Source of the DNA: Piscinibacter defluvii
Lineage (GTDB): Bacteria; Pseudomonadota; Gammaproteobacteria; Burkholderiales; Burkholderiaceae_C
Direction of reading: 5' to 3'
Assembly: GCF_004011805.1 (NCBI RefSeq)
Contig: NZ_ML137196.1
Coordinates: 369,024 to 433,023 of the forward strand
Length of the DNA: 64,000 nt
Below, piece by piece: positions 1-64,000 of this stretch (positions within the stretch are counted from its first letter, which is position 1; the number at the start of each line of letters is the position of its first letter). The translations under genes and the position numbers were made by a program. The notes beneath the pieces are model-generated. The model had not been told where the DNA came from and ran no database searches. It saw only the letters and a list, made by a program, of their open reading frames with translations.

Positions 1-1394
1 CTCGCGATGCCGCGGCCGCGCAGCCTGCCCCGAGCCTTCGCGTCGGCGCGGCGCGCCGCGAAGCCGTGCCAGTCGGCCAGCGCCAGGCCCTGGTCGAGGA
101 TCTTCTCGAACTGGCCGACGTCGTAGACCTGCTGCATCGGGTTGGTGTAGGGGAACTGCTCGGGCCGCAGCAGGTTGCGGCGGCGCAGCTCGGCCGGGTC
201 GAGCTTCATCTGCCGCGCGGCGGCGTCCATCAGCCGCTCGGTCAGGTAGATCGCCTCGGGCCGCCCGGCGCCGCGGTAGGCGCCGGTGGGCGTGGTGTTG
301 GTCATCACCGCGGTGAGCTTCAGGTCGATCACCGGCACGTGGTAGATGCTGGTCGTGACCCAGGGGCCCACCAGCAGCGGGATCGCCACGCCCACCGTCA
401 TCGCATAGCCGCCCACGTTGGCGAACGAGCGCACGCGCAGCGCCAGCACCTTGCCGTCCGCATCGAGCGCCATCTCGCCGCGCGTGAGCTGGTCGCGCCC
501 GTGCACCGAGGCCGTGAACTCCTCCAGCCGCGTGGCGCACCAGCGCACCGGCCGGCCGAGCGTGCGCGCGGCGAAGGCGACCACCACGTCCTCCGGGTAC
601 AGGCCGGTCTTCATGCCGAAGCCGCCGCCGACATCGCCCACCAGCACACGCACCGCGTCGGTCGCCAGGCCCAGGCAGGCGGCCACGCCGTCGCGCACCG
701 CGGTGGGCATCTGGCTGGAGAGGGTCACCTGCACGCGGCCGTCCACCGGCTCGGCCAGCACGACACGCGGCTCCATCGAGGCCGGCGCGAGGCGCTGGTT
801 GACCACCTCGACCGACACGGTGTGCGCGGCGCGTGCGAACGCCGCCGCGGTGGCAGCCGCGTCGCCGTGGTTCATCTCGGCGGCGATGTTGTTCGGCGCC
901 GCGTCGCACAGCGCCGGCGCGCCGGGCGCGATCGCGGCCAGCGGGTCGGCCACGGCCGGCAGGTCCTCGTAGTCGACCATCACCGCCTCGGCCGCGTCGA
1001 GCGCGGCCTGGCGCGATTCGGCCACCACCGCCGCGACCGCCTCGCCGACGTAGCGCACGCGCTCGGTGGCGATGACGTGGCGCACGGCCGTGGCCCCCGG
1101 CTGGCCGCCCGGGCGCGGGAACGGCACCTCGTTGGGCATCGGCTGGACGCCGGCGGCGGCGAGGTCGGCCCCGCTCCAGGCCGCCAGCACGCCGGGCAGT
1201 GCACGCGCCGCCGCGGTGTCCACCGAGCGGATGCGCGCATGCGCCACCGGCGAGCGCAGCAACACCAGGTGCAGCAGGCCCTCGCGCTGCAGATCGTCGG
1301 TGAACTGGCCGCGGCCGGTGACCAGCGCCGGGTCCTCCAGCCGGCGCACCGGCTTGCCGCTGCCGAAGCGGCCGACGTCGACGGGTGCGTTCAT
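1..1394 (-). CDS. xanthine dehydrogenase/CO dehydrogenase family molybdopterin-binding large subunit (N-terminal part; gene continues beyond window start)
   Basis: Minus-strand frame translates [35 protein letters not shown]..., typical N-terminus of CoxL/aldehyde oxidase large subunits. Its ATG overlaps the stop of the upstream 2Fe-2S subunit gene (ATGA). The plus-strand ORF 66..1454 is its antisense artefact. Confidence 0.7.
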   Translation of the reverse strand, partial: MNAPVDVGRFGSGKPVRRLEDPALVTGRGQFTDDLQREGLLHLVLLRSPVAHARIRSVDTAAARALPGVLAAWSGADLAAAGVQPMPNEVPFPRPGGQPGATAVRHVIATERVRYVGEAVAAVVAESRQAALDAAEAVMVDYEDLPAVADPLAAIAPGAPALCDAAPNNIAAEMNHGDAAATAAAFARAAHTVSVEVVNQRLAPASMEPRVVLAEPVDGRVQVTLSSQMPTAVRDGVAACLGLATDAVRVLVGDVGGGFGMKTGLYPEDVVVAFAARTLGRPVRWCATRLEEFTASVHGRDQLTRGEMALDADGKVLALRVRSFANVGGYAMTVGVAIPLLVGPWVTTSIYHVPVIDLKLTAVMTNTTPTGAYRGAGRPEAIYLTERLMDAAARQMKLDPAELRRRNLLRPEQFPYTNPMQQVYDVGQFEKILDQGLALADWHGFAARRADAKARGRLRGRGIA

Positions 1395-1867
1395 GCGTTC
1401 CCCCCGGCCATCGCGCGGGCGCCCTGCTGCACCGCCGCGACGATGTTGACGTAGCCGGTGCAGCGGCACAGGTTGCCTTCCAGCGCCTCGGCCACCTGCG
1501 CGTCGCTGGGCGCGGGGTTGTGCTGCAGCAGCCCGCAGGCCGCCATCAGCATGCCCGGGGTGCAGAAGCCGCACTGCAGGCCGTGGCAGGCCATGAAGGC
1601 CTCCTGCAGCGGGTGCACCTGGCCCGGCGGCGCGAGGCCCTCGACGGTGGTGACGGAGCGCCCCTGCACCTGCAGCGCCAGCACGCTGCAGCTCTTCACC
1701 GCCGCGCCATCCACCAGCACCGTGCAGGCCCCGCATTGCGCGGTGTCGCAGCCCTGGTGCGTGCCGGTCAGGTGCAGCGGTCCGCGCAGCAGTTCGACCA
1801 GCAGGGTGGTCGGTTCGACCGGGGTGTCGACCGGCTGGCCGTTGACCTGGAGGCGCAAGCTCGTCAT
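1391..1867 (-). CDS. (2Fe-2S)-binding small subunit of molybdenum hydroxylase (CoxS-like)
   Basis: Translation [13 protein letters not shown]...[10 protein letters not shown]...GFCTPGM...CRCTGY shows both Cys clusters of the CoxS/XdhC 2Fe-2S family. Translationally coupled to the large subunit gene. Confidence 0.85.
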
Positions 1868-1940
1868 GGCGGATCCTTCCACGCGGGGGCGTGATCGTAG
1901 CCCGTTGCGCCGGCGCATGCCGGCGCCGCGCATGGGGGCC

Positions 1941-3638
<1,698 letters not shown>

Positions 3639-3674
3639 CCGCGGCAGCCTACTCCATGCCCGATCCACCCGACA

Positions 3675-5723
3675 ATGGTGGAGTCCGAGCACACGACGGT
3701 CGCCATGCACCTGCCCTTCCACGACCTGCACCGCCACGGCTTCGCGCGTGTGGCGGTCGCGGTGCCGCGCTGCCGCGTCGCCGACCCCGCGTTCAACGCC
3801 GAGCAGACCATCGCGCTGTGGCGCGAAGCCGACGAACGCGGCGCCAGCCTGGTGGCCTTCCCCGAGCTGGGGATCTCGGCCTACACCTGCGACGACCTGT
3901 TCCACCAGCGCGCGCTGCTCGACGCCTGCGAGGCGGCGCTGGCGCGGCTGGTGGAGGCGAGCCTCGGCTTCACCGCGGTCGGCCTGGTGGGCCTGCCGGT
4001 GCGCGCCGACCATGCACTGTTCAACGCTGCGGTCGTGGTGCACCGCGGCCGGCTGCTCGGCGTGGTGCCCAAGACCTACCTGCCCAACTACGGCGAGTTC
4101 TACGAGGCGCGCCAGTTCGTGCCCGCCGGCCAGGCGCGCTCGACGCAGATCGTGCTGGCCGGGCAGAGCGTGCCCTTCGGCGCCGAGCTGCTGTTCGAGG
4201 CCAGCGACCTGCCCGGCTTCGCCTTCCACGCCGAGATCTGCGAGGACGTGTGGGTGCCGGTGCCGCCCTCCTCGTTCGCCGCGCTGGCCGGCGCGACGGT
4301 GCTCGTCAACCTGTCGGCCTCGAACATCGTGATCGGCAAGGCCGACTACCGCGAGCAGCTGGTGCGCGGCCAGTCGGCGCGCTGCCTCGCGGCCTACCTC
4401 TACAGCTCGGCCGGGGCCGGCGAGTCGAGCACCGATCTCGCCTGGGACGGCCAGGCGCTGATCGCCGAGAACGGCGAGCTGCTGGCCGCCTCGGAGCGAT
4501 TCTCCGACGATTCGCACCTGGTCACGGCCGACATCGACCTCGACCGCCTGATGCGCGAGCGTGTGCGCCAGAACAGCTTCTCCGCCAACGCGGCGCGCCA
4601 TGCCGGCGAGGTGCAGCGCTTCCGGCGCCTGGCCTTCGCGCTCGGGCGCCCGGCCGGGCCGGCGCTGCGGCTGCAGCGGCATGTCGCGCGTTTCCCCTAC
4701 GTGCCGTCCGACCCGGCGCGGCGCAGCGAGCGCTGCCGCGAGGTCTACGACATCCAGGTACAGGCGCTGACGCAGCGGCTGCGCGCCGCACGCATCGGCA
4801 AGCTGGTGATCGGTGTCTCCGGCGGGCTCGATTCGACCCATGCGCTGCTGGTTTGCGCCAAGGCGATGGACCGGCTCGGCCGGCCGCGGCGCGACATCGT
4901 CGGCGTGACGATGCCCGGCTTTGCGACCAGCGAGCGCACGCTCGGCCAGGCGCTGCGCCTGCTCGAGGCGATCGGCTGCGATGCGCGCACCATCGACATC
5001 CGGCCGAGCTGTCTGCAGATGCTCAAGGACATCGAGCATCCCTTCGTCGACGGCCATCCGCAGTACGACATCACCTTCGAGAACGTGCAGGCCGGCGAGC
5101 GCACCAGCCACCTGTTCCGCCTGGCCAACCACGTGGGCGGCATCGTGGTCGGCACCGGCGACCTGAGCGAGCTCGCGCTCGGCTGGTGCACCTACGGCGT
5201 GGGCGACCACATGTCGCACTACAGCGTGAACGCCAGCGTGCCCAAGACGCTGATCCAGCACCTGGTGCGCTGGGTCGCCGAGAGCGAGCAGGTGGGCAGC
5301 CCGTGCAGCGAGGTGCTGCTGGACATCCTCGACACCGAGATCAGCCCCGAGCTCGTGCCGGGCGAGGCGGACGGCCAGCCGGCCCAGAGCACCGAGGCGC
5401 GGCTCGGCCCGTACGCGCTGCACGACTTCAGCCTCTACCACCTGCTGCGCTTCGGCTTCGCGCCCTCGAAGGTGGCCTACCTGTGCGAACACGCCTGGCA
5501 GGGCGCCGAGCCGGGCTACCCGCTGGCGGAGATCAAGCGGCACCTGCAGACCTTCCTGCACCGCTTCTTCCAGACCAGCCAGTTCAAGCGCAGCTGCGTG
5601 CCCAACGCGCCCAAGGTCGGCTCGGGCGGCTCGCTCTCGCCGCGCGGCGACTGGCGCGCCCCGAGCGACGGGGAAGCGGCGGCCTGGCTGGCGGAGCTGG
5701 ATTCGAACGTGCCGCAGGCCTGA
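3675..5723 (+). CDS. nadE: glutamine-dependent NAD+ synthetase (large NadE with N-terminal nitrilase domain)
   Basis: [15 protein letters not shown]... then the CN-hydrolase domain ([15 protein letters not shown]) followed by an NAD synthetase domain with the P-loop GVSGGLDS. About 682 aa. Divergent from the acyl-CoA ligase gene. Confidence 0.9.
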
Positions 5724-5744
5724 CCGGCCCCCGGCCGGGGCGAC

Positions 5745-6896
5745 TCATCCGGCGCAGACGGTGTTGCGCCCGGCGGACTTGGCGCGGTACAGGGCGGCAT
5801 CCGCCCGCTCGAGCATCTCGGCGGCTTCCTCCCCGGCGCGGCTGATCGTCAGCCCGATCGAGCAGGTGACCGCGAGATCCGCGGAGACATCCGCCCAGGG
5901 GTGGGCCTCCACCGCGCATCGAAACCGCTCGGCGGCCAGGCCCGCCAGGCGCGCATCCGGGGTGTTGGGCAGCAGCAGGAGAAACTCTTCACCGCCGAAC
6001 CGGGCGATGCGATCGGTGCTGCGCAGAATGCCGGAAGCGATCTTCGCGAACCTGCGCAGGACCTCGTCGCCGGTGGCATGGCCATGGCGGTCGTTCACCC
6101 GCTTGAAGTGATCGATGTCCATGATGGCCACCGCGAAGGCCGGGCCGCCGCGTGCGAACCGCGCCCGTTCCTCGGTCAGCAAGGTCAGGATGCTGCGCCG
6201 GTTCTGCAGGCCGGTCAGCTCGTCGCGCTCCGAGAGTTCGCGCACCTGGGTCAATGCCTGGGCCAGCCGGGCGTTGCTGGCCGCCAGGGCCTTGCGCATC
6301 TGCGTGCCGATCAGGTTGATGGCCGCGATCTTGCCGAGGATCAACGCGAACCAGGTGCCGCTGAGCAGGCGCAACCACCCGTCGTCCAGCGGCATGCCGA
6401 AGCGACCGCCGTAGGCCCACAGCAGCGCCAGCGAGACGACGGCGATGAGGCCGGAGACGGCCAGCACATGCCTGAGCGGCAACTGCAGCGCGGCCGTGGC
6501 CACGGCGACGATCATCGTCAGCATCAGCAGCATGCCGATCTGCGGCACGGCGGCGGCCGTGGCGAGCATCAGGGTGCAGGCGCTCAGCAACTGCAGGGTC
6601 GTGAACCATGCACCCCCCATGCGCCGATGGACACCCGTGCGCACGAGAGCGACGAACAGGCCCGTCAGGCCACAGCCTGCGGCGGCATAGGCCAGCGCGG
6701 CCAGGGGCGGCAGCGCTCCGTGCACCGCAAAGGCGGCCATCAGCACGGCGTCGAGGATGTAGAACGCCAGCACCATGCCCTGCGTACGCATCGCGCGGCC
6801 GGCAGGGCCGGCCTGGGCAGGCGACGCCGTGGTCGCCGCCGGCGTGTCGGGAAGGGGCGGTCCGCTGTACTGCATGTGGCGGATCGGCATCGCTGG
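5745..6896 (-). CDS. membrane-anchored diguanylate cyclase (GGDEF domain)
   Basis: The C-terminal [12 protein letters not shown] motif lies in a GGDEF domain. The N-terminal part has about six hydrophobic helices. The start is uncertain: MPIRHM at 6896 or MRTQGM at 6791. Confidence 0.7.
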
Positions 6897-7011
6897 GCGG
6901 AGGGGGGCCGATCCACCCCTTCTTTCGGCCCCGGCAGCAAGGACTTGAGCCTTCGAGCCGATGTGGCTTCGCCGCTCGCGCTGAACCCCCGGCGGGGGGG
7001 CGCTCAGAGGC

Positions 7012-7614
7012 TCAGAACAGCGCCGCCTGGTCCGCCGCCTCGAACAGCTTGCGCGACAGCTCGCGCATCTGCTGGTTGATGTCCTGCGAGGGCGGCGTGC
7101 TGGCGCGGGCGCTCCAGGCCGGCTTGCCGCTGCGCACGTCGCTGACGCGGCCCTCGAGCGCGAAGCCGTAGGTGGTCTGGCCGCCGGCGATCGGGGCCGA
7201 CACGCCGACCCCGCCGCGCACGCTGCCGCCGCCCAGGCCGAAGGCACCCAGGCCGATCGAGAAGCTGGGCGTTGCGCCGGCGCCGGCCACGCTGACGCGG
7301 TTCACCCACAGCGCACGCACGCCGAGCTTGCCGGCCGCGGCCAGCAGCGGCGCATCCCCCTGGCCCGGCGCGAACTCGGGCGCCGGCACCGGCGTCGCAT
7401 TGCGCGCGACGAGTTCGGACGCGAGCTGGTCCTGGCAGAGCTTCTTCAGCGTCAGGTCGGGCGCCTCGCAGGCCACCATCACACGGGCGCCGCGCAGCAG
7501 GTCGGGCGGGCGCTGCGGGTCGCTCCATTGCGCGTCGACCTGGGTCGAGGCGCAGCCGGCCAGGGCCAGCAGGGGCAGCAGCGCAAACGGGAGCAGGCGG
7601 CGGGCGGGGTGCAT
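7012..7614 (-). CDS. lipoprotein (signal peptide with lipobox LAGC)
   Basis: MHPARRLLPFALLPLLALAGCAST... is a type II signal peptide with a lipobox. About 200 aa. It lies 44 bp downstream of the giant operon on the same strand. Confidence 0.6.
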   Translation of the reverse strand: MHPARRLLPFALLPLLALAGCASTQVDAQWSDPQRPPDLLRGARVMVACEAPDLTLKKLCQDQLASELVARNATPVPAPEFAPGQGDAPLLAAAGKLGVRALWVNRVSVAGAGATPSFSIGLGAFGLGGGSVRGGVGVSAPIAGGQTTYGFALEGRVSDVRSGKPAWSARASTPPSQDINQQMRELSRKLFEAADQAALF

Positions 7615-7657
7615 GCACGCATTCTGCCGCGCGTGCGTTCCCCGCGGCGCGGCCGCC

Positions 7658-9496
7658 TTACGGCTCGATGCCGTCGTAACGCAGCCCGCTCGACCCCTCG
7701 CCGCGGCCGACACGCTTGCGCAGCGCGAGCCACAGCACCGTGCTGCCGCCGATCCAGCGCGTGCATTGGTAGCCGCGCGTGACGAGCGCACCTTCGCGCG
7801 GCACCTCCTCGTCGTGCAGCCGCAGCGGCGCGCCGGCCAGGATCGCGCCACGCGCCGCGTTGAGGCCACCGGTCTGCTGCAGCCGGCCGCGCACCAGGCG
7901 CAGGCTGCCGTCGGGCGCGGCCTGGCGCTGCGGCACCAGCGGGATCCAGTGCGGCGGCACCTCGGTGGCGAGGCGGTAGGACGGCAGCGCAGCGCCGGGC
8001 GAATCGGCCGCGCTCGCGTCGCGGCGCTCGTCGGTGGCGCGCTCGACACGCTGCTCGACGCGCCCCTGCACCACCTTCTCCACCGCCCAGGCCAGGTTGG
8101 CCAGCTCGTCGCGCAGCAGCAGCACCTCGTCGCGCGGGTTGCCGTCCAGGCTGCGCAGCAGGCCGGGCGCCAGGTAGAACAGGTTGGCGCGTGGCGCCGA
8201 GGGCCGGTAGATCGCCGCGCTCATGCTGTCGCGCGCCGGCGGGCGCTGCAGCGTGGCGAGCGCGAACATCGAGAACACGTTGGCCTGGTCGGCCGTGCCC
8301 GGCTCGTGCGGGCGGATCAGGGTCTGCACGCCGAAGGTGTCGGCCACCACCAGCGAGCGGGTCTGCGTCAGCGTGCCGACCGCCAGGTCGACCGGGATCA
8401 CGTACCAGTCGTTGCCGTGGCTGCCGGCGAAGTCGGCCAGCAGCAGCTGCGGCAGGTCGCCCGGGCCGGCGGGCAACAGGCCATGGTCGATGCGCGCGTC
8501 CTCGAACTCCCAGAAGCGCCGCGCCGGCGCGCCGCGAAAGCTCACCGGCGCAGGCATCACGGTGCGGGCCACCTCGCCGGCGGCCTGGTCGAACACCGCG
8601 CCGAGCGGCACGGCGGGGTCGAGGTCGACGCTGTGCCAGTCGAGCCGGCCGCCGTCGTACTCGGCCGCGGTTAGCGTCAGGTCCGCCGCGCCCAGCCCGG
8701 CGCCGGCCGAGAAGGCGTATTCGAGCCGCTCACGCTGCCAGGCGTCGGGCCCGGGCGCGGGCTCGCAGAACAGCGTCTCGTAGGTCGCGAGCCAGGCGTC
8801 GACGGCGGCATTCACCTCGGCGCGGTCGGGCCCCGCGATGGCGGGCTCGGCGGGCAGCGGCAAGCGTGTGCCGTCGGCCGCGCGCCAGGCGGCGGCCAGC
8901 AGGCGGCCGTCGGGCACGCGGCCGGCCATCAGGTCCCAGTAGTCGCGCGATTCGTCGTCGAGCGTGGCGCGTTCGGCGGCGGTCGGTGCCTCCAGCGCAT
9001 GCTGGGCGATGAAACCGGCGCGGTAGCTGCGCGACAGCGGCTGCGCCTCGAGCAGGCGCAGGAAGTGCAGCCCGCTCTCGGCCGCCAGCCGGATCGAGCT
9101 GCCGGCATCGAAGGGGCCGCTCGCGCGCACCGGGCGGCGCTCGACCACCGCCTCGAGCGGCAGCGCGGCCGGGTCGTAGGGCTGCGGGCGGATCGGCTGG
9201 CCGGGCTGCGCAGCGCCGGGCCAGACCCGCGTCAGCGGCGCGCTCAGGCCGCGCCAGCGCGCCTGCACCGGCGAGCCGGCGTCCTCGCCCTCGAACTCGC
9301 CCACCTGCCACTGGCGCGCCAGCAGCCAGAGCGGATCGAACACGCGTGCATGGATGCCCTCGCGCATCGCCGCATCGCGGCAGCGGGGCTCGAGGCGCAC
9401 CCAGCTGGTGATGGACGGTTGCGGTCCGGAGGAGGCGACGACGACCGTGGCCGCGAGGGTGGCGCCGGTGGCAGCCGTGGTGGGACGGGTGACCAT
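7658..9496 (-). CDS. hypothetical protein, 612 aa (gene 5 of giant operon)
   Basis: MVTRPTT... (alternative start MREGIHARVFDPLWLLARQWQVGEFEG at about 9367). Residue composition is protein-like (W, F, Y, D, E) in a 70% GC background. Its ATG lies 3 nt after the stop of the upstream gene. No signal peptide and no recognised domain. Confidence 0.6.
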   Translation of the reverse strand: MVTRPTTAATGATLAATVVVASSGPQPSITSWVRLEPRCRDAAMREGIHARVFDPLWLLARQWQVGEFEGEDAGSPVQARWRGLSAPLTRVWPGAAQPGQPIRPQPYDPAALPLEAVVERRPVRASGPFDAGSSIRLAAESGLHFLRLLEAQPLSRSYRAGFIAQHALEAPTAAERATLDDESRDYWDLMAGRVPDGRLLAAAWRAADGTRLPLPAEPAIAGPDRAEVNAAVDAWLATYETLFCEPAPGPDAWQRERLEYAFSAGAGLGAADLTLTAAEYDGGRLDWHSVDLDPAVPLGAVFDQAAGEVARTVMPAPVSFRGAPARRFWEFEDARIDHGLLPAGPGDLPQLLLADFAGSHGNDWYVIPVDLAVGTLTQTRSLVVADTFGVQTLIRPHEPGTADQANVFSMFALATLQRPPARDSMSAAIYRPSAPRANLFYLAPGLLRSLDGNPRDEVLLLRDELANLAWAVEKVVQGRVEQRVERATDERRDASAADSPGAALPSYRLATEVPPHWIPLVPQRQAAPDGSLRLVRGRLQQTGGLNAARGAILAGAPLRLHDEEVPREGALVTRGYQCTRWIGGSTVLWLALRKRVGRGEGSSGLRYDGIEP

Positions 9497-9498
9497 GG

Positions 9499-12400
9499 TC
9501 AGCGCAAGGTGGCGAGGCCGGGCGACACCGCGTCGCCCTCGGCGTTGACGGCCAGCCCGAGGGCCGGCAGGAAGTGCGCGAGCTCGCCGACCGCGCTGCC
9601 GGCCGCGCCGACCGGGTCGACGAAGGCGCGGTCCAGCGCCTCGGCGTCGACCGCGCGCAGCGCGGCCAGCTCGAGCGTCTCGAGCAGCAGGCGGTGCAGC
9701 GACCAGCCGGTCCAGGGCTGCGCGGCATCGGGCGGCACGGCCAGCAGCACGGTCTGCGGCGCGCAGGCATCGGGCGCGTCGAACTGGAACGCGATGCCGG
9801 TGCTCTCGCGTTCGTTCGGCACCGTCTCGACCCAGTCGTCCAGCCACAGGCCGGCCAGCGGCTGGGTGGCGTCGAGTCCGTCGTCGGCCTGCAGCACCAG
9901 CGAGAGCTTGCCGGCCGGGATGGCCTGTCCGGGCAGCGGCGCCAGGCCGACCCAGCGCTCGCCGGCCACGTGCGGCAGCTGCGCCACCGCCAGGCGCGGC
10001 CGCTCGGCGGCACCGATCGCCTCGGCCGCGTGCAGCAGCGCGCCGGCGCGGCCCACGCCCTCGCGCACGCGCGCCAGGCGCTGCCACCACGGGTGCAGCA
10101 CCAGCGGGTCGCCACCCAGCAGCACCGGCCCGGCGGCAAGCGACGCGTTCAGCTCGGCGCCATTGGCCGGCACGAAGGGCGCGAGGGCCAGGAAGTCGGC
10201 GCCGAACAGCGTCTTCAGCCGGGCCGAGGCAGAGGCCGCCCGCTGGCGCGCGTCGGCGCCGGCCGGGCTGCGCTGCGCGGCCAGCGCCGCCAGCCGCCGC
10301 GCGGCCTCGGCCTGCACCGGGCGCGCCTGCAGCAGCAGCGCGGCACGTTCGGCGGCTGCCTCGGCCAGCGGCGCACCCGGCACGGTGCCGGCCACGCCGT
10401 AGCGCAGCAGCGCGAGCAGCGCCTTGCGCAGGGCCGGGATGGCCGCCGTGTCGGGCGTGGCCAGCAAGGCCTGCAGCGGCGCCAGCGCGGCGCCCAGGCC
10501 GGCCTCGGCGGCCGCGGCGCGTGCCTCCAGGTCCTCGGCCGCGGGCTGGCCGTTCGCGCTGGCCGCCGGCCCGGCCAGGTCCAGCGGGTCGAGCATGCGT
10601 GCGCCGGCCAGGCATTGGCGCGCCCGGGCCGCGACTTCGAGCGCCTCGCGCAGGCTGAACTCGCCCGCCGCCCAGCCGCTGCGCCGGCGCGGGTCCAGGC
10701 GCAGCGGCGCGCCGGCGGGCACCCCGGCCAGCTGGCCGCGCGCGACCTGCAGCGCGAGCGCGTCGAGCTCGGGGGTGGCGGCGCCGGGGCGCGCCGGCGC
10801 CATCCAGACCAGGTCGAGCGGCGCGAGCGCCAGCGCCGACAGCCGGCATTCGAGCCGGCGCAGCACGCGGCCGGCCGCGTCGAGCTGCTCGACGCCGTAG
10901 CGCACCCGGGCCGGCAGCGGCAGCAGCCGTGCGGCCCAGGCGTTCAGGCGCGGCTCGGCGGTGGCCCGCGGCGACGTCGTCGGCCGGGCCCAGCCGGCCG
11001 GCGCCGTCGTGGCGGCCGGGGCGGCCAGCAGCCAGGCCACGCGCTGCGTCAGCCCGGTGCCGCTGCGCGGCGTGCGCGCCACCGTCAGCTCGGGCGGCGG
11101 TGCCTCGCCGTGCGCGATGGCGGCCAGCGTGCTGGCGCTGCGCGCGGTGTTGCCGCGCACCGTCTGGTGCACGGTCTCGGCCAGCACCGCATCGGCCAGC
11201 GCGTCGACCGTGTCGTCGAGCACCCGCAGCGCCGCCGCGCAGACCGCGAACGGCGAGTCCGCCGGCAGCGGACCGCCCGGCGCCAGCGCCTGCTGCCACA
11301 GCTGGTGCAGCCGCAGGCCGTCGACCACGCGGTTCGCGGCCACGCTCTCGGCGCTGGTGCCGGGCGGCGCGTCGGCGCTTTGCAGCGGCGCCAGCGCGCG
11401 GCAGCGCGGCACCTGGGCGTCGAGCCCGCGTTCGTGCAGCTCGCGCTCGAAGCGGTAGCCAAGCAGCGCGCCGAGCGGCTGGCCCTGGCGCACGCCGTCG
11501 AGCAATTGCTCGGCCAGGCGCACGCGCCGCGAGGACAGGTCCACCGCGAAGGCGCCGGCCGCCTGCAGGTTGGCCTTGCCGAGGTGGCCGTTGCGCAGCA
11601 GCGCGGCGGTCTGCGCCTGCTCGAGCGAGGGCGCGTGCAGGAAGCCGGGGTCGTCGCGCAGCGGGTAGACCGGGCCGGTCTCGCCGGGCGGCGTGGGCAG
11701 CGGCGCGATGGCCGGCGCGGCGCGCAGGTTCAGCACCCAGCCGTAGCCGCCGCAGCGCAGCCCGGTGGCGCGCGTGCCGCGCAGCGCCGCGAGGCGGCGC
11801 GTGGCCAGCGAGGTGATCCAGGCGTCGAGCCGGTGCGCGGCGCAGTCCAGCGTGCCGGCCAGCAGGCGCTGCAGCGCGGGGGTGGGCAGGCCGGCCAGGT
11901 GGGCGAAGGCCTCGCGCAGGTCGCGCAGCGGCGCGGCCTCGGGGGCCTCGAGCCCGGCCGGCGTGGCAAGGAAGGCGCCGAGCGGCTGCCCGCCGCTGGC
12001 CTCGGCACTTGCGGCGAGCTGCTCGCGCCAGGTGGTGCTGCGCGTGGCGGCGTTGAAGTTCATCAGCTCGACATCGCGCCAGGGCCCTGGCGGCACCGCC
12101 TGGCCCCGCGCGGCCAGGCGCAGCGCGGCGGCCAGCGTCTCGAGCTGCAGCGCGTGGCGCAGCAGCGCCTGCAGCAGTGAACGCGCATCGGTCGGCGCAC
12201 CCGGCGCCGCGGGCGGCGGCTGCAGCGGCGGCGCGGCCAGCAGGGCCTGGATGAACGCGGCCTCGTCGTCGCGCACCAGCGGCACGCCGAGTGCCTCGCT
12301 GCCGGGCGCGAAGGCCGATTCGGCCAGGCGCGGTCGCCCGGTCAGGCCGAGCTGGCGCCACACCGCGTAGGCCAGCGTGTCGCGGGCAGCCGCCCAGCCG

Positions 12401-13920
12401 CTGGCCGCGGGGTCGACCCCGAGGAAGCTGCGCAGGTGCTGCAGGTAGCGCGGGCCGAGCAGCTGGCGCAGCCGGTAGCCGGCCGCGACCGCATCGCTTT
12501 GCAGCGCGGCGGCGAGCTCGGCGTCGGCCGTGCCGCCGTTCGGGCGTCCCAGGCGCGGCACGCTGTCGATGCGTGGCCGCCAGAGCCGGTCGCGCAGCGT
12601 GACGAGCAGGTCGCGCAGGCGCTGCTCGCGCGCCGCGTCGGGGTCGCCGGCACGCGGCGCCAGGTCCGCCAGCAGCGTGACCGGCAGCAGGCCGTAGGGC
12701 TGGCGCCCGACGCGCAGCGCCGGCAGCGGGCCGAACGGGCGCAGGAAGTCGAGCGCATGGCCGCGCACCCAGTCGAGCGCGGCCGGCGTGAGCCCGGTGC
12801 CGACGAAGCCGATCAGGTTGGCGAGGTGGTAGCCCCAGGTGGCCGGCCAGAGCGCCGCGGCCATCTGGCGCGCGTCGAGCTGCTCGCGCGCGGCCGCGCC
12901 CTCGAGCCGGCCGAGCGCGGCCAGCGCCGGCGCGTCGGACAGGCCGAGCGAGCGCGCCAGGCGCTCGGCCTGCGTGTGCGGCGCGAGCGTGGCGAGCGCG
13001 TCGCGCCACAGCGTGTCGAAGCTGCGCCGGTGGCCGGGGTCGCCGCTGTCGTGGCCGGAGGGCTCGTCCTCGGTGTTGTTGGTCGGCGTCGCGCTGGCCA
13101 GGAAGGCCAGGCCGTCGGTGTGCCGGTGCGCCTCCAGCAGCCCGGCCAGGCCGGCCGAGGCGTCGGCGGCCGCGCCCACGCCGAACACCAGCAGCACGTC
13201 GACGCCGGTCACGCCGACCGGCAGCAGCAGGCGCAGCGCCATGCCCTCGCGCTCGGCGGTCTCGAAATCGACCATCCAGCGCATGCCGGCGTCGATGGCG
13301 AGCTGGTCCTCGCGCGTCGGCGGGCTGCTGCCGGTCACCGCCGGCCCGAGCGCCGGGGCGCGCTTGATCGGCCGCCCCTGCGCCTGCGCGACGACCTGCC
13401 CCCCGGCACGGGCCACGGCGAACCAGCGCTCGGGCATCAGCCGCGCCACCGGCGTGATGCTCCAGCCCGAGGCGCCCGCCGCCGGCCGCGGCGTGACGGC
13501 CGGGAAGCGCGGCGTGCCGGGCTTCGCCGGGTCCGGCCCGGGCGCGTTGGTCGGCGTCAGCACCTGCGCGATCCAGGCCGCGCGGGCCGCGTCGAAGCGG
13601 TCGGCCAGCTGCTGCCAGGCGGCGCGGCGCTTGTCCTCGCTGGTGCCGGCCAGCCAGGTCTGGGTCCAGAAGTGCTTGCCCCATTCGATCTCGGCGGCGG
13701 TCAGCGCACGTTCGTGCGCGTCGACATGGAGCTGGTCCGGGAACACACGCACGCGCAGCTCGCTGCGGCCGTCCGGCTGCGCGAAGAAACGCGTCTCCAG
13801 CCGCACCGGCAGCAGCGCGAGCGGCAGGTCGCCGGGTGCGAGCGGCGCGGCCAGCTCGGCCGGCACGGGCTGCGGCGAGAAGGCCAGCAGCTGGATCATC
13901 GAGGGCAGTACCGTCGGCAT
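9499..13920 (-). CDS. hypothetical protein, 1473 aa, Ala/Leu-rich and probably largely alpha-helical (gene 4 of giant operon)
   Basis: [18 protein letters not shown]...[10 protein letters not shown]... is continuous, non-low-complexity and spans 4.4 kb. The start lies 13 nt after the stop of gene 3. No recognised domain. Confidence 0.65.
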
Positions 13921-13933
13921 GGTGGGGGCGCGG

Positions 13934-16891
13934 TCAGGCGGGCAAGAGCTCGCTGGCGTGGATCAGCACGCGCACCGGCAGCTGCAGCAGCGCACGTGCG
14001 GCCTGCCCGGCATGCACGGCCCAGGGCGTGGCGGCGGGGCGCGGCGAACCATCGGGGTTCAGGTCGAGGCGCAGGTGGCTGCCGGCGCCCGTGGCCGGCG
14101 GCGCGTCGACGCCGAAGCGCGGCTCGGTGGGCTGCTGCTGCAGCACGAAGTACCAGCCGGGGTGGCCGATCGCCTCCGCGACCGGGATGTCGAAGCCGAA
14201 GAACGCGATGTCGGGCTCGAGCGCGCCGCGGAACAGCGGCAGGCGTTCCTCGCCCGCCCCCTCGGGCGGCCGGCGCTGCGCGCCCTGCGCGACGCCGCGC
14301 ACCGCGTACACCGCCGTGCCCGGGTAGCGCCGCAACAGCACGCTGCGCAGCAGCAGCACCAGCGGTGGCGGCATCGGCGCGCCGGTCACCTCGCGCGGGG
14401 CCTGCTCGCCGAGCCGCGCCGTGCCCCAGCCCGCCAGCGGCACGATGTCGCCCGGCACCGTGGCACGTGCGCTGCGCCAGAAGCGCTCGAAATACGTGCC
14501 CGTCTCGTGCGCGAGCGGGAAGTCGCGCCAGACCAGCTCGCGGGTCATCTCGACGTTCAGGCCGAGCATGAAGGCCTCGATGAAGCGCCGGTTCGGCTCG
14601 AGCAGCGCCACCGTGTCGGCCGGCACCTGCTGCAGCCCGGGCAGCAGCCAGTCCTGCGACAGCCGCGCCAGCGCCTCGGAGGCCGGCAGCGTGTAGCGCG
14701 GGATCAGGCCCAGCGCGCCACCGGGCAGCGTGGCGGCCGCGGGGGACGGCGCCGGTTCCGCACGCTGCACCGCGGCGCGCCAGCGCTGCGCCAGCATCGG
14801 CGCCGGGTCGAGCTGCGCCTGCACGCTGGGCCGCTGCGCCACCAGCAGCGGTTCGAGGGCCAGCAGGGTCAGCACCGGCGTCGGCGCCGGCGCCGGGTTG
14901 ACCAGCGCAAGGTGGCGCCGGGCCGCGGCGCGGAAGCGGGCCGCGTCGGCGCTGTCCACCGGCACCGGCGGCGGCGCCGGCGGCTCCACCGGCGGCGGCG
15001 GGTCCGGATCGGGGTCGATCGGCGGCGGGCCCTCGCCCGGCGGGAAGATCGGGATCAGCCGCGCCGGCGCCGGCGCGCCGCGCGTGACCACCGTGGCCGG
15101 CGTCGCGACCAGCAGCGCCGGTGGCTCGGGCGCGACCACGAAGCCCGGGCGCCGCGGCGCGCCGGCCACCGCGGCGTCGGTCATGCCGGCGTACAGCAGC
15201 GACGGGTTGGGCGCCGGCGCGCGGCGGCTGACGTCGTCGACCGTGACGCAGCCGCGGGCCTCGGGCACCGGGCGAAAGATCACCGACGCGGTGAAGAACA
15301 CCTGGAACAGCCGCCCGGTGGCGACCACCGGGGGCGCGGCCACGTCGAGCTTGCGCGCCACCCGCGCGGAGCGCCGCGCCAGCGCGCCGCGCGGCCGCGT
15401 CAGGCGGCGCAGCGGCGCGGACAGCGTCGCGTCCGACGCGTTGGTGCGCGCGATCAGCGCGCGCATCGACGCGGTGGCGCCCGGCGCCGGGTCCTGCGGA
15501 TCGGGCAGGCGCAGCTGCGCGCGCGCCGGCGCGGCCAGGCGCCACAGCATGTCGTCCTGCCCCGCGGCGCCTTGCGTGAACGGGCGCACGTGGCGCTGCA
15601 GCAGCCGCGTGCCCACCGCGCCGGCCAGCTGCAGCTGGCGCAGCCGCTGGTTGACCGCCGCCATCTCGCCGGCCTGCGCCCAGGCCTGCGCGACCAGCTC
15701 GTCCTGCTGCGCCTGCACGACGCGCGTGCCGAGCCCGGCGGCGACGCGTTCGCGCGGGTCGAGGTTGATCTCGTCGAGCCAGGTCGGCGGCAGCGTGCTG
15801 CCCACCTGCCGGCGTCCGGCCAGCCAGCGGCCGTAGACCGGCGGGCCGACCAGCGGGTCGTCGTCGTCGGCACCGAGGCTGGTGTTGAGCAGCGCCTGCA
15901 GCGCGGCCTGCCAGCCCGGGCCGGCCGCGTCGGCCAGCGCCATGCGCGCCATGCCCACCGGCTGCAGCGCGCCCTCGAGTGCGATCAGGCCGTCGCGGCC
16001 CGGCGTGGCGGCATAGGCGAAGCCGGGCCGGCCGATGTCCAGCGGGCGGCGCCCGACCAACTCGGACAGGTCGCGCGGCACCAGCCGGTCGACGATGGTC
16101 TCGAAGTCCTCGCGCGCACCGGTGCGGAACTGCCAGTGGTGGTAGACCGGCAGCGCGATGCGCGACGGGTCTTCCGCGTTCGGCCAGGCCGGCGCCAGCG
16201 TGGCGCTGGCCGGCGGCGGGAGGTTCAGCCCGGCGCGCCGGCCGACCTCGAAGGTGGGCACCACGCAGGCCAGGTACTCGGTGTGCGCCTCGAGCCGGCG
16301 CGGGCTGAGCAGCCGCGCCACCGACAGCTCCGGGCGCGTGGCCACCAGCTGCTCGAGCGCCGTGGGGCTGGGCGGCGCATCGCCGGTCCAGCTCAGCTGG
16401 GCATGCGCCCAGGCCCAGGATTGCGCCAGGTCCGGCAGCTCCTCGGCCACGCGCGCCGGCGCGCCGATCTCCAGCACCGGCAGCGGCTCGCTGCCGGCCG
16501 GGCGCAGGCGCACGCCGTCCTGCACGCGCACCACCACCAGCGCGATCCACGGCCGCAGCCGGCCCTGCGCATCGGCCGCGGCGGGCGTGAAAAGCCACGG
16601 CAGGTCCGGGTTGTCGAACTCGATGGCCGCCAGGTCGAGCGCCTCGAAGTCGGTGCTGCCGTCCGGCGGCTCGGTGCGCAGCACCTGGCGTGGATCGATG
16701 CCGATCACGTCGGCCGGGCCGCGCACGCGCACGTCCACGCCCGGGTCGGTGGCGGCGCTGCCGGTGACGGCCAGGCTGACCTTCAGGTTCACCGAGGCCG
16801 GCAGGCCCGGCGCGCCGGTGTCGGGCTGCGCCAGCCGCGCGGCGAAGCCCTGGCGCAGCCAGGGGAAGAAGAGCAGGCGCGCGGTGGCCAT
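13934..16891 (-). CDS. hypothetical protein, about 985 aa, with a central Pro-rich linker (gene 3 of giant operon)
   Basis: [20 protein letters not shown]... The Pro-rich tract [29 protein letters not shown] (about 14951..15058) separates two halves. The start was chosen at the first ATG downstream of the palindromic element. The in-frame upstream extension to 17083 runs into that element. Confidence 0.6.
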
Positions 16892-17162
16892 CTCAGAAGC
16901 TGTGGGAGAACCCAACGCACCCGCGCCGGGGTGGCCAAGGGCCTTGGGCGAGGCGCGGCGCGCCGCCCAGACTGGCCGTCTGGGCCAGCGGCGCAACGCG
17001 GCCCAAGGCCCTTGGGTACCCCGGCCCGAAGGGTGAGCCCCGGGAAAGGGCCCACTGCGCGATGCAAATGCTCGACGTGCCACCCGGCACGTCTGTGCTT
17101 TGCGCCTCCATTGGGCCCTTTCCCGGGGCCCACGCGGGTGTGTTGGGTTCTCTCACAGCTTC
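16892..17162. repeat. 271-bp nested inverted-repeat (palindromic) intergenic element inside the giant operon
   Basis: Outer 31-bp inverted repeat agaagctgtgggagaacccaacgcacccgcg / cgcgggtgtgttgggttctctcacagcttct with 29/31 matches. Inner inverted repeats: ccggggtggccaagggccttggg / cccaaggcccttgggtaccccgg, a gcccagac-tggcc-gtctgggc hairpin, and a perfect 17-bp inverted repeat ccccgggaaagggccca / tgggccctttcccgggg around a gtgcc-accc-ggcac hairpin. Confidence 0.6.
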
Positions 17163-20100
17163 TCAGTTCGCCTCGAGGAAGGCCGGCATGGCGACCGGTG
17201 CGAGCGTCACACGCGGCGCCGGCGGCGCGTCGGCCAGCAGCGGCTCGGCGCGCCGCAGCGTGCTGCGCGCGGCGGCACCCTGGCGCGCGTGCAGCTCGGC
17301 CTGCGCGCCGGCCAGGGCGTAGCGGGGCAGCGTCCGCACGCGCTGCGGCGACTCGGGCGCGAGCGAGCGGTCGATCACCTTGGTCTCGTACTCGAGCGCG
17401 TACTCGGCCGCCTGGTCGAGCCGGAAGGCCGGCGTGCCGAGGCCGAGCTGCACGCCCGCCTCCATCGGCACGAAGGACGGGCTGGCCAGCATCTGCGCAT
17501 CGCTCAGCTCGAAGAACTGGGCCGGGGCGAAGTCCTCGTGCAGCCGCGTCAGCGTCTGCGGCGGCTCGGCCCGGCCGTCCACGCTCACCGCGCCGATGGC
17601 GAGCGTGCGCGCACCGAGCACCGGCGCACCGCCGAAGCGCCGCACCGGCTGCGGCGTGGCCAGCGGCACCACGCCCTGGCGCACCACCAGGCTGGCCAGC
17701 GGATGCACCAGCACCGGCGCGCCCGCGCTCGTGGTACCGCCGGGCTCGCGCAGCACGACGATGCGCGACTGCCCGGGCGCCAGCTCGCCATGCCAGTTGC
17801 GCGCGTCCGTCAGCGCGGCCACGAGCTGCGCCAGCAGGTCCACCGCCGGCGGCGCGGGCGGCCGGGCGCCGGAGATCAGCGTCGCGTCGACGCGGATCGA
17901 GACGTCCCACCACAGGATCTCGAACGTCGCCTTGGCCCGCAGCGCGAGCGGCCGCGGGCCCTCCAGCGCACCCTCGACCTTCACCTTGAACAGGTTGCGC
18001 GTGCCCTTGCGGATCTGCATGCTGGCCAGGAACTCGGCCAGGAAGTGGAACGGGTTCAGCGTGATCAGCACGTCGAAGCCGACGTCGCCGGTGACGTTGA
18101 AGCTCATCGGCCCCTCGGCATACAGGTGCGCCGCGGCGCCGAACTGCACGGTGTTGGAGGTGAGCGCGAAGTAGGCCTCGCAGGAGAGGCGCGGGTTGCT
18201 GCCGGTGGTGAGGTTCAGCGCCAGGCGCTCGAGCTTCGGGAAGCCGGCCGGCGGCGCAAACGCATGGTGCAGCCCGCCCACCGCGAGCGCGAAGCTGCGC
18301 GGCGAGCGCCAGCGCATGCGCAGCGCCATCGCGCCGGTCAGCACGAACTTGTCGAGCAGCTTCGAGTCGACCAGCACCGCGTCGACCGCGGCCGTGCCCT
18401 GGTCGAGGTCGAACACGCCGAGCGCGTCCATGCGCAGCACCAGCAGCGGGCTCTGCTCGCGCGGCAGCAGCGCGCTGATGCGGCCCAGCACGAACAGCCG
18501 GTCGCGCACGCCCCACTCGACCAGCACCGCCAGGTCCATGGTCACGATGACCGGCACGCCCCAGGTGATGCGCAGCATCGGCCCGAGCACGTAGCTGCCG
18601 CGCTGCGCCGGGAACACGCGCTCCAGCCCGGCCAGGATGGCTGCCGCATTGGCCACCGGGTCCTTTGGGAACAGGATCAGGTCGAGCGTGCGCTGGCGCA
18701 GGCCCTCGCGCAGCGCGTCCTCGCTGACGGTGCGGTGGATCGCCAGCAGCCCGCCGATGCCGGCCAGCTCGAAGCCCATCGGCAGGCGGATCGGGCGGAA
18801 GCCCTCGGCGGTGATCAGCAGCACCATCGAGTAGCCGCGCGCGCCGTCGGGCAGGCGCGTGGAGATCAGCCCGACCGCCTTGACCGACACCAGCTGCGAG
18901 ATCTCCAGCTCGAGCATGCCGGCGTACTGCCCCTTGACCGGGTCGTGGAACACGAAGCCGCCGCCCTTGACGCTCTTGGCGTCGACGACGAGTCCGATCG
19001 CGCGCGGCGCGAGGAAGCCGAGGTCGAGGTTCACCAGGCCGAGGTTGGCCTTGGCCATGTCCTGCGGGTGCGTGACGGTGGCGCGCAGGCCGATGTGGTC
19101 CACGCGCGCCAGCACCGGCCCGATGCGGCCGGACAGCGACAGCCCGAGCGAGAGGTCCAGGTGCGGCGCGGGGTCGAGCCCGCCGTCCACGCCGAGCAGC
19201 AGCTCGTCGAGCCGCACCGGCCCGAGGCTGCGGCCCACCGCGATGCGCCGGTGCAGGCCCTTGGCGGCCGGCTCGCCGCCGGGCAGCAGCGGCAGCGGCT
19301 GGTCGGGCACCGGCTGCGGCGGCTTGGGCGGCGGCGCGGGCACCTTCTGGCTCTCGAAGTCCTTCAGCCCGCCGGTCAGCTGCCAGCCCTGGCCGCTGGC
19401 ATAGCGCGTGCCGATGTCGAACTTGACGGTGGTCTTGCGGTCCGGCAGCAGCGAGCCGATGAAGCCGTCGATGGTGCTGGCGTCGAAGCTCAGCACGCAG
19501 CCGAGCAGCGCCAGGTCCAGGCTCGGCCCGCCCTCGTCGACCGCGGCCTTCAGCGCGACGCTGCGCACGCCGAAGCTGAGCATCCTGGTGTCCGGGAAGC
19601 GGAACAGCAGCGCACGGTCGGGCGTCTCGGTCGAGCGCAGGGTGAGCGCGATGCGCTGCCCGGCCGGCGCCGCCGCGCTGATGTCGTTCGCGCTGAACCA
19701 CAGCGGCAGCCCGGCGGCCTGCAGTTCGAAGCGCAGGCGCAGCCGCTTCGACAGCGCGACCTCGAGGTCCTCCTCGCCGCTCAGGCCCACGAACAGGCCG
19801 GGGCCGCCATGCGCCTCGGGGATCAGCGCAAGCGTGGTGGCGAGCGAGGCGTCGAGCGTGCTGGTCGGGTCGTCGTCCTTGTCGCGGGCATGCCAGCGCA
19901 CCGTCAGCATGCGGCTGGACAGCAGGTCGGCGGTGGACTCCGGCGTGGGGATGGCCTGCAGTGGCGGCACGGTGTCCCAGCCGTACAGCATGTCCAGCGC
20001 GTCCTGCTTCGCCCAGTCCTGGAACAGGCCCTTCTTCGCGATGCGCATCACCGCCAGCACGATGGCGGCCAGGCGCAATGTCGGGTTGGACAGCGCCTGC

Positions 20101-20612
20101 GCGTCGCCCTCGCTCGCGAGCCGTTCGAACGGCCCGCTGCCGGCGAACAGGAACTTCAGCAGCCCGACCACCGCGGACAGCGCCCGGTCCAGCGTGGTGT
20201 AGCCCTCGCCGAGCGGCGACGCGGTCTCGGCCATCCAGCCGACGAACTGCATCACGAACCAGAGCTTGGGGCGGTGCCGGTAGACGTAGTCGGTGGCGAG
20301 CAGGTCGATGGCCAGCACCTGCACCTCGTCGGCCACGTCGACCAGCAGCTCGTCGAGCTTCTTGCGCCGCTCGGTCAGGGCCTGCAGCAGCGCGAGCAGG
20401 TCGATGTCCTCGCCGCCGACGTAGCGGTCCAGCGCCGTGTCGCCGCCCGACGGTGCCGGCGCGGCACCGAGCGGGCCGAGCGCGATGCCCAGCGTGCGCG
20501 CCAGCGCCTCGCGCTGCGCCGCATCGCCCAGCGTCGCCTCGACGTAGCGCAGGAAGGCGATCAGCTCGCCGACCAGTCCGCGCAGCAGGGAGCCGTCGTG
20601 GTCGTCGGTCAT
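17163..20612 (-). CDS. hypothetical protein, 1149 aa, with an internal Pro-rich linker (gene 2 of giant operon)
   Basis: MTDDHDGSLLRGLVGELIAFLRYVE... has diverse composition. The Pro-rich tract QKVPAPPPKPPQPVPDQPLPLLPGG lies at about 19261..19362. The ATG lies 4 nt after the stop of gene 1. Confidence 0.65.
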   Translation of the reverse strand: MTDDHDGSLLRGLVGELIAFLRYVEATLGDAAQREALARTLGIALGPLGAAPAPSGGDTALDRYVGGEDIDLLALLQALTERRKKLDELLVDVADEVQVLAIDLLATDYVYRHRPKLWFVMQFVGWMAETASPLGEGYTTLDRALSAVVGLLKFLFAGSGPFERLASEGDAQALSNPTLRLAAIVLAVMRIAKKGLFQDWAKQDALDMLYGWDTVPPLQAIPTPESTADLLSSRMLTVRWHARDKDDDPTSTLDASLATTLALIPEAHGGPGLFVGLSGEEDLEVALSKRLRLRFELQAAGLPLWFSANDISAAAPAGQRIALTLRSTETPDRALLFRFPDTRMLSFGVRSVALKAAVDEGGPSLDLALLGCVLSFDASTIDGFIGSLLPDRKTTVKFDIGTRYASGQGWQLTGGLKDFESQKVPAPPPKPPQPVPDQPLPLLPGGEPAAKGLHRRIAVGRSLGPVRLDELLLGVDGGLDPAPHLDLSLGLSLSGRIGPVLARVDHIGLRATVTHPQDMAKANLGLVNLDLGFLAPRAIGLVVDAKSVKGGGFVFHDPVKGQYAGMLELEISQLVSVKAVGLISTRLPDGARGYSMVLLITAEGFRPIRLPMGFELAGIGGLLAIHRTVSEDALREGLRQRTLDLILFPKDPVANAAAILAGLERVFPAQRGSYVLGPMLRITWGVPVIVTMDLAVLVEWGVRDRLFVLGRISALLPREQSPLLVLRMDALGVFDLDQGTAAVDAVLVDSKLLDKFVLTGAMALRMRWRSPRSFALAVGGLHHAFAPPAGFPKLERLALNLTTGSNPRLSCEAYFALTSNTVQFGAAAHLYAEGPMSFNVTGDVGFDVLITLNPFHFLAEFLASMQIRKGTRNLFKVKVEGALEGPRPLALRAKATFEILWWDVSIRVDATLISGARPPAPPAVDLLAQLVAALTDARNWHGELAPGQSRIVVLREPGGTTSAGAPVLVHPLASLVVRQGVVPLATPQPVRRFGGAPVLGARTLAIGAVSVDGRAEPPQTLTRLHEDFAPAQFFELSDAQMLASPSFVPMEAGVQLGLGTPAFRLDQAAEYALEYETKVIDRSLAPESPQRVRTLPRYALAGAQAELHARQGAAARSTLRRAEPLLADAPPAPRVTLAPVAMPAFLEAN

Positions 20613-20616
20613 CGCG

Positions 20617-23600
20617 TCAGCTTCCGAGCGCCCGCAGCCTGTCGACCAGCGATTCGCCGAGCGGGGCCTTGAGCGGCTCGTCCTCGGGCCGCACCGCGCC
20701 GGCCGGCGGCGTCAGCTCGGCGCGCTGCTCCATCGCCACCTCGGGCGTCAGCAGGTGCGGCTGCTCGGCGCCGTCCAGCGGATCGGGCAAGGGGCAGATC
20801 ACCTGGTGCACGGCCTCGAGCACGTCGCGCCGCGCGCTGCCGCTGCCCTCGGTGCGGCGAGCGAACAGCACGCGGCCGAGGTTGCTGCGGAACAGGATGA
20901 AGCGCGAGTGGCTCAGCCGGTCGAGCTGGCGCACGTGGCGCGCGGCCACCTGCGCATAGGCGTCGCGCGCGCGGTCGCCGCCTTCCTCGAGCTGCGCGCG
21001 GCTCGGCGCGCCGCCGGCGATCGGCGCCGGCCGCGCCATCGCCGGGCGCGTCGTCGTTCCGGCATCCGGCCGCAGGTCGAACACCGGACGCAGGGTCCAC
21101 GAGAAGTCGGGCCGGCGCTCGCTGCGCACCGTGGTGCCGGCCGGCCAGCCCTGTGTGGGCAGGAAGGCCGGCCGCTGCGGGATGCGCTTGCGCAGCACGA
21201 TCGGCACGTCGCGCTCGCTGCGCCCGGGCGGGAAGGCGAACGCGCCATCGGCGCCGTCGAGCCAGCCGAGCCGGTCGCCGCCGATGTCGCGGCGCACCAG
21301 GTCCTGCGCGAACGAGAGGCTGTGGTCGATCAGCGTGATGTACGAGGGCATCACGTTCTTCAGGCCGCTCGAGGTGAACTGCAGCAGCCGCGCCGGCTGC
21401 GCCTCGCCGCGCCGCCAGTAGCTCATCTGCGTGGCGCTGCTGTAGTGCACGTCGCCCGACAGCAGCACCACGCGGCGGTGCGGCGCGAGCCGCGCCGTCA
21501 GCGCCTCGAAGGTGGCGGGGTCGAGCGCCCAGCTCTCGATCGCGTCCGGGTTCAGCCCCGGCATGCCCTCGCCGCCGCGGCCGGCGCCGATCTGGCCCGG
21601 CGTGGAGAGATCGAACGCGCGGTACGCGCCCGGCGCCACCACCTCGTCGAACACCGAGGGCGCCAGCACCTGCAGCGGCGCCACCACCAGCAGCACCTCG
21701 CGCCCGGCCGGCAGCGGCGCGGCGGGCACCTGGTCGTCGATCATCGTGGCGGCCACGTTGCCCGGCGGGCCGAAACGCGACGCGAAGCTGCGCCGCGTGC
21801 GGTTGTCGAGCACGGCGACCTGGAAGCTCGAGCCGTCGACCGTGTAGTGCCACTTCATCGGTGCGTTCACCGGTGCGTGGCGGCCGTGCGGGCGCGCCGG
21901 GTCCACCGGCTGCGGCAGCAGGTCGAGCCCGAACAGCCGGTCGAGCTCGCGCGTGGCGGCGGGCAGCGGCCACTCGGCGGCAGCGGCGCCGAACAGCCGC
22001 ACCACCTGGTTGAGCACCAGCCGGCCCGGCGCGCCGGCCTCGTAGCGCAGCAGATCGTTGCCCCAGTCCTGGAACACCGCATAGGCGGCCAGCGCATTGC
22101 GCACCACCTGGCGGCCGAGCGGCTGCGTGCGCACCGCGTCGGCGGCCAGCACGCGGCGGCACCACTCGGGGTTGAGGTTCCAGTCGTCGGTGACGTCGTG
22201 GTCGTCGAACACCATGTAGGTGGGCACGTTGGCCAGCGCGCGGCGCACCTTGGGCTGGCCGGCCGCAAAGCGGCGCAGCCGCGCCAGGTCGACATGCACG
22301 CCGCGCCACACCGGCCAGACATGCTCGCGCGCGAATTCCTCCACGCAGCGCGCCAGCGCGGTCTGGCCCAGGTTGACGTAGCCGTCGTCCGCGAAGGTCT
22401 TGCGCTGGGCGGGTGTCGGGTCGTCGGTCCAGCCGGTGACCAGGCACTCCAGCAGCGCGCCCTCCAGCGCCGCGTCGGCCACGTCGGGCGGCGCGGACAC
22501 GGCCACGCCGCCGAGCGTGGGCACCTCGGGTGCGAGCCAGGGCCGGGCCTCGGCCACCTGCAGCGCCTCGCGCAGGAAGGCGGCCCACTGCGCGGCGGGC
22601 ACCAGCGTCTTCAGGTGCTCGCACCAGCGATCTTCCTGCTGGTCGTCGTAGCGCTGCCGGCGCCGGCGCAGCTCGGCCAGGATGGCCGTGGGTCCGGCCA
22701 GCAGCACGCGCTGCGGCGGCTGCGCTTGCGGGTCGATCACGCAGTCGACGTCCGCCACGCGCGCGATGCCGAAGCGCTTGACCAGCGCGCGCATCACGCG
22801 CGCCTGCAGCTGGCGCATGAAGGTCTGCACCACCGCGGCATGCTTGCGCGCCAGCTCCTCCATCGCGCGGCCGGTGTCGGGGTCGAGCTCGGCACGCTGC
22901 TCGGCGCCCAGCAGCGCCAGGCTGTCGGGGTCGCCGATCAGCGCCAGGAAGCCGGCATGGCCTCGGGGCGGATTCGACCGCGCGAGGCGCTGCAGCATGA
23001 AGTGCGCGAAGCAGTCGGCCAGGCGCCGCTTGTTGCGCGGGCCGACGACGCCGGTCTTCTCGTCCGGGCGCGGGCGGATCGCGTTCCAGTCGGACCAGCG
23101 CGCGTTGCCGAAGTAGTCGACCGAGGCATCGTCCAGCCGGCTGCGCGCGTACATCGGCGCCGCGTCGATGTTGTCCTTGCCGGGCGAGCGCGCCACCGCG
23201 TCGAGCGGGATCTCCTTCAGCGCCTCCCAGCACCAGTCGGCATCCACGGTGAGGTACATCGCCGCGAACTCGCCGAACGAGAGCAGGTGGCTGCTGCCAT
23301 CGCTCGAGGTGAAGCGCGCATCGGCCCGCGTCAGCTCGAGCCGCCCGCCGGGCGGGAAGGCATCGAGCGTGGCCGGGTAGCGCTGCGATGCCAGGTCGAG
23401 CTTCGCGTCCTTCAGCACCGGCACTCGGCCGACCAGCAGCGATTCGGGGAAGGTCGCGAAGGTCTTGAGCCGCGTGCCGGCGGCCCGCAGCGTCTCGACC
23501 TTGGGCGCCGCGGGCGACTCGCTGTCCGACAGCAGGCGGTGCGCCAGGCGGTTCAGCAGCATCAGGTGGGGCGCGGAGACGTCGTCGGCGTAGATCTGGT

Positions 23601-24255
23601 CGCCGCCCAGGTAGAGCTGGTGCGGGCGCTTCAGCGCCGCCGGGCCGAGCGGATCGCCCTCCTGGCGCGACTGCCCGGCAAACGCCTGCTCGACCAGCGT
23701 GTCGATCCACGGCATCGCGTCGTAGTGGTCGTTGGCAACGCGCCGGCACGAGCCGTACAGCACGTTCAGGTCGGTCAGCAGCGCGGGCGGCAGCGCGAAG
23801 CTGGGCAGGAATCCGGCGGTGTAGCCGAGCGGCGCCTCGCTGACCCAGGCGCTCGGCGGCAGCCCGGCGGCGCTGAAGCGGCCGAGCAGGCCTTCGCTGG
23901 CGAGGCTGCGCTTGCCCGTGCCGTCGGCCGGCTGGAAGGCCAGGTCGTAGGCGTAGTTGACCCCCGGCTGCAGCGCCACCGCTGGGGCCGGCCGGCGCAC
24001 GACGACCAGCGCCACGTGCAGCCGCTCGCCGATGCGCAGCGTGGCCGTGGCCGGCGACACGGAGATCGCCTTGACCGTGGTGCCCGACTTGCGCAGCCCT
24101 TCCCAGACCGACAGCGTGACCGTGGCACTGCGGCTCAGCGCCACCCACACCGCCACCGCACGCGGCTCCACACGCCGCAGGATCGGGCCGGCCAGCACGA
24201 ACGGCAGTTCCACGCGCGGGGTCTCCTCGGGCCGGTGCCACGGCGCCCATCGCAC
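20617..24255 (-). CDS. PhoD-like metallophosphatase-family protein, greatly expanded (1212 aa) (gene 1 of giant operon)
   Basis: Ordered PhoD-like motifs are present: YGSCRR (about residue 168), LGGDQIYADD (about 218; nt about 23590-23605), MVFDDHDVTDDWN (nt about 22170-22206) and LLSGDVHYS (nt about 21440-21466). An N-terminal region is reminiscent of the PhoD N-terminal beta-sandwich. The motifs are spread over about 700 residues, against about 300 in a canonical PhoD. Confidence 0.65.
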   Translation of the reverse strand: MRWAPWHRPEETPRVELPFVLAGPILRRVEPRAVAVWVALSRSATVTLSVWEGLRKSGTTVKAISVSPATATLRIGERLHVALVVVRRPAPAVALQPGVNYAYDLAFQPADGTGKRSLASEGLLGRFSAAGLPPSAWVSEAPLGYTAGFLPSFALPPALLTDLNVLYGSCRRVANDHYDAMPWIDTLVEQAFAGQSRQEGDPLGPAALKRPHQLYLGGDQIYADDVSAPHLMLLNRLAHRLLSDSESPAAPKVETLRAAGTRLKTFATFPESLLVGRVPVLKDAKLDLASQRYPATLDAFPPGGRLELTRADARFTSSDGSSHLLSFGEFAAMYLTVDADWCWEALKEIPLDAVARSPGKDNIDAAPMYARSRLDDASVDYFGNARWSDWNAIRPRPDEKTGVVGPRNKRRLADCFAHFMLQRLARSNPPRGHAGFLALIGDPDSLALLGAEQRAELDPDTGRAMEELARKHAAVVQTFMRQLQARVMRALVKRFGIARVADVDCVIDPQAQPPQRVLLAGPTAILAELRRRRQRYDDQQEDRWCEHLKTLVPAAQWAAFLREALQVAEARPWLAPEVPTLGGVAVSAPPDVADAALEGALLECLVTGWTDDPTPAQRKTFADDGYVNLGQTALARCVEEFAREHVWPVWRGVHVDLARLRRFAAGQPKVRRALANVPTYMVFDDHDVTDDWNLNPEWCRRVLAADAVRTQPLGRQVVRNALAAYAVFQDWGNDLLRYEAGAPGRLVLNQVVRLFGAAAAEWPLPAATRELDRLFGLDLLPQPVDPARPHGRHAPVNAPMKWHYTVDGSSFQVAVLDNRTRRSFASRFGPPGNVAATMIDDQVPAAPLPAGREVLLVVAPLQVLAPSVFDEVVAPGAYRAFDLSTPGQIGAGRGGEGMPGLNPDAIESWALDPATFEALTARLAPHRRVVLLSGDVHYSSATQMSYWRRGEAQPARLLQFTSSGLKNVMPSYITLIDHSLSFAQDLVRRDIGGDRLGWLDGADGAFAFPPGRSERDVPIVLRKRIPQRPAFLPTQGWPAGTTVRSERRPDFSWTLRPVFDLRPDAGTTTRPAMARPAPIAGGAPSRAQLEEGGDRARDAYAQVAARHVRQLDRLSHSRFILFRSNLGRVLFARRTEGSGSARRDVLEAVHQVICPLPDPLDGAEQPHLLTPEVAMEQRAELTPPAGAVRPEDEPLKAPLGESLVDRLRALGS

Positions 24256-24375
24256 GCGGCACCGGCACCGTAGTCCCTTGGCCGCACGCGCGTATCCCTA
24301 GTTCGGCAGGTGTCGGAGCGGCCCCGGCAGGCGCGCCGATCTAGCATGCGGCGGCACACAACCCCGGGAGCCCCC

Positions 24376-26853
24376 ATGCCGCTCGACCTCGACGCCCTGC
24401 TCGATGCGATGACGCTCCCCGAGCAGGTGAGCCTGCTCGCCGGTGCCGACTTCTGGCACACCGTGCCGATCCCGCGGCTCGCGGTGCCGTCGGTGAAGGT
24501 GAGCGACGGGCCGAACGGCGCGCGCGGCGGCATCTTCAAGGACGGGCCGAGCACCGCGTGTTTCCCGGTGGGCATCGCGCTCGCGGCCACCTGGGACGCC
24601 GCGCTGATCGAGCAGACCGGCGAAGCCCTCGGCCGCGAGGCGCGGCTCAAGGGCGCTCGCGTGCTGCTCGCGCCCACCGTGAACCTGCACCGCACCGTCT
24701 ACAACGGCCGCAACTTCGAGTGCTACTCGGAGGACCCCTGGCTGGCCGGCGAGATCGCGGTGGCCTATGTGCGCGGCCTGCAGCGCACCGGCGTGGCGGC
24801 GACGGTGAAGCACTTCGTCGGCAACGAGAGCGAGTTCCAGCGCCTGACCATCAGCTCCGACATCCCCGAACGCGCGCTGCGCGAGCTCTACCTGCTGCCC
24901 TTCGAGCGCGTGGTGCGCGAGGGCGGCGCCTGGGCGGTGATGACCGGCTACAACCGCGTCGACGGCAGCTTCATGGCCGACCACCGGCGCCTGGTGGAAG
25001 AGGTGCTGCGCGGCCAATGGGGCTTCGACGGCCTGGTGATGACGGACTGGGCCGCGGCGCACGACACCGTGCGCAGCGTGCTGGCCGGCTGCGACCTCGA
25101 GATGCCCGGCCCGGCGCGCGAGCGCGGCGCGAAGCTCGTCGAGGCCGTGCAGGCCGGCCGCCTGCCCGCGAGCGCGGTGCGAGCCTGCGCGCGGCGGGTG
25201 CTGCGCCTGGCCGAACGCGTGGGCAGCTTCGCGGACCCGACCCTCCCGCCCGAGCGCGCCGACGACCTGCCCGAGCACCGCGCGCTGATCCGCCGCCTCG
25301 GCGCGGCCGGCTGCGTGCTGCTGAAGAACGAGGGCGGGCTGCTGCCGCTCGCACCCGCGCCGGGCCAGCGCGTGGCGCTGATCGGCCGCGCGGCCACCGT
25401 GCCGCAGATCATGGGCGGAGGCAGCGCCAACGTGAACGCACATTACCGCAGCGCGCCGGCCGACGCGCTGCGCGAGGCCTGCCCCGAGGTGGGCTTCACG
25501 CACCATCCGGGCGCCGACATCCACCGCCTCGTGCCGCGCCAGCCGCGGCCGATGACGCTGGAGATCTACGCCAGCGCCGATTTCTCCGGCCCGATGGTGG
25601 CGACCCAGACCGTGCCCGACAGCGAGGTGCAGTGGATCGGCAGCCGGCCGCCGGGCATCGCCGAGGGCACGCCGTTCTCCTGCCGCGCGCGGCTGGAGTA
25701 CGTCGCCGAGAGCGACGGCGAGCATGCCTTCTCGCTCGTCTCGGCCGGCCGCTCGCGGCTGGCGATCGACGGCGTTCCGGCGCTCGATGCCTGGCGCGAC
25801 TGGCGGCGCGGCAGCACCTACTTCACCTTCGGCTGCGACGAGGTCGTGCACCGGCGCCGGCTGCGCGCGGGCGAACGGCTGGCGCTGCAGGTGGAGTTCA
25901 GCAGCGCGCTGCCCGACGTGCCGGGCCAGCAGGCCGGCGTGCACGCGCTGCGCGTCGGCGCGAGCCGGCTGCTCGACGAACGCGACATCGAGGCCGCCGT
26001 CGCGGCGGCGCGCGGCGCGGACCTGGCGATCGTGTTCGCCGGCCTGAACGCCGAGTGGGACAACGAGGGGCTGGACCGCCCCGGCATCACGCTGCCGCAC
26101 CGCCAGGACGAGCTGATCGCGAAGGTTGCCGCCGCCAACCCGCGCACCGTGGTCGTGCTGCAGAGCGGCTCGCCGCTGCTGCTGCCCTGGGTGGCCGACG
26201 TGCGCGCCATGCTGCAGGCCTGGTATCCCGGCCAGGAATGCGGCCACGCGATCGCCGACGTGCTGCTCGGCGCGGCCGAGCCCGGCGGCCGCCTGCCGCA
26301 GAGCTGGCCGGCGCGCATCGAAGACACCGTGGCGCATGGCGACCCGGCCGCCTACCCCGGCGTGGACGGCCACGTGGCCTACACCGAGGGCCTGCTGATC
26401 GGCTACCGGCACCACGAGGCACGCGGCATCGCACCGCGCTTCGCCTTCGGCCATGGCCTGAGCTACACGCGTTTCGAGCACAGCGGCCTGCGCTGCGATC
26501 GCCCCACCCTGCGGCCGGGCGAGACGCTCGGCGTCGCCCTCACCGTGCGCAACGTCGGCCCACGGGCCGGCAGCGAGGTGGTGCAGCTGTACGTGCACGA
26601 CGAGCAGAGTTCCCTGCCCCGGCCGCCGCAGGAGCTGAAGGCCTTCGCGAAGGTCTTTCTCGCGCCGGGCGAATCCCGCGAGCTGCGGCTGACCCTGTCG
26701 ATGCGCAGCTTCGCGTTCTACGACGACCGGCGTGCGGCCTGGGTGGCGGAGGCGGGGCGCTTCGAGTTGCGGGTGGGGGCGTCGGCGGCGGACATCCGGC
26801 TGCGGGTGGGGGTGGTGCTGGAGGGGGAGTGGGTGGAGGCGGTGGAGATGTGA
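24376..26853 (+). CDS. glycoside hydrolase family 3 beta-glucosidase (BglX-like)
   Basis: MPLDLDALLDAMTLPEQVSLLAGADFWHT... VKVSDGPNGARG... is GH3 N- and C-domain architecture. A GGGAG RBS lies 6 nt upstream of the ATG. The gene is divergent from the giant operon. Confidence 0.85.
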   Translation: MPLDLDALLDAMTLPEQVSLLAGADFWHTVPIPRLAVPSVKVSDGPNGARGGIFKDGPSTACFPVGIALAATWDAALIEQTGEALGREARLKGARVLLAPTVNLHRTVYNGRNFECYSEDPWLAGEIAVAYVRGLQRTGVAATVKHFVGNESEFQRLTISSDIPERALRELYLLPFERVVREGGAWAVMTGYNRVDGSFMADHRRLVEEVLRGQWGFDGLVMTDWAAAHDTVRSVLAGCDLEMPGPARERGAKLVEAVQAGRLPASAVRACARRVLRLAERVGSFADPTLPPERADDLPEHRALIRRLGAAGCVLLKNEGGLLPLAPAPGQRVALIGRAATVPQIMGGGSANVNAHYRSAPADALREACPEVGFTHHPGADIHRLVPRQPRPMTLEIYASADFSGPMVATQTVPDSEVQWIGSRPPGIAEGTPFSCRARLEYVAESDGEHAFSLVSAGRSRLAIDGVPALDAWRDWRRGSTYFTFGCDEVVHRRRLRAGERLALQVEFSSALPDVPGQQAGVHALRVGASRLLDERDIEAAVAAARGADLAIVFAGLNAEWDNEGLDRPGITLPHRQDELIAKVAAANPRTVVVLQSGSPLLLPWVADVRAMLQAWYPGQECGHAIADVLLGAAEPGGRLPQSWPARIEDTVAHGDPAAYPGVDGHVAYTEGLLIGYRHHEARGIAPRFAFGHGLSYTRFEHSGLRCDRPTLRPGETLGVALTVRNVGPRAGSEVVQLYVHDEQSSLPRPPQELKAFAKVFLAPGESRELRLTLSMRSFAFYDDRRAAWVAEAGRFELRVGASAADIRLRVGVVLEGEWVEAVEM

Positions 26854-27128
26854 CGCGGGGGAAGGTGCCGATTTGGGGGTGACCCGGGCATCTGGTCGAG
26901 CACGTCCGAAGGACCGCTCTCAACGGGCGCGAACTGTCGGAAACGAACCCGACGTGACACCCGCTTTGCTGATCTTGTCGCGCCAAGGCGGGCGGTCAGT
27001 TTCGGACCCTGCGAGCTCGACGAATTGCGAACCCATCGTGCCCCTTCCACACCTTCGTCGAATGCGCTGGCAACACCGCTCGGCTGCTGGACTCGAGGTT
27101 CGGCGCCACGGCCGACGAGTACACCGGG

Positions 27129-28352
27129 TTGCGCCTCACCGCGCCCCACCGCAACGCCATCCGCCCGGCGTCTGCAAGTCAACCGCCGATGGCCGCATGC
27201 GGGGCCGCGGGTTATGCTGCGTTCATCGCTCGCGCAGCCCGCGCGGCAAGCCACGACAACGCCGCCATGCCATCGAACCTGCCGCTCACGACCTTCCGCG
27301 CGACGGTCAAGTTCATGCGGCCGTCGTTCCTCAACCCGCTCGGCACGGCCCTGATGAAGCGCGCGTTTCCGATGTTCATGGCCCAGGGTCGCGAGGTCTC
27401 CGAGCACACGCGTGCCACGCTGGCCGCGGCGCGCGCCAGCGGCAGCGTGCAGCAGGCCTTCGTGCTCGACACGGTGCGCAGGCGCTGGTCGGGCGGCACC
27501 TCGCTGCCGCGCGGCTCGTACTACGCGGTGTGCAACGACGAGCACGGCAACGACCGCGGCACGCTGGCTCGCGAGCTCGGGGCCTACTTCGACGCAGGCG
27601 ACGCCGACCATGTGCTGATCGAGGACCTGGTCATGCCCGAACATGCCGAGCTGCTGCACGAGCACTGTCAGGCACCGGCTGGTCTGCGGCTCAAGCTGCC
27701 GCCAGGCACCACCGGTGCGCCCAACCCCATCCTTGCCGAGTGCATGGCCTCGGGCCTGATTCCGCCGCTGGAGCCGGGCTACGGCTTCATGCTCTATCTG
27801 CCGCTGGACATCGAGCCGATCGAGGTGGAGCGCGTGTTCGACCTGCGCCAGCGCGAGGCCCAGCAATGGCTGGCCGCGTTCCTGCCGCAAGGCAACGAGC
27901 TGTTCACGATGCCCAACGCGCGCAGGCTGGACACCTTCGTCGCCATGCTGCCCGACCTGATGGTGCCCGACCGCGGCGGCAGCGACCTCGACAAGGGCCT
28001 GGGCAACCTGCTGCGCCGCTCAGGTGCGCAGGGCCTGGTGTTTCCGTCGGCACGCAGCGACGTGCTCTGCGAGTTCACCGCCGGGCGCCTGAGCGACTTC
28101 CGCGGCTGGAACTTCGTCGACTACCGCAACGCGCCCGAAGACGAGTTCCTGCCGAACATGGTCTTCCAGGACGACTGGCTCTCCGACTTCGGCCAGGCCG
28201 AGATCCACATGGCGCCCGACGAAAGCCCCTACGCCGGCTCGTGGCGCGTGCAAGGCCACGAGGCCCAGCAAAGGCGCGAGATGGCCCTCCGCACGGCGGA
28301 CAGCTTTGACACCGTGGCGATCCTGCGCGAGCCGCCACCCGGCTCGGTGTGA
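27129..28352 (+). CDS. hypothetical protein with RES-domain-like motifs (start uncertain)
   Basis: The motifs RRRWSGG...YYAV...LARELGAY and later GLVFPSARSDV...NFVDYRNAPEDEF resemble the R-E-S core and C-terminal motif of RES toxins, though with longer spacing. The protein composition is non-artefactual. Alternative starts at 27267 and 27315. Confidence 0.4.
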   Translation: MRLTAPHRNAIRPASASQPPMAACGAAGYAAFIARAARAASHDNAAMPSNLPLTTFRATVKFMRPSFLNPLGTALMKRAFPMFMAQGREVSEHTRATLAAARASGSVQQAFVLDTVRRRWSGGTSLPRGSYYAVCNDEHGNDRGTLARELGAYFDAGDADHVLIEDLVMPEHAELLHEHCQAPAGLRLKLPPGTTGAPNPILAECMASGLIPPLEPGYGFMLYLPLDIEPIEVERVFDLRQREAQQWLAAFLPQGNELFTMPNARRLDTFVAMLPDLMVPDRGGSDLDKGLGNLLRRSGAQGLVFPSARSDVLCEFTAGRLSDFRGWNFVDYRNAPEDEFLPNMVFQDDWLSDFGQAEIHMAPDESPYAGSWRVQGHEAQQRREMALRTADSFDTVAILREPPPGSV

Positions 28353-28568
28353 GTTGACGGCGTTGAGGCGCCCGAGGTCGCGGCGGCCGGGGCCCACCCG
28401 ACAGCTGACTGCACAGCCGCCTGTCGACAGCGGCGGCTACCCGGCGGATCGAGATGGTCGCCGTCGGCGAGGTGGTCGCCCGCCCTGCGGCCGGGTCGCG
28501 CTGGTCGTGGCGGGTCGGTTCGGATGACACTCGAGCCCGTCCCCCCCTCGACGACGACAGGACCCACC

Positions 28569-28970
28569 ATGACCGCCAATCCCGACACCCACAGCAAGAC
28601 CATCGGCTACCTGCTCTGGATATTCGGCTTCATGGGCGCGCACCGCTTCTACTACGGGCGTCAGCTCACCGGCACGCTGTGGTTCTTCACCCTGGGCCTG
28701 CTGTTCGTCGGCTGGATCATCGACCTGTTCCTGATCCCCGGCATGGACCGCGACGCCGACCTCCGCTACGTGGCTGGCCCCAAGAGCTACAACGTCAGCT
28801 GGGTGCTGCTGACCTTCCTGGGCATCTTCGGCATCCACCGCTTCTACCTCGGCAAATGGCTCACCGGGCTGCTGTGGCTGCTCACCGGTGGGCTGCTGCT
28901 GGTGGGCGTGCTGTACGACTACTGGACGCTGAACGGGCAGGTGGACGAGGTCAACGGCAGGGCGAGCTGA
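28569..28970 (+). CDS. TM2 domain-containing membrane protein
   Basis: Two repeats of GxHRFYxGxxxxG (GAHRFYYGRQLTG and GIHRFYLGKWLTG) lie within hydrophobic helices. Confidence 0.7.
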   Translation: MTANPDTHSKTIGYLLWIFGFMGAHRFYYGRQLTGTLWFFTLGLLFVGWIIDLFLIPGMDRDADLRYVAGPKSYNVSWVLLTFLGIFGIHRFYLGKWLTGLLWLLTGGLLLVGVLYDYWTLNGQVDEVNGRAS

Positions 28971-29097
28971 CGCGCTCCCGTGCAGTCGGGTGCAGCGGTC
29001 ATCGGCCTTGCTGACCCGCGGGTGACCGCCCCGAAAGGAAAACGGAGCGCCCGACTCCCGTCGAACGCCCCGCACTGGCCAAGCCGGGCCCGGCCGC

Positions 29098-30315
29098 TCA
29101 CCCCTTCACGCACACCACCTGCTTCAGCGTGTGCACCACCTCCACCAGGTCGCGCTGCGCTTCCATCACGGCGTCGATGTCCTTGTAGGCCGCGGGCGTT
29201 TCGTCGATCACGTCCTTGTCCTTGCGGCATTCGACGCCAACGGTTGCGGCGCGGTGGTCGGCCAGCGTGAAGCGGCGCTTGGCCTCGCCGCGGCTCATCG
29301 CGCGGCCGGCGCCGTGCGAGCAGCTCTGGAACGACTCCGGGTTGCCCTTGCCGCGCACGATGTAGCTGCGCGCACCCATGCTGCCGGGAATGATGCCCAG
29401 CTGCCCGGCCTTTGCGCTCACCGCGCCCTTGCGGGTGACGTACACGTCTTCGCCGAAGTGGTGCTCCTTGCTCACGTAGTTGTGGTGGCAGTTCACCGCC
29501 TCCACGTGGCTCTGGAAGTTCTTGCGGATCACCGTCTTCGCGGCCTCGATCACGCGGCGCATCATCACCTCGCGGTTGATGGCGGCGAACTTCTGCGCCC
29601 AGCCCACGGCGCGCACGTAGTCGCCGAAGTAACGGCTGCCTTCCTCGAAGTAGGCGAGGTCACGGTCCGGCAGGTTGGCCTGGTTCCGGATCGCGTCCTG
29701 CTTGGCCAGCTCGATGAACATCGTGCCGATGAAGTTGCCCACCCCGCGCGAGCCCGAGTGCAGCATGAACCACACGTGGCCCGCCTCGTCCAGGCACACC
29801 TCGATGAAGTGGTTGCCCGTGCCCAGCGTGCCCAGGTGCGCAAGGTGGTTGGTCTTCTCCAGCTTCGGGTAGTCGCGGCACAGCTCGCTGAACCCGGGCT
29901 CGAGCTGCGCCCAGGCGCTGGTCACCGCGCCCGGCGGCTTCTGCCACGCACCGGGGTCGCGGCTGCCGGGCTGGCGGCCGTGCGGCACCGCGCGCTCGAT
30001 GGCCGCACGCAGCGGGCCCAGGTTGTCGGGCAGGTCTTCGGCGGTCAGCGTGGTCTTGCAGGCCATCATGCCGCAGCCGATGTCCACGCCCACCGCGGCC
30101 GGGATGATGGCGCGCAGCGTCGGGATCACCGAGCCCACCGTCGCGCCGATGCCGAAGTGCACGTCGGGCATGGCCGCGATGTGCCTGAAGACCACCGGCA
30201 GGCGCGCGGCGTTGGTCAGCTGGCGCTTGGCCTCGTCCTCGACGGGCACGCCGCGTGTCCACATCTTCAGCGGCACGCCACCGGGCACGTCTTCGTGGAT
30301 GGCGCTGCTTTCCAT
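29098..30315 (-). CDS. rtcB: RNA-splicing ligase RtcB (3-prime-phosphate/5-prime-hydroxyl RNA ligase)
   Basis: MESSAIHED...AAMPDVHFGIGATVGSV...NHFIEVC...HSGSRGVG...SCSHGAGRAMSR covers all signature RtcB metal- and GTP-binding motifs. 405 aa. Confidence 0.9.
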   Translation of the reverse strand: MESSAIHEDVPGGVPLKMWTRGVPVEDEAKRQLTNAARLPVVFRHIAAMPDVHFGIGATVGSVIPTLRAIIPAAVGVDIGCGMMACKTTLTAEDLPDNLGPLRAAIERAVPHGRQPGSRDPGAWQKPPGAVTSAWAQLEPGFSELCRDYPKLEKTNHLAHLGTLGTGNHFIEVCLDEAGHVWFMLHSGSRGVGNFIGTMFIELAKQDAIRNQANLPDRDLAYFEEGSRYFGDYVRAVGWAQKFAAINREVMMRRVIEAAKTVIRKNFQSHVEAVNCHHNYVSKEHHFGEDVYVTRKGAVSAKAGQLGIIPGSMGARSYIVRGKGNPESFQSCSHGAGRAMSRGEAKRRFTLADHRAATVGVECRKDKDVIDETPAAYKDIDAVMEAQRDLVEVVHTLKQVVCVKG

Positions 30316-30346
30316 GATTCGTTCTCCTTTCGTGCGGCCGCCGGGC

Positions 30347-31399
30347 TCAGGCCACGTGCAGCAACCCGCGCTTGATGCGCTGGCCCACCCGCTCGATGCG
30401 CCGCCAGCCGCTGTTGTCGTTCAAGGCGATCCAGCGCCGCTCCTCGGCGCGGTAGAACCAGTCCTTGTCCTGTTGGTAGTAGACCTGGGCTTCGGTGGAT
30501 TCCCAGATGTTGACGATCTCGTTGCTGTGCGCCCGCAGCTCGTCGAAGTCGGTCGTCGCCTTCTGTCCCATCTCGCTGTAGCAGGCGTTGAGCTGCAGCA
30601 GCAGGGCGTTGACGTCGGCCGGCATGCGCTGGGCATGCAGGCCGATCTTCACCGCCTCGTCGAGCAGGATCGGGTAGTTGTGCGAAGGGTACTTGCCGTT
30701 CAGCGCGGAGGCGATGGCCTCGGCCTGGGCCGCATCGTCGATGTGGTAGGCCAGCAGTTCGCGGCACAGCATCAACGAGAGCGATTCGGCCCGGTCCACC
30801 GCGCCGATCACCAGCGGGTGCACGTACTGGAACAGCGACTTGTAGGCGTTCTCCGGCACGGCGCTGCCCTGGCCCTGCTGGTCGCGCCAGAGCTTGATGA
30901 CGCGCTGCAGCTCGTCGAGGCTGACGCTGACGCGGTCGTTGTCGCGGTCCACCGGCGAGAGGGCGTGGTTCAGCGAGGTGTCCACCGCGGTGAGGTAGGC
31001 CGTGGGGCCCATCTCGATGCCGTCGGCGCCCAGCGCGACCATGGTCGCGGCCGAGGCGCACTCCAGCGGCACCAGCGCCACCAGGCGGCGGCAGTGCTGC
31101 CGCAGCAGGTTCACCAGGCGCAGCGACACCTGGCCGCTGCCGCCATCGCTCTTCAGGAACAGGTGGATCGTGTCGTGCCGGCCGAGCCGCTCGAGCACGT
31201 GGTACAGCGCGATCACGTCGGAGTGGCACACCGCGCCGCGCGGCCCGTTCCAGTAGGCCACCAGCGGGCCGCCCAGGCGCGCCGAGAGCGCGCGGATCAG
31301 CGCCTGCGTGCGCGTGAAGAGCACCGGCGGCTGCTTGACCTTGACCTCGATGGCCGGGAGTTGTTCGTTCTTCATGATCTTGTCCTTGGTGAGTGACAC
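30347..31399 (-). CDS. SDH-family ClpP-fold serine peptidase (serine dehydrogenase proteinase family)
   Basis: TIHLFLKSDGGSGQVSLRLVNLL...ALVPLECASAATMVALGADGIEMGPTAYL is the ClpP/crotonase-fold protease signature of the SDH (S49-related) family. About 350 aa. Confidence 0.65.
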   Translation of the reverse strand: MSLTKDKIMKNEQLPAIEVKVKQPPVLFTRTQALIRALSARLGGPLVAYWNGPRGAVCHSDVIALYHVLERLGRHDTIHLFLKSDGGSGQVSLRLVNLLRQHCRRLVALVPLECASAATMVALGADGIEMGPTAYLTAVDTSLNHALSPVDRDNDRVSVSLDELQRVIKLWRDQQGQGSAVPENAYKSLFQYVHPLVIGAVDRAESLSLMLCRELLAYHIDDAAQAEAIASALNGKYPSHNYPILLDEAVKIGLHAQRMPADVNALLLQLNACYSEMGQKATTDFDELRAHSNEIVNIWESTEAQVYYQQDKDWFYRAEERRWIALNDNSGWRRIERVGQRIKRGLLHVA

Positions 31400-31432
31400 C
31401 CCGCCCGCAACTCGTGCGGGCGGGGCGGGCGC

Positions 31433-32569
31433 TCACCGGAGCTTCACGAGACCGTTGAGCACCTGGTCCAGACCTCCGAACACGGAGATCTTGTCGATGC
31501 GCTCGGCCACGCGTTCCAGCGTCTCGAGCTCCTTGAGCCGCAGGGCGACGGGGTTGTCCTCCATCACCTTGGCGGTGTTCAGCAGCGAGCGGGTGGCTGC
31601 CGTCTCCTCGCGCCGGCGGATCACGTTGGCCTCGGCCGACTTGCCGGCCTCGACCACCCGGGCGAGGATGGTCTTCATCTCGCCCGGCAGCACGATGTCC
31701 TTCACGCCCACGCCGTCGAGCTGCAGACCGTAGTCCGCCAGCTTCGCCTTGACCTGGGCAGTGACGACCTCGTCGATCACCGTCTTGTTCTCGAGCAGCT
31801 CGTCGAGCGAGCGCGTGCCCACGGCGGCGCGCAGGCCGAACTGCAGCTCGCGGTACAGGTGGTCCGCGGGCTTGGCGAGTTCCTTGTGCGCCTTCAGCAC
31901 ATCGGTGTAGCGCCAGGTGGCCGAGAGGTTCAGCCGCAGGGCCACCTTGTCGCGGGTCAGGATTTCCTGGCCCGCCACTTCGACGGTCTGCAGCCGCAGG
32001 TCGACCAGCTCCACCGCCACGTTGCGGTTGAACTTCCAGAACGCGTAGGAACCGGGGCCGAGCAGACGCTCGACCTTGCCGTCGATCCACAGGATGCCGG
32101 CGGCGTGTTCGCTCACCTGCACCTGCAGCACGTAGTTCAGGCCGGTCATGCCGCGCAGGCGCATCGGAGACTGCACCAGCCGCGCCGCGAGCGCGGGCGC
32201 CAGCTCGGCGCTGTCGGCGATGTCCACCACGTCCACCTGCACGTCGACCAGGCCCTTCCAGTACAGGCGCCGGGTGCCCGGCGCGAGCAGCTCGACCAGC
32301 GTGCCGTTCTCGCTGCGCAGGCCGACCTGGTGTTCCGCGAGCTCGACGCGCACGAACTCGGCGGCCACCACCTCGGGCTCCTTGGCCATGAGGTAGTCCG
32401 CCAGGGCGTGCGTGAACACCGCCTGCTCCAGCGCGAAGAGTTCCACGCGCAGGGTGTCGAGGCCGTCGAACAGCCAGTGCGTGCCGGGCTGCAGCACGCG
32501 CTCGAAATCGCCATTGCGCAGCAGCAGGCCGCGCTCGTTCTTCTTCACGGTGACGCGCTTGAACTTCAT
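31433..32569 (-). CDS. SPFH/band-7 domain protein
   Basis: MKFKRVTVKKNERGLLLRNGDFERVLQPGTHW... followed by a long coiled-coil-like C-terminal region, typical of stomatin/flotillin-like SPFH proteins. Confidence 0.75.
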   Translation of the reverse strand: MKFKRVTVKKNERGLLLRNGDFERVLQPGTHWLFDGLDTLRVELFALEQAVFTHALADYLMAKEPEVVAAEFVRVELAEHQVGLRSENGTLVELLAPGTRRLYWKGLVDVQVDVVDIADSAELAPALAARLVQSPMRLRGMTGLNYVLQVQVSEHAAGILWIDGKVERLLGPGSYAFWKFNRNVAVELVDLRLQTVEVAGQEILTRDKVALRLNLSATWRYTDVLKAHKELAKPADHLYRELQFGLRAAVGTRSLDELLENKTVIDEVVTAQVKAKLADYGLQLDGVGVKDIVLPGEMKTILARVVEAGKSAEANVIRRREETAATRSLLNTAKVMEDNPVALRLKELETLERVAERIDKISVFGGLDQVLNGLVKLR

Positions 32570-32835
32570 GTGACTTCTCCTTGTTCTCGTGCGTGCATTG
32601 AATGGGTGCCGTTACAGCGACGGCCGCGGACGCCGGGTGCCCGGGCCCGGGTCCACGCTGCGCGTCGCTCGCCTCCTCCCTGAAGGCGAGCTCGGCTGGG
32701 CGTGGATGCGGAGCCCCGCGTGCCCGGCGCACGGGCAGCTGCCGCTGATGCACGCCCGGGCGATCGTTCGGAGGGCCCTTGGTGCACGTCCGGCGGTGGT
32801 CTTTCGACCGCTTGTTTCTGGATTGGCAGTCCAGG

Positions 32836-32910
32836 TGTTGGAGCGGGAGTCGAACCCGCGACAGGCGCCCGATCGGGCGCTGCTCTACCACTGAGCTAAC
32901 CAACGGTGGC
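32836..32910 (-). ncRNA. tRNA-like element with canonical D- and T-arms but a palindromic 6-nt anticodon loop (possible pseudo-tRNA or regulatory tRNA-like RNA)
   Basis: Minus strand reads ...GTTGGTTAGCTCAGTGGTAGAGCA-GCGCC-CGATCG-GGCGC-CTGTC-GCGGGTTCGACTCCCGC-TCCAACACC. The D-arm (TAGCTCAGTGGTAGAGC) and T-arm (GCGGG-TTCGACT-CCCGC, identical to the neighbouring tRNA-Asp) are canonical. The anticodon arm is a perfect 16-nt palindrome with a 6-nt loop lacking U33. The acceptor stem has two mismatches. Confidence 0.5.
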
Positions 32911-33275
32911 ATCCGTCGCTTCCGGCAGGCGGCATGGGCGGCACCGACGGACGGATCCGGGTGCCGCACACCGGCGGGGTTCACGAACCCCGGGCCTGTG
33001 AGCCTTTGCCTTTGGCGATGGATTCTTGGGCGCCCGAACGTCGTCAGTTCAGGCGCGATCCGATGCGCGACGACTTCGGCAGCCGCGCAGCGTGGCCAGC
33101 GGACCGCGGCCTTCGGCCCACGCCACCGCGCCCGTGGCCACGTGAACCGCTGCCTGCTCGAGCGAGATCCACGCCTGCGGCGTGCCCTGGATGTCGAGTT
33201 GCAGCACGTGGCTGTGGTGGTGTTGGTGGTGCATGGTCGGCCTCCCTTCCGGGCCGTGACGTTGGGGATGGGATC

Positions 33276-33351
33276 TGGCACGTCCGGATGGATTCGAACC
33301 ACCGGCCTCGACCTTCGGAGGGTCGCGCTCTGGCCGCTGAGCTACGGACGT
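33276..33351 (-). tRNA. tRNA-Arg (anticodon CCG)
   Basis: Manual cloverleaf: ACGTCCG-TA-GCTC-AGCGGCCA-GAGC-G-CGACC-CTCCGAA-GGTCG-AGGCC-GGTGG-TTCGAAT-CCATC-CGGACGT-G-CCA. All stems are Watson-Crick and the CCA is encoded. Confidence 0.85.
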
Positions 33352-33483
33352 ATGCAGGGCCGGCCCCGGTGAGGCCACATCCCGCAGCGCTTCCATCGAG
33401 CTGCGGCCACACCCAGGCACATGCCGGCCGTTGGTCCCGGTGGCAGGTGTCGAACCGTCATCGGCTCTTCCGCCCGCCCGATC

Positions 33484-33559
33484 TGGCGCCTCGTGCGGGA
33501 GTCGAACCCGCGGCTTCCGGCGCGACAGGCCGGCACTCTGGCCACTGAGTCAACGAGGC
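33484..33559 (-). tRNA. tRNA-Asp (anticodon GTC)
   Basis: Manual cloverleaf: GCCTCGT-TG-ACTC-AGTGGCCA-GAGT-G-CCGGC-CTGTCGC-GCCGG-AAGCC-GCGGG-TTCGACT-CCCGC-ACGAGGC-G-CCA. All stems pair. Confidence 0.85.
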
Positions 33560-34052
33560 ATTCATTCCATCCGGTGACGGGTTCCGGCGCCGCCCAATCG
33601 TTGCGGCCGATTTCCACCCCTGAAGCGTGAGCTCGACAGGGGCTTCCTGAACTGGTGTCGCGTGCGGGACGGCTCGGGCTGAGCCCGGCCTTCGGCCCTG
33701 GACGAACACGACGAAACGCAAGAGTCCACTTCGGCTGTGCCCAAACGCGAGCATCCCGTCGGATGTGGTGTCTCGCTGCACGTGGTCTGGCCAGGGACCG
33801 CGCACATCCCGGGCCACCAACACCATGTCGCGTGGCCTCGGAGTGCATGGACACACCCGAAGTGGGTCTGCGCAGACGCCAGTGCGTCGCAGTGGACGAA
33901 CCGGTGCCTGGCAGACGGTGCAAGACGTTTCCCCGGCCAGTACCGAGGTCGTCTTGCGGCAGGTTGTTAAAGAGCATCCACCGATGCCGGTGGTGGCGAT
34001 CCCTCGGACCGCCGGGCCGGTGCCAACGCGCCGGCCGGTTGAAGTGACAACG

Positions 34053-34085
34053 AAAAAGGCCCGGAACCTGTCGGATTCCGGGCCT
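34053..34085 (-). terminator. putative rho-independent terminator (hairpin ggcccggaa...ttccgggcc followed by a T-run on the minus strand)
   Basis: The plus strand reads aaaaa-ggcccggaacctgtcggattccgggcc. On the minus strand this is a GC stem followed by TTTTT. It lies in an 800-bp non-coding region upstream of the tRNA block. Confidence 0.4.
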
Positions 34086-34369
34086 CTGCGAACAGAGCGT
34101 GGAAGGCGTGCGCCTAGGCGCTTCCTTCCCCTGGAATCAACGGCCATTCCTGCCGATCGAGACGAGCACACGCTGGCACGGCCCTGCCCGCCGGCGCCGC
34201 AAACGACGCGACGAACGCGACCCGTCCCTGCAAGGGCCGGTGGGTTCGGTACATGTGGCGCGCGTTCACGACGAGTTCCTTGGGGTTCGACGGGTGGCTC
34301 GGAGGAGCCGGGTTCACGATGGGGGCGGACTGTAAAGAGTCTTTACCCCATCGTCAACCCCCTGCGACA

Positions 34370-34807
34370 ATGGGGTCCGAACGCGTTGCATGCCGCCCAC
34401 GATCCGTGTCCAACATCACCCTCACCCGCCGACAGAACGCCCTCGCCCTGTTCCAGGAGTTCGCCGAGAAGGCGCTCGCCGCAGGTGCGGCGCCCAAGGG
34501 ACTCGAGCAGGCCTTCGCCGCGACGCTGCAGATTTCGCCGAGCATGTGGAGCCAGATCAAGGCGTCGCGCCCGATCGGCGACAAGCTGGCACGACAGATC
34601 GAAGCCGCCTGCGGCCGGCCGGCGGGTTGGCTCGACGCGGTGCGCAAGCCCGCGCTGCCGTCGGCCGCCGAGACGGCGTTCCTCGAGCTCGCGCTGGCCG
34701 CCTGGCGCGCCACCAACAGCGCGGGGCGCAAGGCGCTGCGCGAGCAGCTGAAGACGATCGCGGCGTCAGAACACCGTGGGCCGGCCGTCTCGGACCTTCA
34801 GTCGTAG
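34370..34807 (+). CDS. small putative DNA-binding (HTH-like) protein, hypothetical
   Basis: MGSERVACRPRSVSNITLTRRQNALALFQEFAEKALAAGAAPKGLEQAFAATLQISPSMWSQIKASRPIG... is a helix-rich, about 145-aa protein. The start is uncertain. Confidence 0.4.
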   Translation: MGSERVACRPRSVSNITLTRRQNALALFQEFAEKALAAGAAPKGLEQAFAATLQISPSMWSQIKASRPIGDKLARQIEAACGRPAGWLDAVRKPALPSAAETAFLELALAAWRATNSAGRKALREQLKTIAASEHRGPAVSDLQS

Positions 34808-35298
34808 GGCGTGCCGTCCTTGCGCGTGAAGACCCAGGCGCCGTCGCGCGACAGCGCGACGAGGTCGTCGTCAGGGTACGACGCGCTGTCGCCCGGCAGG
34901 CGGTCGCCGACCTCGAGGTAGACCGCCGGCGCGGCGCTGCGGTTGATCAGGTGATGCGCATCACCCGTGCCGGCGCGGAAGCCTGCGCACATGCCCGCGC
35001 GCAGCCGCGTGCTGCCGCGATCGGTGACCAGGTCGATCTCACCTTCGAGCACGTAGACGAACTCGTCCTGCACCGCATGGGCATGGCGCAGCGCCGAGCA
35101 GGCGCCCGGCGCCAGGCGCGTCAGGTTGACGCCGAAGTTGCGCAGCCCGAAGGCGTCGCCCAGCGCCCGCTTCTCGCGGCCATGCATTCGGCGCGCGAAC
35201 TCCGGCGGGTACGCCGACTGACGGGCCCGCGGCGCCACCTCGGCCGCCACCAGGGCCACCGGACGGGGTGATGCGCCGGTGCGATCGTCCTCTGCCAT
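34798..35298 (-). CDS. cupin domain protein
   Basis: MAEDDRTGASP...HAHAVQDEFVYVLEGEIDLVTDRGS...GDAHHLIN is the cupin beta-barrel two-His motif pattern. About 166 aa. Confidence 0.7.
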   Translation of the reverse strand: MAEDDRTGASPRPVALVAAEVAPRARQSAYPPEFARRMHGREKRALGDAFGLRNFGVNLTRLAPGACSALRHAHAVQDEFVYVLEGEIDLVTDRGSTRLRAGMCAGFRAGTGDAHHLINRSAAPAVYLEVGDRLPGDSASYPDDDLVALSRDGAWVFTRKDGTPYD

Positions 35299-35479
35299 GT
35301 CGACTTCCCTCCTGCTCGTCACGAGGCCGCCATCATCGCCGCACCCGACCCTCATCCGCACAGGCTGACCACCGCCAGCCACTCCAGCAGCCGCGCAGGC
35401 TGCGTGTAGGCGCCCAGTGTCGCCGCCGCGGCCACCAGCGCCGCGGCCAGCAGGAACAGGCCCAGTGCGCCGCGCGGGT

Positions 35480-36730
35480 TCACACCTGCCCCGCCGCCAG
35501 CCGCGCGCGCAGCGCGACCGGCCGGTCGTCGATCGGCCAGTGCAGCGCGGCCGACAGCAGGCCGAGCGCCAGCGCGATCCACCACACGAGTTCGTAGGAG
35601 CGATGGTGGTCGAACACCCAGCCGCCGATCCACACGCCCAGGAACGAACCGAGCTGGTGGCCGAGGAACACCAGGCCGAACAGCGTGGAGAGGTGACGCA
35701 CGCCGAAGATCTGCGACACCAGCCCGTTGGTGAGCGGCACGGTACCCAGCCACAGGAAACCCATCACCGCGCAGAAGGCATAGACCGTGGCGGGCGTGGG
35801 CGGCGTGGCGACGAACAGGCCGATCGCCGCGGTGCGCACGAGGTACAAGCCACTGAGCAGGTACCGGCGCCGGACCAGGGCGCCGAGGTGGCCGCAGCAG
35901 TAGGTGCCGGCGATGTTGGCCAGCGCGATCACCGCCAGGCCGGTGACGGCCACCCGCGGCGCCACGCCCTGGTCGAGCAGGTAGGCCGGCAGGTGGGTGG
36001 CGATGAAGGCGAGGTGGAAGCCGCAGCTCAGGAAGCCCAGGTTCAGCAGCAGGAAGCCGCGATGCCGCAGGGCGATGGCCACCACCTCGCGCAGGCTGGC
36101 CGCCGGCTCGACCGCGGCGCCGGGCACCGCGGCGGGCTGCAGGGCGGCGCGGTCGTCGAGGCCGCGCACGGCCGGCAGCGCGAGCAGCAGCAGGCCGGCC
36201 AGCACCATCAGCGCCTGCTGCCAGCCGATGGTGGCCAGCAGTGCCTGCGTGAGCGGCACGCCGACGAACTGGAAGGTGCCGGCCACTGCGCCGGTCAGCC
36301 CGAGCACCCAGCCGCGCTCCGGCGCCGGCGCGATGCGGCTGAGCGCGCCGTACACCATGCCGAACGCGGTGCACGACTGGGCCAGCCCGATCAACAGCCC
36401 GGCCGCGAGGTGAAACTGCAGCGGCGTGCCGGCGCGCCCCATCAGCAGCACGCCGGCGGCGTAGAGCAGCAGGCCGGCCAGCAGCACGCGGCGCGAGCCG
36501 AAGCGGTCGGCGATCGCACCGGTGAAGGGCTGGGCCAGGCCCCAGCACAGGTTCTGCACGGCCAGCGCGAAGGCGAAGGTCTCGCGCGACCAGCCGCGCT
36601 CCAGGGTCATCGGCAGCAGGAACAGGCCCTGCACGTGACGGAAGCCCACCGAGGCGCCCATCACCAGGCCGCCGCAGGCGACGGCCCACAACAGCGCCGA
36701 CCGCGTGGAGGTGTCGGTTCGAATCGTCAT
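35480..36730 (-). CDS. MFS transporter
   Basis: The product has 12 predicted hydrophobic segments, and the GAIADRFGSRRVLLAGLLL motif between TM2 and TM3 is the MFS signature. 416 aa. Confidence 0.85.
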   Translation of the reverse strand: MTIRTDTSTRSALLWAVACGGLVMGASVGFRHVQGLFLLPMTLERGWSRETFAFALAVQNLCWGLAQPFTGAIADRFGSRRVLLAGLLLYAAGVLLMGRAGTPLQFHLAAGLLIGLAQSCTAFGMVYGALSRIAPAPERGWVLGLTGAVAGTFQFVGVPLTQALLATIGWQQALMVLAGLLLLALPAVRGLDDRAALQPAAVPGAAVEPAASLREVVAIALRHRGFLLLNLGFLSCGFHLAFIATHLPAYLLDQGVAPRVAVTGLAVIALANIAGTYCCGHLGALVRRRYLLSGLYLVRTAAIGLFVATPPTPATVYAFCAVMGFLWLGTVPLTNGLVSQIFGVRHLSTLFGLVFLGHQLGSFLGVWIGGWVFDHHRSYELVWWIALALGLLSAALHWPIDDRPVALRARLAAGQV

Positions 36731-36859
36731 GCCCGCAGTCTGCGGGCGGGCGGCGCGTCGTTCAAACGACGAATCGAGCCGCTGACATGCGCTGCGCGCA
36801 TGCGAACGGCGCCTGCGTCCGGGCGCATCGGTCAGCCGGCGTGGCGCAATCGGCCCGGC

Positions 36860-37516
36860 CTAGGCCTGGATGAGCAGGACGCTCTTCTCGCGCTGGATTT
36901 CCAGGGGCGTGTACGTCTCCACGCCGACGATGCGCGCTCGGCCCTGGCGGCAGAAGGCCTCGTAGTCCGCGATCGTCCGCCAGCGGCAATGGGGCGAGTG
37001 GCTCGGCTCGGAGGTCAGGTTCTCGACGATGTACAGATGGCCGCCCGGCTGCGTGTGCGCCAGCAGCGCCGCGAGCGAGCGCTGCCACTCCTCGTCGTCG
37101 ACCACGTGGTACAGCACATCGATGCACAGGACGGCAGCGAACGCCTCGCCGAGGTCCAGCGTCGCCAGCGGCGACTGCACGTAGGCGACCCGGTCGCGCC
37201 CGTAGGCGTTCTCGATCGCGTCCTGCGACACGTCGCAGCCGACGCAGTCGAAACCGGTCTGCGCCAGCAGCATGGTCAGGTAGCCGCGCCCGCATCCGGC
37301 ATCGAGCACACGCGCCCCGCGCGACACGCCGAGGCGGCCGAGCAGGTAAGCGAGCAGGAGCGCCTTCTGGTGGATCTGCCTCTCGTTGGCTTCGCCCGTC
37401 AGCGAGACATTGCCGACGCCCCGGAAATCGGCACCGAACTTCCGGTGCCGCGCCTGCCAATAGGCGTGGGCGTCGAATGCCGGCGGCTCGGAGGCACCGC
37501 GCTTCGTCCCGCTCAC
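36860..37516 (-). CDS. class I SAM-dependent methyltransferase
   Basis: VLDAGCGRGYLTMLLAQTGFDCVGCDVS is Rossmann motif I (glycine-rich), followed by motif II/III spacing. 218 aa. Confidence 0.8.
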   Translation of the reverse strand: MSGTKRGASEPPAFDAHAYWQARHRKFGADFRGVGNVSLTGEANERQIHQKALLLAYLLGRLGVSRGARVLDAGCGRGYLTMLLAQTGFDCVGCDVSQDAIENAYGRDRVAYVQSPLATLDLGEAFAAVLCIDVLYHVVDDEEWQRSLAALLAHTQPGGHLYIVENLTSEPSHSPHCRWRTIADYEAFCRQGRARIVGVETYTPLEIQREKSVLLIQA

Positions 37517-37668
37517 CGGTGGTTACCGACTTTGGCCATGGATCGCAGGATAACCGAGCGCCCTCGCGGTGCCGCGCAGCGAAGTGCGCCGGCGCGCAGT
37601 ACGCAAGACGGCGACCCGGCAAACCAGTGCTGCAGCCAGGTCGGCCCCGTCCAGGTTGATCGGAGCGC

Positions 37669-38870
37669 TCATTCCTGGGCCAGGCCTTGGCGGAATGCCG
37701 TGGCGTGCCGCTTGATCCCGCCGGAGACCGCTGCCCACAGCTTGGCTGGGAAACTGTCAGGCAATTCGCTCTCGACCGTCTCGAGCACGCGCTCCGTGGC
37801 CTCGATCATTCCGGACATGCGTGCCCAGATCTCATCCCCCGCCGAGTTTGCCAGCCGACGCCAGTGCTGCGGCTGGATGTCGCGCAGCCGATGGTGCATG
37901 TTGCCGGCCTTCACGCCCATCGCCAGCCTGGCGCGCGGGTAGGGCACGAGATTCGGTCCGTCGCCGATGATGGGCCAGGCCGACAGCACGTCGTGGAGCG
38001 GGGTCAGTTGAAACCGGCCGCCCCGGCGGTGCTGGATCGAGAAGTTCTTGGCGTGCCCGTCGGTCGCCGCGAGCAACCAGAACACGAACTGCGCCAGGAC
38101 GAAGATGGCACGGTCTTCGTCGGCGCTCTCGCTGCTGGCCAGCACCGCCAGGCAGTCCTGCATCGACGGTCCCCCGTCGCTCTGGTACTTGCGCTCCGGT
38201 CCGATGCCGAGCGCCTGGCAGAAGTCCTCCTGGGGCAGCCGCGCGATCCAGGCACCCTCGGACGGCTTGAAGCGTGCCTTCGTTTCCGCGCCGCTGTCGA
38301 TGCCGACCCAGCGGCGATCGAAGCGGGTGACGACGAGCACCTTGGTCTCGCCGAAGCGGGCCATCTCCGTCTCCGCGACCGGTAGCCCGAAGGCGCGCAG
38401 GATGCGGCTGCAGAGCCACTCGTTCTCCACCGAGGTGCTCATATCGGCCCGCATGTTGCCGACCAGGCCCAGCGGCAGCTTCAGGATGTGGGTGGTCGGT
38501 GTCGCGCCGTGCGGGCGATGCCAGCGGCGCCCGATGCGCAGCAGCGCCGTCTTCTCCTGCGCGCCGGCGATCGACAGCCGCAGCTCGTCCTCCGCGCCCA
38601 GGCCGAGCGGGGCGTCGGACGTGACCGCGGCGAGCGTGCGCCCGACCTGCCCCTCGTCGAGCGGCTCCGCCTCGACGCGGTTCCAGCCGTCGGGGCGATC
38701 GCCGGGCGGCAGCAGTTGCACCGCCCCCACGCAGTCTCGCCCGATGGCTGCGAGCAGGTCGAAAGCCTCGGTCGAGCGTGACCTCGCAACGTTCGTGGAA
38801 CGTGCGCTGTCGCTGGACGTGCTGCTTGGCGCAACGGGCCACTCCGAACAAGCCAGCGTCGCGAGAGACG
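37669..38870 (-). pseudogene. hipA-family kinase pseudogene (N-terminal region frameshifted or diverged)
   Basis: The ORF 37669..38730 starts at MGAVQLLPPGD..., which aligns with the middle of the full-length HipA at 40195..41550 (...DCVGAVQLLPPGAEPGGWNRVDAQPL...SIAGAQEKTALLR...DGHAKNFS). The in-frame upstream sequence continues as EAFDLLAAIGRDCV without an ATG. The further-upstream HipA-like residues (RTFHER) are in a different frame. Confidence 0.7.
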
Positions 38871-39013
38871 CAGCAAGTCACGTGAACGTCGTGCTGGGCA
38901 TGGACCACCTGAAGCACCGCGCCGCGGCGTTGGCTCAACACACGCTGAAGCACTGATTGCCAGGGCGGATCGGCGCGCTCGCGCCGATCCGCCCACACCA
39001 CCAATGACCCGCA

Positions 39014-39760
39014 ATGCAAATGTCTGACACACATATCCAACACGCGCGTCCTGTCGAAGTTGCAGCCGTGATGTACGCGTTCGTCTACTACTTCATCGTC
39101 AGCACCGAGCTCCACCTGCTCGGTGATGAGCACGGAGGCCGCGACTGCGTCGATACGCTCGACACGGAAGACACGCAGGGCCTCCGACAAGCCCTGGCCT
39201 ACGCTGAACTGGTCGTCGCCGACTTCGGTCGAGCGCCGACGACCCTGCCCGAACTCATCGAGCGAATTCGGGTAGTGGCCGACAATCTCCGCAGCGACGC
39301 ATCCATTCATGGACGGGCCAATCTAGCCCTGCAAGACGCGTTCAGTCACGCGTTCGACAGAGCCGGCGAACTCATGCGAGCCGGACCGGGGCAACGCAAG
39401 CCACCGCAGCAGACTGAAGGCCCAGACTCCGACCGCCCGCTGAGAGCGCTGCGCCGCTGGTCGCGCTACTACCTGGACAGGTTCGAGCAGTTGGTCGACT
39501 TCCTGGCTGGCCCTGATGGTTCGCTGGACGAAGACGCCGTCCGCGCTGTGTTCGCTTGCACCGACATCGGCATGGGCATGCTGTATCACTTGGGCGGACA
39601 CCTTCTGCACGCCGAAACGAACCCCTTCGGACTGGTGCGAGAACTGAATGACCAGTTGCGGAGCTCCGCCGTAGAGGACGGTGGCCATCACGTTGAACGG
39701 ACTCTGACCTGCGTCTACGATTGCGCGCTGGTCGCACTGGATGAAGGTGTAGGCGCGTAG
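39014..39760 (+). CDS. hypothetical protein (248 aa)
   Basis: This ORF lies in an AT-richer stretch and has plausible composition (MQMSDTHIQHARPVEVAAVMYAFVYYFIVSTELHLLGDEHG...). No recognisable domain. Confidence 0.35.
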   Translation: MQMSDTHIQHARPVEVAAVMYAFVYYFIVSTELHLLGDEHGGRDCVDTLDTEDTQGLRQALAYAELVVADFGRAPTTLPELIERIRVVADNLRSDASIHGRANLALQDAFSHAFDRAGELMRAGPGQRKPPQQTEGPDSDRPLRALRRWSRYYLDRFEQLVDFLAGPDGSLDEDAVRAVFACTDIGMGMLYHLGGHLLHAETNPFGLVRELNDQLRSSAVEDGGHHVERTLTCVYDCALVALDEGVGA

Positions 39761-40194
39761 CCCTTCGAAGCGTCCCTCACGTGGCCCCGCGGCAGCTGTC
39801 GCGGGGCCACGCTTGCCTTGGTGGCCCCGAACCGATAACCATGCCCCGTCGCAGAGTTGACGCACGCGCATCCGATAGCATCGGCGCCCCCCCCGCCCGG
39901 AAACCTTGGCCATCTGAGCGTCACCCTGCGCTGCAGCGACGGGGGCAGCACCTATGGGCTGCCTAGGGCGTCGATCAGGCTAACGGCAGCTTCCGCGACC
40001 TTTGACTTGGGCGCTATCGTCTCTGTAGGAGAGTCGCAGCCACTTGAACAGCCCGCGAGGCAGCTGCTTTCACTCCTGATGCCGCCGCCTCGTCGACTCA
40101 TTCAACTGTTGCAGGCACTGGAAGCCAACTCTGCAGTCGTCTTGGTCGAATGAGACGCCCGTAGGCTGTGCATCTCTGCGATGCGACGTCTTTC

Positions 40195-41550
40195 CTACAG
40201 GGACTCTGCGCCACGCAGGAACAACTGCGCGTGCCGCTTCACTCCCGTTGAGATGGAGGTCCAGACGCGGTGCGGGAAGCCCTGGGGCAACTGGCCCTCG
40301 ACCTTGCTCAATACGTCCTCGGCACCGTCAGCCATGGCCATCATGCGCTGCCAGACCTTGTCTCCGCATCCGTCAGCCAAGCGATTCCAATGACGCGGCT
40401 GGATGTCCTTGATCCTGTAGTGCGGGTTCTCGCCGCGGACGGCTATGGCCAGCTTGGCCCGCGGATACGCAATCTGATTCGGCCCGTCCCCAATGATCGG
40501 CCAAGCGGACAGTACGTCATACAGCGGCGTCAGGCTGAAGTGGCCCCCTCGTCGGTGCCGGAGAGAGAAGTTCTTGGCGTGCCCATCAGTGGCGGCCATC
40601 AACCAGAACGCGAACTGCGCCAGCGCGAACGTGGCCCGGTCCTCCTCCGCGTGCTCACTTGCAGCGAGAACACGCAGGCAATCTTGCGCCGAGGGACCGC
40701 CGTCGGATTGGTACTTGCGATCCGGCGCGATCCCGAGTGCTTGGCAGAAGTCCTCCTGAGGTAGACGCGCAATCCAGGCTCCTTCCGGAGGCTTGAAGCG
40801 CGCCTTCGTCTCGGCGCCAGCGGCAACGCCCTGCCATCGCCGGTCGAATCGCGTGACGACGAGGGCCTTCGCATCACCGAAGCTCGCCATCTCCGTCGTC
40901 GCCATCTCGAACCCGAGTCCAGACATGATCCGGGCGCACAGCCACTCGTTCTCGACCGAGTCGGTCATGTCGACCCTCATGTTGCCGACCAAGCCCAGGG
41001 GGAGCTTGAGGATGTGGGTCGTGGGCGTCGCGCCGTGAGGGCGATACCACTTGCCCCCCATCCGCAACAGTGCGGTCTTCTCCTGCGCGCCGGCAATGGA
41101 GATGCGGAAGTCGTGGTCGTCACCCTGGCCGAGCGGGCTCTCCGACGTGACCACCCGAAGGAGGTTCTCGACGTCGCGGTCCTTCAGCGGTTGGGCGTCG
41201 ACGCGGTTCCAGCCTCCGGGCTCAGCTCCCGGTGGCAGCAGCTGCACTGCGCCAACACAATCGCGTCCGATGGCTGTGAGCAGATCGAACGCCTCGTCCG
41301 AGCGGGCATGGAAGCGCCGCCGCAATCGGCGGCGAATGTCGGCGCTATCGGGCAGGAGGTTCTCGAAGTAGTGTGTGACCGTGTCTCCGCGGTGTTCGAG
41401 GTCGGCGGTGAAGGGCAATGACAGCGACAGCGCGCGCCCTTCGTCCGAATGCGCCCAGGCCTCGTGGTAGCGCAGCACAGGCGTGCCGGTGCGCAGTGTG
41501 GTCCACACGCCCACGGGCATCCCGTTCATCCAGATGTGGAGTTCGGCCAC
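40195..41550 (-). CDS. hipA: HipA-family serine/threonine kinase toxin (full length)
   Basis: MAELHIWMNGMPVGVWTT... N-terminal domain, then SIAGAQEKTALLR and ATDGHAKNFSL catalytic motifs. 451 aa. It lies immediately downstream of a hipB-like gene. Confidence 0.85.
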   Translation of the reverse strand: MAELHIWMNGMPVGVWTTLRTGTPVLRYHEAWAHSDEGRALSLSLPFTADLEHRGDTVTHYFENLLPDSADIRRRLRRRFHARSDEAFDLLTAIGRDCVGAVQLLPPGAEPGGWNRVDAQPLKDRDVENLLRVVTSESPLGQGDDHDFRISIAGAQEKTALLRMGGKWYRPHGATPTTHILKLPLGLVGNMRVDMTDSVENEWLCARIMSGLGFEMATTEMASFGDAKALVVTRFDRRWQGVAAGAETKARFKPPEGAWIARLPQEDFCQALGIAPDRKYQSDGGPSAQDCLRVLAASEHAEEDRATFALAQFAFWLMAATDGHAKNFSLRHRRGGHFSLTPLYDVLSAWPIIGDGPNQIAYPRAKLAIAVRGENPHYRIKDIQPRHWNRLADGCGDKVWQRMMAMADGAEDVLSKVEGQLPQGFPHRVWTSISTGVKRHAQLFLRGAESL

Positions 41551-41559
41551 GGCTCGCCC

Positions 41560-41838
41560 CTACCAGGGCTCTTCCGTCGGGCGACGCTTCCCGGCCGCGG
41601 CGCCGGAGACGGCGGCCTCGGCGCCCGTGGGGCGCAGCGCCATCTGCACACCCAACGCGCTCAGGATGCTGAGGAACTGCTCCAAGCTGATCGCTGTCGG
41701 ATCGCGCTCGATGCGTGCGATCCGCGTCTGCCCGACGCCCAACATGGCGCCGAGCTGCATCTGGCTCAGGCCTCGTGCCTTGCGCAGTGCACGAAGCTGG
41801 CTGGAGAGCTGGCCAGGGGTTTGGATGAGGTATTCCAT
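41560..41838 (-). CDS. hipB: HipB-like XRE-family HTH antitoxin or transcriptional regulator
   Basis: LRALRKARGLSQMQLGAMLGVGQTRIARIERDP is an XRE helix-turn-helix. 92 aa. The gene is 9 nt upstream of hipA. Confidence 0.8.
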   Translation of the reverse strand: MEYLIQTPGQLSSQLRALRKARGLSQMQLGAMLGVGQTRIARIERDPTAISLEQFLSILSALGVQMALRPTGAEAAVSGAAAGKRRPTEEPW

Positions 41839-42070
41839 ACCGGAACACTTTATGCCTTAGGAAGCATTTGTGCAATAAATGCCTCTGAAAGCATTATCGC
41901 GATTCATGCCCTTAAGGGCATACCGCTGCGCTCAGGCCCAGCCACCGAGGCGACCACGCGACGATCCGTGAACAAGTTTGCGCTGGCGCCGCAGTTCACC
42001 GCACAGGCAGGCTCACGCCGGCGCGCCAAACGAGAATTCGCCCAACCCGCCATTGCCCGGAACACAACGC

Positions 42071-42790
42071 ATGTTGCGAACGCTAGAGCGCCGCCTCCTG
42101 AGGCTTCTGCTCCGCCGAGCGGAGCGAAGGCAGGACGTGGCCACGGAGGCCGAGCGACTGGATCTGATGAGCCGCCGAGACTTGCCGACCGGCCTCATCA
42201 ACCGCCTGGCCTTCATGGAGGAACTCCAGCGAGTCCGGACTGCAGGCACGTCCGGAACGCTGATGATCATCGACATCGACCTGTTCAAGCTGATCAACGA
42301 CAGGCATGGACACGCGGTCGGTGACGAAGTCCTGCGCGCACTCGCAAACCGAATCAGGACGCCACTGCCATCCAGCAGCTTGGTAGCGCGGCTTGGAGGC
42401 GACGAGTTCGTCGCCTTCGTGCCGATGCCTCTCGAGCGAGGCGCCGAGCTGGCGGACCGATGCGTCGAAGCAGCACGTGTGCCGATCGCACTGGCAGACG
42501 GGCAGGAGCTGCGGGTCACGATCACCGTGGGTGTCGCGTCGCTTGCTGCACAAGCGAGCATCGAGAAGACGCTGTCCGCGGCCGACCAGGCCCTGTATGC
42601 GGCCAAGGAGGCGGGGCGCGACCGCATCCAAGTCTTTGACGACGACACCGCAGGCATCGTCGGAGCGCGCCGCTCGCTGGCGGCCGCGGTGGCCACACCC
42701 TTCAGGAGCGCAACCAGCAACTGCTCAAGCGTGTCGAGCTCGATGCGCTGACAGGCCTGCGTAACCGTCACGCGCTGGACCAGATCCTCG
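42071..42790 (+). pseudogene. decayed diguanylate cyclase gene (one GGDEF domain plus the start of a second, frameshifted and truncated)
   Basis: MLRTLERRLL... RLGGDEFVAF is a GGDEF domain. After about 42650 the frame degenerates. A different frame encodes LQERNQQLLKRVELDALTGLRNRHALDQILD, the canonical beginning of a second GGDEF domain. That domain is cut off where the convergent methyltransferase-PLD ORF ends. Confidence 0.55.
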
Positions 42791-43720
42791 ACACGACCTG
42801 CGGCGGGCCCGATGGACAGCGAAGATGTAGGCCTTGAGGTGAAAGCTGCTGCCCTGCGTCACGAAGACACGCACGTCGGCGCCCTGCTCGCGCAGCAGCA
42901 AGAGCAGACGCAGTGCTTCAGGGTCGGTGATGTCCAGATAGTCGCTGGTCAGGACACGGACACGGCGCTTCGCCTCCGGTGCGAGGACCGCCTGCAGATC
43001 AGGCAGCAGTAGCCGCAGCCCCGTGGTCTTTATGAAGGCGACGGCCAGGTCGACTTCCGTAGCGCTTGCGATCGCCGCCGAGAGGTGTGGCAGGAAGTGG
43101 TCGGCTTCGCCGGTGACGAGTCGCCGGCCGCTTGGCGGCGCCTTCATGACGAGCGCGTTCGTCCATGCCTCGTCTCGCTCGGGGCGCTGGTCTCGCGTCA
43201 GCCAGACTTCTATGCCGAGCACCTCGGCGAACGGCCTGAACCAGGTCCGAATCGTCTCCTCGTCGGCGTCGGTGAAGCGCCGGCCGTTGTGGAGTCGCTC
43301 GCCACGGCCGTGCTTGAGGCTCAAGTAGAGCGTGCCGCCCGGCGCCAGCGCGGCCCAAAGCCGCGACAGCGCGTCTTGCATCTCGGAGAGCGGGACATGG
43401 AGTAGGCTGGCGCAGCACCAGATCCCGTCATAGGCGGCGGTCTCATCGACATCCTCGAATCGGCGAACGCCGACTTCAAAGCCGCAATGCTCGGTGGCCA
43501 AGGAGGCAAGTTCGGGCGTGGCGTCGAACGCGGTGACCGAGAAGCCCAATGCGGCGAACGCCTTGGCGTCTCGTCCCGAGCCGCAGCCTGCGTCGAGGAT
43601 TCGGGCACCGGCTGGGATGTAGGCGAGAAACCGCTGCCGAATCGCCGCCATGTCGACGGCAACTGTGGTGCGAAAGAACTCGGCAGCGAACTGTCGGTAG
43701 TACTCGACGCTGTCGCTCAT
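42725..43720 (-). CDS. SAM-dependent methyltransferase fused to a PLD-like (HxK) nuclease-type domain; probably 3-prime truncated
   Basis: N-terminus has MSDSVEYYRQF...ILDAGCGSGRDA (methyltransferase motif I). The C-terminal part has EVDLAVAFIKTTGLRLL...RVLTSDYLDITDPEALRLL...GADVRVF...FHLKAYIF (PLD/HKD-like HxK motif). The protein ends shortly afterwards in low-complexity read-through that overlaps the decayed GGDEF gene. Confidence 0.55.
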   Translation of the reverse strand: MSDSVEYYRQFAAEFFRTTVAVDMAAIRQRFLAYIPAGARILDAGCGSGRDAKAFAALGFSVTAFDATPELASLATEHCGFEVGVRRFEDVDETAAYDGIWCCASLLHVPLSEMQDALSRLWAALAPGGTLYLSLKHGRGERLHNGRRFTDADEETIRTWFRPFAEVLGIEVWLTRDQRPERDEAWTNALVMKAPPSGRRLVTGEADHFLPHLSAAIASATEVDLAVAFIKTTGLRLLLPDLQAVLAPEAKRRVRVLTSDYLDITDPEALRLLLLLREQGADVRVFVTQGSSFHLKAYIFAVHRARRRSCRGSGPARDGYAGLSAHRARHA

Positions 43721-43737
43721 CCCCTAGCCGCATTGAT

Positions 43738-44337
43738 GTCTTATTGCGGCGAGCCTACCCACCTCTCGAAGGTCAATTCAAGGACTTCCAGGCCTTCTTC
43801 CAGGACTGGCTGGACATTCCTCGCGACCTACCCATCGCGAAGGTGGTCAATGCGCTGACGAGTCTCAACACAATTGCCGACCGCGCCGAGCGAGAGAAAG
43901 AGGCGCTCGCCATCTACAAGCGCGCGGAGAAGGTACTGCGGCCCGCCTTCGGCAAGCCAGTGCCGCGACCGAGTTGGATGTCCGTTTTCGAGAACGAGGC
44001 CGTTTTCGTGGACCACCATGGCCGGCTCGTGGAAACGAGCGAATCCCTCTACGCAAACGACGCGCCAGCCATCGCCGAGCTCTTCCAGGATGAGGAAGAT
44101 CTGTCCTTCCTTGCAGTGCCGAGAGAGGACGTGCCGCGGCTCAGCGATTCGGTCACGCATCGTTTCAACTTCGAGGCTCTCGGCTTTGCCGTCACCCCAC
44201 AGCCTTCAGCCTATGGCGCGAAGGTATTGGCCCTGGCCGATAAGTTGACGGAACTTGCTGTAGCTTGTTTATTGCGTTCACAGGCCACGGCTTATACGAT
44301 GTGCCATGGTCGCTGCCTTCCCTGTCCGCTTCCCTGA
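43738..44337 (+). pseudogene. gene remnant without start codon (hypothetical protein fragment)
   Basis: AT-richer stretch with protein-like translation ...EALAIYKRAEKVLRPAFGKPVPRPSWMSVFENEAVFVDHHGRLVETSESLYANDAPAIAELFQDEEDLSF.... No ATG follows the preceding stop, and the stretch runs into hipB. Confidence 0.3.
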
Positions 44338-44677
44338 TCAACTCCGCCAGCATCTGCGGGCGCTGAGAAAACGGCATGGCCTGACTCAGGCCCAACTCGG
44401 CGCACTCATCGGTGTCAGCCAGGCGCGAATCGCGGAGATCGAAGCGAACCCGGGCCTCGTCAACTTCGAGCAGTTGATGAAGCTGCTGTCCGTGCTGGGG
44501 GTCTCGCTGACCCTGCAGGAGGAAGCGGTCGCGCCGGTCGCCGCCCGCGCCCCTGCGGTCAAGGCCTCGAAGCCGAAAGCCCCCAAGCCACAGCCCAAGC
44601 CATCAAGCAGACCGCCTGAGGCTGAGGCCGAATCCCGTCGTACCCTCGTGGCCCGCCCCAAGAAGGGCTCGTGGTGA
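44306..44677 (+). CDS. hipB: HipB-like XRE-family HTH protein with a Lys/Pro-rich tail
   Basis: LRALRKRHGLTQAQLGALIGVSQARIAEIEANP is an XRE HTH. The stop overlaps the downstream hipA start by 7 nt. Confidence 0.75.
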   Translation: MVAAFPVRFPDQLRQHLRALRKRHGLTQAQLGALIGVSQARIAEIEANPGLVNFEQLMKLLSVLGVSLTLQEEAVAPVAARAPAVKASKPKAPKPQPKPSSRPPEAEAESRRTLVARPKKGSW

Positions 44678-45993
44678 CCCAGTCGCTCAACGCCTGGATG
44701 AACGGTGAGCGGGTCGGCACCTGGATCGTCGACCGGAACTCGCACGCCTTCCGCTACGAGCCATCCTGGCTGGAGTCGCCACGCCGGCGGTCGCTTTCGC
44801 TCTCCCTACTCATCAGCGGATCGCTGGAGATCCAGGGTCAGCAGGTCCGCAACTACTTCGACAACCTGCTGCCGGACAACGAACGGATCCGCTCGCGCCT
44901 GCGCCGGCGCTTCGGCCTGCGCTCGGGCGAGATCTTCGACCTGCTGGAGGCCATCGGCCGGGACTGCGTGGGCGCTGTGCAGCTCCTGCCCGAGGGCATC
45001 ACCCCGGAGGGTTGGGATCGGATCGAGTGCGATCCGCTGACCGAGGCGCAAATCGTCGACCTGCTGCAGGCGGTGCCGTCGGACACCGACCCCGGGTCGA
45101 TCCACGACGACGACCTGTTCCGCATCTCCATCGCCGGCGCGCAGGAGAAAACCGCACTCACCCGGTGGAAGGGCAAGTGGTGCCGGCCGCATGGCGCCAC
45201 GCCCACCACCCACATCATCAAGCTGCCGCTGGGTCTCATCGGTGGCTCGAAGCGGGTAGATGCGTCGGACTCGGTCCAGAACGAATGGCTGTGCGCGCAG
45301 ATCGTCGCGGAGCTCGGGCTGCCGGTCGCCTCCACTTCGATGGAGACCTTCGGCGAACAGACCGTGCTGGTCGTCGAGCGGTTCGACCGGGAGTGGATGG
45401 ACAAGGGGAAGTGGATCGCACGCCTACCCCAGGAAGACTTCTGCCAGGCGCTCGGCGTTGGACCGGATCGGAAGTACGAGCAAGGCGGCGGCCCCGGCAT
45501 GCAGAAGTGCCTGCAATTACTGCAGGGCAGTGCAGACCGTGAGGACACGACCCTCTTCCTGCTCACGCAGCTGGCGTTCCTGCTGATGGCGGCCACCGAC
45601 GGCCATGCCAAGAACTTCTCGATCTATCTCGATCGCGGCGATGCCTATCGGATGACGCCGCTCTACGACGTCCTGTCGATGTGGCCCTACTACGGTGACG
45701 GCGCCAACCAGTTCAGGCCGCGCAAGGCGGGCCTGGCGATGGCCGTGCGCTCGAAGAACGCGCATTACCTGTTCCACACGATCCAGGCGCGCCACTGGCA
45801 GCAACTGGCGGCCAAACACGGAGGGGACACAGTGTGGGCCGCGATGATCGAGCTCGTCAGCAGCGTCGAGGTCGCGCTCGCGCGATTGGAGCAACGGCTG
45901 CCCAAGGACTTCCCGGCCCACACCTGGGAGAGCATCTCGACCGGCATGAGGAGCGAAGCAACGCGGTTCCTGAGGGAAGCTGGACTGCTCTAG
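44671..45993 (+). CDS. hipA: HipA-family serine/threonine kinase toxin (full length)
   Basis: MVTQSLNAWMNGERVGTW..., RISIAGAQEKTAL and ATDGHAKNFSIYL. 440 aa. Confidence 0.85.
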   Translation: MVTQSLNAWMNGERVGTWIVDRNSHAFRYEPSWLESPRRRSLSLSLLISGSLEIQGQQVRNYFDNLLPDNERIRSRLRRRFGLRSGEIFDLLEAIGRDCVGAVQLLPEGITPEGWDRIECDPLTEAQIVDLLQAVPSDTDPGSIHDDDLFRISIAGAQEKTALTRWKGKWCRPHGATPTTHIIKLPLGLIGGSKRVDASDSVQNEWLCAQIVAELGLPVASTSMETFGEQTVLVVERFDREWMDKGKWIARLPQEDFCQALGVGPDRKYEQGGGPGMQKCLQLLQGSADREDTTLFLLTQLAFLLMAATDGHAKNFSIYLDRGDAYRMTPLYDVLSMWPYYGDGANQFRPRKAGLAMAVRSKNAHYLFHTIQARHWQQLAAKHGGDTVWAAMIELVSSVEVALARLEQRLPKDFPAHTWESISTGMRSEATRFLREAGLL

Positions 45994-46205
45994 TGCGACA
46001 CCTGCGGTCGTTCTGCAGTCCAGTGGTCAACGTCGCTTCGCCGCCAGCCCACGGCACGCACCGACAGCTGGACCGGCGACGGAAACTGCCCGGCCGCCAG
46101 CAGCCGGTAGATCGTCGATCGACCGAGCCCGGTCAGGCGCATGACTTCCGGCAGGCGGAGGATCGCCGGTGGAGTGGCTTCCGTCGCGAATCGCAGGTGC
46201 TGCAT
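45990..46205 (-). CDS. alpA: AlpA-family phage/island transcriptional regulator (excisionase-like)
   Basis: MRLTGLGRSTIYRLLAAGQFPSPVQLSVRAVGWRRSDVDHW is the AlpA/MerR-like HTH signature. 71 aa. It lies directly downstream of the integrase on the same strand. Confidence 0.7.
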   Translation of the reverse strand: MQHLRFATEATPPAILRLPEVMRLTGLGRSTIYRLLAAGQFPSPVQLSVRAVGWRRSDVDHWTAERPQVSH

Positions 46206-46284
46206 GCGGCTTCCCTCGGTGATGTGCCTCGGGAAACTCTAGGCGCTCGCGGCACGTCATGAGCCGCAAGATTTCGACGCAGAT

Positions 46285-47571
46285 TCAGCGCTTCGCGCCT
46301 GCGCTGTCGGTCGGCGCCTTGCGAAGCTTGTCCAGATAGTCTGCCCAAGCCTGCATCATCTTCCGCCGCTGTTCGAGGAACTCGGTGCGGTTGTACGCGC
46401 GGCCGAGTGCGTCCTGCACCGAGTGTGCGAGCTGCGCCTCGATCACGTGGGGATCGAAACCGAGTCGCTCGTGCAGCATCGTCCGCGCCGTCGCGCGGAA
46501 GCCGTGGCCCGTCACCTCGTCGGTCGGGAAGCCCATCGCGCGCAGCGCGGCGTTGACGGTGTTGTCGCTCATCGGGCGGTCGTGATGGCGCTCGCCGCGG
46601 AACACCATAGGCCCGTTGCCGGTCAGCGGCTGCAGGTCGCGCAGCACCGCGACCGCCTGGCGCGAGAGCGGCACCAGGTGCGGCGCGCCGTGCAGCTTCT
46701 GACGCAGCTCCCGCTTCATCCGCATGGACGGCACGGTCCACAGCGCGTCGTCGAGATCGATCTCGGTCCACTCGGCGAAACGCAGTTCGCCGGGGCGCAA
46801 CAGCAGCATCGGCGCGAGCCGCAGCGCGGCGCGGACGACTGGCGTCGCCGCATAGTGGTCGATCGCGCGCAGCAGCTCGCCAAAGCGGGCCGGCTCGGTG
46901 ATCGCGGGGAAGTGCTTCGTCATCGGCCGCCGCAGGGCGCCCTTCAGATCGCGGGCCGGGTTGCTCGACGCCTTGCCCGTGGCCACCGCGTAGCGCAGCG
47001 CCTGGCTGCAGTCCTGCAGCGCGCGGTGCGCCGTCTCGACCACGCCGCGCGCCTCGATGCGACGGATCACCTCGAGCAGCGGGGGCGCCGTCAGCTCGGC
47101 CACCGGCACCTTGCCGATCCACGGGAAGACGTCGTTCTCGAAGCGGGCGATGATCTTGTCGCCGTAGCTTCTCGCCCAGCCGTCCTTGCGCACGGCATAC
47201 CACTCACGGGCGACTTCCTCGAACGAGCCGCGCGGCGGCAGCCCGTCGGCGACACGCTTCTTGTCTTCGTAGGCCTCGACCTGCGCCTGCCGCTCGGCCT
47301 TGCGCTGCTGGCTGGGGTCGAAGCCCTCCGCCAGAAGCCGCCGCGCCGCATCGGCCTTGCGGCGCGCGATGGCCAGCGTCGTGTCCGGGTAGTTGCCGAA
47401 AGACAGCATGTTGCGCCGGCCGGCGAAGCGATAGTCGAACCGCCACCCGTGCTCGCCAGGCTTCACGAAGAGCAACAGGACGAGCCCGTCGCCATCGCTG
47501 ATTCGCTTGCGCGGATCGCCCGGCTTGATGGCCTTGAGGAAGGTGTCCGAGGGGATGAGATAACGAGCCAT
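46285..47571 (-). CDS. int: tyrosine recombinase, P4-type (DUF4102 N-terminal domain) integrase
   Basis: N-terminus MARYLIPSDTFLKAIKPGDPRKRISDGDGLVLLLFVKPGEHGWRFDYRFAGRR...; C-terminal catalytic region ...HGFRATARTMLHE...LAHS... The start is 182 nt from the 3-prime end of tRNA-Phe. Confidence 0.9.
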   Translation of the reverse strand: MARYLIPSDTFLKAIKPGDPRKRISDGDGLVLLLFVKPGEHGWRFDYRFAGRRNMLSFGNYPDTTLAIARRKADAARRLLAEGFDPSQQRKAERQAQVEAYEDKKRVADGLPPRGSFEEVAREWYAVRKDGWARSYGDKIIARFENDVFPWIGKVPVAELTAPPLLEVIRRIEARGVVETAHRALQDCSQALRYAVATGKASSNPARDLKGALRRPMTKHFPAITEPARFGELLRAIDHYAATPVVRAALRLAPMLLLRPGELRFAEWTEIDLDDALWTVPSMRMKRELRQKLHGAPHLVPLSRQAVAVLRDLQPLTGNGPMVFRGERHHDRPMSDNTVNAALRAMGFPTDEVTGHGFRATARTMLHERLGFDPHVIEAQLAHSVQDALGRAYNRTEFLEQRRKMMQAWADYLDKLRKAPTDSAGAKR

Positions 47572-47674
47572 GGAGTAAACGCCCTGTTTTCGGCCCTACT
47601 CCAGGCCGCTACTCCAGAACGTACTCCTCGATCCCCGAGAACGTCAGGGTCGGCTTGCAACCGTGTGAGACAAC

Positions 47675-47712
47675 AAAAAAGCCCTAGAGCGTTGATTCTC
47701 TAGGGCTTTCTG
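47675..47712 (-). terminator. rho-independent terminator downstream of tRNA-Phe
   Basis: The plus strand reads aaaaaa-gccctagagcgttgattctctagggc-ttt. On the minus strand this is a GC-rich hairpin followed by TTTTTTG. Confidence 0.6.
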
Positions 47713-47752
47713 GACTTCGTGGGACGACTTGGAACGTCCCGAAATCGTCGTC

Positions 47753-47828
47753 TGGTGGCCAAGGGCGGAATCGAACCACCGACACGCGGATTTTCAATCC
47801 GCTGCTCTACCAACTGAGCTACTTGGCC
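47753..47828 (-). tRNA. tRNA-Phe (anticodon GAA)
   Basis: Manual cloverleaf: GGCCAAG-TA-GCTC-AGTTGGTA-GAGC-A-GCGGA-TTGAAAA-TCCGC-GTGTC-GGTGG-TTCGATT-CCGCC-CTTGGCC-A-CCA. All stems pair and the CCA is encoded. Confidence 0.9.
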
Positions 47829-47855
47829 GCGAGCCGGCGATTATAGCCGGGCTTC

Positions 47856-48548
47856 TCAGAGCGGCCCGCCGCGCTTGTTGCGCGAGAGGTCGACACCGAG
47901 CTGCTTGAGCTTGCGGTACAGGTGCGTGCGCTCCAGGCCGGTCTTCTCGGCCACACGCGTCATGCTGCCGTTCTCCTGCGCCAGGTGGAACTCGAAGTAG
48001 CTCTTCTCGAAGGCATCACGCGCCTCGCGCAGCGGGCGGTCGAGGTCGAAGCTCTGCTCGGACTGCGGGCCCAACATCAGCGGCGTGGTGGGCAGCATCG
48101 CACCGCCGGTCATCGCGGCCTCGACGGTGAGCGCGGCATCGATGCCGTGGTGGTTGCCGCCGGGCAGCGGCGCGGCAGGGCGCACCGGCTTGGCCAGCCC
48201 CTGCTCGACGGCGCGCAGCAGCTTCTGCAGGGTGATCGGCTTCTCGAGGAAGGCCATCGCACCGTACTTGGTGGCCTCCACCGCGGTGTCGATCGTGCCG
48301 TGCCCGCTCATCATGATCACCGGCATGTTCAGCTGGCCGGTGGCGCCCCATTCCTTCAGCAGCGTGATGCCGTCGACATCGGGCATCCAGATGTCGAGCA
48401 GCACGAGGTCGGGGCGCAGGCGCTCGCGCACCGCACGGGCATCGGCCGCGTTCTCGGCGACTTCGACGGTGTGGCCCTCGTCGTTCAGGATCTCCGACAG
48501 CAGGGCACGGATGCCGAGTTCGTCGTCAACAACAAGAATGGTCGCCAT
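47856..48548 (-). CDS. two-component response regulator (REC domain plus C-terminal Fis-type HTH; no AAA+ domain)
   Basis: MATILVVDDELGIRALL...LLDIWMPDVDG (REC) and a C-terminal ...RTHLYRKLKQLGV (HTH_8). 230 aa. It lies immediately downstream of the sensor kinase. Confidence 0.8.
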   Translation of the reverse strand: MATILVVDDELGIRALLSEILNDEGHTVEVAENAADARAVRERLRPDLVLLDIWMPDVDGITLLKEWGATGQLNMPVIMMSGHGTIDTAVEATKYGAMAFLEKPITLQKLLRAVEQGLAKPVRPAAPLPGGNHHGIDAALTVEAAMTGGAMLPTTPLMLGPQSEQSFDLDRPLREARDAFEKSYFEFHLAQENGSMTRVAEKTGLERTHLYRKLKQLGVDLSRNKRGGPL

Positions 48549-48554
48549 GGATGG

Positions 48555-50867
48555 TCAGTGCGTCCGGCTGTCGGCGGCCGCCGCGACAGCGGGGGGGCTG
48601 TCGGCCGGAGCGAGCTTCGAAAATGATAGCGAAACTTGGGCGCCTTTCGCGGCGCTGCGGGAGGCGGCGGAGCCGGGAGTGTGCCCGCTCGCGGCGGCGT
48701 CCGCCACCCCGAGGTTGGCGATGCGCACCCGCGCCCCATGTTCGTCGGCGATCTTCTTGACCACTGCCAAGCCCAGCCCGGTGCCCTTGGCCTTGGTCGT
48801 TACATAGGGCTCGAAGGCGCGCTTGAGCACCTTGTCGGGGAAACCGTGGCCGTTGTCGCTGACCACGAGGCGCACCGAGCGCACCTCGCCATGCTCGCCG
48901 CGCGCGAGCTCGGTGCGCAGGCGCACATGGCCGTCGCTCTGGTCGGCCACGGCGTCGAAGGCGTTCTGCACCAGGTTGTGGATCACCTGGCGCAGCTGCG
49001 GACCGTCGCCGACGATGGCCGGCAGGTCGGGCGCCAGCTCGGCATGCAGCCGCCCGGCCTCCTGCGCCGCGCCGTACAGCGCGAGCACCTCGCCCACCAG
49101 CGCGTTCAGGTTCAGCGGCTTGAGGTTGGCGGCCGGCAGCCGCGCATAGTCGCGGAACTCGTTGACCAGCGTCTTCATCGCCTGCACCTGCGCGACGATG
49201 GTGGCCACCGAGCGTGCCAGCATGGCCTGGTCGGGCGCCTCGAGCTTGGCCTCGAGCTTGTGCTGCAGCCGCTCGGCCGAGAGCTGGATCGGCGTCAGCG
49301 GGTTCTTGATCTCGTGCGCCAGGCGCCGTGCCACCTCGCTCCAGGCCTCGCTGCGCTGCGCCGAGACGACCTCGGTGATGTCGTCGAAGACCATCAGCCG
49401 CGCGCCCTGCGGCATGGCCGCGCCGCGCACCAGCAGCGTCAGCGTGTCGCGGTCGCGGCCCTGCGCGTCCTGGGTCTGCAGCTCGAAGCTGTCCTGCCAC
49501 TGGTCGCGCTCGCCGGCCTCCGGGCTGGCGGCGTGCAGCTCGAAGCGCTGGCCGACGCGCTTGGCGAAGTCCACCAGCCCGGGCACCTCGTCCAGCGGCC
49601 GGCCGCGGTAGGCCGACAGCGGCAGCCGCACGATGCGCGTCGCGCCCGGGTTGACCGTCTCGATGCGGCCCTCGCGGTCGAACACGATCACGCCGGCGGT
49701 CAGGTTGTCGAGGATGGTCTGCAGGTTGGCGCGCGCGGACTCCACCTGCGTGACGCTGCGCTGCACCAGCTCGCGCGCCTCGGCGAGCTGCTCGGTCATG
49801 TCGGCGAAGGAGCGGGTCAGGCCGCCGAGTTCGTCGCGCGAGGCGAACACCGGCTTGGTCGAGAGGTCACCATGCGCGACCTGGTCCACGCCCTCGGCCA
49901 GCAGCAGCAGCGGCCGCGCCAGCTGGTTGCCCAGCAGCGCCGCCAGCAGCACCGCGCCGAACACCGCCAGCACCAGCGCCAGGGTCAGCGTGCCGATGTA
50001 CATGCGACGCAGGCCGTCGCGCGCCAGCGCGCGCTGCTGGTACTCGCGGTACGCGGCCTGCACCGACAGCGCGTTGGCTGTCAGCGTGGCCGGCAGCAGC
50101 TGGCGCACCATCAGGTAGCGCTGCTGGTCGTCGAGCGAGAGGTTGGCGCTCGGAATCATCGCGAGCACGCGGATGCGCGCCTGCGCGGCGTTGCCGCCGT
50201 CCTCGTCCAGGCCTTCGAGCACGCCGGTGACCCGCGCGACGCGTGCCTGGCGCAGCATCTCCGGCGTGGGCCGGTCCGGGAGCAGCCCGGCCGCGCTGCT
50301 GCTGGCGGCCACCAGCACCTGCCCGGCCGGGTTCAGCAGCGCCACCTCCTGCGCGGCGAGTTGCTCGCGCAGCCGCTCGAGCGCCAGCGCCTGCGCGGTG
50401 CCGGGCGTGTCGCCCAGCTTCTCGGCGGCCAGGCGGGTGCGCCCGGCCAGCTCGCTGACCAGCGCGTCGAGCGTGCCGCGGCCGAGGTTCAGGCCGGCAT
50501 CCAGCGCGCTCTCCACCTTCACGTCGAACCAGCTCTCGATGCTGCGCGAGACGAACTGGTAGCTCACCGTGTAGATCAGCAGCCCGGGCAGCACGCCCAC
50601 CAGGGCGAAGATCGCCGCCAGCTTGAGCAGCAACCGGCTGCCGAACTTGCGCCGCCGCACCCGCAGCACCAGCCTCACCGAGGCGATGCCGATCACCAGC
50701 GCCAGCAGCGAGGCCACCGTGACGTTGACCCAGAACAGCCACACGTAGTGGCGCTCGTACAGCGCCGGCCGGTTGGTCGCGACGGACAACAGGAAGGCCA
50801 GCACCAGGCCGGCGCCGGTGACGGCGACCAGGGCGACGATCCATGCCCATCGGGTGGCCTTCTTCAT
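48555..50867 (-). CDS. sensor histidine kinase (NtrY-like: N-terminal TM region, HAMP/PAS, HisKA, HATPase_c)
   Basis: MKKATRWAWIVALVAV... has TM helices. Then come HEIKNPLTPI (H-box), the N-box NLVQNAFDA, and the G-boxes DNGHGF / GTGLGL. 770 aa. Confidence 0.85.
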   Translation of the reverse strand: MKKATRWAWIVALVAVTGAGLVLAFLLSVATNRPALYERHYVWLFWVNVTVASLLALVIGIASVRLVLRVRRRKFGSRLLLKLAAIFALVGVLPGLLIYTVSYQFVSRSIESWFDVKVESALDAGLNLGRGTLDALVSELAGRTRLAAEKLGDTPGTAQALALERLREQLAAQEVALLNPAGQVLVAASSSAAGLLPDRPTPEMLRQARVARVTGVLEGLDEDGGNAAQARIRVLAMIPSANLSLDDQQRYLMVRQLLPATLTANALSVQAAYREYQQRALARDGLRRMYIGTLTLALVLAVFGAVLLAALLGNQLARPLLLLAEGVDQVAHGDLSTKPVFASRDELGGLTRSFADMTEQLAEARELVQRSVTQVESARANLQTILDNLTAGVIVFDREGRIETVNPGATRIVRLPLSAYRGRPLDEVPGLVDFAKRVGQRFELHAASPEAGERDQWQDSFELQTQDAQGRDRDTLTLLVRGAAMPQGARLMVFDDITEVVSAQRSEAWSEVARRLAHEIKNPLTPIQLSAERLQHKLEAKLEAPDQAMLARSVATIVAQVQAMKTLVNEFRDYARLPAANLKPLNLNALVGEVLALYGAAQEAGRLHAELAPDLPAIVGDGPQLRQVIHNLVQNAFDAVADQSDGHVRLRTELARGEHGEVRSVRLVVSDNGHGFPDKVLKRAFEPYVTTKAKGTGLGLAVVKKIADEHGARVRIANLGVADAAASGHTPGSAASRSAAKGAQVSLSFSKLAPADSPPAVAAAADSRTH

Positions 50868-50901
50868 GATCGCGGGCGCGTGGCCGGCAGTTCAGAGCGT
50901 G

Positions 50902-51510
50902 TCAGTCGACTTGCAGCGTCTTCTCGACCACCAGCGTCCAGTCGGTCGGGTTGCCGATGCCGATCTGCATCGGGCGCGGCAGCAGCGAGGTGTCGAGCCG
51001 GAAGCTGAACTCGAGGTAATGGCCGCCGCCCTCCAGCTGGCCGGCGTCCGCGATTTTCCACTGCACGCCGCGGCGGATCGCCGCCAGGGCCTCTGCGCGG
51101 GTGGTGTAGGTCTGGCTGATGCCGGCGAAGGTGACGCGGTAGTTGGAGGTCAGCGGCTGGTAGACGATGCGCCACTGCCGCGTGGCCCGCGCGACGCGCT
51201 TGTCGCGCCAGTACCAGCGCGAGCGCAGCAGCTCGGCGTCGGCCACGAAGTACAGCGGCACCGACTTGCCCAGCGCCTCCTCGGCGCCGCGCGGCAGCTC
51301 GAAGCTCAAGCCGTAGTCGAGGAAGAGGCCGTCGTCGTTGCGCTGCACCTCCAGGCTGGTCAGCTCGACGCCGGCGGACTGCGCCCGCGCCGCGCCCAGC
51401 CACGGCGCGAGCGACAGCCCCAGCGCCGCAGCGAGCAGGCGGCGCCGCGCAGCCCCGTCGCGGCGGTCGCGCGGGCTCTGTTGACCGGTGACGGGAGCCG
51501 CGCGTCGCAT
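50902..51510 (-). CDS. DUF4390 domain protein (signal-peptide-bearing)
   Basis: MRRAAPVTGQQ...RRRLLAAALGLSLAPWLGAARAQS then VELTSLEVQRNDDGLFLDYGLSFELP.... The position between rsmB and the ntrY-like kinase is conserved in Burkholderiales-type genomes. Confidence 0.65.
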   Translation of the reverse strand: MRRAAPVTGQQSPRDRRDGAARRRLLAAALGLSLAPWLGAARAQSAGVELTSLEVQRNDDGLFLDYGLSFELPRGAEEALGKSVPLYFVADAELLRSRWYWRDKRVARATRQWRIVYQPLTSNYRVTFAGISQTYTTRAEALAAIRRGVQWKIADAGQLEGGGHYLEFSFRLDTSLLPRPMQIGIGNPTDWTLVVEKTLQVD

Positions 51511-51523
51511 CGGGTCGGGGAGC

Positions 51524-52861
51524 TCAGGTTTTCTCGAGCAGCTGGTAGAAGAACCCGTCCGCAACGGCCGCCGTGGCGGGCTCCGGACGATCCGGACCAT
51601 TGTCGGGCAGCGGCAGCAGATGCCCGGGCGAGGCAGGCTCCGCAGGCACCTTGGCCTCCGGATGGCGTTGCAAAAAAGCGTCGATCTGTCCCTGTCCCTC
51701 GGCGCGGAACACCGAGCAGGTGGCGTACAGCAGCCGTCCGCCGGGTCGCAGCAGCGGCCACAGCGCCTCGAGCAGTGCCGCCTGGGTGGCGGCCAGCGCG
51801 TCGATGTCGGTGGCGCGGCGCAGCCAGCGCACGTCGGGATGCCGGCGCACGATGCCCGAGGCGCTGCAGGGCGCATCGAGCAGGATGGCGTCGAACGGCC
51901 GGCCGTCCCACCAGTCGGCCGGCCGTGCCGCATCGGCCGCCCGGGTCTGCGCCCGCAGCCCGAGGCGCGCCAGCGTCTCGTCGATGCGCTGCAGGCGCGC
52001 CGGGTCGCTGTCCAGCGCGAGCAGCTCGAGATCGGCGAGTTCGAGCAGGTGGGCGGTCTTGCCGCCCGGGGCGGCGCAGGCGTCCAGCACACGCGCGCCG
52101 GGCGGCAGGCCGGCGCCCAGCAGCAGCGGCGCGGCGCGCTGGGCAGCCAGGTCCTGCACCGAGACGTCGCCCGCGGCGAAGCCGGGCAGCCGCGTCACCG
52201 GGCAGGGTTGTGCCAGCACGATGGCCGCGTCGCCGGCCGGCGTGGCCTCCAGCCCCGCCGCCCGCAGCCGCGCCAGGTAGCCGGCCGCATCACCATGGCG
52301 CCGGTTCACGCGCAGCACCATCGGGGCACGCTGGTTGTCGGCCTCGAGCAGGGCCTGCCAGTGCTGCGGCCAGTCCTGCTGCAGGCGCTCGATCCACCAG
52401 CGCGGGTGGTTGTGGCGCGCCACCGGGTCGCGCTCGACCGCCTCCACCAGCGCGGCCTGCTCGCGCAGCCAGCGGCGCAGCACTGCGTTGACGAATCCGG
52501 CGCTGGACGCCTGGCGCCGCCGCGCGGCGGCCACCGCCTGGTCCACCAGCGTGTGCGGCGCATAGGGCGGGTTGCCGCGCGGCCAGAGCAGGGCCAGCGC
52601 GGTCAGCAGCAGTGCGTCCAGCGCCGCCGCCGGCGGACGCGGCACCAGGCGCTCGCGCAGCGCCTGCGCGCTGCCGAGCCAGCGCAGCGCGTGGAAACTC
52701 AGCGCCTGGGTCCCGGCGCGCGCCGCGGCGGGGCAGGCCGCCAGCGCGTCGTTCAGGCTGCGCCCGGCACGCACCGCGGCCACCGCGTCGGCCGCGTGGC
52801 GCAGCAGCCGTTCGAGCGGCAGGGCCTGCGCAGGGGGGGAAGCGGGCGCGGTGTCGTTCAC
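51524..52861 (-). CDS. rsmB: 16S rRNA (cytosine967-C5)-methyltransferase RsmB
   Basis: N-terminal NusB-like region, then the SAM-binding motif VLDACAAPGGKT, the catalytic PCSASG and ...YATCS. 445 aa. Confidence 0.85.
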   Translation of the reverse strand: MNDTAPASPPAQALPLERLLRHAADAVAAVRAGRSLNDALAACPAAARAGTQALSFHALRWLGSAQALRERLVPRPPAAALDALLLTALALLWPRGNPPYAPHTLVDQAVAAARRRQASSAGFVNAVLRRWLREQAALVEAVERDPVARHNHPRWWIERLQQDWPQHWQALLEADNQRAPMVLRVNRRHGDAAGYLARLRAAGLEATPAGDAAIVLAQPCPVTRLPGFAAGDVSVQDLAAQRAAPLLLGAGLPPGARVLDACAAPGGKTAHLLELADLELLALDSDPARLQRIDETLARLGLRAQTRAADAARPADWWDGRPFDAILLDAPCSASGIVRRHPDVRWLRRATDIDALAATQAALLEALWPLLRPGGRLLYATCSVFRAEGQGQIDAFLQRHPEAKVPAEPASPGHLLPLPDNGPDRPEPATAAVADGFFYQLLEKT

Positions 52862-52951
52862 CGTGCCCAGTCTACGGGCGCTCCGGCGCCCCGCGGCGGT
52901 GCGCCCGGGGCTGCGCTACCCTGTCGGCCTCAGCTTCACCGAATTGCGCCC

Positions 52952-53686
52952 ATGCCCCCCGAAACCGCCACGCCGATCTTCCGCTCCGAGGACGAGATGG
53001 CGCGCCTGCCGGCCTCCGAGCGCATCCGCTACCGGCTGGTGGGTGCGCAGTGCCGCTACCACGCCAACGACAACATCGCCGACTTCATCGCCGACGGCGA
53101 GCTCGAGGAGCTGCAAGGCGAGGTCGAGTCGAAGATGAAGGAGGTGCTGCGCTCGCTCGTCATCGACACCGAGAGCGACCACAACACCAACGACACCGCC
53201 AAGCGCGTGGCCAAGATGTTCCTGCGCGAGGTGTTCAAGGGCCGCTACGAGGCGATGCCCTCTGTCACCGAGTTCCCGAACGTCTCGCGCCTGAACGAGC
53301 TGATGATCGTCGGGCCGGTGAAGGTGCGCAGCGCCTGCTCGCACCACCTGTGCCCGATCCTCGGCAAGGTGTGGATCGGCGTGCTGCCCAACGAGTTCTC
53401 CAACCTGATCGGGCTGTCGAAGTACGCCCGCATCTGCGACTGGGTCATGAGCCGACCGCAGATCCAGGAGGAGGCGGTGATCATGCTGGCCGACGAATTG
53501 CAGGAGCGCGTCAAGCCCGACGGCCTGGCCATCGTGATGGAGGCCGACCACTTCTGCATGCACTGGCGCGGCGTGAAGGACGACGAATCGATGATGACCA
53601 ACAGCGTGATGCGTGGCGCGTTCCTGAAGGACGCCAACCTGCGGCGCGAGTTCCTGTCGCTGCTGTCGAAGAAGAACGGGGGCTGA
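52952..53686 (+). CDS. folE: GTP cyclohydrolase I
   Basis: ...NDTAKRVAKMFLREV...ACSHHLCPI...AIVMEADHFCMHWRGV are the FolE signature zinc-binding and active-site motifs. About 244 aa. Confidence 0.85.
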   Translation: MPPETATPIFRSEDEMARLPASERIRYRLVGAQCRYHANDNIADFIADGELEELQGEVESKMKEVLRSLVIDTESDHNTNDTAKRVAKMFLREVFKGRYEAMPSVTEFPNVSRLNELMIVGPVKVRSACSHHLCPILGKVWIGVLPNEFSNLIGLSKYARICDWVMSRPQIQEEAVIMLADELQERVKPDGLAIVMEADHFCMHWRGVKDDESMMTNSVMRGAFLKDANLRREFLSLLSKKNGG

Positions 53687-53688
53687 CG

Positions 53689-54114
53689 ATGCTCGTGAGA
53701 CTGCTGTACGCCAGCCGCGCGGCCGAGGGCGTGGGCCAGGAGGAACTGGCCGCGATCCTGCGCAAGTCGCGCCAGCACAACCCGGGCACCGGGGTCACCG
53801 GGCTGCTGTGCCTGTCCGGCGGCATCTTCCTGCAGGTGCTCGAGGGCGGGCGCTCGCAGGTCAGCGCGCTGTACAACCGCATCGCCCAGGACCCGCGGCA
53901 CCGCGACGTGGTGCTGCTGACCTACGACGAGATCGCCGAGCGGCGTTTCGCCGGCTGGTCGATGGGCGTGATCGACCTGTCGCGCCTGAACCCGGCCCTG
54001 CTGCTGAAGTACTCCGAGAAGGCGGTGCTCGACCCCTACACGCTCTCGGGCAAGGTCTCGATGGCACTGTTCGAGGAGCTGATCGCCACCGCGTCGGTGA
54101 CCTGCTCGCCGTGA
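53689..54114 (+). CDS. BLUF-domain blue-light photoreceptor (short, stand-alone)
   Basis: MLVRLLYASRAAEGVGQEELAAILRKSRQHNPGTGVTGLLCLSGGIFLQVLEG carries the BLUF signature (conserved Tyr in LYAS, Gln in FLQVLEG, plus the NPGTGVTG segment). 141 aa. The start is 3 nt after the folE stop. Confidence 0.75.
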   Translation: MLVRLLYASRAAEGVGQEELAAILRKSRQHNPGTGVTGLLCLSGGIFLQVLEGGRSQVSALYNRIAQDPRHRDVVLLTYDEIAERRFAGWSMGVIDLSRLNPALLLKYSEKAVLDPYTLSGKVSMALFEELIATASVTCSP

Positions 54115-54129
54115 TGACGGGCGAGTGGC

Positions 54130-54954
54130 CTACAGGCCCAGCCAGGTGCCGAGCTTGAGCAGCTCCTGCTCGTCGTAGCGCTCGAAGCCGCTGTACTTGA
54201 TCGGCTCGAGCTTCTTGCGGCCCTCGTCCGACCCGTCCAGGCCGACCAGGTACTCGCGCACCCGGGCGGACTGTTCCTCGCCGAGCGTCGGGCTGGCCAG
54301 GATGTGCTTGATCGGCACCGGCCTGGACTGCGCCAGCACCTTGCCGCCCTTGCCCAGCCAGGCCTTGACCACGCCGCCGGCCGCGGTGGCGCCCGAGGTG
54401 GTGAGGTTGTTCTCGACGAAGAACGGCACCGCGTCCTGGTAGCGCGTGTAGGTGATCGCCACGTCCGCCGGCGCCACGCCCGCGTCGCGCAGCGTGGCGC
54501 GCACCATCCAGGCGGTGATCGAGTCCTCGTCGGGGGCGCCGAGCTTGCGGCCCTTCAGGTCGGCCAGCGAGCTCAGGGTCGAATCCGCCTTGACGAGGAA
54601 GCTGGCGCGGTACTGCTGGAAGCCCTTGGTGACGACCAGCAGCCGGTAGCCGTTGTTCTTGATCGCCCCGATCGACACATGCGCGGGGTGGATCATCGCC
54701 AGGTCGTACTGCTTCGCGGCCAGGCCGGCGCGCAGCTGCTTGTAGTCGCCCACCGGCTCGATGGTGACCGGCTGCTTGAGCAGCTTGGACAGGTCGGCCG
54801 CGATCGCCGAATAGCGGCCGCGCACCTCCTCGAGCGGCACGCGGTAGGTGACGCCCTCGTTGACGGCGAACACCAGGGCCTGCGCGGCACTCCCCGCGGC
54901 CAGCAGCGCGGCTGCGGCCAATGCTCGAAACGCTCGTGTCAGGATGTTCTCCAC
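54130..54954 (-). CDS. periplasmic substrate-binding protein, phosphate/phosphonate ABC transporter (PhnD-like), orphan
   Basis: Signal peptide MENILTRAFRALAAAALLAAGSAAQA, then a PBP2 fold with PhnD-like motifs (YRVPLEEV..., LVVTKGFQQYRASFLVKADS). No permease or ATPase gene is adjacent. Confidence 0.6.
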   Translation of the reverse strand: MENILTRAFRALAAAALLAAGSAAQALVFAVNEGVTYRVPLEEVRGRYSAIAADLSKLLKQPVTIEPVGDYKQLRAGLAAKQYDLAMIHPAHVSIGAIKNNGYRLLVVTKGFQQYRASFLVKADSTLSSLADLKGRKLGAPDEDSITAWMVRATLRDAGVAPADVAITYTRYQDAVPFFVENNLTTSGATAAGGVVKAWLGKGGKVLAQSRPVPIKHILASPTLGEEQSARVREYLVGLDGSDEGRKKLEPIKYSGFERYDEQELLKLGTWLGL

Positions 54955-54963
54955 AGTCGAAGA

Positions 54964-55296
54964 CTAGGACGGATCGGAACCACCCTCGCGTGACGGAGTG
55001 GGCATAGCCCGATCCAGCCATGCAACCAGATGTTGCAGCGGCGCGTCGACCTCCACCGCCTTGCGCCGCGCGCTCGTGCCGCGCACCAGCTCGAGGCCGC
55101 GGCGCGGCACGCCGAGTTGCCCGGCCAGCCAGCGCAGCAGCGCCTCGTTGGCCTTGCCGTCGACCGGCGGCGCGGCCAGCCGCACGCGCAGCGCCCCGTC
55201 GTGCAGGCCGTCGATGGCGGTGCGTCTGGCGTTGGGCACCACGCTCAGCGCGAGGCGCGTGCGCTCGCCGTGCGCCGAGACGCAGGGCCAGTCCAT
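54964..55296 (-). CDS. DUF167 (YggU-like) family protein
   Basis: MDWPCVSAHGERTRLALSVVPNARRTAIDGLHDGALRVRLAAPPVDGKANEALLRWLAGQLGVPRRGLELVRGTSARRK matches the conserved DUF167 core. 110 aa. Confidence 0.65.
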   Translation of the reverse strand: MDWPCVSAHGERTRLALSVVPNARRTAIDGLHDGALRVRLAAPPVDGKANEALLRWLAGQLGVPRRGLELVRGTSARRKAVEVDAPLQHLVAWLDRAMPTPSREGGSDPS

Positions 55297-55309
55297 CGAC
55301 AAACCGGGC

Positions 55310-57868
55310 TCAGGCCTTGGCCTTCTTCGCCGCGGCCTTCTTGGCCGGTGCCTTGGCCGCGCGCGGTTCGAACTCGAACACCACCTTGCCCTCCTTCTTG
55401 TCGTAGGCGAGGAAGGCCTTGAACTTGCGCCGCGTCTTGTTGGAGACGAAGTTCTCCAGCAGGTCGGTCTTGCCGCTGGCCAGCAGCTTGCCCATCTGCT
55501 CGCGCGCCACCGGCTGCTGCAGGATGATCTTGCCGCTCTTGAAGTCGCAGGTGACGTGCGCGCCGACCGCGTGCTCGCAGACGTAGCTCGTGCCATGCTC
55601 GAACACCTTGCCCTGGCACTTGGGGCAATGGCCGAGCGACTCCTGCCCGGAGAAGTCCACCGGCTCGCCGTCGCCCTCGGCCTTGCGCGCGTCGTCGCCG
55701 AAGTCGAACTCGAGCTTCCAGTTCGAGATCTCCTCGTCGTAGGCGAGCTTGAGTTCGGCCGTGAACGGCCAGCCCGCCTTGGAGCGGAAGCCCTCCAGCG
55801 GGCCGATCTTCTTGTTGGCGATGAACTGCTCCACCTCGTCGAGCTCGAAGCTGCGCCCGCCGGGGATCTTGCTGATCGAGAACTCGCACTTCTCGCAGGC
55901 GAAGCGGCGGTAGTTCTCCTTCACCACGCCGCCGCAGTTCGGGCAGGGCACCGCGAGCGTCGCGTAGTCGCCGGGAATCGTGTCGCGGTCGTACTCCTTG
56001 GCCTTCTTGACGATGCGCTCGGCCATCGCGGCGATCTCGGCCATGAAGGCCTCGCGCTGCAGCCGGCCCTTCTCCATCTCGGCGAGCTGGTACTCCCAGT
56101 TGCCGGTGAGCTCGGGCTTGGTCAGGTCCTCCACGCCCAGGCCGCGCAGCAGCGTCATCAGCTGGAAGGCCTTGGCCGAGGGCACCAGCTCGCGGCCCTC
56201 GCGGTGCATGTACTTCTCGAGGATCAGGCCCTCGATGATCGCCGCGCGCGTGGCCGGCGTGCCCAGGCCCTTCTCCTGCATCGCCTCGCGCAGCTCGTCG
56301 TCGTCGATCAGCTTGCCCGCGCCTTCCATCGCCGAGAGCAGCGTGGCCTCGGTGTAGCGCGGCGGCGGCTTGGTCTTGAGCGCCTGCACGTCCACGCCTT
56401 CCGTGCGCACCAGCTCGCCCGGCGCCACCGCCACGAGGTTGGCGTCCTCGCCCTGCTCCTCGCGCCCGTAGACGGCCAGCCAGCCCGGCTTCACCAGCAC
56501 CTTGCCGTTGGTCTGGAAGCTGAACTCGCGGCCGCCGTTCTTCACCGTGCTGATGCGCGTCGTGACCAGGAACTCGGCCGACGGGAAGAACACCGCCAGG
56601 AAGCGCTTGACCACCATGTCGTACAGCTTGGCCTCGATCTCGCTCAGGCTCTTCGGGGGCTGCAGCGTCGGGATGATCGCGAAGTGGTCCGACACCTTGG
56701 CGTTGTCGAACACGCGCTTGGTCGGCTTGACGTAGCCCTCCTTCAGCGCGAGCTTGGCATGCGGCGAGAGCGCGGCCTTCAGCGGACCGGGCAGGTCCTC
56801 CTTGGCGAGCATCTCGACCGTGCTCTTCACGGTGCCGAGGTAGTCCTCCGGCAGCGCGCGCGAGTCGGTCCGCGGGTAGGTCAGCACCTTGTGCTTCTCG
56901 TACAGCGCCTGCGCGAGCGAGAGCGTCGTCTTGGCGGAGAAGCCGAAGCGCGAGTTCGCCTCGCGCTGCAGCGTCGTCAGGTCGTACAGCAGCGGGCTGG
57001 CCTGGGTGCTGGGCTTGGCCTCCTCGGTGACGCTGGCCGGCTCGCCGCGGCAGGCCTGGGCGATGGCCTGCGCGTCGGCCTCGTTCCAGAGCCGGTCGGC
57101 GCGCTGCTCGGCATCGTCCGGGTTCTTCTTCCACTTCGGGTCGAACCACTTGCCCTCGTACTCGCCGGCCTGCGCGGCGAAGGTGGCGCGCACCTCCCAG
57201 TAGTCGCGCGCCACGTGCTTGCGGATCTTCTCCTCGCGTTCGACCACGATCGACAGCGTCGGCGTCTGCACCCGGCCGACCGTGGTGAGGAAGAAGCCGC
57301 CGTCGCGCGAGTTGAAGGCCGTCATCGCGCGCGTGCCGTTGATGCCCACCAGCCAGTCGGCCTCGGAGCGGCTGCGCGCGGCCTCGGCCAGGCCGTGCAG
57401 ATCGGCATCGCTGCGCAGGTTCTCGAAGCCCTCGCGGATGGCCGCCGGCGTCATGCTCTGCAGCCACAGCCGCCGGACCGGGTGCTTGCTCTTGGCGTGC
57501 TGCTGGATCAGCCGGAAGATCAGCTCGCCCTCGCGGCCGGCGTCGCAGGCGTTGATCAGGTCGCCGACGTCCTTGCGCTTGACGAGCTTGACGATCGCGT
57601 TGAGCCGGCTCTTGGTCTTGTCGATCGGGTTCAGCTCGAAGTGCGGCGGGATCACCGGCAGGTGCGCGAAGCTCCACTTGCCGCGCTTGACGTCGTACTC
57701 CTCCGGCGCCTTGATCTCCAGGAGGTGGCCGACGGCCGAGGTGACGATGTAGCGCTCGTTCTCGAAGTACTCGTCGTGCTTCTCGAACTTGCCCACCGAC
57801 GGCGTGAGTGCGCGCACGATGTCCTGCGCGACGGAAGGCTTCTCGGCGATGATCAGTGACTTGCTCAT
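55310..57868 (-). CDS. topA: DNA topoisomerase I
   Basis: MSKSLIIAEKPSVAQDIVRAL... Toprim domain, an active-site region, and C-terminal Zn-ribbon repeats (CPNCGG, CEKC, CPKCQGKV). 852 aa. Confidence 0.9.
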   Translation of the reverse strand: MSKSLIIAEKPSVAQDIVRALTPSVGKFEKHDEYFENERYIVTSAVGHLLEIKAPEEYDVKRGKWSFAHLPVIPPHFELNPIDKTKSRLNAIVKLVKRKDVGDLINACDAGREGELIFRLIQQHAKSKHPVRRLWLQSMTPAAIREGFENLRSDADLHGLAEAARSRSEADWLVGINGTRAMTAFNSRDGGFFLTTVGRVQTPTLSIVVEREEKIRKHVARDYWEVRATFAAQAGEYEGKWFDPKWKKNPDDAEQRADRLWNEADAQAIAQACRGEPASVTEEAKPSTQASPLLYDLTTLQREANSRFGFSAKTTLSLAQALYEKHKVLTYPRTDSRALPEDYLGTVKSTVEMLAKEDLPGPLKAALSPHAKLALKEGYVKPTKRVFDNAKVSDHFAIIPTLQPPKSLSEIEAKLYDMVVKRFLAVFFPSAEFLVTTRISTVKNGGREFSFQTNGKVLVKPGWLAVYGREEQGEDANLVAVAPGELVRTEGVDVQALKTKPPPRYTEATLLSAMEGAGKLIDDDELREAMQEKGLGTPATRAAIIEGLILEKYMHREGRELVPSAKAFQLMTLLRGLGVEDLTKPELTGNWEYQLAEMEKGRLQREAFMAEIAAMAERIVKKAKEYDRDTIPGDYATLAVPCPNCGGVVKENYRRFACEKCEFSISKIPGGRSFELDEVEQFIANKKIGPLEGFRSKAGWPFTAELKLAYDEEISNWKLEFDFGDDARKAEGDGEPVDFSGQESLGHCPKCQGKVFEHGTSYVCEHAVGAHVTCDFKSGKIILQQPVAREQMGKLLASGKTDLLENFVSNKTRRKFKAFLAYDKKEGKVVFEFEPRAAKAPAKKAAAKKAKA

Positions 57869-57984
57869 GGACAGGGGTTGCGCGGCACCCGCCGGGGCGT
57901 GTTCCGCGTCATCAATACAATCCGGGCTCTCGCGCGCACGCATACGCGCGCGCGCCCATGATTTCAATGTACCCAAACCGAACG

Positions 57985-58476
57985 ATGGCGCAAGCAAGCA
58001 ACGGCAAGCAGCATCCCGCGGCCGAGGCCGGCGGCCGGCGCATCCAGGTGCGCCGCTCCGGCGTGCACGGCAAGGGCGTGTTCGCGCTGCAGCCCATCGC
58101 GCGCGGCGACGTCGTCATCGAGTACAAGGGCGAGGTCATCTCCTGGCCCGAGGCACTGCGCCGCCATCCGCACGACCCGAGCGACCCGAACCACACCTTC
58201 TACTTCCACATCGACGACAAGCATGTCATCGATGCCAAGGTCGGCGGCAATGCGGCGCGCTGGATCAACCACGCCTGCCAGCCCAACTGCGAGGCCGACG
58301 AGGTGGACGGCCGCGTCTTCATCAAGGCCCTGCGCGCCATCCGGCCCGGCGAGGAGCTGTTCTACGACTACGGCCTGGTGATCGACGAGCGCTACACGCC
58401 GAAGCTGAAGAAGCAGTTCGAATGCCGCTGCGGCGCGAAGGCCTGCCGCGGCACCATGCTGGCGCCCAAACGCTGA
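57985..58476 (+). CDS. SET-domain protein (putative protein lysine methyltransferase)
   Basis: GKGVFALQPIARGDVVIEYKGEVIS..., then ARWINHACQPNCEA (NHxCxPN motif) and ELFYDYG, then a C-terminal CRCGAKACRG post-SET Cys cluster. About 163 aa. The start is uncertain; an alternative ATG lies at about 57958. Confidence 0.65.
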   Translation: MAQASNGKQHPAAEAGGRRIQVRRSGVHGKGVFALQPIARGDVVIEYKGEVISWPEALRRHPHDPSDPNHTFYFHIDDKHVIDAKVGGNAARWINHACQPNCEADEVDGRVFIKALRAIRPGEELFYDYGLVIDERYTPKLKKQFECRCGAKACRGTMLAPKR

Positions 58477-58486
58477 ACACACCATC

Positions 58487-59386
58487 ATGACCGAGCCGAT
58501 GCACTGGGGCGCGGAGCAGTTGTGGCAGCAGTTGCTGCCGGAGCTGCCCGGGCTGAGCGTCGAGGTGGTCGAGCGCAGCTCGTCGACCAACACCGCGCTG
58601 CTGGAGCGCGCCCGCGTCGTCGGCCGGCCGGGCGCGGACAGCGATGCGGTGCTGGTGCACCACAGCGTCGAGAGCGCCGCCTTCGGGCGCCGCGCGGCCG
58701 ACGTGCAGCCCTGCCTGCTGGTGGCCGAGCACCAGACCGGCGGCCGCGGTCGCCAGGGGCGCCACTGGCAGTCCGCGCCAGGCGCCTCGCTCACCTTCTC
58801 GCTCGCACTGCCGCTGGCGGCGCAGGACTGGTCCGGGCTGTCGCTGGTGGTCGGCCTGGCGCTGGCCGACGCGCTCGACCCGCCGCAGGCGGGCGCGGCG
58901 CCGCGCATCGGCCTGAAGTGGCCCAACGACCTCTGGCTGTGTGATGCCGGCGGCGGCGGCCGCAAGCTCGGCGGCATCCTGATCGAGACGGTCTCGGCCG
59001 CGTCGCGCCGCCTGGCGGTGATCGGCGTCGGCCTGAACGTCAAGCCGATGCCGACCACCGACACCAGCAGCGGCTTCGCCTGCGTGCAGGAACTCGACGC
59101 GTCGGCCGACCCGCCCGGCGTGCTGGCCCGCGTCGCGCTGCCGCTGGTGCGCGCGCTGCGTCGCTTCGAGCGCGAAGGCTTCGCTGCCTTCGCGGCCGGT
59201 TATGCGCGGCGCGACCTGCTGCTCGGCCGCCCGGTGCGCACCACGCTGGCCGAGGTGCCCGAAGGCATCGCACGCGGCATCGACCCACGCGGGGCGCTGC
59301 TGGTCGAAACCGGCGCGGGGCAGCAGGTGCCGGTGGGCAGCGGCGAGGTCAGCGTACGGCTGGACGCCGGCGACAAGCAGGGCTGA
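58487..59386 (+). CDS. birA: biotin--[acetyl-CoA-carboxylase] ligase
   Basis: ...HQTGGRGRQGRHWQSAPGASLTFSL...KWPNDL... are the BPL catalytic-domain motifs. No obvious N-terminal HTH, so the group I type is probable. Confidence 0.8.
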   Translation: MTEPMHWGAEQLWQQLLPELPGLSVEVVERSSSTNTALLERARVVGRPGADSDAVLVHHSVESAAFGRRAADVQPCLLVAEHQTGGRGRQGRHWQSAPGASLTFSLALPLAAQDWSGLSLVVGLALADALDPPQAGAAPRIGLKWPNDLWLCDAGGGGRKLGGILIETVSAASRRLAVIGVGLNVKPMPTTDTSSGFACVQELDASADPPGVLARVALPLVRALRRFEREGFAAFAAGYARRDLLLGRPVRTTLAEVPEGIARGIDPRGALLVETGAGQQVPVGSGEVSVRLDAGDKQG

Positions 59387-59393
59387 CAAGCCC

Positions 59394-60095
59394 ATGCTGC
59401 GGCGCCTGGTGTTCCTGCTGCTGGCGGCCAACCTGCTGTTCTTCGCCTGGAGCAAGGGCTGGCTGGGCGACCTGCTCGGCGTGCGGCCCGACGCGCAGCG
59501 CGAGCCCGAACGCCTGGCGCGCCAGGTGCGGCCGCAGACCATCGTCGTGCTGCCGCCGGCCCCGGCGGCCTCGGCCCGGCCGGCCGCCGCGCCCGCCAGC
59601 GTGGCCGCTGCGGCCGCAGGGGACGACAAGCCGGTGTGCCTCGAGGCCGGCCCGTTCGCCACCGGCGCGTCGATCTCCGCCATGGCCGCGCTGCGCGCCG
59701 TGCAGCCGCCGCTGCCGCCGGGCAGCTGGGTGGAAGTGACGATCGATCGTCCCGGTGCCTGGCTCGTGGTGCTGCCGCGCCCCGCCAGCCGCGAGGCGCT
59801 GACGCGCCGCGACGAGGAGCTCAAGCGCGCACGCATCGCCTACGAGGTGCTCAACACCCCGGAAGAGCTGGCCGGCAGCCTGTCGCTGGGCCGCTTCGAC
59901 GACCGCGACGCGGCCGACAAGGCGCTGGCACAGCTCAGCCAGCGCGGCATCCGCCCGGCCAAGGTGGCCGAGCTGCATGCGGCCAGCACCATCCACGTGC
60001 TGCGTGCGGCCAAGGTCGACAAGGCGCTGGCGGCCCAGCTCGGCGCGATCCGCTCCGATGCGCTCGGCCGCGGCTTCGTGCCCTGCGGCTCCTGA
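59394..60095 (+). CDS. SPOR-domain-like membrane protein
   Basis: N-terminal TM helix MLRRLVFLLLAANLLFFAW, an Ala/Pro-rich linker, and a C-terminal region resembling SPOR repeats (WLVVLPRPASREALTRRDEELKRARIAYEVLN...). Confidence 0.5.
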   Translation: MLRRLVFLLLAANLLFFAWSKGWLGDLLGVRPDAQREPERLARQVRPQTIVVLPPAPAASARPAAAPASVAAAAAGDDKPVCLEAGPFATGASISAMAALRAVQPPLPPGSWVEVTIDRPGAWLVVLPRPASREALTRRDEELKRARIAYEVLNTPEELAGSLSLGRFDDRDAADKALAQLSQRGIRPAKVAELHAASTIHVLRAAKVDKALAAQLGAIRSDALGRGFVPCGS

Positions 60096-60104
60096 TTCCG
60101 CGCG

Positions 60105-61766
60105 TTACTGCGGCGCGCGCCGCAGCGCCAGCGTCGCCAGGCCGAGCAGCAGCAGCCAGCCGAAACCGAGCGCCCCGCCACCACCACCGCCGCCCGTGGC
60201 GGGCGGCGCGGCGGCCCCGGCGACCGCGGCCCGAGCGTCGAGCATGCCGGCACCGCAGGTGGACGTGGTGCAGTAGCACTCCTCCTGCACCGTGCCGTCG
60301 GGCGCGTGGCACTGCGGCGTGCCGGGCTCGGCGCCGCTGGTGGGGAACGGGCGCGCCGTCGAGCGCAGGATCGAGCGCACCTGCGCCGGCGTCAGGTCGG
60401 GCTCGACCGCGAGCATCAGGGCCACGGTGCCGGCCACCAGCGGGGCGGAGAAGCTGGTGCCCAGCGTCGGACGCAGCAGGCCGTCGCTGTAGGTGGAGCC
60501 GCCGTTGGCGTCGGTCACCGGCGCCTGCGTGCCGGTGTTGGTGGTCGTGAGGATCGGGTACAGGCAGGGGTCGGTCAGGCCGGTGTTGACGCAGTTGCCG
60601 CCGGGCGCGCTCACCGTCACCTCCGGCCCGAGGTCGGAGAAGCCGACCTTGGTGCCGAGGTGGCGCAGGCCGGACACCGCGATCACGCCGTCGCAGGCGG
60701 CCGGCTCGGACACGGCGCCGCCGCTGCCGTTGCCGGCCGAGGCGACGATCACCACACCGGCGCTGCGCAGTTCGTCGACCACGTCCACATACGCCGGGCT
60801 GCAACCGGCGCCGCCGCCCAGGCTCAGGTTGAGCACCCAGGCCGGATTCGGGTTCGTCGGCAGACCCGGCACGGCCAGGCCGGCAGCCCAGCGCATGCCG
60901 TCGATGATGTCCGAGTCGAACCCGCCGCACTTGCCGAGCACGCGCACCGGCAGCACCTTCGCGTTGCGCGCGACGCTGGCCATGCCGCGGTTGTTGTCGG
61001 TCAGCGCCGAGATCAGCCCGGCGACCTCGGTGCCGTGCCAGGAGCTGTCGGAGGCGGCCGGGTTGCCGTTCTCGTCGAACGAACAGTCCTCGAACGGTCC
61101 CCCCGGGGTGGTCGTCTCCTGCAGCGTGATCCAGTCGCCCGGGTCACGCGGGTCGCTGTCGCGCCGGTTGCCGTCGTTGGCGATGTCGAGGTCGGCGACC
61201 ATGTCGTAGCCCGGCAGCAGGTTCCCGACCAGGTCGGGGTGGTCGCTGCGGATGCCCGTGTCGAGCACCGCCACGACCACGTTGGCGCGCCGCGCCGGCG
61301 TGGTCAGGTCCCAGGCCGCCTCGGCGTTGATGGCCGAGCGCAGCGTGCCGGTGGGCGCCTTCAGGTACCACTGCCCGGCGGCCGGGCCGTTCACCGGCAC
61401 CGGGCTGGGCACGTACAGCGGATCGTTCGGCACCGCCGCGGCGCGCTTGCGCCGGTCCGGCACGGCGTACTCGACGTCGCCTTCGGCGGCCAGGCGCGCC
61501 GCCAGCGCCTCGGAGCTCAGCCCGCTGGCGAACACCACCTGCGCGCGCTCGCTGACGGCCAGCCCGCTGCGCAGCGCCAGGCCGGTGCGCTGCCCGAGCG
61601 CCTGAGCCCGCAGCGCGGGCAGCTGGTCGGCCGACTGGGCCTGCTTGCGCAGCAGGTCCGAGCCCTGCTTGTACTTCACGATCACGCGGGCATCCGCCGC
61701 GTGCGCCGCCAGCGGCAGGCAGGACAGCAGCGCGAGCAGCGCGCAGAGACGGCGGACCGGCTTCAT
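60105..61766 (-). CDS. secreted S8-family subtilisin-like serine peptidase with a Gly-run/TM/Arg-Arg C-terminal tail (GlyGly-CTERM-like sorting signal?)
   Basis: Signal peptide MKPVRRLCALLALLSCLPLAAHA. S8 catalytic triad contexts: VAVLDTGI (Asp), HGTEVAG (His) and GTSFSAPLVAG (Ser). The C-terminus reads GGGGGGALGFGWLLLLGLATLALRRAPQ. Confidence 0.8.
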   Translation of the reverse strand: MKPVRRLCALLALLSCLPLAAHAADARVIVKYKQGSDLLRKQAQSADQLPALRAQALGQRTGLALRSGLAVSERAQVVFASGLSSEALAARLAAEGDVEYAVPDRRKRAAAVPNDPLYVPSPVPVNGPAAGQWYLKAPTGTLRSAINAEAAWDLTTPARRANVVVAVLDTGIRSDHPDLVGNLLPGYDMVADLDIANDGNRRDSDPRDPGDWITLQETTTPGGPFEDCSFDENGNPAASDSSWHGTEVAGLISALTDNNRGMASVARNAKVLPVRVLGKCGGFDSDIIDGMRWAAGLAVPGLPTNPNPAWVLNLSLGGGAGCSPAYVDVVDELRSAGVVIVASAGNGSGGAVSEPAACDGVIAVSGLRHLGTKVGFSDLGPEVTVSAPGGNCVNTGLTDPCLYPILTTTNTGTQAPVTDANGGSTYSDGLLRPTLGTSFSAPLVAGTVALMLAVEPDLTPAQVRSILRSTARPFPTSGAEPGTPQCHAPDGTVQEECYCTTSTCGAGMLDARAAVAGAAAPPATGGGGGGGALGFGWLLLLGLATLALRRAPQ

Positions 61767-61791
61767 CGAACAATCCTCTCGGGTCGGGCCT

Positions 61792-62127
61792 TCAGTAGGT
61801 GGGGGAGACGATGCGCTTGCGCGCATCGATCTGCGCGGCGCTGAAGCGGGAACGGTCGGCACGCAGTCGCTCGAAGGCGGCCGGGCCGTCGGCCGCGTCC
61901 GGGCATTCGATCACCAGCGCGTGCCAGTCGGTGCCGCTGGCAGACAGGTAACGCACCGGGCAGCCGGCGGATGACGTGGCCGCCTGCGCGATGGATGGTG
62001 CGTCGGGCAGCGGCTGCGCCAGGCGCACCATGACGCGCAGCGGGCCGGGCCCGGCCACCGGTTCGGCGGCGCAGGCCACGAGGGCCAGCGCAGCCAGCAG
62101 GGCAGGAATCGCGACGCGCGGCAGCAT
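61792..62127 (-). CDS. small secreted protein upstream of the S8 peptidase (possible propeptide or inhibitor-like partner), hypothetical
   Basis: Signal peptide MLPRVAIPALLAALALVACAA. 111 aa. Its stop is 26 nt upstream of the peptidase start on the same strand. Confidence 0.45.
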   Translation of the reverse strand: MLPRVAIPALLAALALVACAAEPVAGPGPLRVMVRLAQPLPDAPSIAQAATSSAGCPVRYLSASGTDWHALVIECPDAADGPAAFERLRADRSRFSAAQIDARKRIVSPTY

Positions 62128-62227
62128 GCCGCGCAGTCTACGGGTGCGCCGCCGGCCGCCGCCGGGCCGGCAAGGCGCTGTCGCGTAAGGCTTTGTTGCG
62201 GCGTGTGGCGCCGCACGCCCTCGGAGC

Positions 62228-63325
<1,098 letters not shown>

Positions 63326-64000
63326 TCAACGCCGGCGCGCCAGCACGGCGCGCACGGTGTCGGCCACGTTCTGCGCCGTGAAGCCGAAGAGCTTGAACAG
63401 CGCGCCGGCCGGGGCCGACTCGCCGTAGCGGTCGATGCCCACGACGGCGGCGCAGCCGTACTTCCACCAGTAGTCGCTCACGCCGGCCTCGACCGCAATC
63501 CGCGGCAGGCCCTCGGGCAGCACGGACGTCTTGTACGCGCTGCCCTGGCGGTCGAACACGCTGGTCGAAGGCATGGACACGACGCGCACCGCGATGCCGT
63601 CGGCCGCCAGCAGCTGCTGCGCATTCAGCGCGAGCTGCACCTCGGAGCCGGTGGCGACGATGACGGCCTGTGCCTTCTTCCTGAGCCCGACCTCGGCTGG
63701 CTCGGCCAGCACATAGGCGCCTTTGGCGATGTCGTCGAGCGTGCCTTGCGTGGGTTTCGGCAGGTAGGGAAGATTCTGGCGCGACAGCAGCAGCGCACTC
63801 GGGCGGCTGCGGCTGGCGATGGCGGCGCTCCAGGCGACCACCGTCTCGGCGGTGTCGGCCGGGCGCCAGACGTCCAGGCCCGGGATCAGGCGCAGCGCGG
63901 CGGCATGCTCGACGCTCTGGTGCGTCGGGCCGTCCTCGCCCAGGCCGATCGAGTCGTGCGTGAAGACGTGGATGACGCGCTGGTGCATCAGCGCGGCCAT
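63326..64000 (-). CDS. tkt: transketolase (C-terminal part; gene continues beyond window end)
   Basis: ...HDSIGLGEDGPTHQSVEHAAALRLIPGLDVWRPADTAETVVAW... is the transketolase pyrimidine-binding and C-terminal domain. The stop is at 63326. The N-terminus lies outside the window. Confidence 0.9.
   Translation of the reverse strand: MAALMHQRVIHVFTHDSIGLGEDGPTHQSVEHAAALRLIPGLDVWRPADTAETVVAWSAAIASRSRPSALLLSRQNLPYLPKPTQGTLDDIAKGAYVLAEPAEVGLRKKAQAVIVATGSEVQLALNAQQLLAADGIAVRVVSMPSTSVFDRQGSAYKTSVLPEGLPRIAVEAGVSDYWWKYGCAAVVGIDRYGESAPAGALFKLFGFTAQNVADTVRAVLARRR

What the first reader, a model, noticed from the sequence alone, without database searches (positions are those of the whole stretch)
7658..24255. 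16.6-kb operon of five giant ORFs with no recognisable system-level homology
Five consecutive minus-strand ORFs encode proteins of 1212, 1149, about 985, 1473 and 612 aa. The junctions are 4 nt, 271 nt, 13 nt and 3 nt. In the last, the stop of gene 4 and the start of gene 5 overlap in a TGAccATG arrangement. A lipoprotein gene lies 44 bp downstream. These frames have ordinary protein composition, with plenty of W, F, Y, D, E, K and N despite about 70% GC. Every overlapping alternative frame is Arg/Ala/Gly/Pro junk. None of the five starts with a signal peptide. I recognise no secretion-system, phage-tail, Rhs/Tc-toxin, NRPS/PKS or known defence-system signatures. The only assignable domain is an expanded PhoD-like phosphatase in gene 1. 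Genes 2 and 3 each contain a central Pro-rich hinge. Gene 4 is Ala/Leu-rich with repeated helical segments. This co-transcribed, domain-poor set of very large proteins is the strongest candidate in the window for an undescribed multi-component system. Its function is open: envelope or effector machinery, or a nucleic-acid or phospholipid-targeting complex.
Basis: partly seen in the sequence, partly recalled or inferred. Interest (0 to 1): 0.85.

Follow-up and report, generated by a model that had tools for sequence, protein, structure and literature searches.

The report
Unknown giant-protein cassette carrying swappable enzyme
The five huge genes are real. Four match nothing characterised (one carries only a domain of unknown function), yet they stay together in the same order in hundreds of bacterial and some archaeal genomes, always behind an exchangeable cell-envelope-type enzyme, so this looks like an undescribed multi-protein system.

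Summary
Observation confirmed. The window comes from Piscinibacter defluvii. Five co-oriented minus-strand genes (1212, 1149, 985, 1473 and 612 aa) are supported by codon-position GC and match NCBI's gene boundaries.

The 271-nt g2/g3 gap is a MITE-like insertion. A sister strain has TGAGATG at that junction.

The block g2-g3-g4-g5 is colinear in 62 of 62 informative loci. These span Proteobacteria, Acidobacteriota, Verrucomicrobia, Chloroflexi, Gemmatimonadota, Actinomycetota and Firmicutes. The same block sits on haloarchaeal plasmids. Flanking genes are never shared between distant loci.

The first gene is variable: PhoD-like (31 of 47 loci), PLD (8, often with a TM segment), Amidase_2, trypsin-like, or unknown.

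The N-terminal ~450 residues of g2 co-vary with that enzyme. Its DUF6603 part tracks g3. The swap unit is therefore enzyme plus adaptor.

Orthologues of g3, g4 and g5 carry FG-GAP, lamin-tail and haloarchaeal surface domains.

Best reading: a new, horizontally mobile complex that carries an effector directed at cell envelopes. Whether it acts outside or inside the producer is unresolved.

The parts
20617..24255 (-). g1, the position-1 enzyme. A PhoD-like metallophosphoesterase of 1212 aa with an N-terminal DUF7800-like beta-sandwich and a ~300-aa insertion relative to orthologues.
   Evidence: PF09423 scores 27.7 bits against a cut-off of 27. DUF7800 is sub-threshold. Across 18 orthologues the invariant motifs are S169-C170-R171, G218-D219-Q220-x-Y222-x-D224, D684-D685-H686 and G934-D935-x-H937. 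This position is variable across loci.
19263..20612 (-). g2 N-terminal part (about residues 1-450). Helical, ends in a Pro-rich linker, and is specific to the enzyme class. Inferred adaptor, chaperone or inhibitor.
   Evidence: At g3 identity 47-60%, this part is 46% identical between loci of the same enzyme class and 21% between different classes. The C-terminal part is 60% and 56% respectively. Sliding-window identity places the breakpoint at residues ~440-480.
17163..19262 (-). g2 C-terminal part. The DUF6603 domain (residues 460-1039, about 17496-19235) plus a ~110-aa tail. Inferred to dock onto the core.
   Evidence: PF20248 E=7.8e-121. Its divergence tracks g3. No PDB relative by profile search.
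16886..17172 (.). MITE-like insertion that creates the 271-nt g2/g3 gap. It is not part of the system.
   Evidence: 40-nt terminal inverted repeats at 88% complementarity plus two internal hairpins. The motif occurs twice in the window against 0 expected. The empty site TGAGATG is seen in L001. No Rfam family matches.
13934..16891 (-). g3, a core protein of 985 aa. Layout: beta-rich N-domain (1-310), long helices (320-520), disordered Pro-rich hinge (520-735), alpha/beta C-domain (737-985).
9499..13920 (-). g4, a core protein of 1473 aa. Ala/Leu-rich. Orthologues carry lineage-specific insertions.
   Evidence: No family hit in 23 orthologues. No PDB hit by profile. At least 1483 homologous clusters, all named 'hypothetical'. 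FG-GAP_3 insert in Neobacillus. halo_surf_dom insert in Salinigranum.
7658..9496 (-). g5, a core protein of 612 aa.

Best explanation
g1-g5 is one copy of a widespread, horizontally mobile five-gene module that has not been described.

Proposed components:
- g3, g4, g5 and the DUF6603 half of g2 form a constant multi-subunit core.
- The first gene encodes an exchangeable hydrolase. Here it is a PhoD-like phosphodiesterase. Elsewhere it is a membrane-associated phospholipase D, a peptidoglycan amidase, a trypsin-like protease, or a protein of unknown type.
- The N-terminal third of g2 is the cognate, class-specific partner of that hydrolase. It could be an adaptor, a chaperone or an inhibitor, and it plugs the enzyme into the core.

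Proposed action: the assembled particle brings the hydrolase to a cell envelope. The most likely target is another cell, reached after non-classical release. This is analogous in logic, not in ancestry, to Tc toxin complexes and to T6SS adaptor-effector modules. Lineage-specific adhesion-type inserts in g3, g4 and g5 would serve as binding modules.

Shown: the genes are real; synteny is invariant across phyla and domains of life; flanks are unrelated; enzyme swaps are repeated; the recombination breakpoint lies inside g2; there is no detectable homology to known machines.

Inferred: physical complex formation; the adaptor role of the g2 N-terminus; an envelope substrate; an extracellular site of action.
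For: Genes and synteny:
- The five genes are real.
- 566 species-level genomes encode a g3 relative.
- g2 lies directly upstream of g3 in 62 of 62 loci, and g4 plus g5 downstream in 62 of 62. Median junctions are -4 to 16 nt, which suggests translational coupling and fixed stoichiometry.
- The same colinear five genes sit on a Salinigranum (archaeal) plasmid.
- g2, g3 and g5 co-occur in the same 13 of 72,556 plasmid records.
- Flanking genes are not shared between distant loci. In the five loci with Pfam-annotated gene calls, four have housekeeping flanks and one (L088) has mobile-element genes.

Enzyme position:
- Among 47 loci it is PhoD-like in 31, PLD in 8, and otherwise Amidase_2, trypsin-like, DUF2515 or unknown.
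- The classes are interspersed on the g3 tree.

Swap unit:
- It comprises the enzyme gene plus the 5' third of g2.
- Extra tandem enzyme-DUF6603 modules occur in L023 and L004.

Envelope-type chemistry:
- The nearest solved relatives of the PLD class are true phospholipases D.
- 6 of 9 PLD proteins have TM-like segments.
- Amidase_2 occurs at position 1.
- In Streptomyces a PhoD-like position-1 protein is fused to PG_binding_1.

Adhesion-type inserts:
- FG-GAP in Neobacillus g4 and Streptomyces g3.
- Lamin-tail domains in haloarchaeal g5.
- A BGTF surface domain in haloarchaeal g4.
Against: - None of the proteins has a signal peptide or Tat motif in Gram-negatives, Gram-positives or archaea.
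- No lysis cassette, secretion gene or immunity-like small gene is conserved next to the module.
- No physical interaction has been demonstrated.
- The PhoD assignment is marginal, and its profile finds no solved structure.
- The g5 model is poor, and g1, g2 and g4 were not modelled, so a known fold could still be hidden there.
- The adhesion-type inserts occur only in some lineages.
- The window copy has a MITE-like element between g2 and g3 that might be polar.
Confidence: 0.5

Rival explanations
1. An intracellular anti-phage, abortive-infection or programmed-lysis system. The g2-g5 core senses infection or stress in the cytoplasm and unleashes the bound hydrolase on the producer's own membrane or wall.
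For: - No export signals in any lineage, including archaea.
- Patchy, HGT-like distribution and a self-contained cassette.
- A swappable effector at a fixed position is typical of defence systems.
- Endolysin-like Amidase_2 and membrane-active PLD with a TM segment could kill from within.
- One locus sits beside integrase-arm and HTH genes.
Against: - No PADLOC hit.
- No NTPase, nuclease, helicase, methylase or nucleic-acid-binding signature.
- Of the five loci with Pfam-annotated gene calls, four have housekeeping flanks and none lies in a defence island.
- FG-GAP, lamin-tail, BGTF-surface and PG-binding inserts are typical of extracellular proteins.
- No relative was found in 2.9 million viral contigs. 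This fits a non-phage origin but says nothing on defence.
Confidence: 0.25
2. A non-antagonistic scaffold for turnover or scavenging of phosphodiester-linked envelope or environmental polymers. It would be a phosphorus-acquisition or wall-remodelling complex, cellulosome-like in logic.
For: - 39 of 47 position-1 enzymes are phosphodiesterases, either PhoD-like or PLD.
- From my own knowledge, Bacillus subtilis PhoD is a phosphate-starvation phosphodiesterase that degrades wall teichoic acid.
- The hosts are mostly soil organisms with large genomes.
- Flanks are housekeeping genes in four of the five loci with Pfam-annotated gene calls.
Against: - Alternative enzymes include amidase and protease.
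- Repeated swapping of enzyme plus adaptor, and tandem extra modules, are hallmarks of conflict systems.
- The module is present in only about 0.3% of species genomes, with a phylogeny incongruent with taxonomy.
- No export signals.
- No Pho-box-like motif was seen by eye upstream of g1.
Confidence: 0.1
3. A very divergent member of an already known machine: a Tc/ABC toxin, Rhs, an eCIS or phage-tail-like particle, T6SS or T7SS.
For: - One related locus (L088) has a 204-aa SpvB-domain ORF (E=6e-37) just upstream of the enzyme gene.
- An RHS gene lies divergently next to the Streptomyces longwoodensis cassette.
- FG-GAP repeats also occur in TcB (my own knowledge).
Against: - The SpvB ORF is unique to 1 of 90 loci.
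- No TcA, TcB, TcC, RHS, sheath, tube, baseplate, VgrG or PAAR family was found in any of the five proteins or in 23 g4 orthologues.
- No PDB profile hit.
- BFVD returns nothing.
Confidence: 0.05
4. The long ORFs are chance open frames in 75% GC DNA, not genes.
For: Every frame in this region has long ORFs.
Against: - The codon-position GC pattern is specific to these frames.
- Orthologues at 30-70% identity occur across phyla, including low-GC Neobacillus.
- There are thousands of homologous clusters.
Confidence: 0

Closest known systems
Tc (ABC) insecticidal toxin complexes (TcA/TcB/TcC)
   Same: - An operon of a few very large proteins without signal peptides.
- An exchangeable enzymatic payload.
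- Receptor-binding-type inserts and FG-GAP repeats in some members.
- Assembly in the cytoplasm and action outside is the inferred parallel.
   Different: - No sequence or fold similarity was detected.
- The payload here is a separate, fully folded enzyme of 0.8-1.5 kaa with its own adaptor, not a C-terminal hypervariable region inside an RHS cocoon.
- This module also occurs in archaea.
Polymorphic toxin systems and T6SS adaptor-effector modules (Zhang et al. 2012, PMC3482391)
   Same: - A constant delivery part plus a recombining toxin-proximal part.
- The effector repertoire overlaps (PLD lipases, amidases, proteases).
- Tandem spare modules occur.
   Different: - No cognate immunity gene.
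- No T6SS, T5SS or T7SS trafficking domains.
- The swap unit is a whole gene plus the 5' third of the next gene.
- The core proteins are unrelated to any listed trafficking system (one search found no matching description in that survey).
Bacillus subtilis PhoD / PF09423 phosphodiesterases
   Same: g1 has the GSC, GDQxYxD, DDH and GDxH metal-site-type motifs and an N-terminal beta-sandwich.
   Different: - Only 29 residues align to the Pfam model, at threshold.
- The profile finds no solved structure.
- No Tat signal.
- About twice the usual length.
- Embedded in a five-gene module.
Defence systems with swappable effectors (CBASS, Lamassu, Avs and similar)
   Same: A fixed sensor or scaffold with interchangeable phospholipase, protease or hydrolase effectors, and a patchy HGT distribution.
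   Different: - No PADLOC model matches.
- No cyclase, SMC, STAND or other NTPase.
- No defence-island context in any inspected locus.

Membership tests
Tc/ABC toxin complex | TcA (VRP1, neuraminidase-like, TcdA_TcdB_pore), TcB (SpvB, FG-GAP, mid domains) and TcC (RHS cocoon plus hypervariable region) families | tested here: not met
   No such Pfam or NCBIfam hit in g1-g5. A SpvB fragment occurs in only 1 of 90 related loci.
Phage-tail-like particles / eCIS / T6SS | Sheath, tube, baseplate (gp25, gp27, gp6-like), spike and ATPase genes | tested here: not met
   PHROGs and Pfam returned none. BFVD Foldseek on g3 gave no hit with E<=0.001. No g3 relative in IMG/VR.
Known anti-phage defence systems (PADLOC-DB v2) | A match of any component to a PADLOC model | tested here: not met
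   0 hits for all five proteins at E<=0.1. The database dates from 2023, so later systems are not covered.
PhoD-like phosphatase (PF09423), for g1 | Score above the Pfam gathering threshold, and conserved metal-binding motifs | tested here: inconclusive
   27.7 bits against a cut-off of 27, over 29 residues. Motifs are invariant in 18 orthologues. The profile finds no PDB PhoD.
DUF6603 (PF20248), for g2 | A full-length match to the Pfam model | tested here: met
   E=7.8e-121, model positions 2-501 of 502, residues 460-1039.
Polymorphic toxin system (sensu Zhang et al. 2012) | A variable toxin module recombining onto a constant part | tested here: met
   Enzyme classes are interspersed on the core tree. 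The breakpoint lies inside g2.
Polymorphic toxin system (sensu Zhang et al. 2012) | An adjacent cognate immunity gene and a recognised trafficking domain | tested here: not met
   No conserved small ORF lies next to the enzyme, and junctions are too tight to hold one. No trafficking domain was found.
Operon (single transcript) | Co-transcription of g1-g5 | not testable with these tools
   Tight junctions conserved across phyla and no internal promoter or terminator signal above chance are consistent with it. RNA-seq is needed.

The most novel reading that the evidence does not exclude
g2-g5 build a new class of protein nanomachine, shared by Bacteria and Archaea. It loads a folded hydrolase through a dedicated adaptor domain and delivers it to the envelope of other cells. 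This would be a toxin-delivery principle unrelated to Tc toxins, contractile injection systems or the numbered secretion systems.
Probability: 0.3. Interest if true: 0.92.

Novelty: categorically new. Interest (0 to 1): 0.82.

Why it matters
The g3 family has about 6,500 clusters at 50% identity. The g4 and g5 families have well over a thousand clusters each at 90% identity. None of the three has a Pfam or NCBIfam model, a solved relative or a literature mention. Yet they are locked in one invariant gene order from Burkholderiales to Bacillales to haloarchaea.

The modular enzyme-plus-adaptor swap gives an immediate experimental handle: which enzyme is present, which target it hits, and which side of the membrane it works on.

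If the module is a delivery machine, it adds a new mechanism of microbial antagonism that crosses the bacterial-archaeal divide, and a possible programmable protein carrier. If it is a defence or lysis system, it adds a sensor architecture with no NTPase.

Either way, four large protein families would gain a function.

Tried and rejected
Searches that returned nothing useful:
- NCBIfam, PADLOC and PHROGs on all five proteins: no hits.
- PDB sequence or profile searches: g1 single and g1 profile, no hits at the thresholds used; profiles of g2, g3, g4 and g5, only non-significant hits with E>=0.015.
- Profile-profile comparison of g3, g4 and g5 with each other: unrelated.
- Foldseek against viral structures: nothing.
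- The afdb50 library was unavailable.
- Pfam on 23 g4 orthologues: nothing.
- IMG/VR scan: no g3 relative.
- Literature searches for DUF6603, PF20248, DUF7800 and several keyword sets: no description.
- Rfam on the region: none.
- Promoter and terminator scan: nothing above chance.

Leads that were followed and dropped:
- Conserved flanking genes, such as an immunity gene, a lysis cassette or a secretion system. Only short-chain dehydrogenases recur, by chance, along with synteny among close relatives.
- The SpvB lead. It is a single locus and probably a remnant.
- A shared N-terminal domain across enzyme classes. No BLAST similarity was found.

Limits: the two AlphaFold jobs went to g3 and g5, so g1, g2 and g4 remain unmodelled.
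Full report
**1. Observation**

The window is Piscinibacter defluvii (Burkholderiales). g3 is 100% identical over its full length to an NCBI protein of that species, and g2, g4 and g5 are exact matches.

GC is 72-80%, so long ORFs exist in every frame. A codon-position GC plot resolves this. From 7650 to 24300 one phase has 0.93-0.99 GC, and the next phase up has 0.45-0.64. That is the order expected for minus-strand genes, and it changes phase exactly at the proposed gene borders.

The five genes are:
- g1 20617-24255
- g2 17163-20612
- g3 13934-16891
- g4 9499-13920
- g5 7658-9496

The spacers are 4, 271, 13 and 2 nt. The last is TGAccATG, with no overlap.

The upstream gene is divergent and encodes a GH3 beta-glucosidase (24310-26853). 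Downstream lie a small lipoprotein gene (7012-7614, LAGC lipobox) and a GGDEF gene.

None of the five proteins has a signal peptide, a TM helix or a Walker A motif.

**2. The 271-nt gap is secondary**

In Piscinibacter sp. MQ-18, where the cassette proteins are 87-96% identical, the g2 stop and the g3 start read TGAGATG. The window has a 287-nt element at that point. It carries 40-nt terminal inverted repeats and two internal hairpins, and it is flanked by a TGAG duplication. This looks like a MITE. It matches no Rfam family. Ancestrally, all four junctions were tight.

**3. No assignment to anything known**

- Pfam gives a threshold-level PhoD hit over 29 residues plus a sub-threshold DUF7800 hit in g1, and a full-length DUF6603 match in g2. 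It gives nothing for g3, g4 or g5.
- NCBIfam, PADLOC and PHROGs give nothing for any protein.
- HMM profiles built from orthologues of g1 to g5 find no solved structure.
- Foldseek against predicted viral structures finds nothing.
- The g5 model is poor (pLDDT 56) and gives only FN3-like matches.
- g3, g4 and g5 are not related to each other.
- 'DUF6603', 'PF20248' and 'DUF7800' occur in none of about 8 million full texts.

**4. Conservation**

A g3 profile finds relatives in 566 species-representative genomes. It also finds 6471 clusters at 50% identity in 1.84 billion proteins. g4 and g5 have at least 1483 and at least 1655 clusters at 90% identity. All are 'hypothetical' and none has a Pfam domain.

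I fetched 80 loci with 10-kb flanks. In these, g2 lies directly upstream of g3 in 62 of 62 informative cases. g4 and g5 lie downstream in 62 of 62. All are on one strand, with median junctions of -4 to 16 nt.

The hosts span Beta-, Gamma-, Alpha- and Deltaproteobacteria, Acidobacteriota, Verrucomicrobia, Chloroflexi, Gemmatimonadota, Actinomycetota and Firmicutes (Neobacillus, Heliomicrobium).

In the plasmid collection, g2, g3 and g5 hit the same 13 records. These include four haloarchaeal megaplasmids. The Salinigranum marinum plasmid has all five genes in order.

The window's neighbours are not conserved with the cassette. I inspected five related loci with Pfam-annotated gene calls. Four have flanks of unrelated housekeeping genes. 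The fifth, L088, lies beside integrase-arm and HTH genes. The low-GC Neobacillus locus also has metabolic flanks.

No relative exists in IMG/VR.

**5. The first position is a swappable enzyme**

Among 47 loci with a full g2 and enough upstream DNA, the gene abutting g2 falls into these classes:
- PhoD-like: 31 loci
- PLD-like: 8 loci
- an unknown ~1000-aa family: 2 loci
- a unique protein: 6 loci (Amidase_2; trypsin-like with an endosialidase-type barrel; DUF2515; three unknowns)

The classes share no BLAST similarity. They are interspersed on a g3 tree that is itself incongruent with taxonomy. This implies repeated swaps and horizontal transfer.

The PhoD class keeps the motifs SCR, GDQxYxD, DDH and GDxH invariant. 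That argues for an active metallophosphoesterase.

The PLD class is nearest to genuine phospholipases D, namely plant PLD alpha 1 and human PLD2. Six of its nine members have strongly hydrophobic segments between the N-terminal domain and the catalytic domain.

In Streptomyces longwoodensis, the position-1 protein is PhoD-like at its N-terminus and carries a peptidoglycan-binding domain.

**6. The swap unit includes the 5' third of g2**

At matched core divergence (g3 identity 47-60%), the results are as follows:

| Part of g2 | Same enzyme class (n=23) | Different class (n=173) |
|---|---|---|
| N-terminal ~470 residues | 46% identical | 21% identical |
| DUF6603 part | 60% identical | 56% identical |

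Sliding windows show identity jumping from 10-30% to 55-88% at residues ~440-480. That is the start of DUF6603, and in the window protein it is the Pro-rich linker.

Two loci carry extra tandem modules: g2'-PLD-g2-g3-g4-g5 in L023, and PLD-g2'-?-g2 in L004.

The simplest reading is that the g2 N-domain is the cognate partner of the enzyme. It could be an adaptor, a chaperone or an inhibitor. DUF6603 would then anchor the pair to g3-g5. This is inference from co-variation. Binding has not been shown.

**7. Where does it act?**

For an extracellular or surface role:
- g4 has an FG-GAP insert in Neobacillus.
- g3 has an FG-GAP insert in Streptomyces.
- g4 has a haloarchaeal surface (BGTF) domain in Salinigranum.
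- Haloarchaeal g5 proteins end in lamin-tail domains.
- The enzymes are of envelope type (PLD, amidase, PG-binding).

Against it:
- No export signal was found in any lineage examined.
- No conserved lysis, secretion or immunity gene accompanies the module.

My preferred model is a particle that is assembled in the cytoplasm, released non-classically, and carries its enzyme to another cell's envelope. I give it confidence 0.5. The intracellular defence or programmed-lysis alternative gets 0.25. A scavenging scaffold gets 0.1.

**8. Comparison with known systems**

In logic the module resembles Tc toxins and polymorphic-toxin or T6SS adaptor-effector systems. All have a constant carrier, a recombining payload and spare modules.

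It fails their membership tests. It has no Tc, RHS, tail or T6SS families, no immunity gene and no trafficking domain. It also fails PADLOC.

One SpvB fragment in a single related locus and one neighbouring RHS gene are noted, but they are not general.

I therefore rate the system categorically new. There are caveats. g1, g2 and g4 were not modelled, the AFDB library was unavailable, and PADLOC dates from 2023.

**9. Verdict**

Interest 0.82.

Noticed in passing
window 16886-17172: A MITE-like 287-nt element with 40-nt terminal inverted repeats and two internal 25-28-nt hairpins. It is inserted exactly between the g2 stop and the g3 start, with a TGAG duplication. It is absent at this site in Piscinibacter sp. 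MQ-18 and from the other 90 fetched loci. It may be polar on g3-g5.
   Followed up: partly
window 9421-9496: The annotated g5 ATG is probably about 25 codons too far upstream. Homologues align only from residue ~26 and their consensus starts MPSITSW. Several in-frame GTG codons lie just before PSITSW.
   Followed up: partly
window 32834-32905 (-), with 33276-33351 and 33484-33559: ARAGORN calls an odd tRNA with a two-base 'anticodon' (Rfam tRNA score 42.7 bits). It sits next to normal tRNA-Arg(CCG) and tRNA-Asp(GTC) genes.
   Followed up: no
window ~38000-48000: GC falls to 0.64-0.67, against 0.70-0.80 elsewhere. The segment ends at tRNA-Phe (47753-47828). It may be an integrated island.
   Followed up: no
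window 7012-7614 (-), 5745-7247 (-), 24310-26853 (+): The neighbours are a 200-aa lipoprotein (LAGC lipobox, no Pfam hit), a GGDEF diguanylate cyclase, and a GH3 beta-glucosidase with a PA14 insert. The first two have no homologue in any of the 80 related loci. The GH3 gene recurs only in the sister strain, Piscinibacter sp. MQ-18 (L001, 94% identity).
   Followed up: yes
L088 3399-4013: A 204-aa ORF with a strong SpvB (TcB N-terminal) domain (E=6e-37) overlaps the start of the PhoD-like gene. The locus lies next to integrase-arm and HTH genes. The ORF is unique among 90 loci.
   Followed up: partly
L023 504-9938 and L004 1-9964: Tandem extra modules: g2'-PLD-g2-g3-g4-g5 in L023, and PLD-g2'(partial)-?-g2 in L004. 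These suggest spare enzyme/DUF6603 cassettes.
   Followed up: partly
L045, L053, L060, L061, L063 and L023 position-1 genes: PLD-class enzymes carry one to three strongly hydrophobic TM-like segments (Kyte-Doolittle 19-residue score 2.1-3.1) at residues ~250-350. PhoD-class enzymes carry none.
   Followed up: partly
L086 (Salinigranum marinum plasmid) 4835-24471; also L084: An archaeal version of the whole cassette. g4 is enlarged to 2322 aa with a BGTF surface domain, and g5 to 904 aa with two lamin-tail domains. The Halobellus copy (L084) looks partly fragmented.
   Followed up: partly
L085 (Streptomyces sp. NBC_01724 plasmid) 1-5695: Next to the cassette, but on the other strand, lie a PLD-like gene, a DUF2235 gene (Tle1-type lipase family) and an Ig-like-domain gene. 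They may be further payloads.
   Followed up: no

Follow-up and report, generated by a model that had tools for sequence, protein, structure and literature searches.

A probable MITE on the stop codon of gene 2, at a stop-start junction of a giant-gene operon of Piscinibacter

The only large gap in an operon of very large genes of Piscinibacter defluvii is explained by a 267-bp non-coding element, almost wholly self-complementary, which is located between genes 2 and 3 at positions 16896-17162 of the window, that is, of the whole 64,000-nucleotide stretch of contig NZ_ML137196.1 analysed here. This element is very probably a non-autonomous transposon with terminal inverted repeats (TIRs) of 30 nt, which would have been mobilised in trans by a DDE transposase and would have landed on the stop codon of gene 2. 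The features which define a MITE structurally, namely TIRs, a target-site duplication (TSD) that varies between loci, small size, lack of coding content, dispersed copies and empty sites, are all found in the sequences compared. A MITE-like insertion between genes 2 and 3 had already been suggested by the sequence-only reading of this DNA, and the other copies, the TSD and the empty sites of the form TGA-G-ATG bear it out. The element is of an ordinary kind, unless its RNA structure makes the placement at an operon junction functionally tolerated.

The operon is an array of very large ORFs on the minus strand (window 7658-26598), with lengths of 766, 1219, 1149, 985, 1473 and ~610 aa. Gene 2 (17163-20612, minus strand; 1149 aa) lies upstream of the element on the operon strand and carries DUF6603 (Pfam PF20248, E = 7.8e-121; orthologues P0001-P0013). 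Gene 3 (13934-16891, minus strand; 985 aa) is intact, it starts with the ATG at 16891-16889 (minus strand), 1 nt after the left copy of the TSD, and no Pfam family was matched by its product. Within the whole array Pfam recognises only DUF6603, besides a faint precomputed PhoD match on the orthologues of gene 1. The order of the giant ORFs is kept in orthologous contigs (L002, L004 and L005) down to 67% identity. Just downstream of the array, a gene for a 500-aa protein with a GGDEF domain (diguanylate cyclase) is located (window 5745-7247, minus strand).

The architecture of the element is that of nested palindromes. In detail, the left TIR (16896-16925, GAAGCTGTGGGAGAACCCAACGCACCCGCG), which is also present at six other loci (L001 and L006-L010), and the right TIR (17133-17162, CGCGGGTGTGTTGGGTTCTCTCACAGCTTC) are complementary at 28 of their 30 nt, and the TIR consensus of the family is GAAGCTGTGAGAGAACCCAACG[CT][AG]CCCGCG. 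A 23-nt word of the TIR occurs twice in the window against an expectation of 0.00. When the flanks are included, the repeat search gives an outer inverted repeat with arms of 40 nt (16886-16925 and 17133-17172, 88%). It encloses the inner pairs A (16922-16949 and 17001-17028; 28 nt, 89%) and B (17033-17057 and 17109-17133; 25 nt, 92%), the latter including a perfect 17-bp pair, CCCCGGGAAAGGGCCCA, at 17038-17054 and 17112-17128. These pairs belong to two hairpin modules. Module A (16926-17024) has a stem of ~24 bp around a conserved asymmetric core, which contains the small apical hairpin CCCAGAC-TGGCC-GTCTGGG (16966-16984). Module B (17038-17128) consists of the perfect 17-bp stem and the apical hairpin GACGTGCC-ACCC-GGCACGTC (17074-17093), and it is missing in the short members of the family. 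Between the two modules, the linker (17025-17037) holds a 3-bp mini-hairpin, CCC-GAA-GGG (17025-17033), whose loop varies among the three full-length copies (GAA, TGC and TTC). All the parts noticed in the sequence-only reading, that is, the outer repeat, the two inner pairs with the perfect 17-bp one and the small hairpins, were recovered. The interval which had been given to them, 16892-17162, does contain the inverted-repeat element, yet the element proper begins at 16896 and is flanked by duplications of 3 bp.

The insertion was examined through the relatives of the operon. Orthologues of gene 2 were located by protein search, and their contigs were inspected at the junction of genes 2 and 3. 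The closest one is from Piscinibacter sp. MQ-18 (GCA_003265685.1, scaffold KZ836143.1; L002), where the gene 2 orthologue P0001 has 96% amino acid and ~95% nucleotide identity. The element is missing there: the last position of gene 2 is 7453 and the first of gene 3 is 7455, with the sequence GCGCCG-TGA-G-ATG-AGC-ACC-GCG-CGC-CTG-CTC. Similarly, the junction of a Logan metagenome contig (L003; P0002, 91% amino acid identity) is without the element and reads GTGCCC-TGA-G-ATG-GCG, and in the distant orthologues the two genes are separated by a spacer of 3 nt (L004, 73%) or 5 nt (L005, 67%). The respective sequence of the window is GCGAAC-TGA-[267 bp]-TGA-G-ATG-GCC-ACC-GCG-CGC-CTG-CTC, and the reconstructed pre-insertion junction is GCGAAC-TGA-G-ATG-GCC, a stop-1nt-start arrangement (empty site GCGAACTGAGATGGCC). 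The BLAST alignment of L002 with the window has a nucleotide identity of 90-95% on both sides, breaks over the element and resumes at 16895. As judged from these alignments, the 267 bp at the junction are shown to be an insertion.

Some local differences accompany this comparison. The final ~13 codons of gene 2 (window 17166-17203, L002 7412-7450) gave no nucleotide alignment with MQ-18, whereas the rest of the gene is ~95% identical; the C-termini are ...PAFLEAN in the window, ...PSFLAAP in MQ-18 and ...PAFLQVP in L003, each directly followed by the stop. Within the gene 3 orthologue of L002 (~9770-9830), a stretch of 19 residues is duplicated around an X, which looks like a scaffolding artefact.

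The same junctions bear on the coding content of the element. An ORF in frame with gene 3 extends to a GTG at 17083, and two of the three frames of the operon strand are stop-free, as expected at ~74% G+C; accordingly, the outer repeats and part of the interior could be read as coding for an N-terminal extension of gene 3, an option that the sequence-only reading had raised. The orthologues, however, begin at a Met which matches 16891, 1 nt after the upstream stop, and the extension consists of sequence of the element, which those orthologues lack. Since gene 3 aligns with its L002 orthologue from the first Met (87% identity), the long in-frame extension to 17083 is non-coding and should be annotated as such; the coding alternative is thereby excluded with near certainty.

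Other copies of the element were found at unrelated loci, as the earlier reading had proposed to look for with the TIR. A scan of 185,579 species-representative genomes, one per species, with the exact word GAAGCTGTGRGAGAACCCAAC gave a single locus, on the MQ-18 scaffold KZ836171.1 (L001). This copy is 275 bp long, and its similarity to the window (96.4% identity) covers 276 bp and stops at the limits of the element. The flanks are unrelated: it stands between a tRNA-Leu(TAA) and an MFS-like gene, whose ATG follows at a distance of 8 nt. The neighbouring gene is tentatively called MFS-like from the translation of its N-terminus only. Thus, MQ-18 carries the element at this locus and is without it at the operon junction. 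Right after the L001 copy (4113-4260), a short stretch is duplicated around an N, again with the look of a scaffolding artefact. The metagenome scan added five contigs (L006-L010), three of which are from one metagenome (Ga0075366), and the family now counts seven copies at seven unrelated loci, the window included. Judged by this distribution, the element is shown to be mobile.

The copies fall into different sizes. L007 has a full-length copy of 272 bp (95.6% identical), L010 has a copy of ~165 bp (552-722) with both TIRs and one hairpin module, and L006 has only the TIRs, in ~51 bp (183-238). The copies of L008 and L009 are partial, truncated at the contig ends, and that of L009 has two A-type modules. 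None of the size classes (267, 165 and ~51 bp) is long enough for a transposase gene, and all the copies recovered by the exact-word scans are non-coding, besides one chance match. The latter is an 18-mer in the viral contig scan (L011), with no further similarity. BLAST against 72,556 plasmids, both with the element and with the TIR consensus, gave no match, and in the 64-kb window no further TIR or inner-hairpin core was found beyond the element. MITEs are usually present at high copy number. Here, one copy was found in the 64-kb window and one copy with an exact TIR in MQ-18, counts which come from scans that demanded 17-20 exact bases. A family with such modular hairpin content (51, 165 and 267 bp) is apparently undescribed; a full-text search of the literature gave nothing relevant, whether on the TIR itself or on MITEs of the genera Piscinibacter, Methylibium, Rubrivivax, Leptothrix and Ideonella.

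The genes next to the copies differ. In L010, the element is flanked by two genes of the same strand, one for an ABC-transporter ATPase and one for a family-3 solute-binding protein, which makes it another intra-operon insertion. In L009 (1589-1774), the two A-type hairpin modules stand in opposite orientation and the contig ends inside the element; the frame of the neighbouring minus-strand gene (GC3 0.90, lipobox-like LLLAGC) is open through the TIR (...RARWVLSQLLGTTLLLAGC...), and it may be that the TIR contributes the start of a signal peptide or that the gene is disrupted. In L007, an IS110-family transposase gene (35-1057, minus strand; PF01548 and PF02371) lies beside the full-length copy, on the side of 1058-1302, where ~240 nt of non-coding DNA separate the start of the IS110-family gene from the terminus of the element. 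An IS110-like element may have been inserted there exactly at the end of the MITE.

Duplications of the target were expected beside the outer repeat if the element is a transposon of this kind, and in the window they are TCA/TCA. The left copy (16893-16895) is TCA on the plus strand and TGA on the operon strand, where it is followed by a G and the ATG of gene 3; the right copy (17163-17165, minus strand) serves as the stop codon (TGA) of gene 2. The duplications of the other loci with two clear sides are TCA/TCA in L001 and TTA/TTA in L010. Because the triplet varies by locus, it is duplicated target DNA of the form TNA (3 bp) and not element sequence. L006 and L008 show TCA at the visible left side, and the right end of L006 fits only after a loss of 2 bp (TC). 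The exceptions are L007, with a duplication on one side only and CAA (instead of TGA) where the IS110-family gene adjoins, and L009, with CCA. The left flank is visible in five copies and reads C|TNA in four of them, L009 being again the exception, and in the window and L001 a G follows also on the 3' side (CTCAG).

These findings determine which mobile elements are comparable. REPs and BIMEs mobilised by a RAYT (a tyrosine/HUH transposase like that of IS200/IS605), or a mobilisation by an IS110-family recombinase, could be considered, given that the element is a GC-rich extragenic palindrome, intercistronic like the classical REPs, and that an IS110-family transposase gene adjoins the L007 copy. 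However, REPs are 20-40 nt long and have neither long TIRs nor TSDs (PMC2817692), and the element has TIRs of 30 nt and locus-specific TSDs of 3 bp (TTA in one locus, TCA in others). In addition, IS110-family elements do not have long TIRs and none is found beside the other six copies, and the inner hairpin cores are not repeated elsewhere in the 64-kb window. The long TIRs and the TSD thus contradict the REP-like nature which had been offered earlier as one option, and an origin through either RAYT or IS110 activity is highly improbable.

Long TIRs combined with a TSD of fixed length indicate a DDE transposase acting in trans on a non-autonomous transposon. The insertion footprint makes the IS1031 group of the IS5 family the favoured candidate for this transposase, though with a good deal of doubt. 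The termini of the IS5 family typically start with GA... or GAG... (ISfinder consensus). The ends of the element begin GAAGCTGTG, and the TIR of ISLrh, a member of the IS1031 group, begins GAACCTGTC (PMC12016507), which is a single comparison. Elements of this group insert at 5'-TNA-3' with an exclusive 3-bp direct repeat (PMC12016507), and this repeat is matched by the family TSDs TCA, TCA and TTA. The eukaryotic NuwaII/PIF-Harbinger transposons, which are related, use C|TNA|G as their target (PMC4482050). The transposase would make a staggered cut at C|TNA|G and duplicate the 3-bp TNA. No autonomous IS with TIRs of the GAAGCTGTGAGAGAACCC type was found in the exact-word scans (17-20 bases) of genomes, metagenomes and viruses or in the plasmid BLAST.

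In three of the six copies with a visible upstream end the insertion coincides with a stop codon. For the window this is the TGA of gene 2. The TSD of L010 is the TAA stop of the upstream ABC-transporter ATPase gene, and that of L006 coincides with the TGA that ends an upstream co-oriented UPF0114 gene. TNA and CTNAG sites are common, with 17.5 and 0.95 per kb, respectively; since insertions within genes would be purged, survivorship explains the stop-codon pattern without special targeting. Active targeting of stop codons is not claimed here, as the survivorship of non-disruptive insertions suffices.

The RNA of the operon strand is predicted to fold in the shape of a Y, with an outer stem and two long hairpins, that is, three near-perfect duplexes of 24-33 bp, the outer stem being the one of 33 bp. 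The fold energy is -231.7 kcal/mol, compared with -144.4 +/- 5.7 in dinucleotide shuffles (z = -15.2), and none of the 200 shuffles was as good. The RNA folding that had been recommended as a check therefore places the element far beyond its shuffles, and, whichever strand is taken, all the complete copies also fold far better than theirs; their z ranges from -6, in the 56-nt form, to -19. When the three full-length copies are compared, two of the 115 base pairs predicted carry compensatory double substitutions, at columns 38/130 (G-C to A-U) and 156/228 (A-U to C-G), three carry wobble-compatible single changes and one is broken; the remaining differences are in loops. The stems of module A diverge extensively between the size classes and keep their self-complementarity, and the core ...CCCAGACTGGCCGTCTGGGC...GCGGCGCAACGCGG is conserved, including in L008, L009 and L010. 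The comparison, made on few sequences, shows that palindromy is maintained among the copies, and the constraint behind it could be on the DNA, the RNA or the copying mechanism.

A very stable fold in an intercistronic position, together with the two compensatory and three wobble-compatible changes of the full-length copies, would also be expected of a structured regulatory RNA specific to this operon (an attenuator, a processing or stabilising site, or an sRNA) that is not mobile, and an intra-operon attenuator or RNA acting in place was among the earlier suggestions. Compensatory changes, however, are expected of any palindromic DNA element. The two closest orthologous operons lack the element at this junction and copies of it lie beside unrelated genes on other contigs, so it is not an attenuator or in-place RNA specific to the operon. 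Furthermore, the L010 copy carries the core of module A in the opposite orientation to that of the window, hence the orientation of the element to the transcription of the neighbouring genes is not fixed. The Rfam search at a permissive E-value had no match at the gathering threshold, the best being MIR6450, a model of a plant miRNA hairpin, with 30.4 bits against a threshold of 70. The sub-threshold matches are models of miRNA hairpins on both strands, a generic effect of long hairpins. Neither a U-tract terminator nor a promoter is present on the operon strand. The empty sites largely refute the regulatory RNA, which is now very unlikely.

As an inserted MITE, the element has left the coding sequences around it in order. 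The TSD regenerates the TGA of gene 2 and the arrangement TGA-G-ATG is kept before gene 3, thus both reading frames are undamaged. The Shine-Dalgarno-like GAGG is now ~280 nt upstream of the gene 3 ATG, whereas its distance was 9 nt in the empty site as reconstructed. The element offers no outward-facing Shine-Dalgarno sequence, the promoter scan gave no sigma-70-like promoter in it, and the terminator scan gave no GC-rich stem with a U-tract on the operon strand (minus). The only terminator-like site of the region 16600-17500 is located at 17074-17103 on the plus strand, antisense to the operon, and its pattern is the tip of module B, GACGTGCC-ACCC-GGCACGTC, followed by TGTGCTTTGC.

The element would be co-transcribed with the operon and would place a stable Y-shaped RNA in the polycistronic transcript. 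Gene 3 would then lose its translational coupling or be translated less. RNase III would cut the long duplexes and separate the upstream from the downstream half of the mRNA. It is known to cleave the TIR stems of co-transcribed Correia/NEMIS MITEs (PMC10969869; PMC2229807). By this analogy, processing of the RNase III type would be the most likely effect at the RNA level, with a decoupled or reduced translation of gene 3. The element may also set a different expression of the two operon halves, as the sequence-only reading had suggested.

A different outcome for the operon would follow if the MITE had been exapted and its RNA structure let the operon go on functioning. Lengthened by the CTNAG target, itself palindromic, the 33-bp outer stem would bring the gene 2 stop and the GAGG opposite the AUG of gene 3 at the base of the helix, and ribosomes that terminate or are bound at the Shine-Dalgarno sequence would still initiate on gene 3. 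This would be a discontinuous ribosome-binding site, like those of gene 38 and gene 25 of phage T4, or a shunt-like transfer over the base of the structure. The MFE helix does begin at the stop codon and end 1 nt before the AUG, the GAGG stood 9 nt from the ATG prior to the insertion, according to the reconstructed junction, gene 3 and the genes downstream are intact, and two more members of the family sit on stop codons of upstream co-oriented genes, one of them in an ABC-transporter operon. However, intact downstream genes are equally predicted by a recent insertion, and the stop-codon positions can be explained by survivorship at TNA sites. The modelled fold geometry would permit such initiation and nothing else speaks for it; moreover, the fold pairs the second codon of gene 3 with part of the GAGG, which would hinder initiation. 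We know of no documented split ribosome-binding site in which anything nearly as bulky as a three-way junction of 267 nt stands between the Shine-Dalgarno sequence and the AUG. An exapted MITE is accordingly considered unlikely.

The same geometry, extended to the whole family, leads to the proposal of a 'self-insulating' element: the stop codon is regenerated, the terminal stem of 30 bp folds out, the stop and the Shine-Dalgarno sequence come to lie beside the AUG, and coupling would survive an insertion of 270 nt. In a genome of ~74% G+C, the TNA would often be a TGA or TAA stop, and coupling would proceed through a discontinuous ribosome-binding site or a prokaryotic shunt-like transfer. 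If true, such elements could colonise operon junctions at little cost. The proposal is a doubtful one, with only a small chance of being right.

The MITE at the gene 2/gene 3 junction provides a natural pair of closely related Piscinibacter-like genomes, one with and one without a MITE at a stop-1nt-start junction. With this pair, a hyper-stable RNA of 267 nt can be tested directly against translational coupling, polarity and mRNA processing in a betaproteobacterium of very high G+C. The element also points to an IS1031-type transposase that is yet to be found in the lineage.

Among the known systems, the Correia/NEMIS elements of Neisseria (~100-200 bp) are similarly short and non-coding, with TIRs of ~26-30 nt and a short TSD. 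They are often co-transcribed with their neighbours, also inside operons (mtrCDE), and their TIRs form long RNA duplexes (PMC10969869, PMC2229807). On the other hand, the element has no sequence similarity to Correia and its host belongs to a different betaproteobacterial lineage. Its target and TSD are TNA (3 bp) instead of TA, and its interior, unlike that of Correia, consists of two long nested hairpins and has no promoter-like sites. Its copy number, according to the exact-word scans, is apparently low, compared with more than 100 per genome for Correia. The REP/BIME and ERIC/IRU sequences of enterobacteria are intercistronic within operons, like the element, and through their stable RNA hairpins the mRNA segments upstream or downstream can decay differently (PMC10969869; also works cited in PMC3184786). 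REPs are nevertheless without the TIR and TSD anatomy and are linked to RAYT transposases, and ERIC is an unrelated sequence of 127 bp.

The IS1031 group of the IS5 family (ISLrh and IS1031) shares with the element the TNA target and the exclusive 3-bp repeat, but its members are 850-1050 bp long and encode a DDE transposase, whereas the element has 267 bp and is non-coding. Tourist-type MITEs and PIF/Harbinger-NuwaII belong to an IS5-related transposase superfamily with a TSD of 3 bp, and NuwaII has the target C|TNA|G (PMC4482050). Tourist and PIF/Harbinger elements have eukaryotic hosts and share no sequence with the element, and their likeness to it is one of mechanism only.

Follow-up and report, generated by a model that had tools for sequence, protein, structure and literature searches.

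Introduction

The usual view of PhoD enzymes is that they are secreted to scavenge phosphate, and the phoD gene serves widely as a soil marker for that role. Canonical PhoD is exported by the Tat pathway and requires Ca2+, a metal that is scarce in the cytoplasm. For PhoD of Bacillus subtilis (2YEQ; PF09423), a member of the Pho regulon, mutagenesis identified C180, D207, D265, D266, N271, N272 and D436 as required for activity; its two Ca2+ sites involve D265, D266, N271, N272 and D436, and Asp has been reported in place of Asn only at the N272 position (PMC4223295). In purple acid phosphatases, the divalent metal ligands form a His2-Asp-Asn set (PMC4223295). The PhoD-type phospholipases D of Streptomyces chromofuscus and S. 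avermitilis provide a precedent within the PhoD family for specialization on a non-scavenging substrate through a remodelled active-site cleft; unlike the protein described here, these enzymes are secreted and of ordinary size. Acid sphingomyelinase and SMPDL3 (5JG8, 5KAR) offer an analogy only, as their accessory domains are terminal and their active site contains two zinc ions.

Here we describe a PhoD-like protein encoded in a five-gene operon (g1 to g5) of Piscinibacter defluvii, located in a window of 64,000 nt, by which we mean the whole stretch of DNA that was analysed.

Results

Organization and gene content of the operon

The operon comprises the following features.

20617..24213, minus strand: g1, PhoD-like metallophosphoesterase of 1198 aa when read from the probable GTG start
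17163..20612, minus strand: g2, DUF6603 protein, 1149 aa, starting 4 nt past the g1 stop codon
16898..17160, no strand: MITE-like insert separating the stop codon of g2 from the start codon of g3, ~263 bp long and bounded by 28-bp terminal inverted repeats
13934..16891, minus strand: g3, 985 aa, no known family, called from GC3 and translation and syntenic in ~55 of the best 80 loci
9499..13920, minus strand: g4, 1473 aa, no known family, supported by synteny
7658..9496, minus strand: g5, 612 aa, no known family, the last gene, and the best conserved of the five

The g1 open reading frame spans 20617..24255 on the minus strand (1212 aa) with coding-type composition (GC3 = 0.95). The GTG at 24255 marks the limit of this frame and would give the 1212-aa product, while the true start is probably the GTG at 24213, giving 1198 aa, because a GAGGAG Shine-Dalgarno sequence lies 8-13 nt upstream of the latter and homologues start with M-x-LPLLLAGPILRRVEP. 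The sequence-only reading had placed g1 at the head of an operon of very large genes, and this was confirmed, the followers encoding 1149, 985, 1473 and 612 aa. Piscinibacter sp. MQ-18 does not have the MITE-like insert; there, only ~2 nt lie between the stop of g2 and the start of g3 (TGAGATG).

The g2 protein clearly belongs to DUF6603 (PF20248), a family with no assigned function; the match (E 7.8e-121) covers positions 2-501 of the 502-position profile. Searches of Pfam with g3, g4 and g5 gave no match, searches of the PDB with g2 to g5 gave no meaningful match (for g3, none at all), and NCBIfam, PADLOC and PHROGs returned zero matches for any of the five proteins. Profile-profile comparison among g2 to g5 revealed no common domains, with all probabilities below 2%. 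Scanning of the five sequences detected no signal peptide, Tat motif or transmembrane segment in any protein, nor was an NTPase motif found, and g1 is the only recognizable enzyme among them.

Distribution of the module

The g1 family is present in at least 552 species genomes, and the g1-type branch comprises ~2,700 clusters at 50% identity. The order g1-g2-g3-g4 is kept in ~55 of the best 80 loci, across many phyla, with g5 closing the operon; in Bacteroidota the same five genes occur in rearranged order. The module ranges from soil bacteria to a salt-loving archaeon, in which a haloarchaeal megaplasmid carries all five genes in identical order, the g2 orthologue being labelled 'DUF6603 domain-containing protein' in RefSeq. 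The archaeal g4 orthologue contains a halo_surf_dom insert, and the archaeal g5 orthologue ends in a C-terminal lamin tail domain. In prokaryotes, most lamin tail domains belong to hydrolases that are secreted or membrane-associated, calcineurin-like phosphoesterases among them (PMC6085458). Homologues of g5 number more than 1655 and are ~55% identical across phyla, all of them annotated as 'hypothetical'.

The genes adjoining the module differ from locus to locus and are unrelated, and analysis of 127 upstream neighbours at 46 loci revealed no conserved sixth gene, regulator, or defence, restriction-modification or mobility family. A plasmid search gave 21 matches, all distant and mostly partial, with the full module only on the haloarchaeal megaplasmid, and no phage homologues were found. 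Stand-alone relatives occur in cyanobacteria, Ktedonobacteria, Salinivibrio and Roseibium. A literature search yielded nothing relevant on DUF6603 (PF20248), on DUF7800, or on a PhoD-like protein in defence, and the obligate pairing of a PhoD-like gene with DUF6603 seems not to have been described before.

Family assignment and fold of g1

The Pfam PhoD profile (PF09423) matches g1 above the gathering threshold by a marginal score (27.7 bits against a cut-off of 27), through a single 29-residue stretch (profile positions 76-104) corresponding to the FDDHDVTDDWN region. Relatives score 28-40 bits, and a compact relative aligns up to profile positions 53-292. Alignment of the g1 family with a 625-aa 'alkaline phosphatase family protein' using hhalign gave a probability of 100% (E 5e-44, 537 columns).

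The structure model of g1 (pLDDT 85.4, pTM 0.88) adopts the PhoD fold, with an N-terminal Ig-like domain followed by a two-sheet metallophosphatase sandwich, and PhoD is the closest among solved structures.

23914..24213, minus strand: N-terminal Ig-like beta-sandwich, DUF7800 / PhoD_N-like, residues 1-100

A beta-rich, PhoD-N-like N-terminus had been proposed from the sequence, and the model bears this out as a beta-sandwich of residues 1-95 (strands 6-16, 19-26, 30-38, 65-73 and 86-95), with a sub-threshold match to Pfam DUF7800 (E 2.8e-4), which also matches relatives. Residues 6-16, the first strand of the Ig-like domain, are modelled with pLDDT 88-97. The N-terminus is conserved from residue 1, and a scan of the sequence gave no signal peptide or hydrophobic segment in g1.

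By sequence alone, the link to PhoD is weak. Neither phmmer with g1, which gave zero PDB matches, nor the g1-family profile searched against PDB sequences recovered PhoD; the sole match to the profile, a seryl-tRNA ligase, was attributed to chance (E 0.76). Foldseek with the g1 model gave nothing in the PDB at E <= 1e-3, with PhoD (2yeq_A) at E 8.5e-3, presumably because the insert described below disrupts the local alignment; the top rows were amylase N-domains aligned to the Ig-like domain. We conclude that g1 is a genuine member of the PhoD-type metal-dependent phosphatases, though highly diverged, and that its catalytic core houses a large helical domain.

Compact proteins with DUF7800 and PhoD domains from Salinivibrio (WP_269580528, 625 aa) and Roseibium (WP_228873176, 664 aa) belong to the g1 subfamily, with Pfam PhoD scores of 31-38 bits. 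By hhalign they share with g1 the N-domain, GSCR, GDQIYADD, SHLxSF..AMYL and FDDHDxTDDWN, but they are without the long helical domain (the GD to DDH spacing is 157 aa in Salinivibrio) and stand alone, beside transporter genes.

Conservation of metal-ligand positions

Four PhoD motifs are present in g1 in the following positions.

23740..23757, minus strand: YGSCRR, residues 167-172 (1212-aa numbering)
23581..23610, minus strand: LGGDQIYADD (GDxxY), residues 216-225 (1212-aa numbering)
22177..22209, minus strand: FDDHDVTDDWN, residues 683-693 (1212-aa numbering)
21439..21459, minus strand: SGDVHYS (GDxH), residues 933-939 (1212-aa numbering)

That these motifs are real rather than chance matches, as the sequence-only reading had held, follows from an alignment of 58 relatives with identity down to 42%, in which G-S-C-R, G-D-Q-I-Y-A-D, D-D-H..T-D-D-W..N and S-G-D-V-H form invariant columns, and from their recurrence in more than 50 loci of many phyla. 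In the 1198-aa numbering used hereafter, the invariant residues are G154, S155, C156 and R157 in the YGSCRR motif, G204, D205, Q, I, Y208, A and D210 in the GDxxY motif, and S919, G920, D921, V922 and H923 in the GDxH motif. The pattern DDH[DE]xTDD is family-wide in the survey of loci.

By position, Cys156 corresponds to Cys-180, an Fe3+ ligand in PhoD; Asp205 corresponds to PhoD Asp-207, and Tyr208 to the tyrosinate ligand. D670 and D671 match PhoD D265 and D266, D921 matches the bridging Asp D436, and H923 is a candidate His ligand. By motif position, the Fe3+-site set (Cys or Asp, Asp, Tyr, His) is thus filled in g1 by C156, D205, Y208, D921 and H923. Among the positions of the PhoD Ca2+ sites, D670, D671 and D921 are conserved, whereas D676 and D677 occupy those of N271 and N272, so both Asn residues are replaced by Asp. 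Because both of these CaB Asn ligands are Asp, the metal content of g1 may differ from that of PhoD. All nine ligand equivalents (C156, D205, Y208, D670, D671, D676, D677, D921 and H923) are invariant in the 58 sequences and also conserved across loci and phyla.

Compared with purple acid phosphatases (6OFD, 7OV8, 3ZK4), g1 has the Asp-rich, PhoD-type DDHDxTDD, and Cys replaces the first Asp. The purple acid phosphatase ligand set GNH(D/E), VxxH and GHxH is not found in g1, in which the loops read FDDHDVTDDWN and SGDVH. Relative to B. subtilis PhoD, g1 has 12% identity, no Tat signal, a Pfam score at the cut-off, Asp at both Asn271 and Asn272, a helical insert separating the second ligand loop from the third, ~80 additional residues ahead of GDxH and a ~250-aa C-terminal region, and it lies in a five-gene module rather than the Pho regulon.

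A helical domain inserted between ligand loops

The span from the Cys to GDxH is 765 aa in g1 and 256 aa in PhoD, most of the difference arising from a single helical insertion.

22228..23151, minus strand: inserted all-alpha domain between the GDxxY and DDH loops, residues ~355-662, ~300 aa

The helices at residues 359-662 are modelled mostly with pLDDT 85-97. The spacing between GDxxY and DDH is 465 aa in g1 against 58 aa in PhoD (D207 to D265), and the corresponding PhoD spacing from D265 to D436 is 171 aa, so that g1 exceeds PhoD by a net ~407 aa at the first site but by only ~80 aa at the second. Of the two large insertions proposed from the sequence, one therefore stands as an inserted helical domain (~355-662 in the model), while most of the second gap is spacing that PhoD also has; the sizes given for them, ~450 aa and ~230 aa, were raw spacings and overstate the net excess.

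Part of the insert (residues ~383-601, ~230 aa) is specific to Piscinibacter-like long forms and is missing from more than 80% of short forms. Among closer long forms it shows 47-55% identity with few gaps, falling to 30-40% in the three most divergent. The spacing from GD to DDH is 159-472 aa in operon forms (median 217) and 142-148 aa in stand-alone forms, an association between insert length and operon membership that is confounded by phylogeny. The insert alone has no significant match in Pfam or the PDB: its best Pfam match was DUF2894 (E 0.054), and a saposin-like domain was rejected, the best PDB match being granulysin (E 0.065).

Discussion

The picture of the secreted scavenger does not extend to a large PhoD branch that has no export signal, carries a domain inside its catalytic core and lies mostly in a conserved operon together with genes for four large uncharacterized proteins; surveys with the phoD marker may include genes unconnected with phosphate scavenging. 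We consider it probable that g1 is a catalytically competent, highly divergent enzyme of the PhoD / purple-acid-phosphatase branch of the calcineurin-like metallophosphoesterases, acting within a five-protein module that may form a complex. In this proposal, the sandwich would keep all PhoD ligand positions, namely a Cys/Asp/Tyr/His Fe3+-type site and the Asp-rich sites that hold two Ca2+ in PhoD, and by analogy with PhoD, g1 may hydrolyse phosphodiesters or phosphomonoesters via a metal-bridged hydroxide. The helical domain of ~300 residues lies between the second and third ligand loops and should, by virtue of that placement, adjoin the active-site face; there it may be a cap or an adaptor, either giving the substrate cleft its shape or serving as a docking site for partner proteins. 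The idea, raised from the sequence, that the substrate is macromolecular or bound to a partner would fit the very strong five-gene synteny and the longer spacing of operon forms. Made without a signal peptide, g1 would supply the only recognizable catalysis in a module of five proteins that is self-contained and moves horizontally. Our best guess is that these proteins form a large complex acting on a polymer or lipid with phosphodiester links, perhaps at the cell envelope or outside it. The surface domain of archaeal g4 and the lamin tail domain of archaeal g5 hint at an envelope location of the module, whereas the missing export signals in g1 to g5, together with the Ca2+ requirement of PhoD, argue against either that location or the metal assignment. 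With its mutable ligand residues, the predicted metal-dependent phosphoesterase provides a biochemical handle on a widespread, uncharacterized DUF6603-containing module. A bolder reading, to which we give slightly less than even likelihood, is that the five genes encode a previously unrecognized machine of ~5,400 residues, without NTPase, anchor or secretion signal, exchanged horizontally among at least 12 bacterial phyla and haloarchaea, in which one PhoD-type phosphodiester cleavage is steered by a helical adaptor built into the active-site face; the machine would then be a cellular or envelope apparatus whose functional class is new, rather than a variant of any characterized system.

Several other explanations were considered. 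An anti-phage or conflict system, in which the large partners would detect infection and g1 would be the effector, a phosphodiesterase degrading nucleic acids, nucleotides or a signalling nucleotide, would account for the patchy spread over phyla and domains with variable neighbours, as in horizontally moving accessory modules, and for an operon whose several genes encode very large proteins but just one hydrolase; SIR2-EAD11 and nSTAND1 genes follow the module in Flavilitoribacter. This explanation is nevertheless unlikely, given that no PADLOC-DB 2.0 model matches g1 to g5 at E <= 0.1, that the 127 upstream neighbours contain no recurrent defence, restriction-modification or mobile-element family, that phage homologues were not found and the 21 plasmid matches include the module only on the haloarchaeal megaplasmid, and that the five proteins have no NTPase motif. 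The conservation of g5 (~55% across phyla) is also unusually high, and in structure g1 stands nearest to PhoD and the purple acid phosphatases rather than to nucleases. Rather doubtful, too, is a complex of toxin-like or surface type, for which assembly in the cytoplasm would precede release or exposure, with the beta-sheet-rich DUF6603 protein engaging membranes and g1 acting as a phospholipase-D-type or polymer phosphodiesterase. The PhoD family contains a Ca2+-dependent phospholipase D (PMC4223295; PMC13435022), and the family's S. chromofuscus enzyme acts on phospholipids; g1 would keep a Ca2+-type ligand set, and the two archaeal accessory domains would suit such a role. Against it, the module has no signal peptide, transmembrane segment or linked secretion or lysis genes, and it is also found in single-membrane bacteria and archaea, a range that sets DUF6603 apart from classical outer-membrane proteins.

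The fold and ligands of g1 are those of PhoD and certain relatives stand alone, as expected for an ordinary phosphate-scavenging PhoD that merely adjoins large genes. This is barely plausible in view of the 4-nt gap that tightly couples g1 to g2, the synteny in ~55 of the best 80 loci and in an archaeon, the absence of nearby pho or pst genes, and an N-terminus without Tat or Sec signal that forms the first strand of the Ig-like domain. Pseudo-enzymes usually lose catalytic ligand residues, and a structural scaffold that has lost catalysis is very improbable for g1, since its nine ligand equivalents are invariant down to 42% identity and across phyla, and core-b is the best conserved region of the protein (75-81%).

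Gene identification and family assignment

Since the G+C content of the window (~72-75%) gives long ORFs in all frames, real genes were chosen among them by third-position GC. The ORF of the PhoD-like metallophosphoesterase gene under study, g1, at 20617..24255 (-), clearly codes for protein (1212 aa; GC1/2/3 of 0.76/0.52/0.95). The annotated start, the GTG at 24255 that gives the longest ORF, probably precedes the real one by 14 codons. Homologues start M-x-LPLLLAGPILRRVEP and a Shine-Dalgarno sequence, GAGGAG, lies upstream of the GTG at 24213, so that this codon is the probable true start. It gives a protein of 1198 aa, whose numbering is used for individual residues (C156, D205 and so on), and with it the divergent intergenic region up to the GH3 beta-glucosidase gene upstream, at 24310, measures 96 nt. 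Translation recovered, in the same order, all four PhoD-family motifs listed by the sequence-only reading.

PhoD-family motifs of g1 (1212-aa numbering; window coordinates checked by translation)
167-172, YGSCRR
216-225, LGGDQIYADD
683-693, FDDHDVTDDWN
933-939, SGDVHYS

Alignment to Pfam HMMs, proposed earlier as a check, gave a PhoD match just above the cut-off (27.7 against 27 bits), confined to a single 29-residue stretch containing the DDHD motif, and an N-terminal DUF7800 match below the cut-off. No NCBIfam model fits g1, a phmmer search of PDB sequences gave no match, and a 58-member family profile did not recover PhoD from PDB sequences. The PhoD assignment from the g1 sequence by itself is thus thin. 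A tblastn search of plasmids turned up compact proteins that carry the annotation 'alkaline phosphatase family protein', among them a 625-aa Salinivibrio protein that scores 38.5 bits on Pfam PhoD. In hhalign, the g1 family profile aligned with this protein over 537 columns, from the N-domain through all motifs (probability 100%, E 5e-44), and the compact protein is, at the level of sequence, an independent bridge between the g1 family and PhoD.

Predicted active site of g1

Replacing C180, D265, N271, N272 or D436 in PhoD of B. subtilis abolishes activity, which also drops drastically when D207 or D266 is replaced; the Fe3+ ligand set is PAP-like, with Cys-180 replacing an Asp, and two Ca2+ are bound as well (PMC4223295). 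The PhoD ligands were placed on g1 by motif order.

PhoD ligands and their g1 counterparts by motif order
C180, C156
D207, D205 (Y208 is the tyrosinate candidate)
D265 / D266, D670 / D671
N271 / N272, D676 / D677
D436, D921 (H923 is the His candidate)

Both Asn ligands of PhoD are Asp in g1, whereas an Asp is mentioned at the N272 position only in PMC4223295. All ligand-equivalent columns are invariant in a 58-sequence alignment with identity down to 42%, and the signature DDH[DE]xTDD is kept in all loci that could be scored; together these make it unlikely that g1 is a pseudo-enzyme. The protein has the PhoD/PAP fold and a complete, invariant PhoD-type set of candidate ligands. The geometry of the metal site is predicted from the motifs, and g1 would be an active metal-dependent phosphoesterase with a bridging-hydroxide mechanism as in PhoD.

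A helical domain inserted between ligand loops

The span from the GSCR-motif Cys to the GDxH motif is 765 aa in g1 versus 256 aa in PhoD (C180 to D436), and the extra length is found almost entirely between GDxxY and DDH.

GDxxY-to-DDH spacing
PhoD, 58 aa
Stand-alone cyanobacterial and Ktedonobacteria relatives, 142-148 aa
Salinivibrio protein, 157 aa
Operon-linked forms, median 217 aa (range 159-472)
g1, 465 aa

In the predicted structure, residues ~355-662 form an all-helical domain (pLDDT mostly 85-97) that lies between ligand loops 2 and 3 and whose long helices span 445-481 and 617-651. Residues ~383-601 are missing in >80% of the 900-980-aa family members, which marks them as a lineage-specific enlargement. 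Among the long forms, relatives sharing this extra helical part, identity within it is 47-55%, and gaps are few, for the closer sequences and 30-40% for the three most divergent, against 75-81% for the catalytic half; the insert is thus a maintained domain rather than junk. Searched alone against Pfam and PDB, the insert gave no significant match. From DDH to GDxH, g1 spans 251 aa versus 171 aa in PhoD. The earlier observation on g1 is confirmed and its interpretation is borne out in part: of the two large insertions it proposed, one is a domain seen in the structure prediction, while the second reduces to a modest elaboration of ~80 residues. We conclude that g1 is a predicted PhoD-family enzyme with a domain inserted in its core. 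Because it joins two ligand loops, the insert would face the active site, and may act there as cap or adaptor towards either a substrate or a partner. The longer GDxxY-to-DDH spacing of operon-linked forms fits such a role, in a comparison confounded by phylogeny.

A conserved five-gene module

As proposed earlier, g1 leads an operon of giant genes, all on the same strand.

Module genes and intervening element
20617..24213 (-), g1, from the probable GTG
17163..20612 (-), g2, DUF6603 (Pfam E 7.8e-121), 1149 aa, start 4 nt past the g1 stop
16898-17160, MITE-like insert of ~263 bp between the g2 stop (17163-17165) and the g3 ATG (16891)
13934..16891 (-), g3, 985 aa
9499..13920 (-), g4, 1473 aa
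7658-9496 (-), g5, 612 aa

Searches of Pfam, NCBIfam, PADLOC, PHROGs and PDB sequences gave no match for g3, g4 or g5. No hydrophobic segment, signal peptide, Walker A or HExxH motif was found in any of the five proteins, and no domain sharing among them. The g2 model is weak as a whole (pLDDT 59, pTM 0.41); its DUF6603 core (~residues 450-915, pLDDT 75-90) is an array of long antiparallel beta hairpins. The best-conserved protein is g5, whose versions in Betaproteobacteria and Verrucomicrobia are ~55% identical over 95% of the length; it has >1655 homologues and no Pfam family.

Homologues of g1 number >1000 at 90% clustering, all named 'hypothetical'; at 50% identity it matches 2732 clusters, 1037 of them with E <= 1e-30. 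With one genome scanned per species, relatives turned up in at least 552 species, the best match being Piscinibacter sp. MQ-18 (95% identity). The phyla include Proteobacteria, Actinomycetota, Acidobacteriota, Verrucomicrobiota, Nitrospirota, Gemmatimonadota, Planctomycetota, Chloroflexota, Bacillota, Bacteroidota, Cyanobacteria and Myxococcota. Synteny was assessed by tblastn of g2-g5 against 85 loci, 80 of them the best from the genome scan. The order g1-g2-g3-g4 occurs in ~55 of these 80, and in four Bacteroidota loci the five genes are arranged as g4-g5-g3-g1-g2. In g5-centred loci, the operon ends at g5 in Burkholderiales JOSHI_001 and a Verrucomicrobiae MAG. No shared upstream neighbour emerged from 46 loci (127 ORFs, 176 Pfam families, the commonest being histidine kinases, with 7). 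The five genes form a conserved and self-contained module headed by g1. Cyanobacterial and Ktedonobacteria relatives (L058-L064, L070-L085) have no g2-g5 within 10 kb and are shorter (ORFs ~820-895 aa where measured), forming a stand-alone sub-branch of the subfamily; one Calothrix member adjoins sufC, sufD and sufS.

No phage was found to carry g1. Plasmids gave 21 matches, mostly partial, and only one plasmid, a 437-kb haloarchaeal megaplasmid of Salinigranum marinum, has the complete module, its gene order unchanged (NZ_CP100462.1, 334581-354217). Its g4 (2322 aa) contains the haloarchaeal surface domain NF045517 (halo_surf_dom insert) and its g5 (904 aa) carries a lamin tail domain at the C-terminus; in RefSeq both are named after these appended domains. 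A literature search found no mention of DUF6603, PF20248 or DUF7800, and within the tools and literature searched the module is uncharacterised, and it is a more interesting object than g1 itself.

Possible function and location

The five proteins would form a complex. Prokaryotic lamin tail domains are associated with membrane-associated or secreted hydrolases, calcineurin-like phosphoesterases included (PMC6085458). This association, the archaeal domain fusions and the retained candidate ligands of Ca2+ type are hints that the site of action is the envelope or the extracellular space. g1 carries no export signal, and the absence of signal peptides from all five proteins argues against such a site, unless the complex is released by another route. 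A defence system would fit the patchy distribution of the module and one neighbourhood, in Flavilitoribacter nigricans, where SIR2-EAD11 and nSTAND1 NTPase genes, typical conflict-system components, directly follow the rearranged module (L030, 17153-20188). This arrangement was seen at one locus only, and the defence reading has little specific support beyond these two points.

The MITE-like insert has 28-bp terminal inverted repeats (AGCTGTGAGAGAACCCAACACACCCGCG, 2 mismatches) and is flanked by a CTGAGA/TGAGA duplication. Piscinibacter sp. MQ-18 lacks it, its g2 stop and g3 start being ~2 nt apart (TGAGATG), and no further copies were found in the window or 91 fetched loci. The insert may be polar on g3-g5. 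Downstream of g5, 5745-7614 holds a small gene (~200 aa) with a lipoprotein-like N-terminus, LLALAGC, and a gene for a membrane-located GGDEF diguanylate cyclase (E 1.3e-39); other genomes keep neither beside the module. Elsewhere in the window, G+C falls to 0.64-0.67 at 38001-48000, against 0.71-0.80 in the rest, and on this lower G+C the stretch may be a foreign island.

Follow-up and report, generated by a model that had tools for sequence, protein, structure and literature searches.

A composite island with three hipA copies at a tRNA-Phe hotspot in Piscinibacter defluvii

Results

A low-GC island adjoins the 3' end of tRNA-Phe

The window, that is, the whole 64-kb stretch of DNA analysed here, contains an island on the 3' side of tRNA-Phe(GAA), the integration target. 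In order from the tRNA, the island carries an integrase gene (int), alpA, two intact hipBA operons that point in opposite directions, and a third hipA gene, truncated at its 5' end. The features are as follows (coordinates, strand, description).

47753-47828 (-): tRNA-Phe(GAA), detected by ARAGORN and by the Rfam tRNA model (72.1 bits)
47676-47711 (-): terminator-like hairpin, a 14-bp stem then a T-run, just past the tRNA and within island DNA
44225-47752: module A, int-alpA-hipA2-hipB2, 3.53 kb, 66.6% GC, the older unit
46285-47571 (-): int, P4-like tyrosine integrase, 428 aa (Arm-DNA-bind_3 5e-22, Phage_int_M 4e-34, Phage_integrase 2e-12)
45990-46205 (-): alpA, AlpA-family excisionase/regulator, 71 aa (Phage_AlpA 4.7e-20)
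44671-45993 (+): hipA2, HipA kinase toxin, 440 aa, intact (Couple_hipA and HipA_C)
44306-44677 (+): hipB2, HTH antitoxin, 123 aa (HTH_3 7e-14)
37562-44224: module B, strain-specific patchwork, 6.66 kb, 65.6% GC
about 43747-44128 (+): internal fragment of a Tiamat-like TmtA defence gene (PADLOC TmtA, E=3.2e-11)
42820-43720 (-): 5' part of a SAM-methyltransferase/PLD-nuclease gene, N-terminus of SauUSI-like type IV restriction type
42137-42819 (+): decayed GGDEF gene (GGDEF 5.8e-35), without the 3' second GGDEF domain
41852-41921 (-): three ATGC-N8-GCAT palindromes (inverted repeats) 5' of hipB1, candidate HipB1 operators
41560-41838 (-): hipB1, HTH antitoxin, 92 aa, with a terminal Trp (HTH_3 1.5e-13)
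40195-41550 (-): hipA1, HipA kinase toxin, 451 aa, intact (Couple_hipA and HipA_C)
39014-39760 (+): hyp248, a hypothetical gene of a very rare family
37669-38780 (-): hipA3', 5'-truncated HipA gene (HipA_C only), without about 83 N-terminal codons, promoter or hipB

A first-pass annotation had placed a tRNA-Phe-adjoining island at 37600-47830. Comparison with the near-conspecific contig L081 agrees and sets the edges between 37561 and 37562 and between 47752 and 47753, giving 37562-47752. The island had also been described as richer in A/T than its flanks, and a GC profile and a GC3 run bore this out: GC is 66.0% in 37562-47752 versus 72.7% in the rest of the window, this is essentially the lowest-GC 10-kb stretch within the 64 kb, and GC3 is 0.71-0.91 in island genes versus 0.91-0.96 in flanking core genes. 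Domain matches and coordinates likewise confirmed the P4-type integrase and AlpA regulator at the tRNA-Phe 3' end, two complete hipBA modules in opposite orientations (41838-40195 and 44306-45993), and the hypothetical, decayed GGDEF and truncated methyltransferase-PLD genes. The TmtA fragment is absent from that earlier gene list.

A far direct repeat of the tRNA-Phe 3' end (attR-type), proposed earlier as a way to locate the other boundary, was absent throughout the 64-kb window, and neither internal att remnants nor a second integrase were found in the island. Because no att direct repeat survives, the island is probably now immobile. Its position and its relatives point to site-specific integration of the present element. 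The variable DNA may extend beyond 10 kb, since none of the more distant species is syntenic beyond the hotspot.

The module A arrangement is older than the divergence from L081

The int start lies 181 nt from the tRNA-Phe 3' end. The product matches the PHROG integrase family phrog_1 at 7e-64, its translation shows the RPGEL, HGFRAT, AHS and RAYNR motifs, and the gene is apparently intact. Homologues 56-78% identical occupy the same post-tRNA-Phe position in L005, L017, L020, L026, L045, L057, L065, L079 and L080, and in L026 and L079 the same int is followed by convergent hipAB. The flank around the 47676-47711 hairpin has homology only in relatives with the same integrase, such as L026; other hairpins lie at the tRNA-adjoining position in L002, L004 and L081. 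The alpA product, classed in PHROG as 'excisionase and transcriptional regulator', is encoded by a gene whose stop codon overlaps that of hipA2 within a CTAG palindrome.

HipA2 is collinear with the E. coli HipA structures (E=1.9e-89) and has the DGHAKN and YD motifs as well as the Gly-rich loop. The hipB2 gene overlaps the hipA2 start by 7 nt, and its product matches the NCBIfam models couple_hipB and HipB, both under curated cut-offs. HipB2 has a long, Ala/Pro/Lys-rich tail of about 50 low-complexity residues. Both HipB2 and HipB1 terminate in Trp, as does E. coli HipB.

L081 retains hipBA2 and an alpA stump (the last ~21 codons) without int, its positions 6336-8167 matching window 46056-44225 at 92.1%. 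L002 also retains hipBA2 without int (10925-12693, matching window 45993-44225 at 89.5%). The module A arrangement predates the split from L081, the nearest relative. Across these three genomes, the hipBA2 alleles are 90-92% identical, whereas the cores are 97% and 87% identical; this discordance with the flanks points to mobility of the hipBA2 module. The dN/dS of hipA2 is 0.06-0.09 versus L081 and L002, a mark of strong purifying selection.

Module B is a patchwork

The L081 core is 96.6-97.3% identical to the window, but the entire 6.66-kb stretch 37562-44224 is missing from L081, as are int and most of alpA. Homology halts at window 44225 and picks up at 37561, with an amino-acid permease gene in between; this permease state could itself be derived. 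Module B comprises at least five blocks. For three of them (hipA3', hyp248 and GGDEF'-hipBA1), relatives at 89-91% identity occur elsewhere, and the homology ends sharply. Its only intact operon is hipBA1; hipA3', the GGDEF gene, the methyltransferase-PLD gene and the TmtA gene are broken, and hyp248 is a rare ORFan. Across the whole 10-kb island most genes are broken, and the integrase and two HipA/HipB pairs are intact. These comparisons indicate that the island is a composite and not one element, with an older int-alpA-hipBA2 module and a strain-specific patchwork.

HipA1 matches E. coli HipA (E=1.1e-86), every kinase motif being aligned, is 87% identical to proteins P0025 and P0027, and has a dN/dS of 0.19. 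HipB1 matches the E. coli HipB structures at 4e-06 and shares 64% identity with the HipB that L085 encodes in its HipA3-type module. The candidate operator motif differs from the E. coli hipBA operator, TATCC-N8-GGATA. L004 has three copies of the candidate motif ahead of its hipB, and L086 shows palindromes of this type in the corresponding place. Modules of hipBA1 type lie directly after tRNA-Phe in L004 and in L086-L089. The GGDEF'-hipBA1 block (40342-42819) matches L090 at 91.3%. Relative to a 364-aa tandem-GGDEF homologue in L090, the GGDEF gene has a frameshift near 42697 (residues 1-187 in frame 2, 187-227 in frame 1) and is cut at 42819, where the match stops.

At this same junction the methyltransferase-PLD gene is cut after its HKD motif. 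Methyltransf_23/25 covers residues 20-157, and residues 212-301 match positions 39-125 of 945 in the PADLOC mREase_IV profile, with mad2 also matched; past about residue 301 the ORF is the antisense of the GGDEF block. The TmtA fragment covers profile positions 1057-1177 of 1655 and has a coding-like GC1/2/3 pattern of 0.69/0.39/0.75. The hyp248 product had no match in Pfam, NCBIfam, PADLOC or PHROG; its family has only 7 representatives among 1.84 billion proteins, and it is 100% identical to one P. defluvii hypothetical protein. Positions 3487-4486 of L091 match window 38776-39775 at 89.9%, with homology beginning at the hipA3' breakpoint, which indicates that the hyp248 block (38776-39775 or further) is of separate origin.

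A third, decayed hipA had been reported at 37669-38870. The gene is real; it is, however, a 5' truncation, as opposed to a complete gene with a frameshift, and its homology ends at 38780, and the 38870 limit reflects a stop-to-stop frame (38877). HipA1 residues 82-447 align to window 38781-37684 (69% identical), the gene is 94% identical to full-length P0132 starting at its residue 84, and L085 755-1876 matches window 38780-37659 at 88.9%. The TPLYD Mg motif of hipA3' carries a Y-to-H change that is unique to it. There is no hipB3 remnant, nor was a hipS-like gene, hipB or evident promoter seen upstream. We consider hipA3' a pseudogene candidate, a recent truncation of an ordinary HipA.

The three HipA copies have closer relatives elsewhere

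HipA1, HipA2 and HipA3 are mutually 54-69% identical, but 87-94% identical to proteins elsewhere. The two intact copies, whose N-termini had been quoted correctly in the first-pass annotation as evidence of divergence, share 54% identity, and their HipB partners about 50%. HipA2 is 93-94% identical to an L002 protein, and HipA1 is nearer to an L004 protein (78%) than to HipA3 (about 68-69%). A 14-residue insertion is common to HipA1 and HipA3 and absent from HipA2. Pairwise dS among the window copies is about 1. As these are separate lineages with closer relatives elsewhere, the three HipA represent independent acquisitions and not duplications, in line with the earlier preference for independent acquisition over recent tandem duplication.

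tRNA-Phe is a hotspot among relatives

The ntrY-ntrX-tRNA-Phe arrangement is conserved in 80 of 80 related loci, with ntrX directly upstream of the tRNA in each. Enough flank was available in 49 species, and the DNA past tRNA-Phe varies in nearly every one of them. HipA-like genes occur within 10 kb downstream of tRNA-Phe in 7/49 related species versus 0/67 upstream (Fisher p=0.002), and at least four Hip lineages are found at the site. Repeats of 45 nt of the tRNA-Phe 3' end flank other islands (L001, L028, L032 and L014). Three HipA kinases within 8 kb had been called unusual: the cluster is real, but in L014 a tandem pair of hipBA operons lies at this tRNA-Phe, so that several hip modules at this site are not unique to the present genome. 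The HipA family is extremely common (>7,500 close homologues, 1,878 plasmid records) and frequent on conjugative plasmids.

Discussion

We propose, with a probability of about 0.8, that this is a composite, probably immobile tRNA-Phe island at a hotspot that repeatedly receives hip DNA, where intact hipBA pairs accumulate by addiction. From knowledge of the families, the integrase would catalyse recombination between the element and the 3' part of tRNA-Phe. Each HipA kinase, unless bound by its HipB, would arrest translation by phosphorylating an aminoacyl-tRNA synthetase, and HipB1 would also repress its operon via the candidate operators. HipA targets and the family-defining motifs have been described (PMC8545095, PMC8262856). 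tRNA-Phe would act as a regional hotspot for the repeated arrival of hip-bearing DNA, and several recombination events would have put module B together. Ordinary cargo would decay after arrival, while intact toxin-antitoxin (TA) pairs, hard to delete, would stay under purifying selection, and hipBA modules would therefore accumulate. Safe loss of a hip module would be possible only via removal of hipB and the toxin 5' end, the state of hipA3'. The stabilisation or addiction model for chromosomal TA modules has been reviewed, and some chromosomal TA systems do not prevent deletions (PMC2654758). The kind of island is already well known, and we regard this one as an ordinary, clear case of selfish toxin modules gathering at an integration hotspot, in which we infer the reason for retention.

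The survival of hipBA could equally reflect a host benefit, in defence or stress tolerance, and not addiction. That the pairs are kept specifically for abortive-infection protection against phages is possible, if unlikely. The neighbouring genes include defence remnants (TmtA/Tiamat and the SauUSI-like PLD nuclease), NYN and Mrr_cat genes come after the HipA-type modules of L085 and L090, hipA2 is under strong purifying selection, and Gerdes et al. name phage defence as one TA function (PMC8262856). HipA1 and HipA2, however, match no PADLOC defence model, and every recognisable defence gene here is dead. This reading differs from accumulation by addiction solely in the reason for retention, on which sequence data cannot separate the two.

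Acquisition of one large island with all three hip genes and the defence genes, decayed in place while relatives lost differing parts, seems to us improbable. It would fit the similar GC of modules B and A, the single integrase, the lack of internal att remnants and the alpA stump of L081, which shows that deletions do occur. Yet L081 has module A and an unrelated permease at the place of module B, the closest relatives of the module B blocks differ and lie in differing contexts, GC3 varies from 0.71 to 0.90 across blocks, and hipBA1-type and hipBA2-type modules each stand alone beside the tRNA in sister species. Far less credible still is that one ancestral hipBA doubled twice at the locus and the copies then diverged. 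Three homologous genes do lie within 8 kb, and HipA1 and HipA3 share 69% identity and an insertion, but this is contradicted: each copy is far closer to proteins of other genomes (87%, 93-94% and 94%), HipA1 resembles the L004 protein (78%) more than HipA3 (68%), the copies sit in blocks with differing foreign relatives and sharp junctions, L081 has hipBA2 only, and dS is about 1. A core region of unusual composition with an incidental integrase, for which the shared position of hipBA2 in the window, L081 and L002 could speak, is contradicted by the variable post-tRNA content of nearly all 49 species, the lack of 8 kb of the island in a relative whose core is 97% identical, the depressed GC and GC3 and the discordant hipBA2 alleles, and we give it almost no credence; the island reading suggested at first stands.

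P4-like/CP4-57-type integrase islands occur at tRNA genes, including pheV/pheU in Enterobacteria, with AlpA-family regulators. The present island resembles them in an integrase with Arm-DNA-bind_3, central and catalytic domains immediately 3' of the tRNA, an AlpA-family gene close by, a GC below that of the host and a presence that varies among relatives. It differs in having no flanking direct repeat left in the window, a tiny conserved unit (3.5 kb) whose sole cargo is a TA operon, and a host from the Sphaerotilaceae with 72% GC.

With E. coli K-12 hipBA (PDB 3DNV, 3TPD, 2WIU), the likeness extends to full-length, collinear HipA1 (E=1e-86) and HipA2 (2e-89), the Gly-rich loop with its adjacent Ser, the DGHAKN catalytic and YD Mg motifs, an upstream HTH HipB that is translationally coupled or closely spaced, and palindromic repeats upstream of hipB1. 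The operator motif, the HipB2 tail, the 14-residue insertion of HipA1 and HipA3 and the location on an integrase-linked island set the window genes apart. Caulobacter crescentus also has three HipA paralogues of unlike sequence in one genome, in three chromosomal hipBA modules, and these vary in how toxic they are and in what they target (TrpS in the case of HipA2), which shows that divergent HipA copies may be non-redundant (PMC8545095, PMC8262856). Its modules, however, are reported as separate chromosomal loci, each with a HipB, and not one tRNA hotspot (PMC8262856); the window copies lie within 8.3 kb and one is a truncated orphan.

In HipBST, the HipT kinase lacks N-subdomain-1 and HipS is the antitoxin (PMC8262856, PMC10627512). 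The hipA3' core, roughly without N-subdomain-1, is like natural HipT in this respect, but we rejected this assignment on account of the recent truncation (94% to full-length P0132), the lack of a hipS-like gene, hipB or evident promoter upstream and the Y-to-H change. TA-stabilised regions, such as superintegron TA cassettes and ICE maintenance modules (PMC2654758), differ in that stabilisation here is suggested solely by the survival pattern. They are alike in that intact TA pairs lie in horizontally acquired DNA that is decaying and otherwise dispensable, and in that they outlive the mobility genes, as hipBA2 does in L081 and L002.

An island adjoins tRNA-Phe at a variable site of the Sphaerotilaceae

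The segment between positions 37562 and 47752 is an island on composition and, more strongly, on genome comparison. Its GC content is 66.0%, against 72.7% outside, making it essentially the lowest 10-kb stretch of the 64 kb, and GC at third codon positions (GC3) is 0.71-0.91 in the island versus 0.91-0.96 in the flanking core genes. The higher A/T content noticed in the first-pass annotation was thus confirmed. The main features are:

47753-47828, minus strand: tRNA-Phe(GAA) (ARAGORN, Rfam)
47711-47676: terminator-like hairpin, beyond the 3' end of tRNA-Phe
46285-47571, minus strand: int, P4-like tyrosine integrase of 428 aa (Arm-DNA-bind_3, Phage_int_M, Phage_integrase; phrog_1)
45990-46205, minus strand: alpA, AlpA-family protein of 71 aa (Phage_AlpA and PHROG matches)
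44671-45993, plus strand: hipA2 (Couple_hipA and HipA_C)
44306-44677, plus strand: hipB2 (HTH_3)
about 43747-44128, plus strand: internal fragment of a Tiamat-like TmtA gene
42820-43720, minus strand: 5' part of a gene coding for a SAM methyltransferase domain fused to a PLD part (MT-PLD)
41560-41838, minus strand: hipB1 (HTH_3)
40195-41550, minus strand: hipA1 (Couple_hipA and HipA_C)
39014-39760, plus strand: hyp248, hypothetical gene
37669-38730/38780, minus strand: hipA3', 5'-truncated hipA (HipA_C only)

Integrase islands at tRNA-Phe are classical. Here, int starts 181 nt from the 3' end of tRNA-Phe, and its product has the architecture of tyrosine recombinases, with an arm-binding, a central and a catalytic domain (three Pfam domains and the phrog_1 match); the catalytic motifs RPGEL, HGFRAT, AHS and RAYNR are all present in the translation. 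By analogy with its family, the integrase would target the 3' part of tRNA-Phe, and AlpA may assist or regulate excision. The integrase is found in about 10 species and is missing from L081 (a near-conspecific contig), L002, L004 and most species; exact-sequence look-ups of int and of the protein P0145 returned no record. No second integrase, second alpA or further hipB remnant was found in the window.

A direct repeat of the tRNA-Phe 3' end had been proposed as a marker of the far boundary of the island. A BLAST search (word size 7) of the 64-kb window found no attL/attR-type repeat of at least 14 nt, and an ungapped scan of the whole window with the 45-nt tRNA-Phe 3' segment gave a best match of 24/45, not above chance (shuffle maxima of 24-27), so that this proposal found no support. 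Two candidate att matches, of 13 nt at 16930-16942 and of 11 nt at 43493-43503, were judged to be due to chance.

Scanning one genome per species for NtrX yielded 80 loci from the Sphaerotilaceae (Piscinibacter, Rhizobacter, Methylibium, Ideonella, Caldimonas and others). The ntrY-ntrX-tRNA-Phe arrangement was kept in 80/80 loci, and the sequence past the tRNA differed in nearly every species. With downstream DNA that varies and a GC content that is lower, the segment is not a core region with the same content in all relatives. At four of the loci (L001, L014, L028 and L032), the final 34-47 nt of tRNA-Phe recur as the boundary of other islands. A HipA-like gene was detected within 10 kb downstream of tRNA-Phe in 7/49 species (those whose sequence extends 3 kb or more downstream) and upstream in 0/67 (Fisher p=0.002). 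Modules of the hipBA1 type directly follow tRNA-Phe in L004 and L086-L089. L026 and L079 have the same int with a convergent hipAB behind it, and in other species the hotspot houses one more HipA lineage (L014, L079) as well as a distant Hip kinase (L014, L020, L061). In L014, from an Ideonella MAG, two hipBA-like operons lie in tandem (14816-18453) just past a 34-nt copy of the tRNA-Phe 3' end. The two operons represent different Hip lineages, with products of 449 aa with 142 aa, and of 461 aa with 97 aa. Because of these tandem operons, a multi-hip cluster at tRNA-Phe is not unique to the window. HipA proteins of the kind seen here are very common: of the 8,000 candidates scored, 7,599 match at E<=1e-100, and such proteins are encoded in 1,878 plasmid records, most of them conjugative.

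The island consists of two units

The 25.9-kb contig L081 was compared with the window across both boundaries. Identity is 96.6% from window position 53941 down to the last base of tRNA-Phe at 47753 (97.3% over ntrYX), 92.1% over 46056-44225, and 93% leftward from 37561; the methyltransferase gene that adjoins the island (MT218, 36860-37516) has a 97% identical homologue on the contig. Only a 146-nt spacer stands in L081 between tRNA-Phe and the counterpart of window position 46056. The last ~21 codons of alpA remain there, joined to hipA2 by the same overlap of stop codons as in the window. Since this alpA stump persists, we consider int-alpA-hipA2B2 to be the older arrangement, with int and most of alpA lost in L081. 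L081 carries an amino-acid permease gene between hipB2 and MT218, where the window has 6.66 kb (37562-44224). Because L081 shares only part of the first of them, the island is best described as two units, module A (44225-47752, int-alpA-hipA2-hipB2) and the strain-specific module B (37562-44224).

The overlap is a CTAG palindrome (45990-45993) that contains the stop codons of the convergent alpA and hipA2. It is kept in L081 (6397-6402), next to the stump, and CTAG is also retained in L002 (about 10925). No terminator was found between the two genes at this junction, and for this reason antisense read-through is possible; speculatively, transcription of hipBA2 reading into alpA-int could damp excision.

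The 146-nt spacer of L081 (6190-6335) shares homology with the tRNA flank lying before the hipBA1-type modules in L004 (10828-10925) and L086 (4439-4540); all three have a hairpin followed by a palindrome, ATCCrTGTGCA...TGCACAyGG. This likeness hints at further recombination between alleles of the hotspot. The spacer is absent from the window and therefore gives no order of events for the window locus.

MT218 is confined to a small number of close relatives (78-97% identity, followed by a drop to 50%), and its homologues in L082 and L084 lie in unrelated neighbourhoods. The flank common to the window and L081 may itself be accessory DNA. MT218 was considered as a paralogue of the methyltransferase domain of MT-PLD and rejected, the two being generic class I methyltransferases with only 29% identity.

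Module B is a patchwork of blocks and broken genes

Homology searches with HipA1 and hyp248 identified contigs that each share one block of module B, with sharp ends of homology:

38780-37659: hipA3' block, equivalent to L085 755-1876 (88.9% identity)
38776-39775: hyp248 block, equivalent to L091 3487-4486 (89.9% identity)
42819-40342: GGDEF'-hipBA1 block, equivalent to L090 610-3089 (91.3% identity)

L085 has a full hipBA followed by NYN and Mrr_cat genes, and the homology to L091 begins exactly at the breakpoint of hipA3. The decayed GGDEF gene (GGDEF') starts at 42137 on the plus strand, has a frameshift near 42697 and ends at 42819; its homologue in L090 codes for a 364-aa tandem GGDEF protein. 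At the 42819/42820 junction it meets the truncated MT-PLD gene tail to tail. The PLD part of MT-PLD corresponds to the N-terminal end of type IV restriction enzymes of the SauUSI type (PADLOC, profile positions 39-125 of 945); of the SauUSI-like architecture, with a PLD nuclease, a helicase and DUF3427/target recognition, only this N-terminal PLD part was found. The TmtA match (PADLOC, E=3e-11) covers only positions 1057-1177 of a profile of 1655, and thus represents a gene fragment and not a Tiamat system.

The hyp248 family is very rare: 1.84 billion cluster representatives include 7 of its members. No domain matches were found for the protein. It is 100% identical to a hypothetical protein annotated in Piscinibacter defluvii, and GC at the three codon positions of the gene (0.73/0.43/0.71) is coding-like.

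Two hipBA pairs are intact and belong to different lineages

HipA1 and HipA2 both have the two domains of HipA proper, Couple_hipA (N-subdomain-1) and the HipA_C kinase core, and both match E. coli HipA structures over their full length, collinear over about 430 residues (E=1.1e-86 for HipA1 and E=1.9e-89 for HipA2). The segments RISIAGAQEKT, ATDGHAKNFS and TPLYDVLS of the two proteins align with the E. coli motifs, and both retain the Gly-rich loop and its serine, the catalytic DGHAKN motif and the Mg-binding YD motif. These are the family-defining motifs used by Gerdes et al. (PMC8262856). An HTH antitoxin gene lies directly upstream of each toxin gene. HipB1 and HipB2 both match E. coli HipB structures and end in a Trp residue; their matches to the NCBIfam HipB and couple_hipB models fall under the curated cut-offs. 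The coordinates and HipA peptides of the first-pass annotation all agree with the sequence, except for the end of the third hipA. By analogy with characterized members of the family, HipA would phosphorylate an aminoacyl-tRNA synthetase, and HipB would neutralise HipA and autoregulate the operon. E. coli HipA is known to target GltX, and Caulobacter HipA2 to target TrpS (PMC8545095).

Three ATGC-N8-GCAT palindromes lie 5' of hipB1 (41852-41921). Three copies of the motif also precede the related hipB in L004, and palindromes of this type can be read in L086. The repeats are plausible candidates for hipB1 operators. The 80 nt upstream of hipB2 are conserved in L081 and L002, and no clear operator palindrome was found in this region.

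HipA1 and HipA2 are 54% identical, and HipB1 and HipB2 about 50%. HipA2 groups with L002 (93%) and L026 (68%), HipA1 with L004 (78%) and the homologues P0025/P0027 (87%), and HipA3 with P0132 (94%) and P0138 (87.5%). That the three copies fall in separate lineages, several of which occur at the hotspot, leads us to reject a tandem duplication and supports their independent arrival, as was suggested from the divergence of the two intact proteins.

The pairwise identities of the hipBA2 block among the window, L081 and L002 are 91.9%, 89.5% and 89.9%, and those of the cores are 97.3%, 87.0% and 86.7%. Simple vertical inheritance of hipBA2, as read from the window-L002 dS, was considered and dropped, the window and L081 alleles being three times too divergent for their flanks. 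Because the divergence of the alleles disagrees with that of the flanks, we conclude that the hipBA2 module was exchanged by recombination or horizontal transfer.

The third hipA is a truncated copy

The third hipA noticed in the sequence is present; the end proposed for it at 38870 is not supported, and homology stops at 38780. The copy lacks the Couple_hipA domain, the first ~83 codons, the promoter and hipB, and no hipB remnant for it was found in the window. The surviving part has no indels, is 94% identical to the full-length HipA P0132 and keeps the first two kinase motifs; the Mg motif reads TPLHD, a unique Y-to-H change in TPLYD. HipB1 shares 64% identity with the HipB that is the cognate partner in the HipA3 lineage.

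Relaxed constraint on HipA3' was at one point read from 14 changes at otherwise invariant sites, as compared with 2 in the other copies. With closer relatives added (P0132, P0138 and others), the unique substitutions number 4. As most of the changes are clade-specific, and the impression was largely an artefact of comparison with distant clades, this inference was withdrawn, the Y-to-H change excepted. The dN/dS of hipA3' against L085 is 0.22, a value that mostly reflects its history before truncation.

Accumulation of hip modules at the hotspot

The intact hipBA pairs are under purifying selection (dN/dS of 0.06-0.09 for hipA2 and 0.19 for hipA1), and the non-toxin-antitoxin (TA) neighbours of the hip modules are fragments. 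The best explanation for so many hip genes at one site combines two processes, repeated delivery to the hotspot and preferential survival of TA pairs that would be addictive or beneficial while the other cargo decays. This pattern of retention resembles the stabilisation model for TA modules (reviewed in PMC2654758). The truncated copy may illustrate the one safe route of loss, in which hipB and the 5' end of the toxin gene would be removed together. It also seems possible that the hip modules are retained through phage defence instead of addiction, in keeping with neighbours that are dead defence genes, but the HipA proteins themselves match none of the PADLOC defence models.

The locus is a well-resolved natural example of TA accumulation, in which intact hipBA pairs persist as the genes for mobility and the remaining cargo, ordinary or defensive, fall into decay; in sister genomes the pairs even outlive their integrase. 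The components all come from described families and no new mechanism emerges; Caulobacter is a known case of several hipBA modules in one genome (PMC8262856). Three points are mildly new: the int-alpA-hipBA unit is compact, it recurs across a family at one tRNA-Phe hotspot with several Hip lineages, and TA modules clearly outlast everything else. The locus provides material for tests of the stabilisation/addiction model and for cross-neutralisation tests of diverged HipB/HipA pairs from an environmental betaproteobacterium.

A bolder idea, which we regard as improbable, is that int-(alpA)-hipBA forms a distinct family of minimal, self-stabilising, tRNA-Phe-specific elements in the Sphaerotilaceae, with hipBA as both the only cargo and the persistence device. 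If so, the hotspot would be a trap that collects addictive Hip modules from different lineages, and there could be cross-talk between newly arriving modules and the HipB proteins already present, or the orphan hipA3' core.

Other regions of the window

Four very large genes (1,072-1,487 aa, 75-82% GC) occupy 9499-24297; no Pfam matches were found for their products except for DUF6603 in that of 17163-20711. Outside the island, a block of lower GC (about 68%) at 29098-33560 holds rtcB (29098-30420), genes for a ClpP/NfeD-like SDH protease and an SPFH/Band7 protein, a truncated HNH-like small ORF, tRNA-Arg(CCG) and tRNA-Asp(GTC). It also contains a tRNA-like gene (32834-32905, minus strand) that has the hairpin GCGCCCGATCGGGCGC in place of the anticodon arm, and that is reported by ARAGORN as 'tRNA-???' with a 2-nt anticodon and by the Rfam tRNA model at 42.7 bits. 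In L081, the HNH gene of this region is intact, and a PcfJ gene is also present. The block may be a tRNA-repair or mobile module, or an old far flank of the hotspot. In L026, an rtcB orthologue (82% aa identity) lies, inverted, 1.7 kb past the int-hipBA module.
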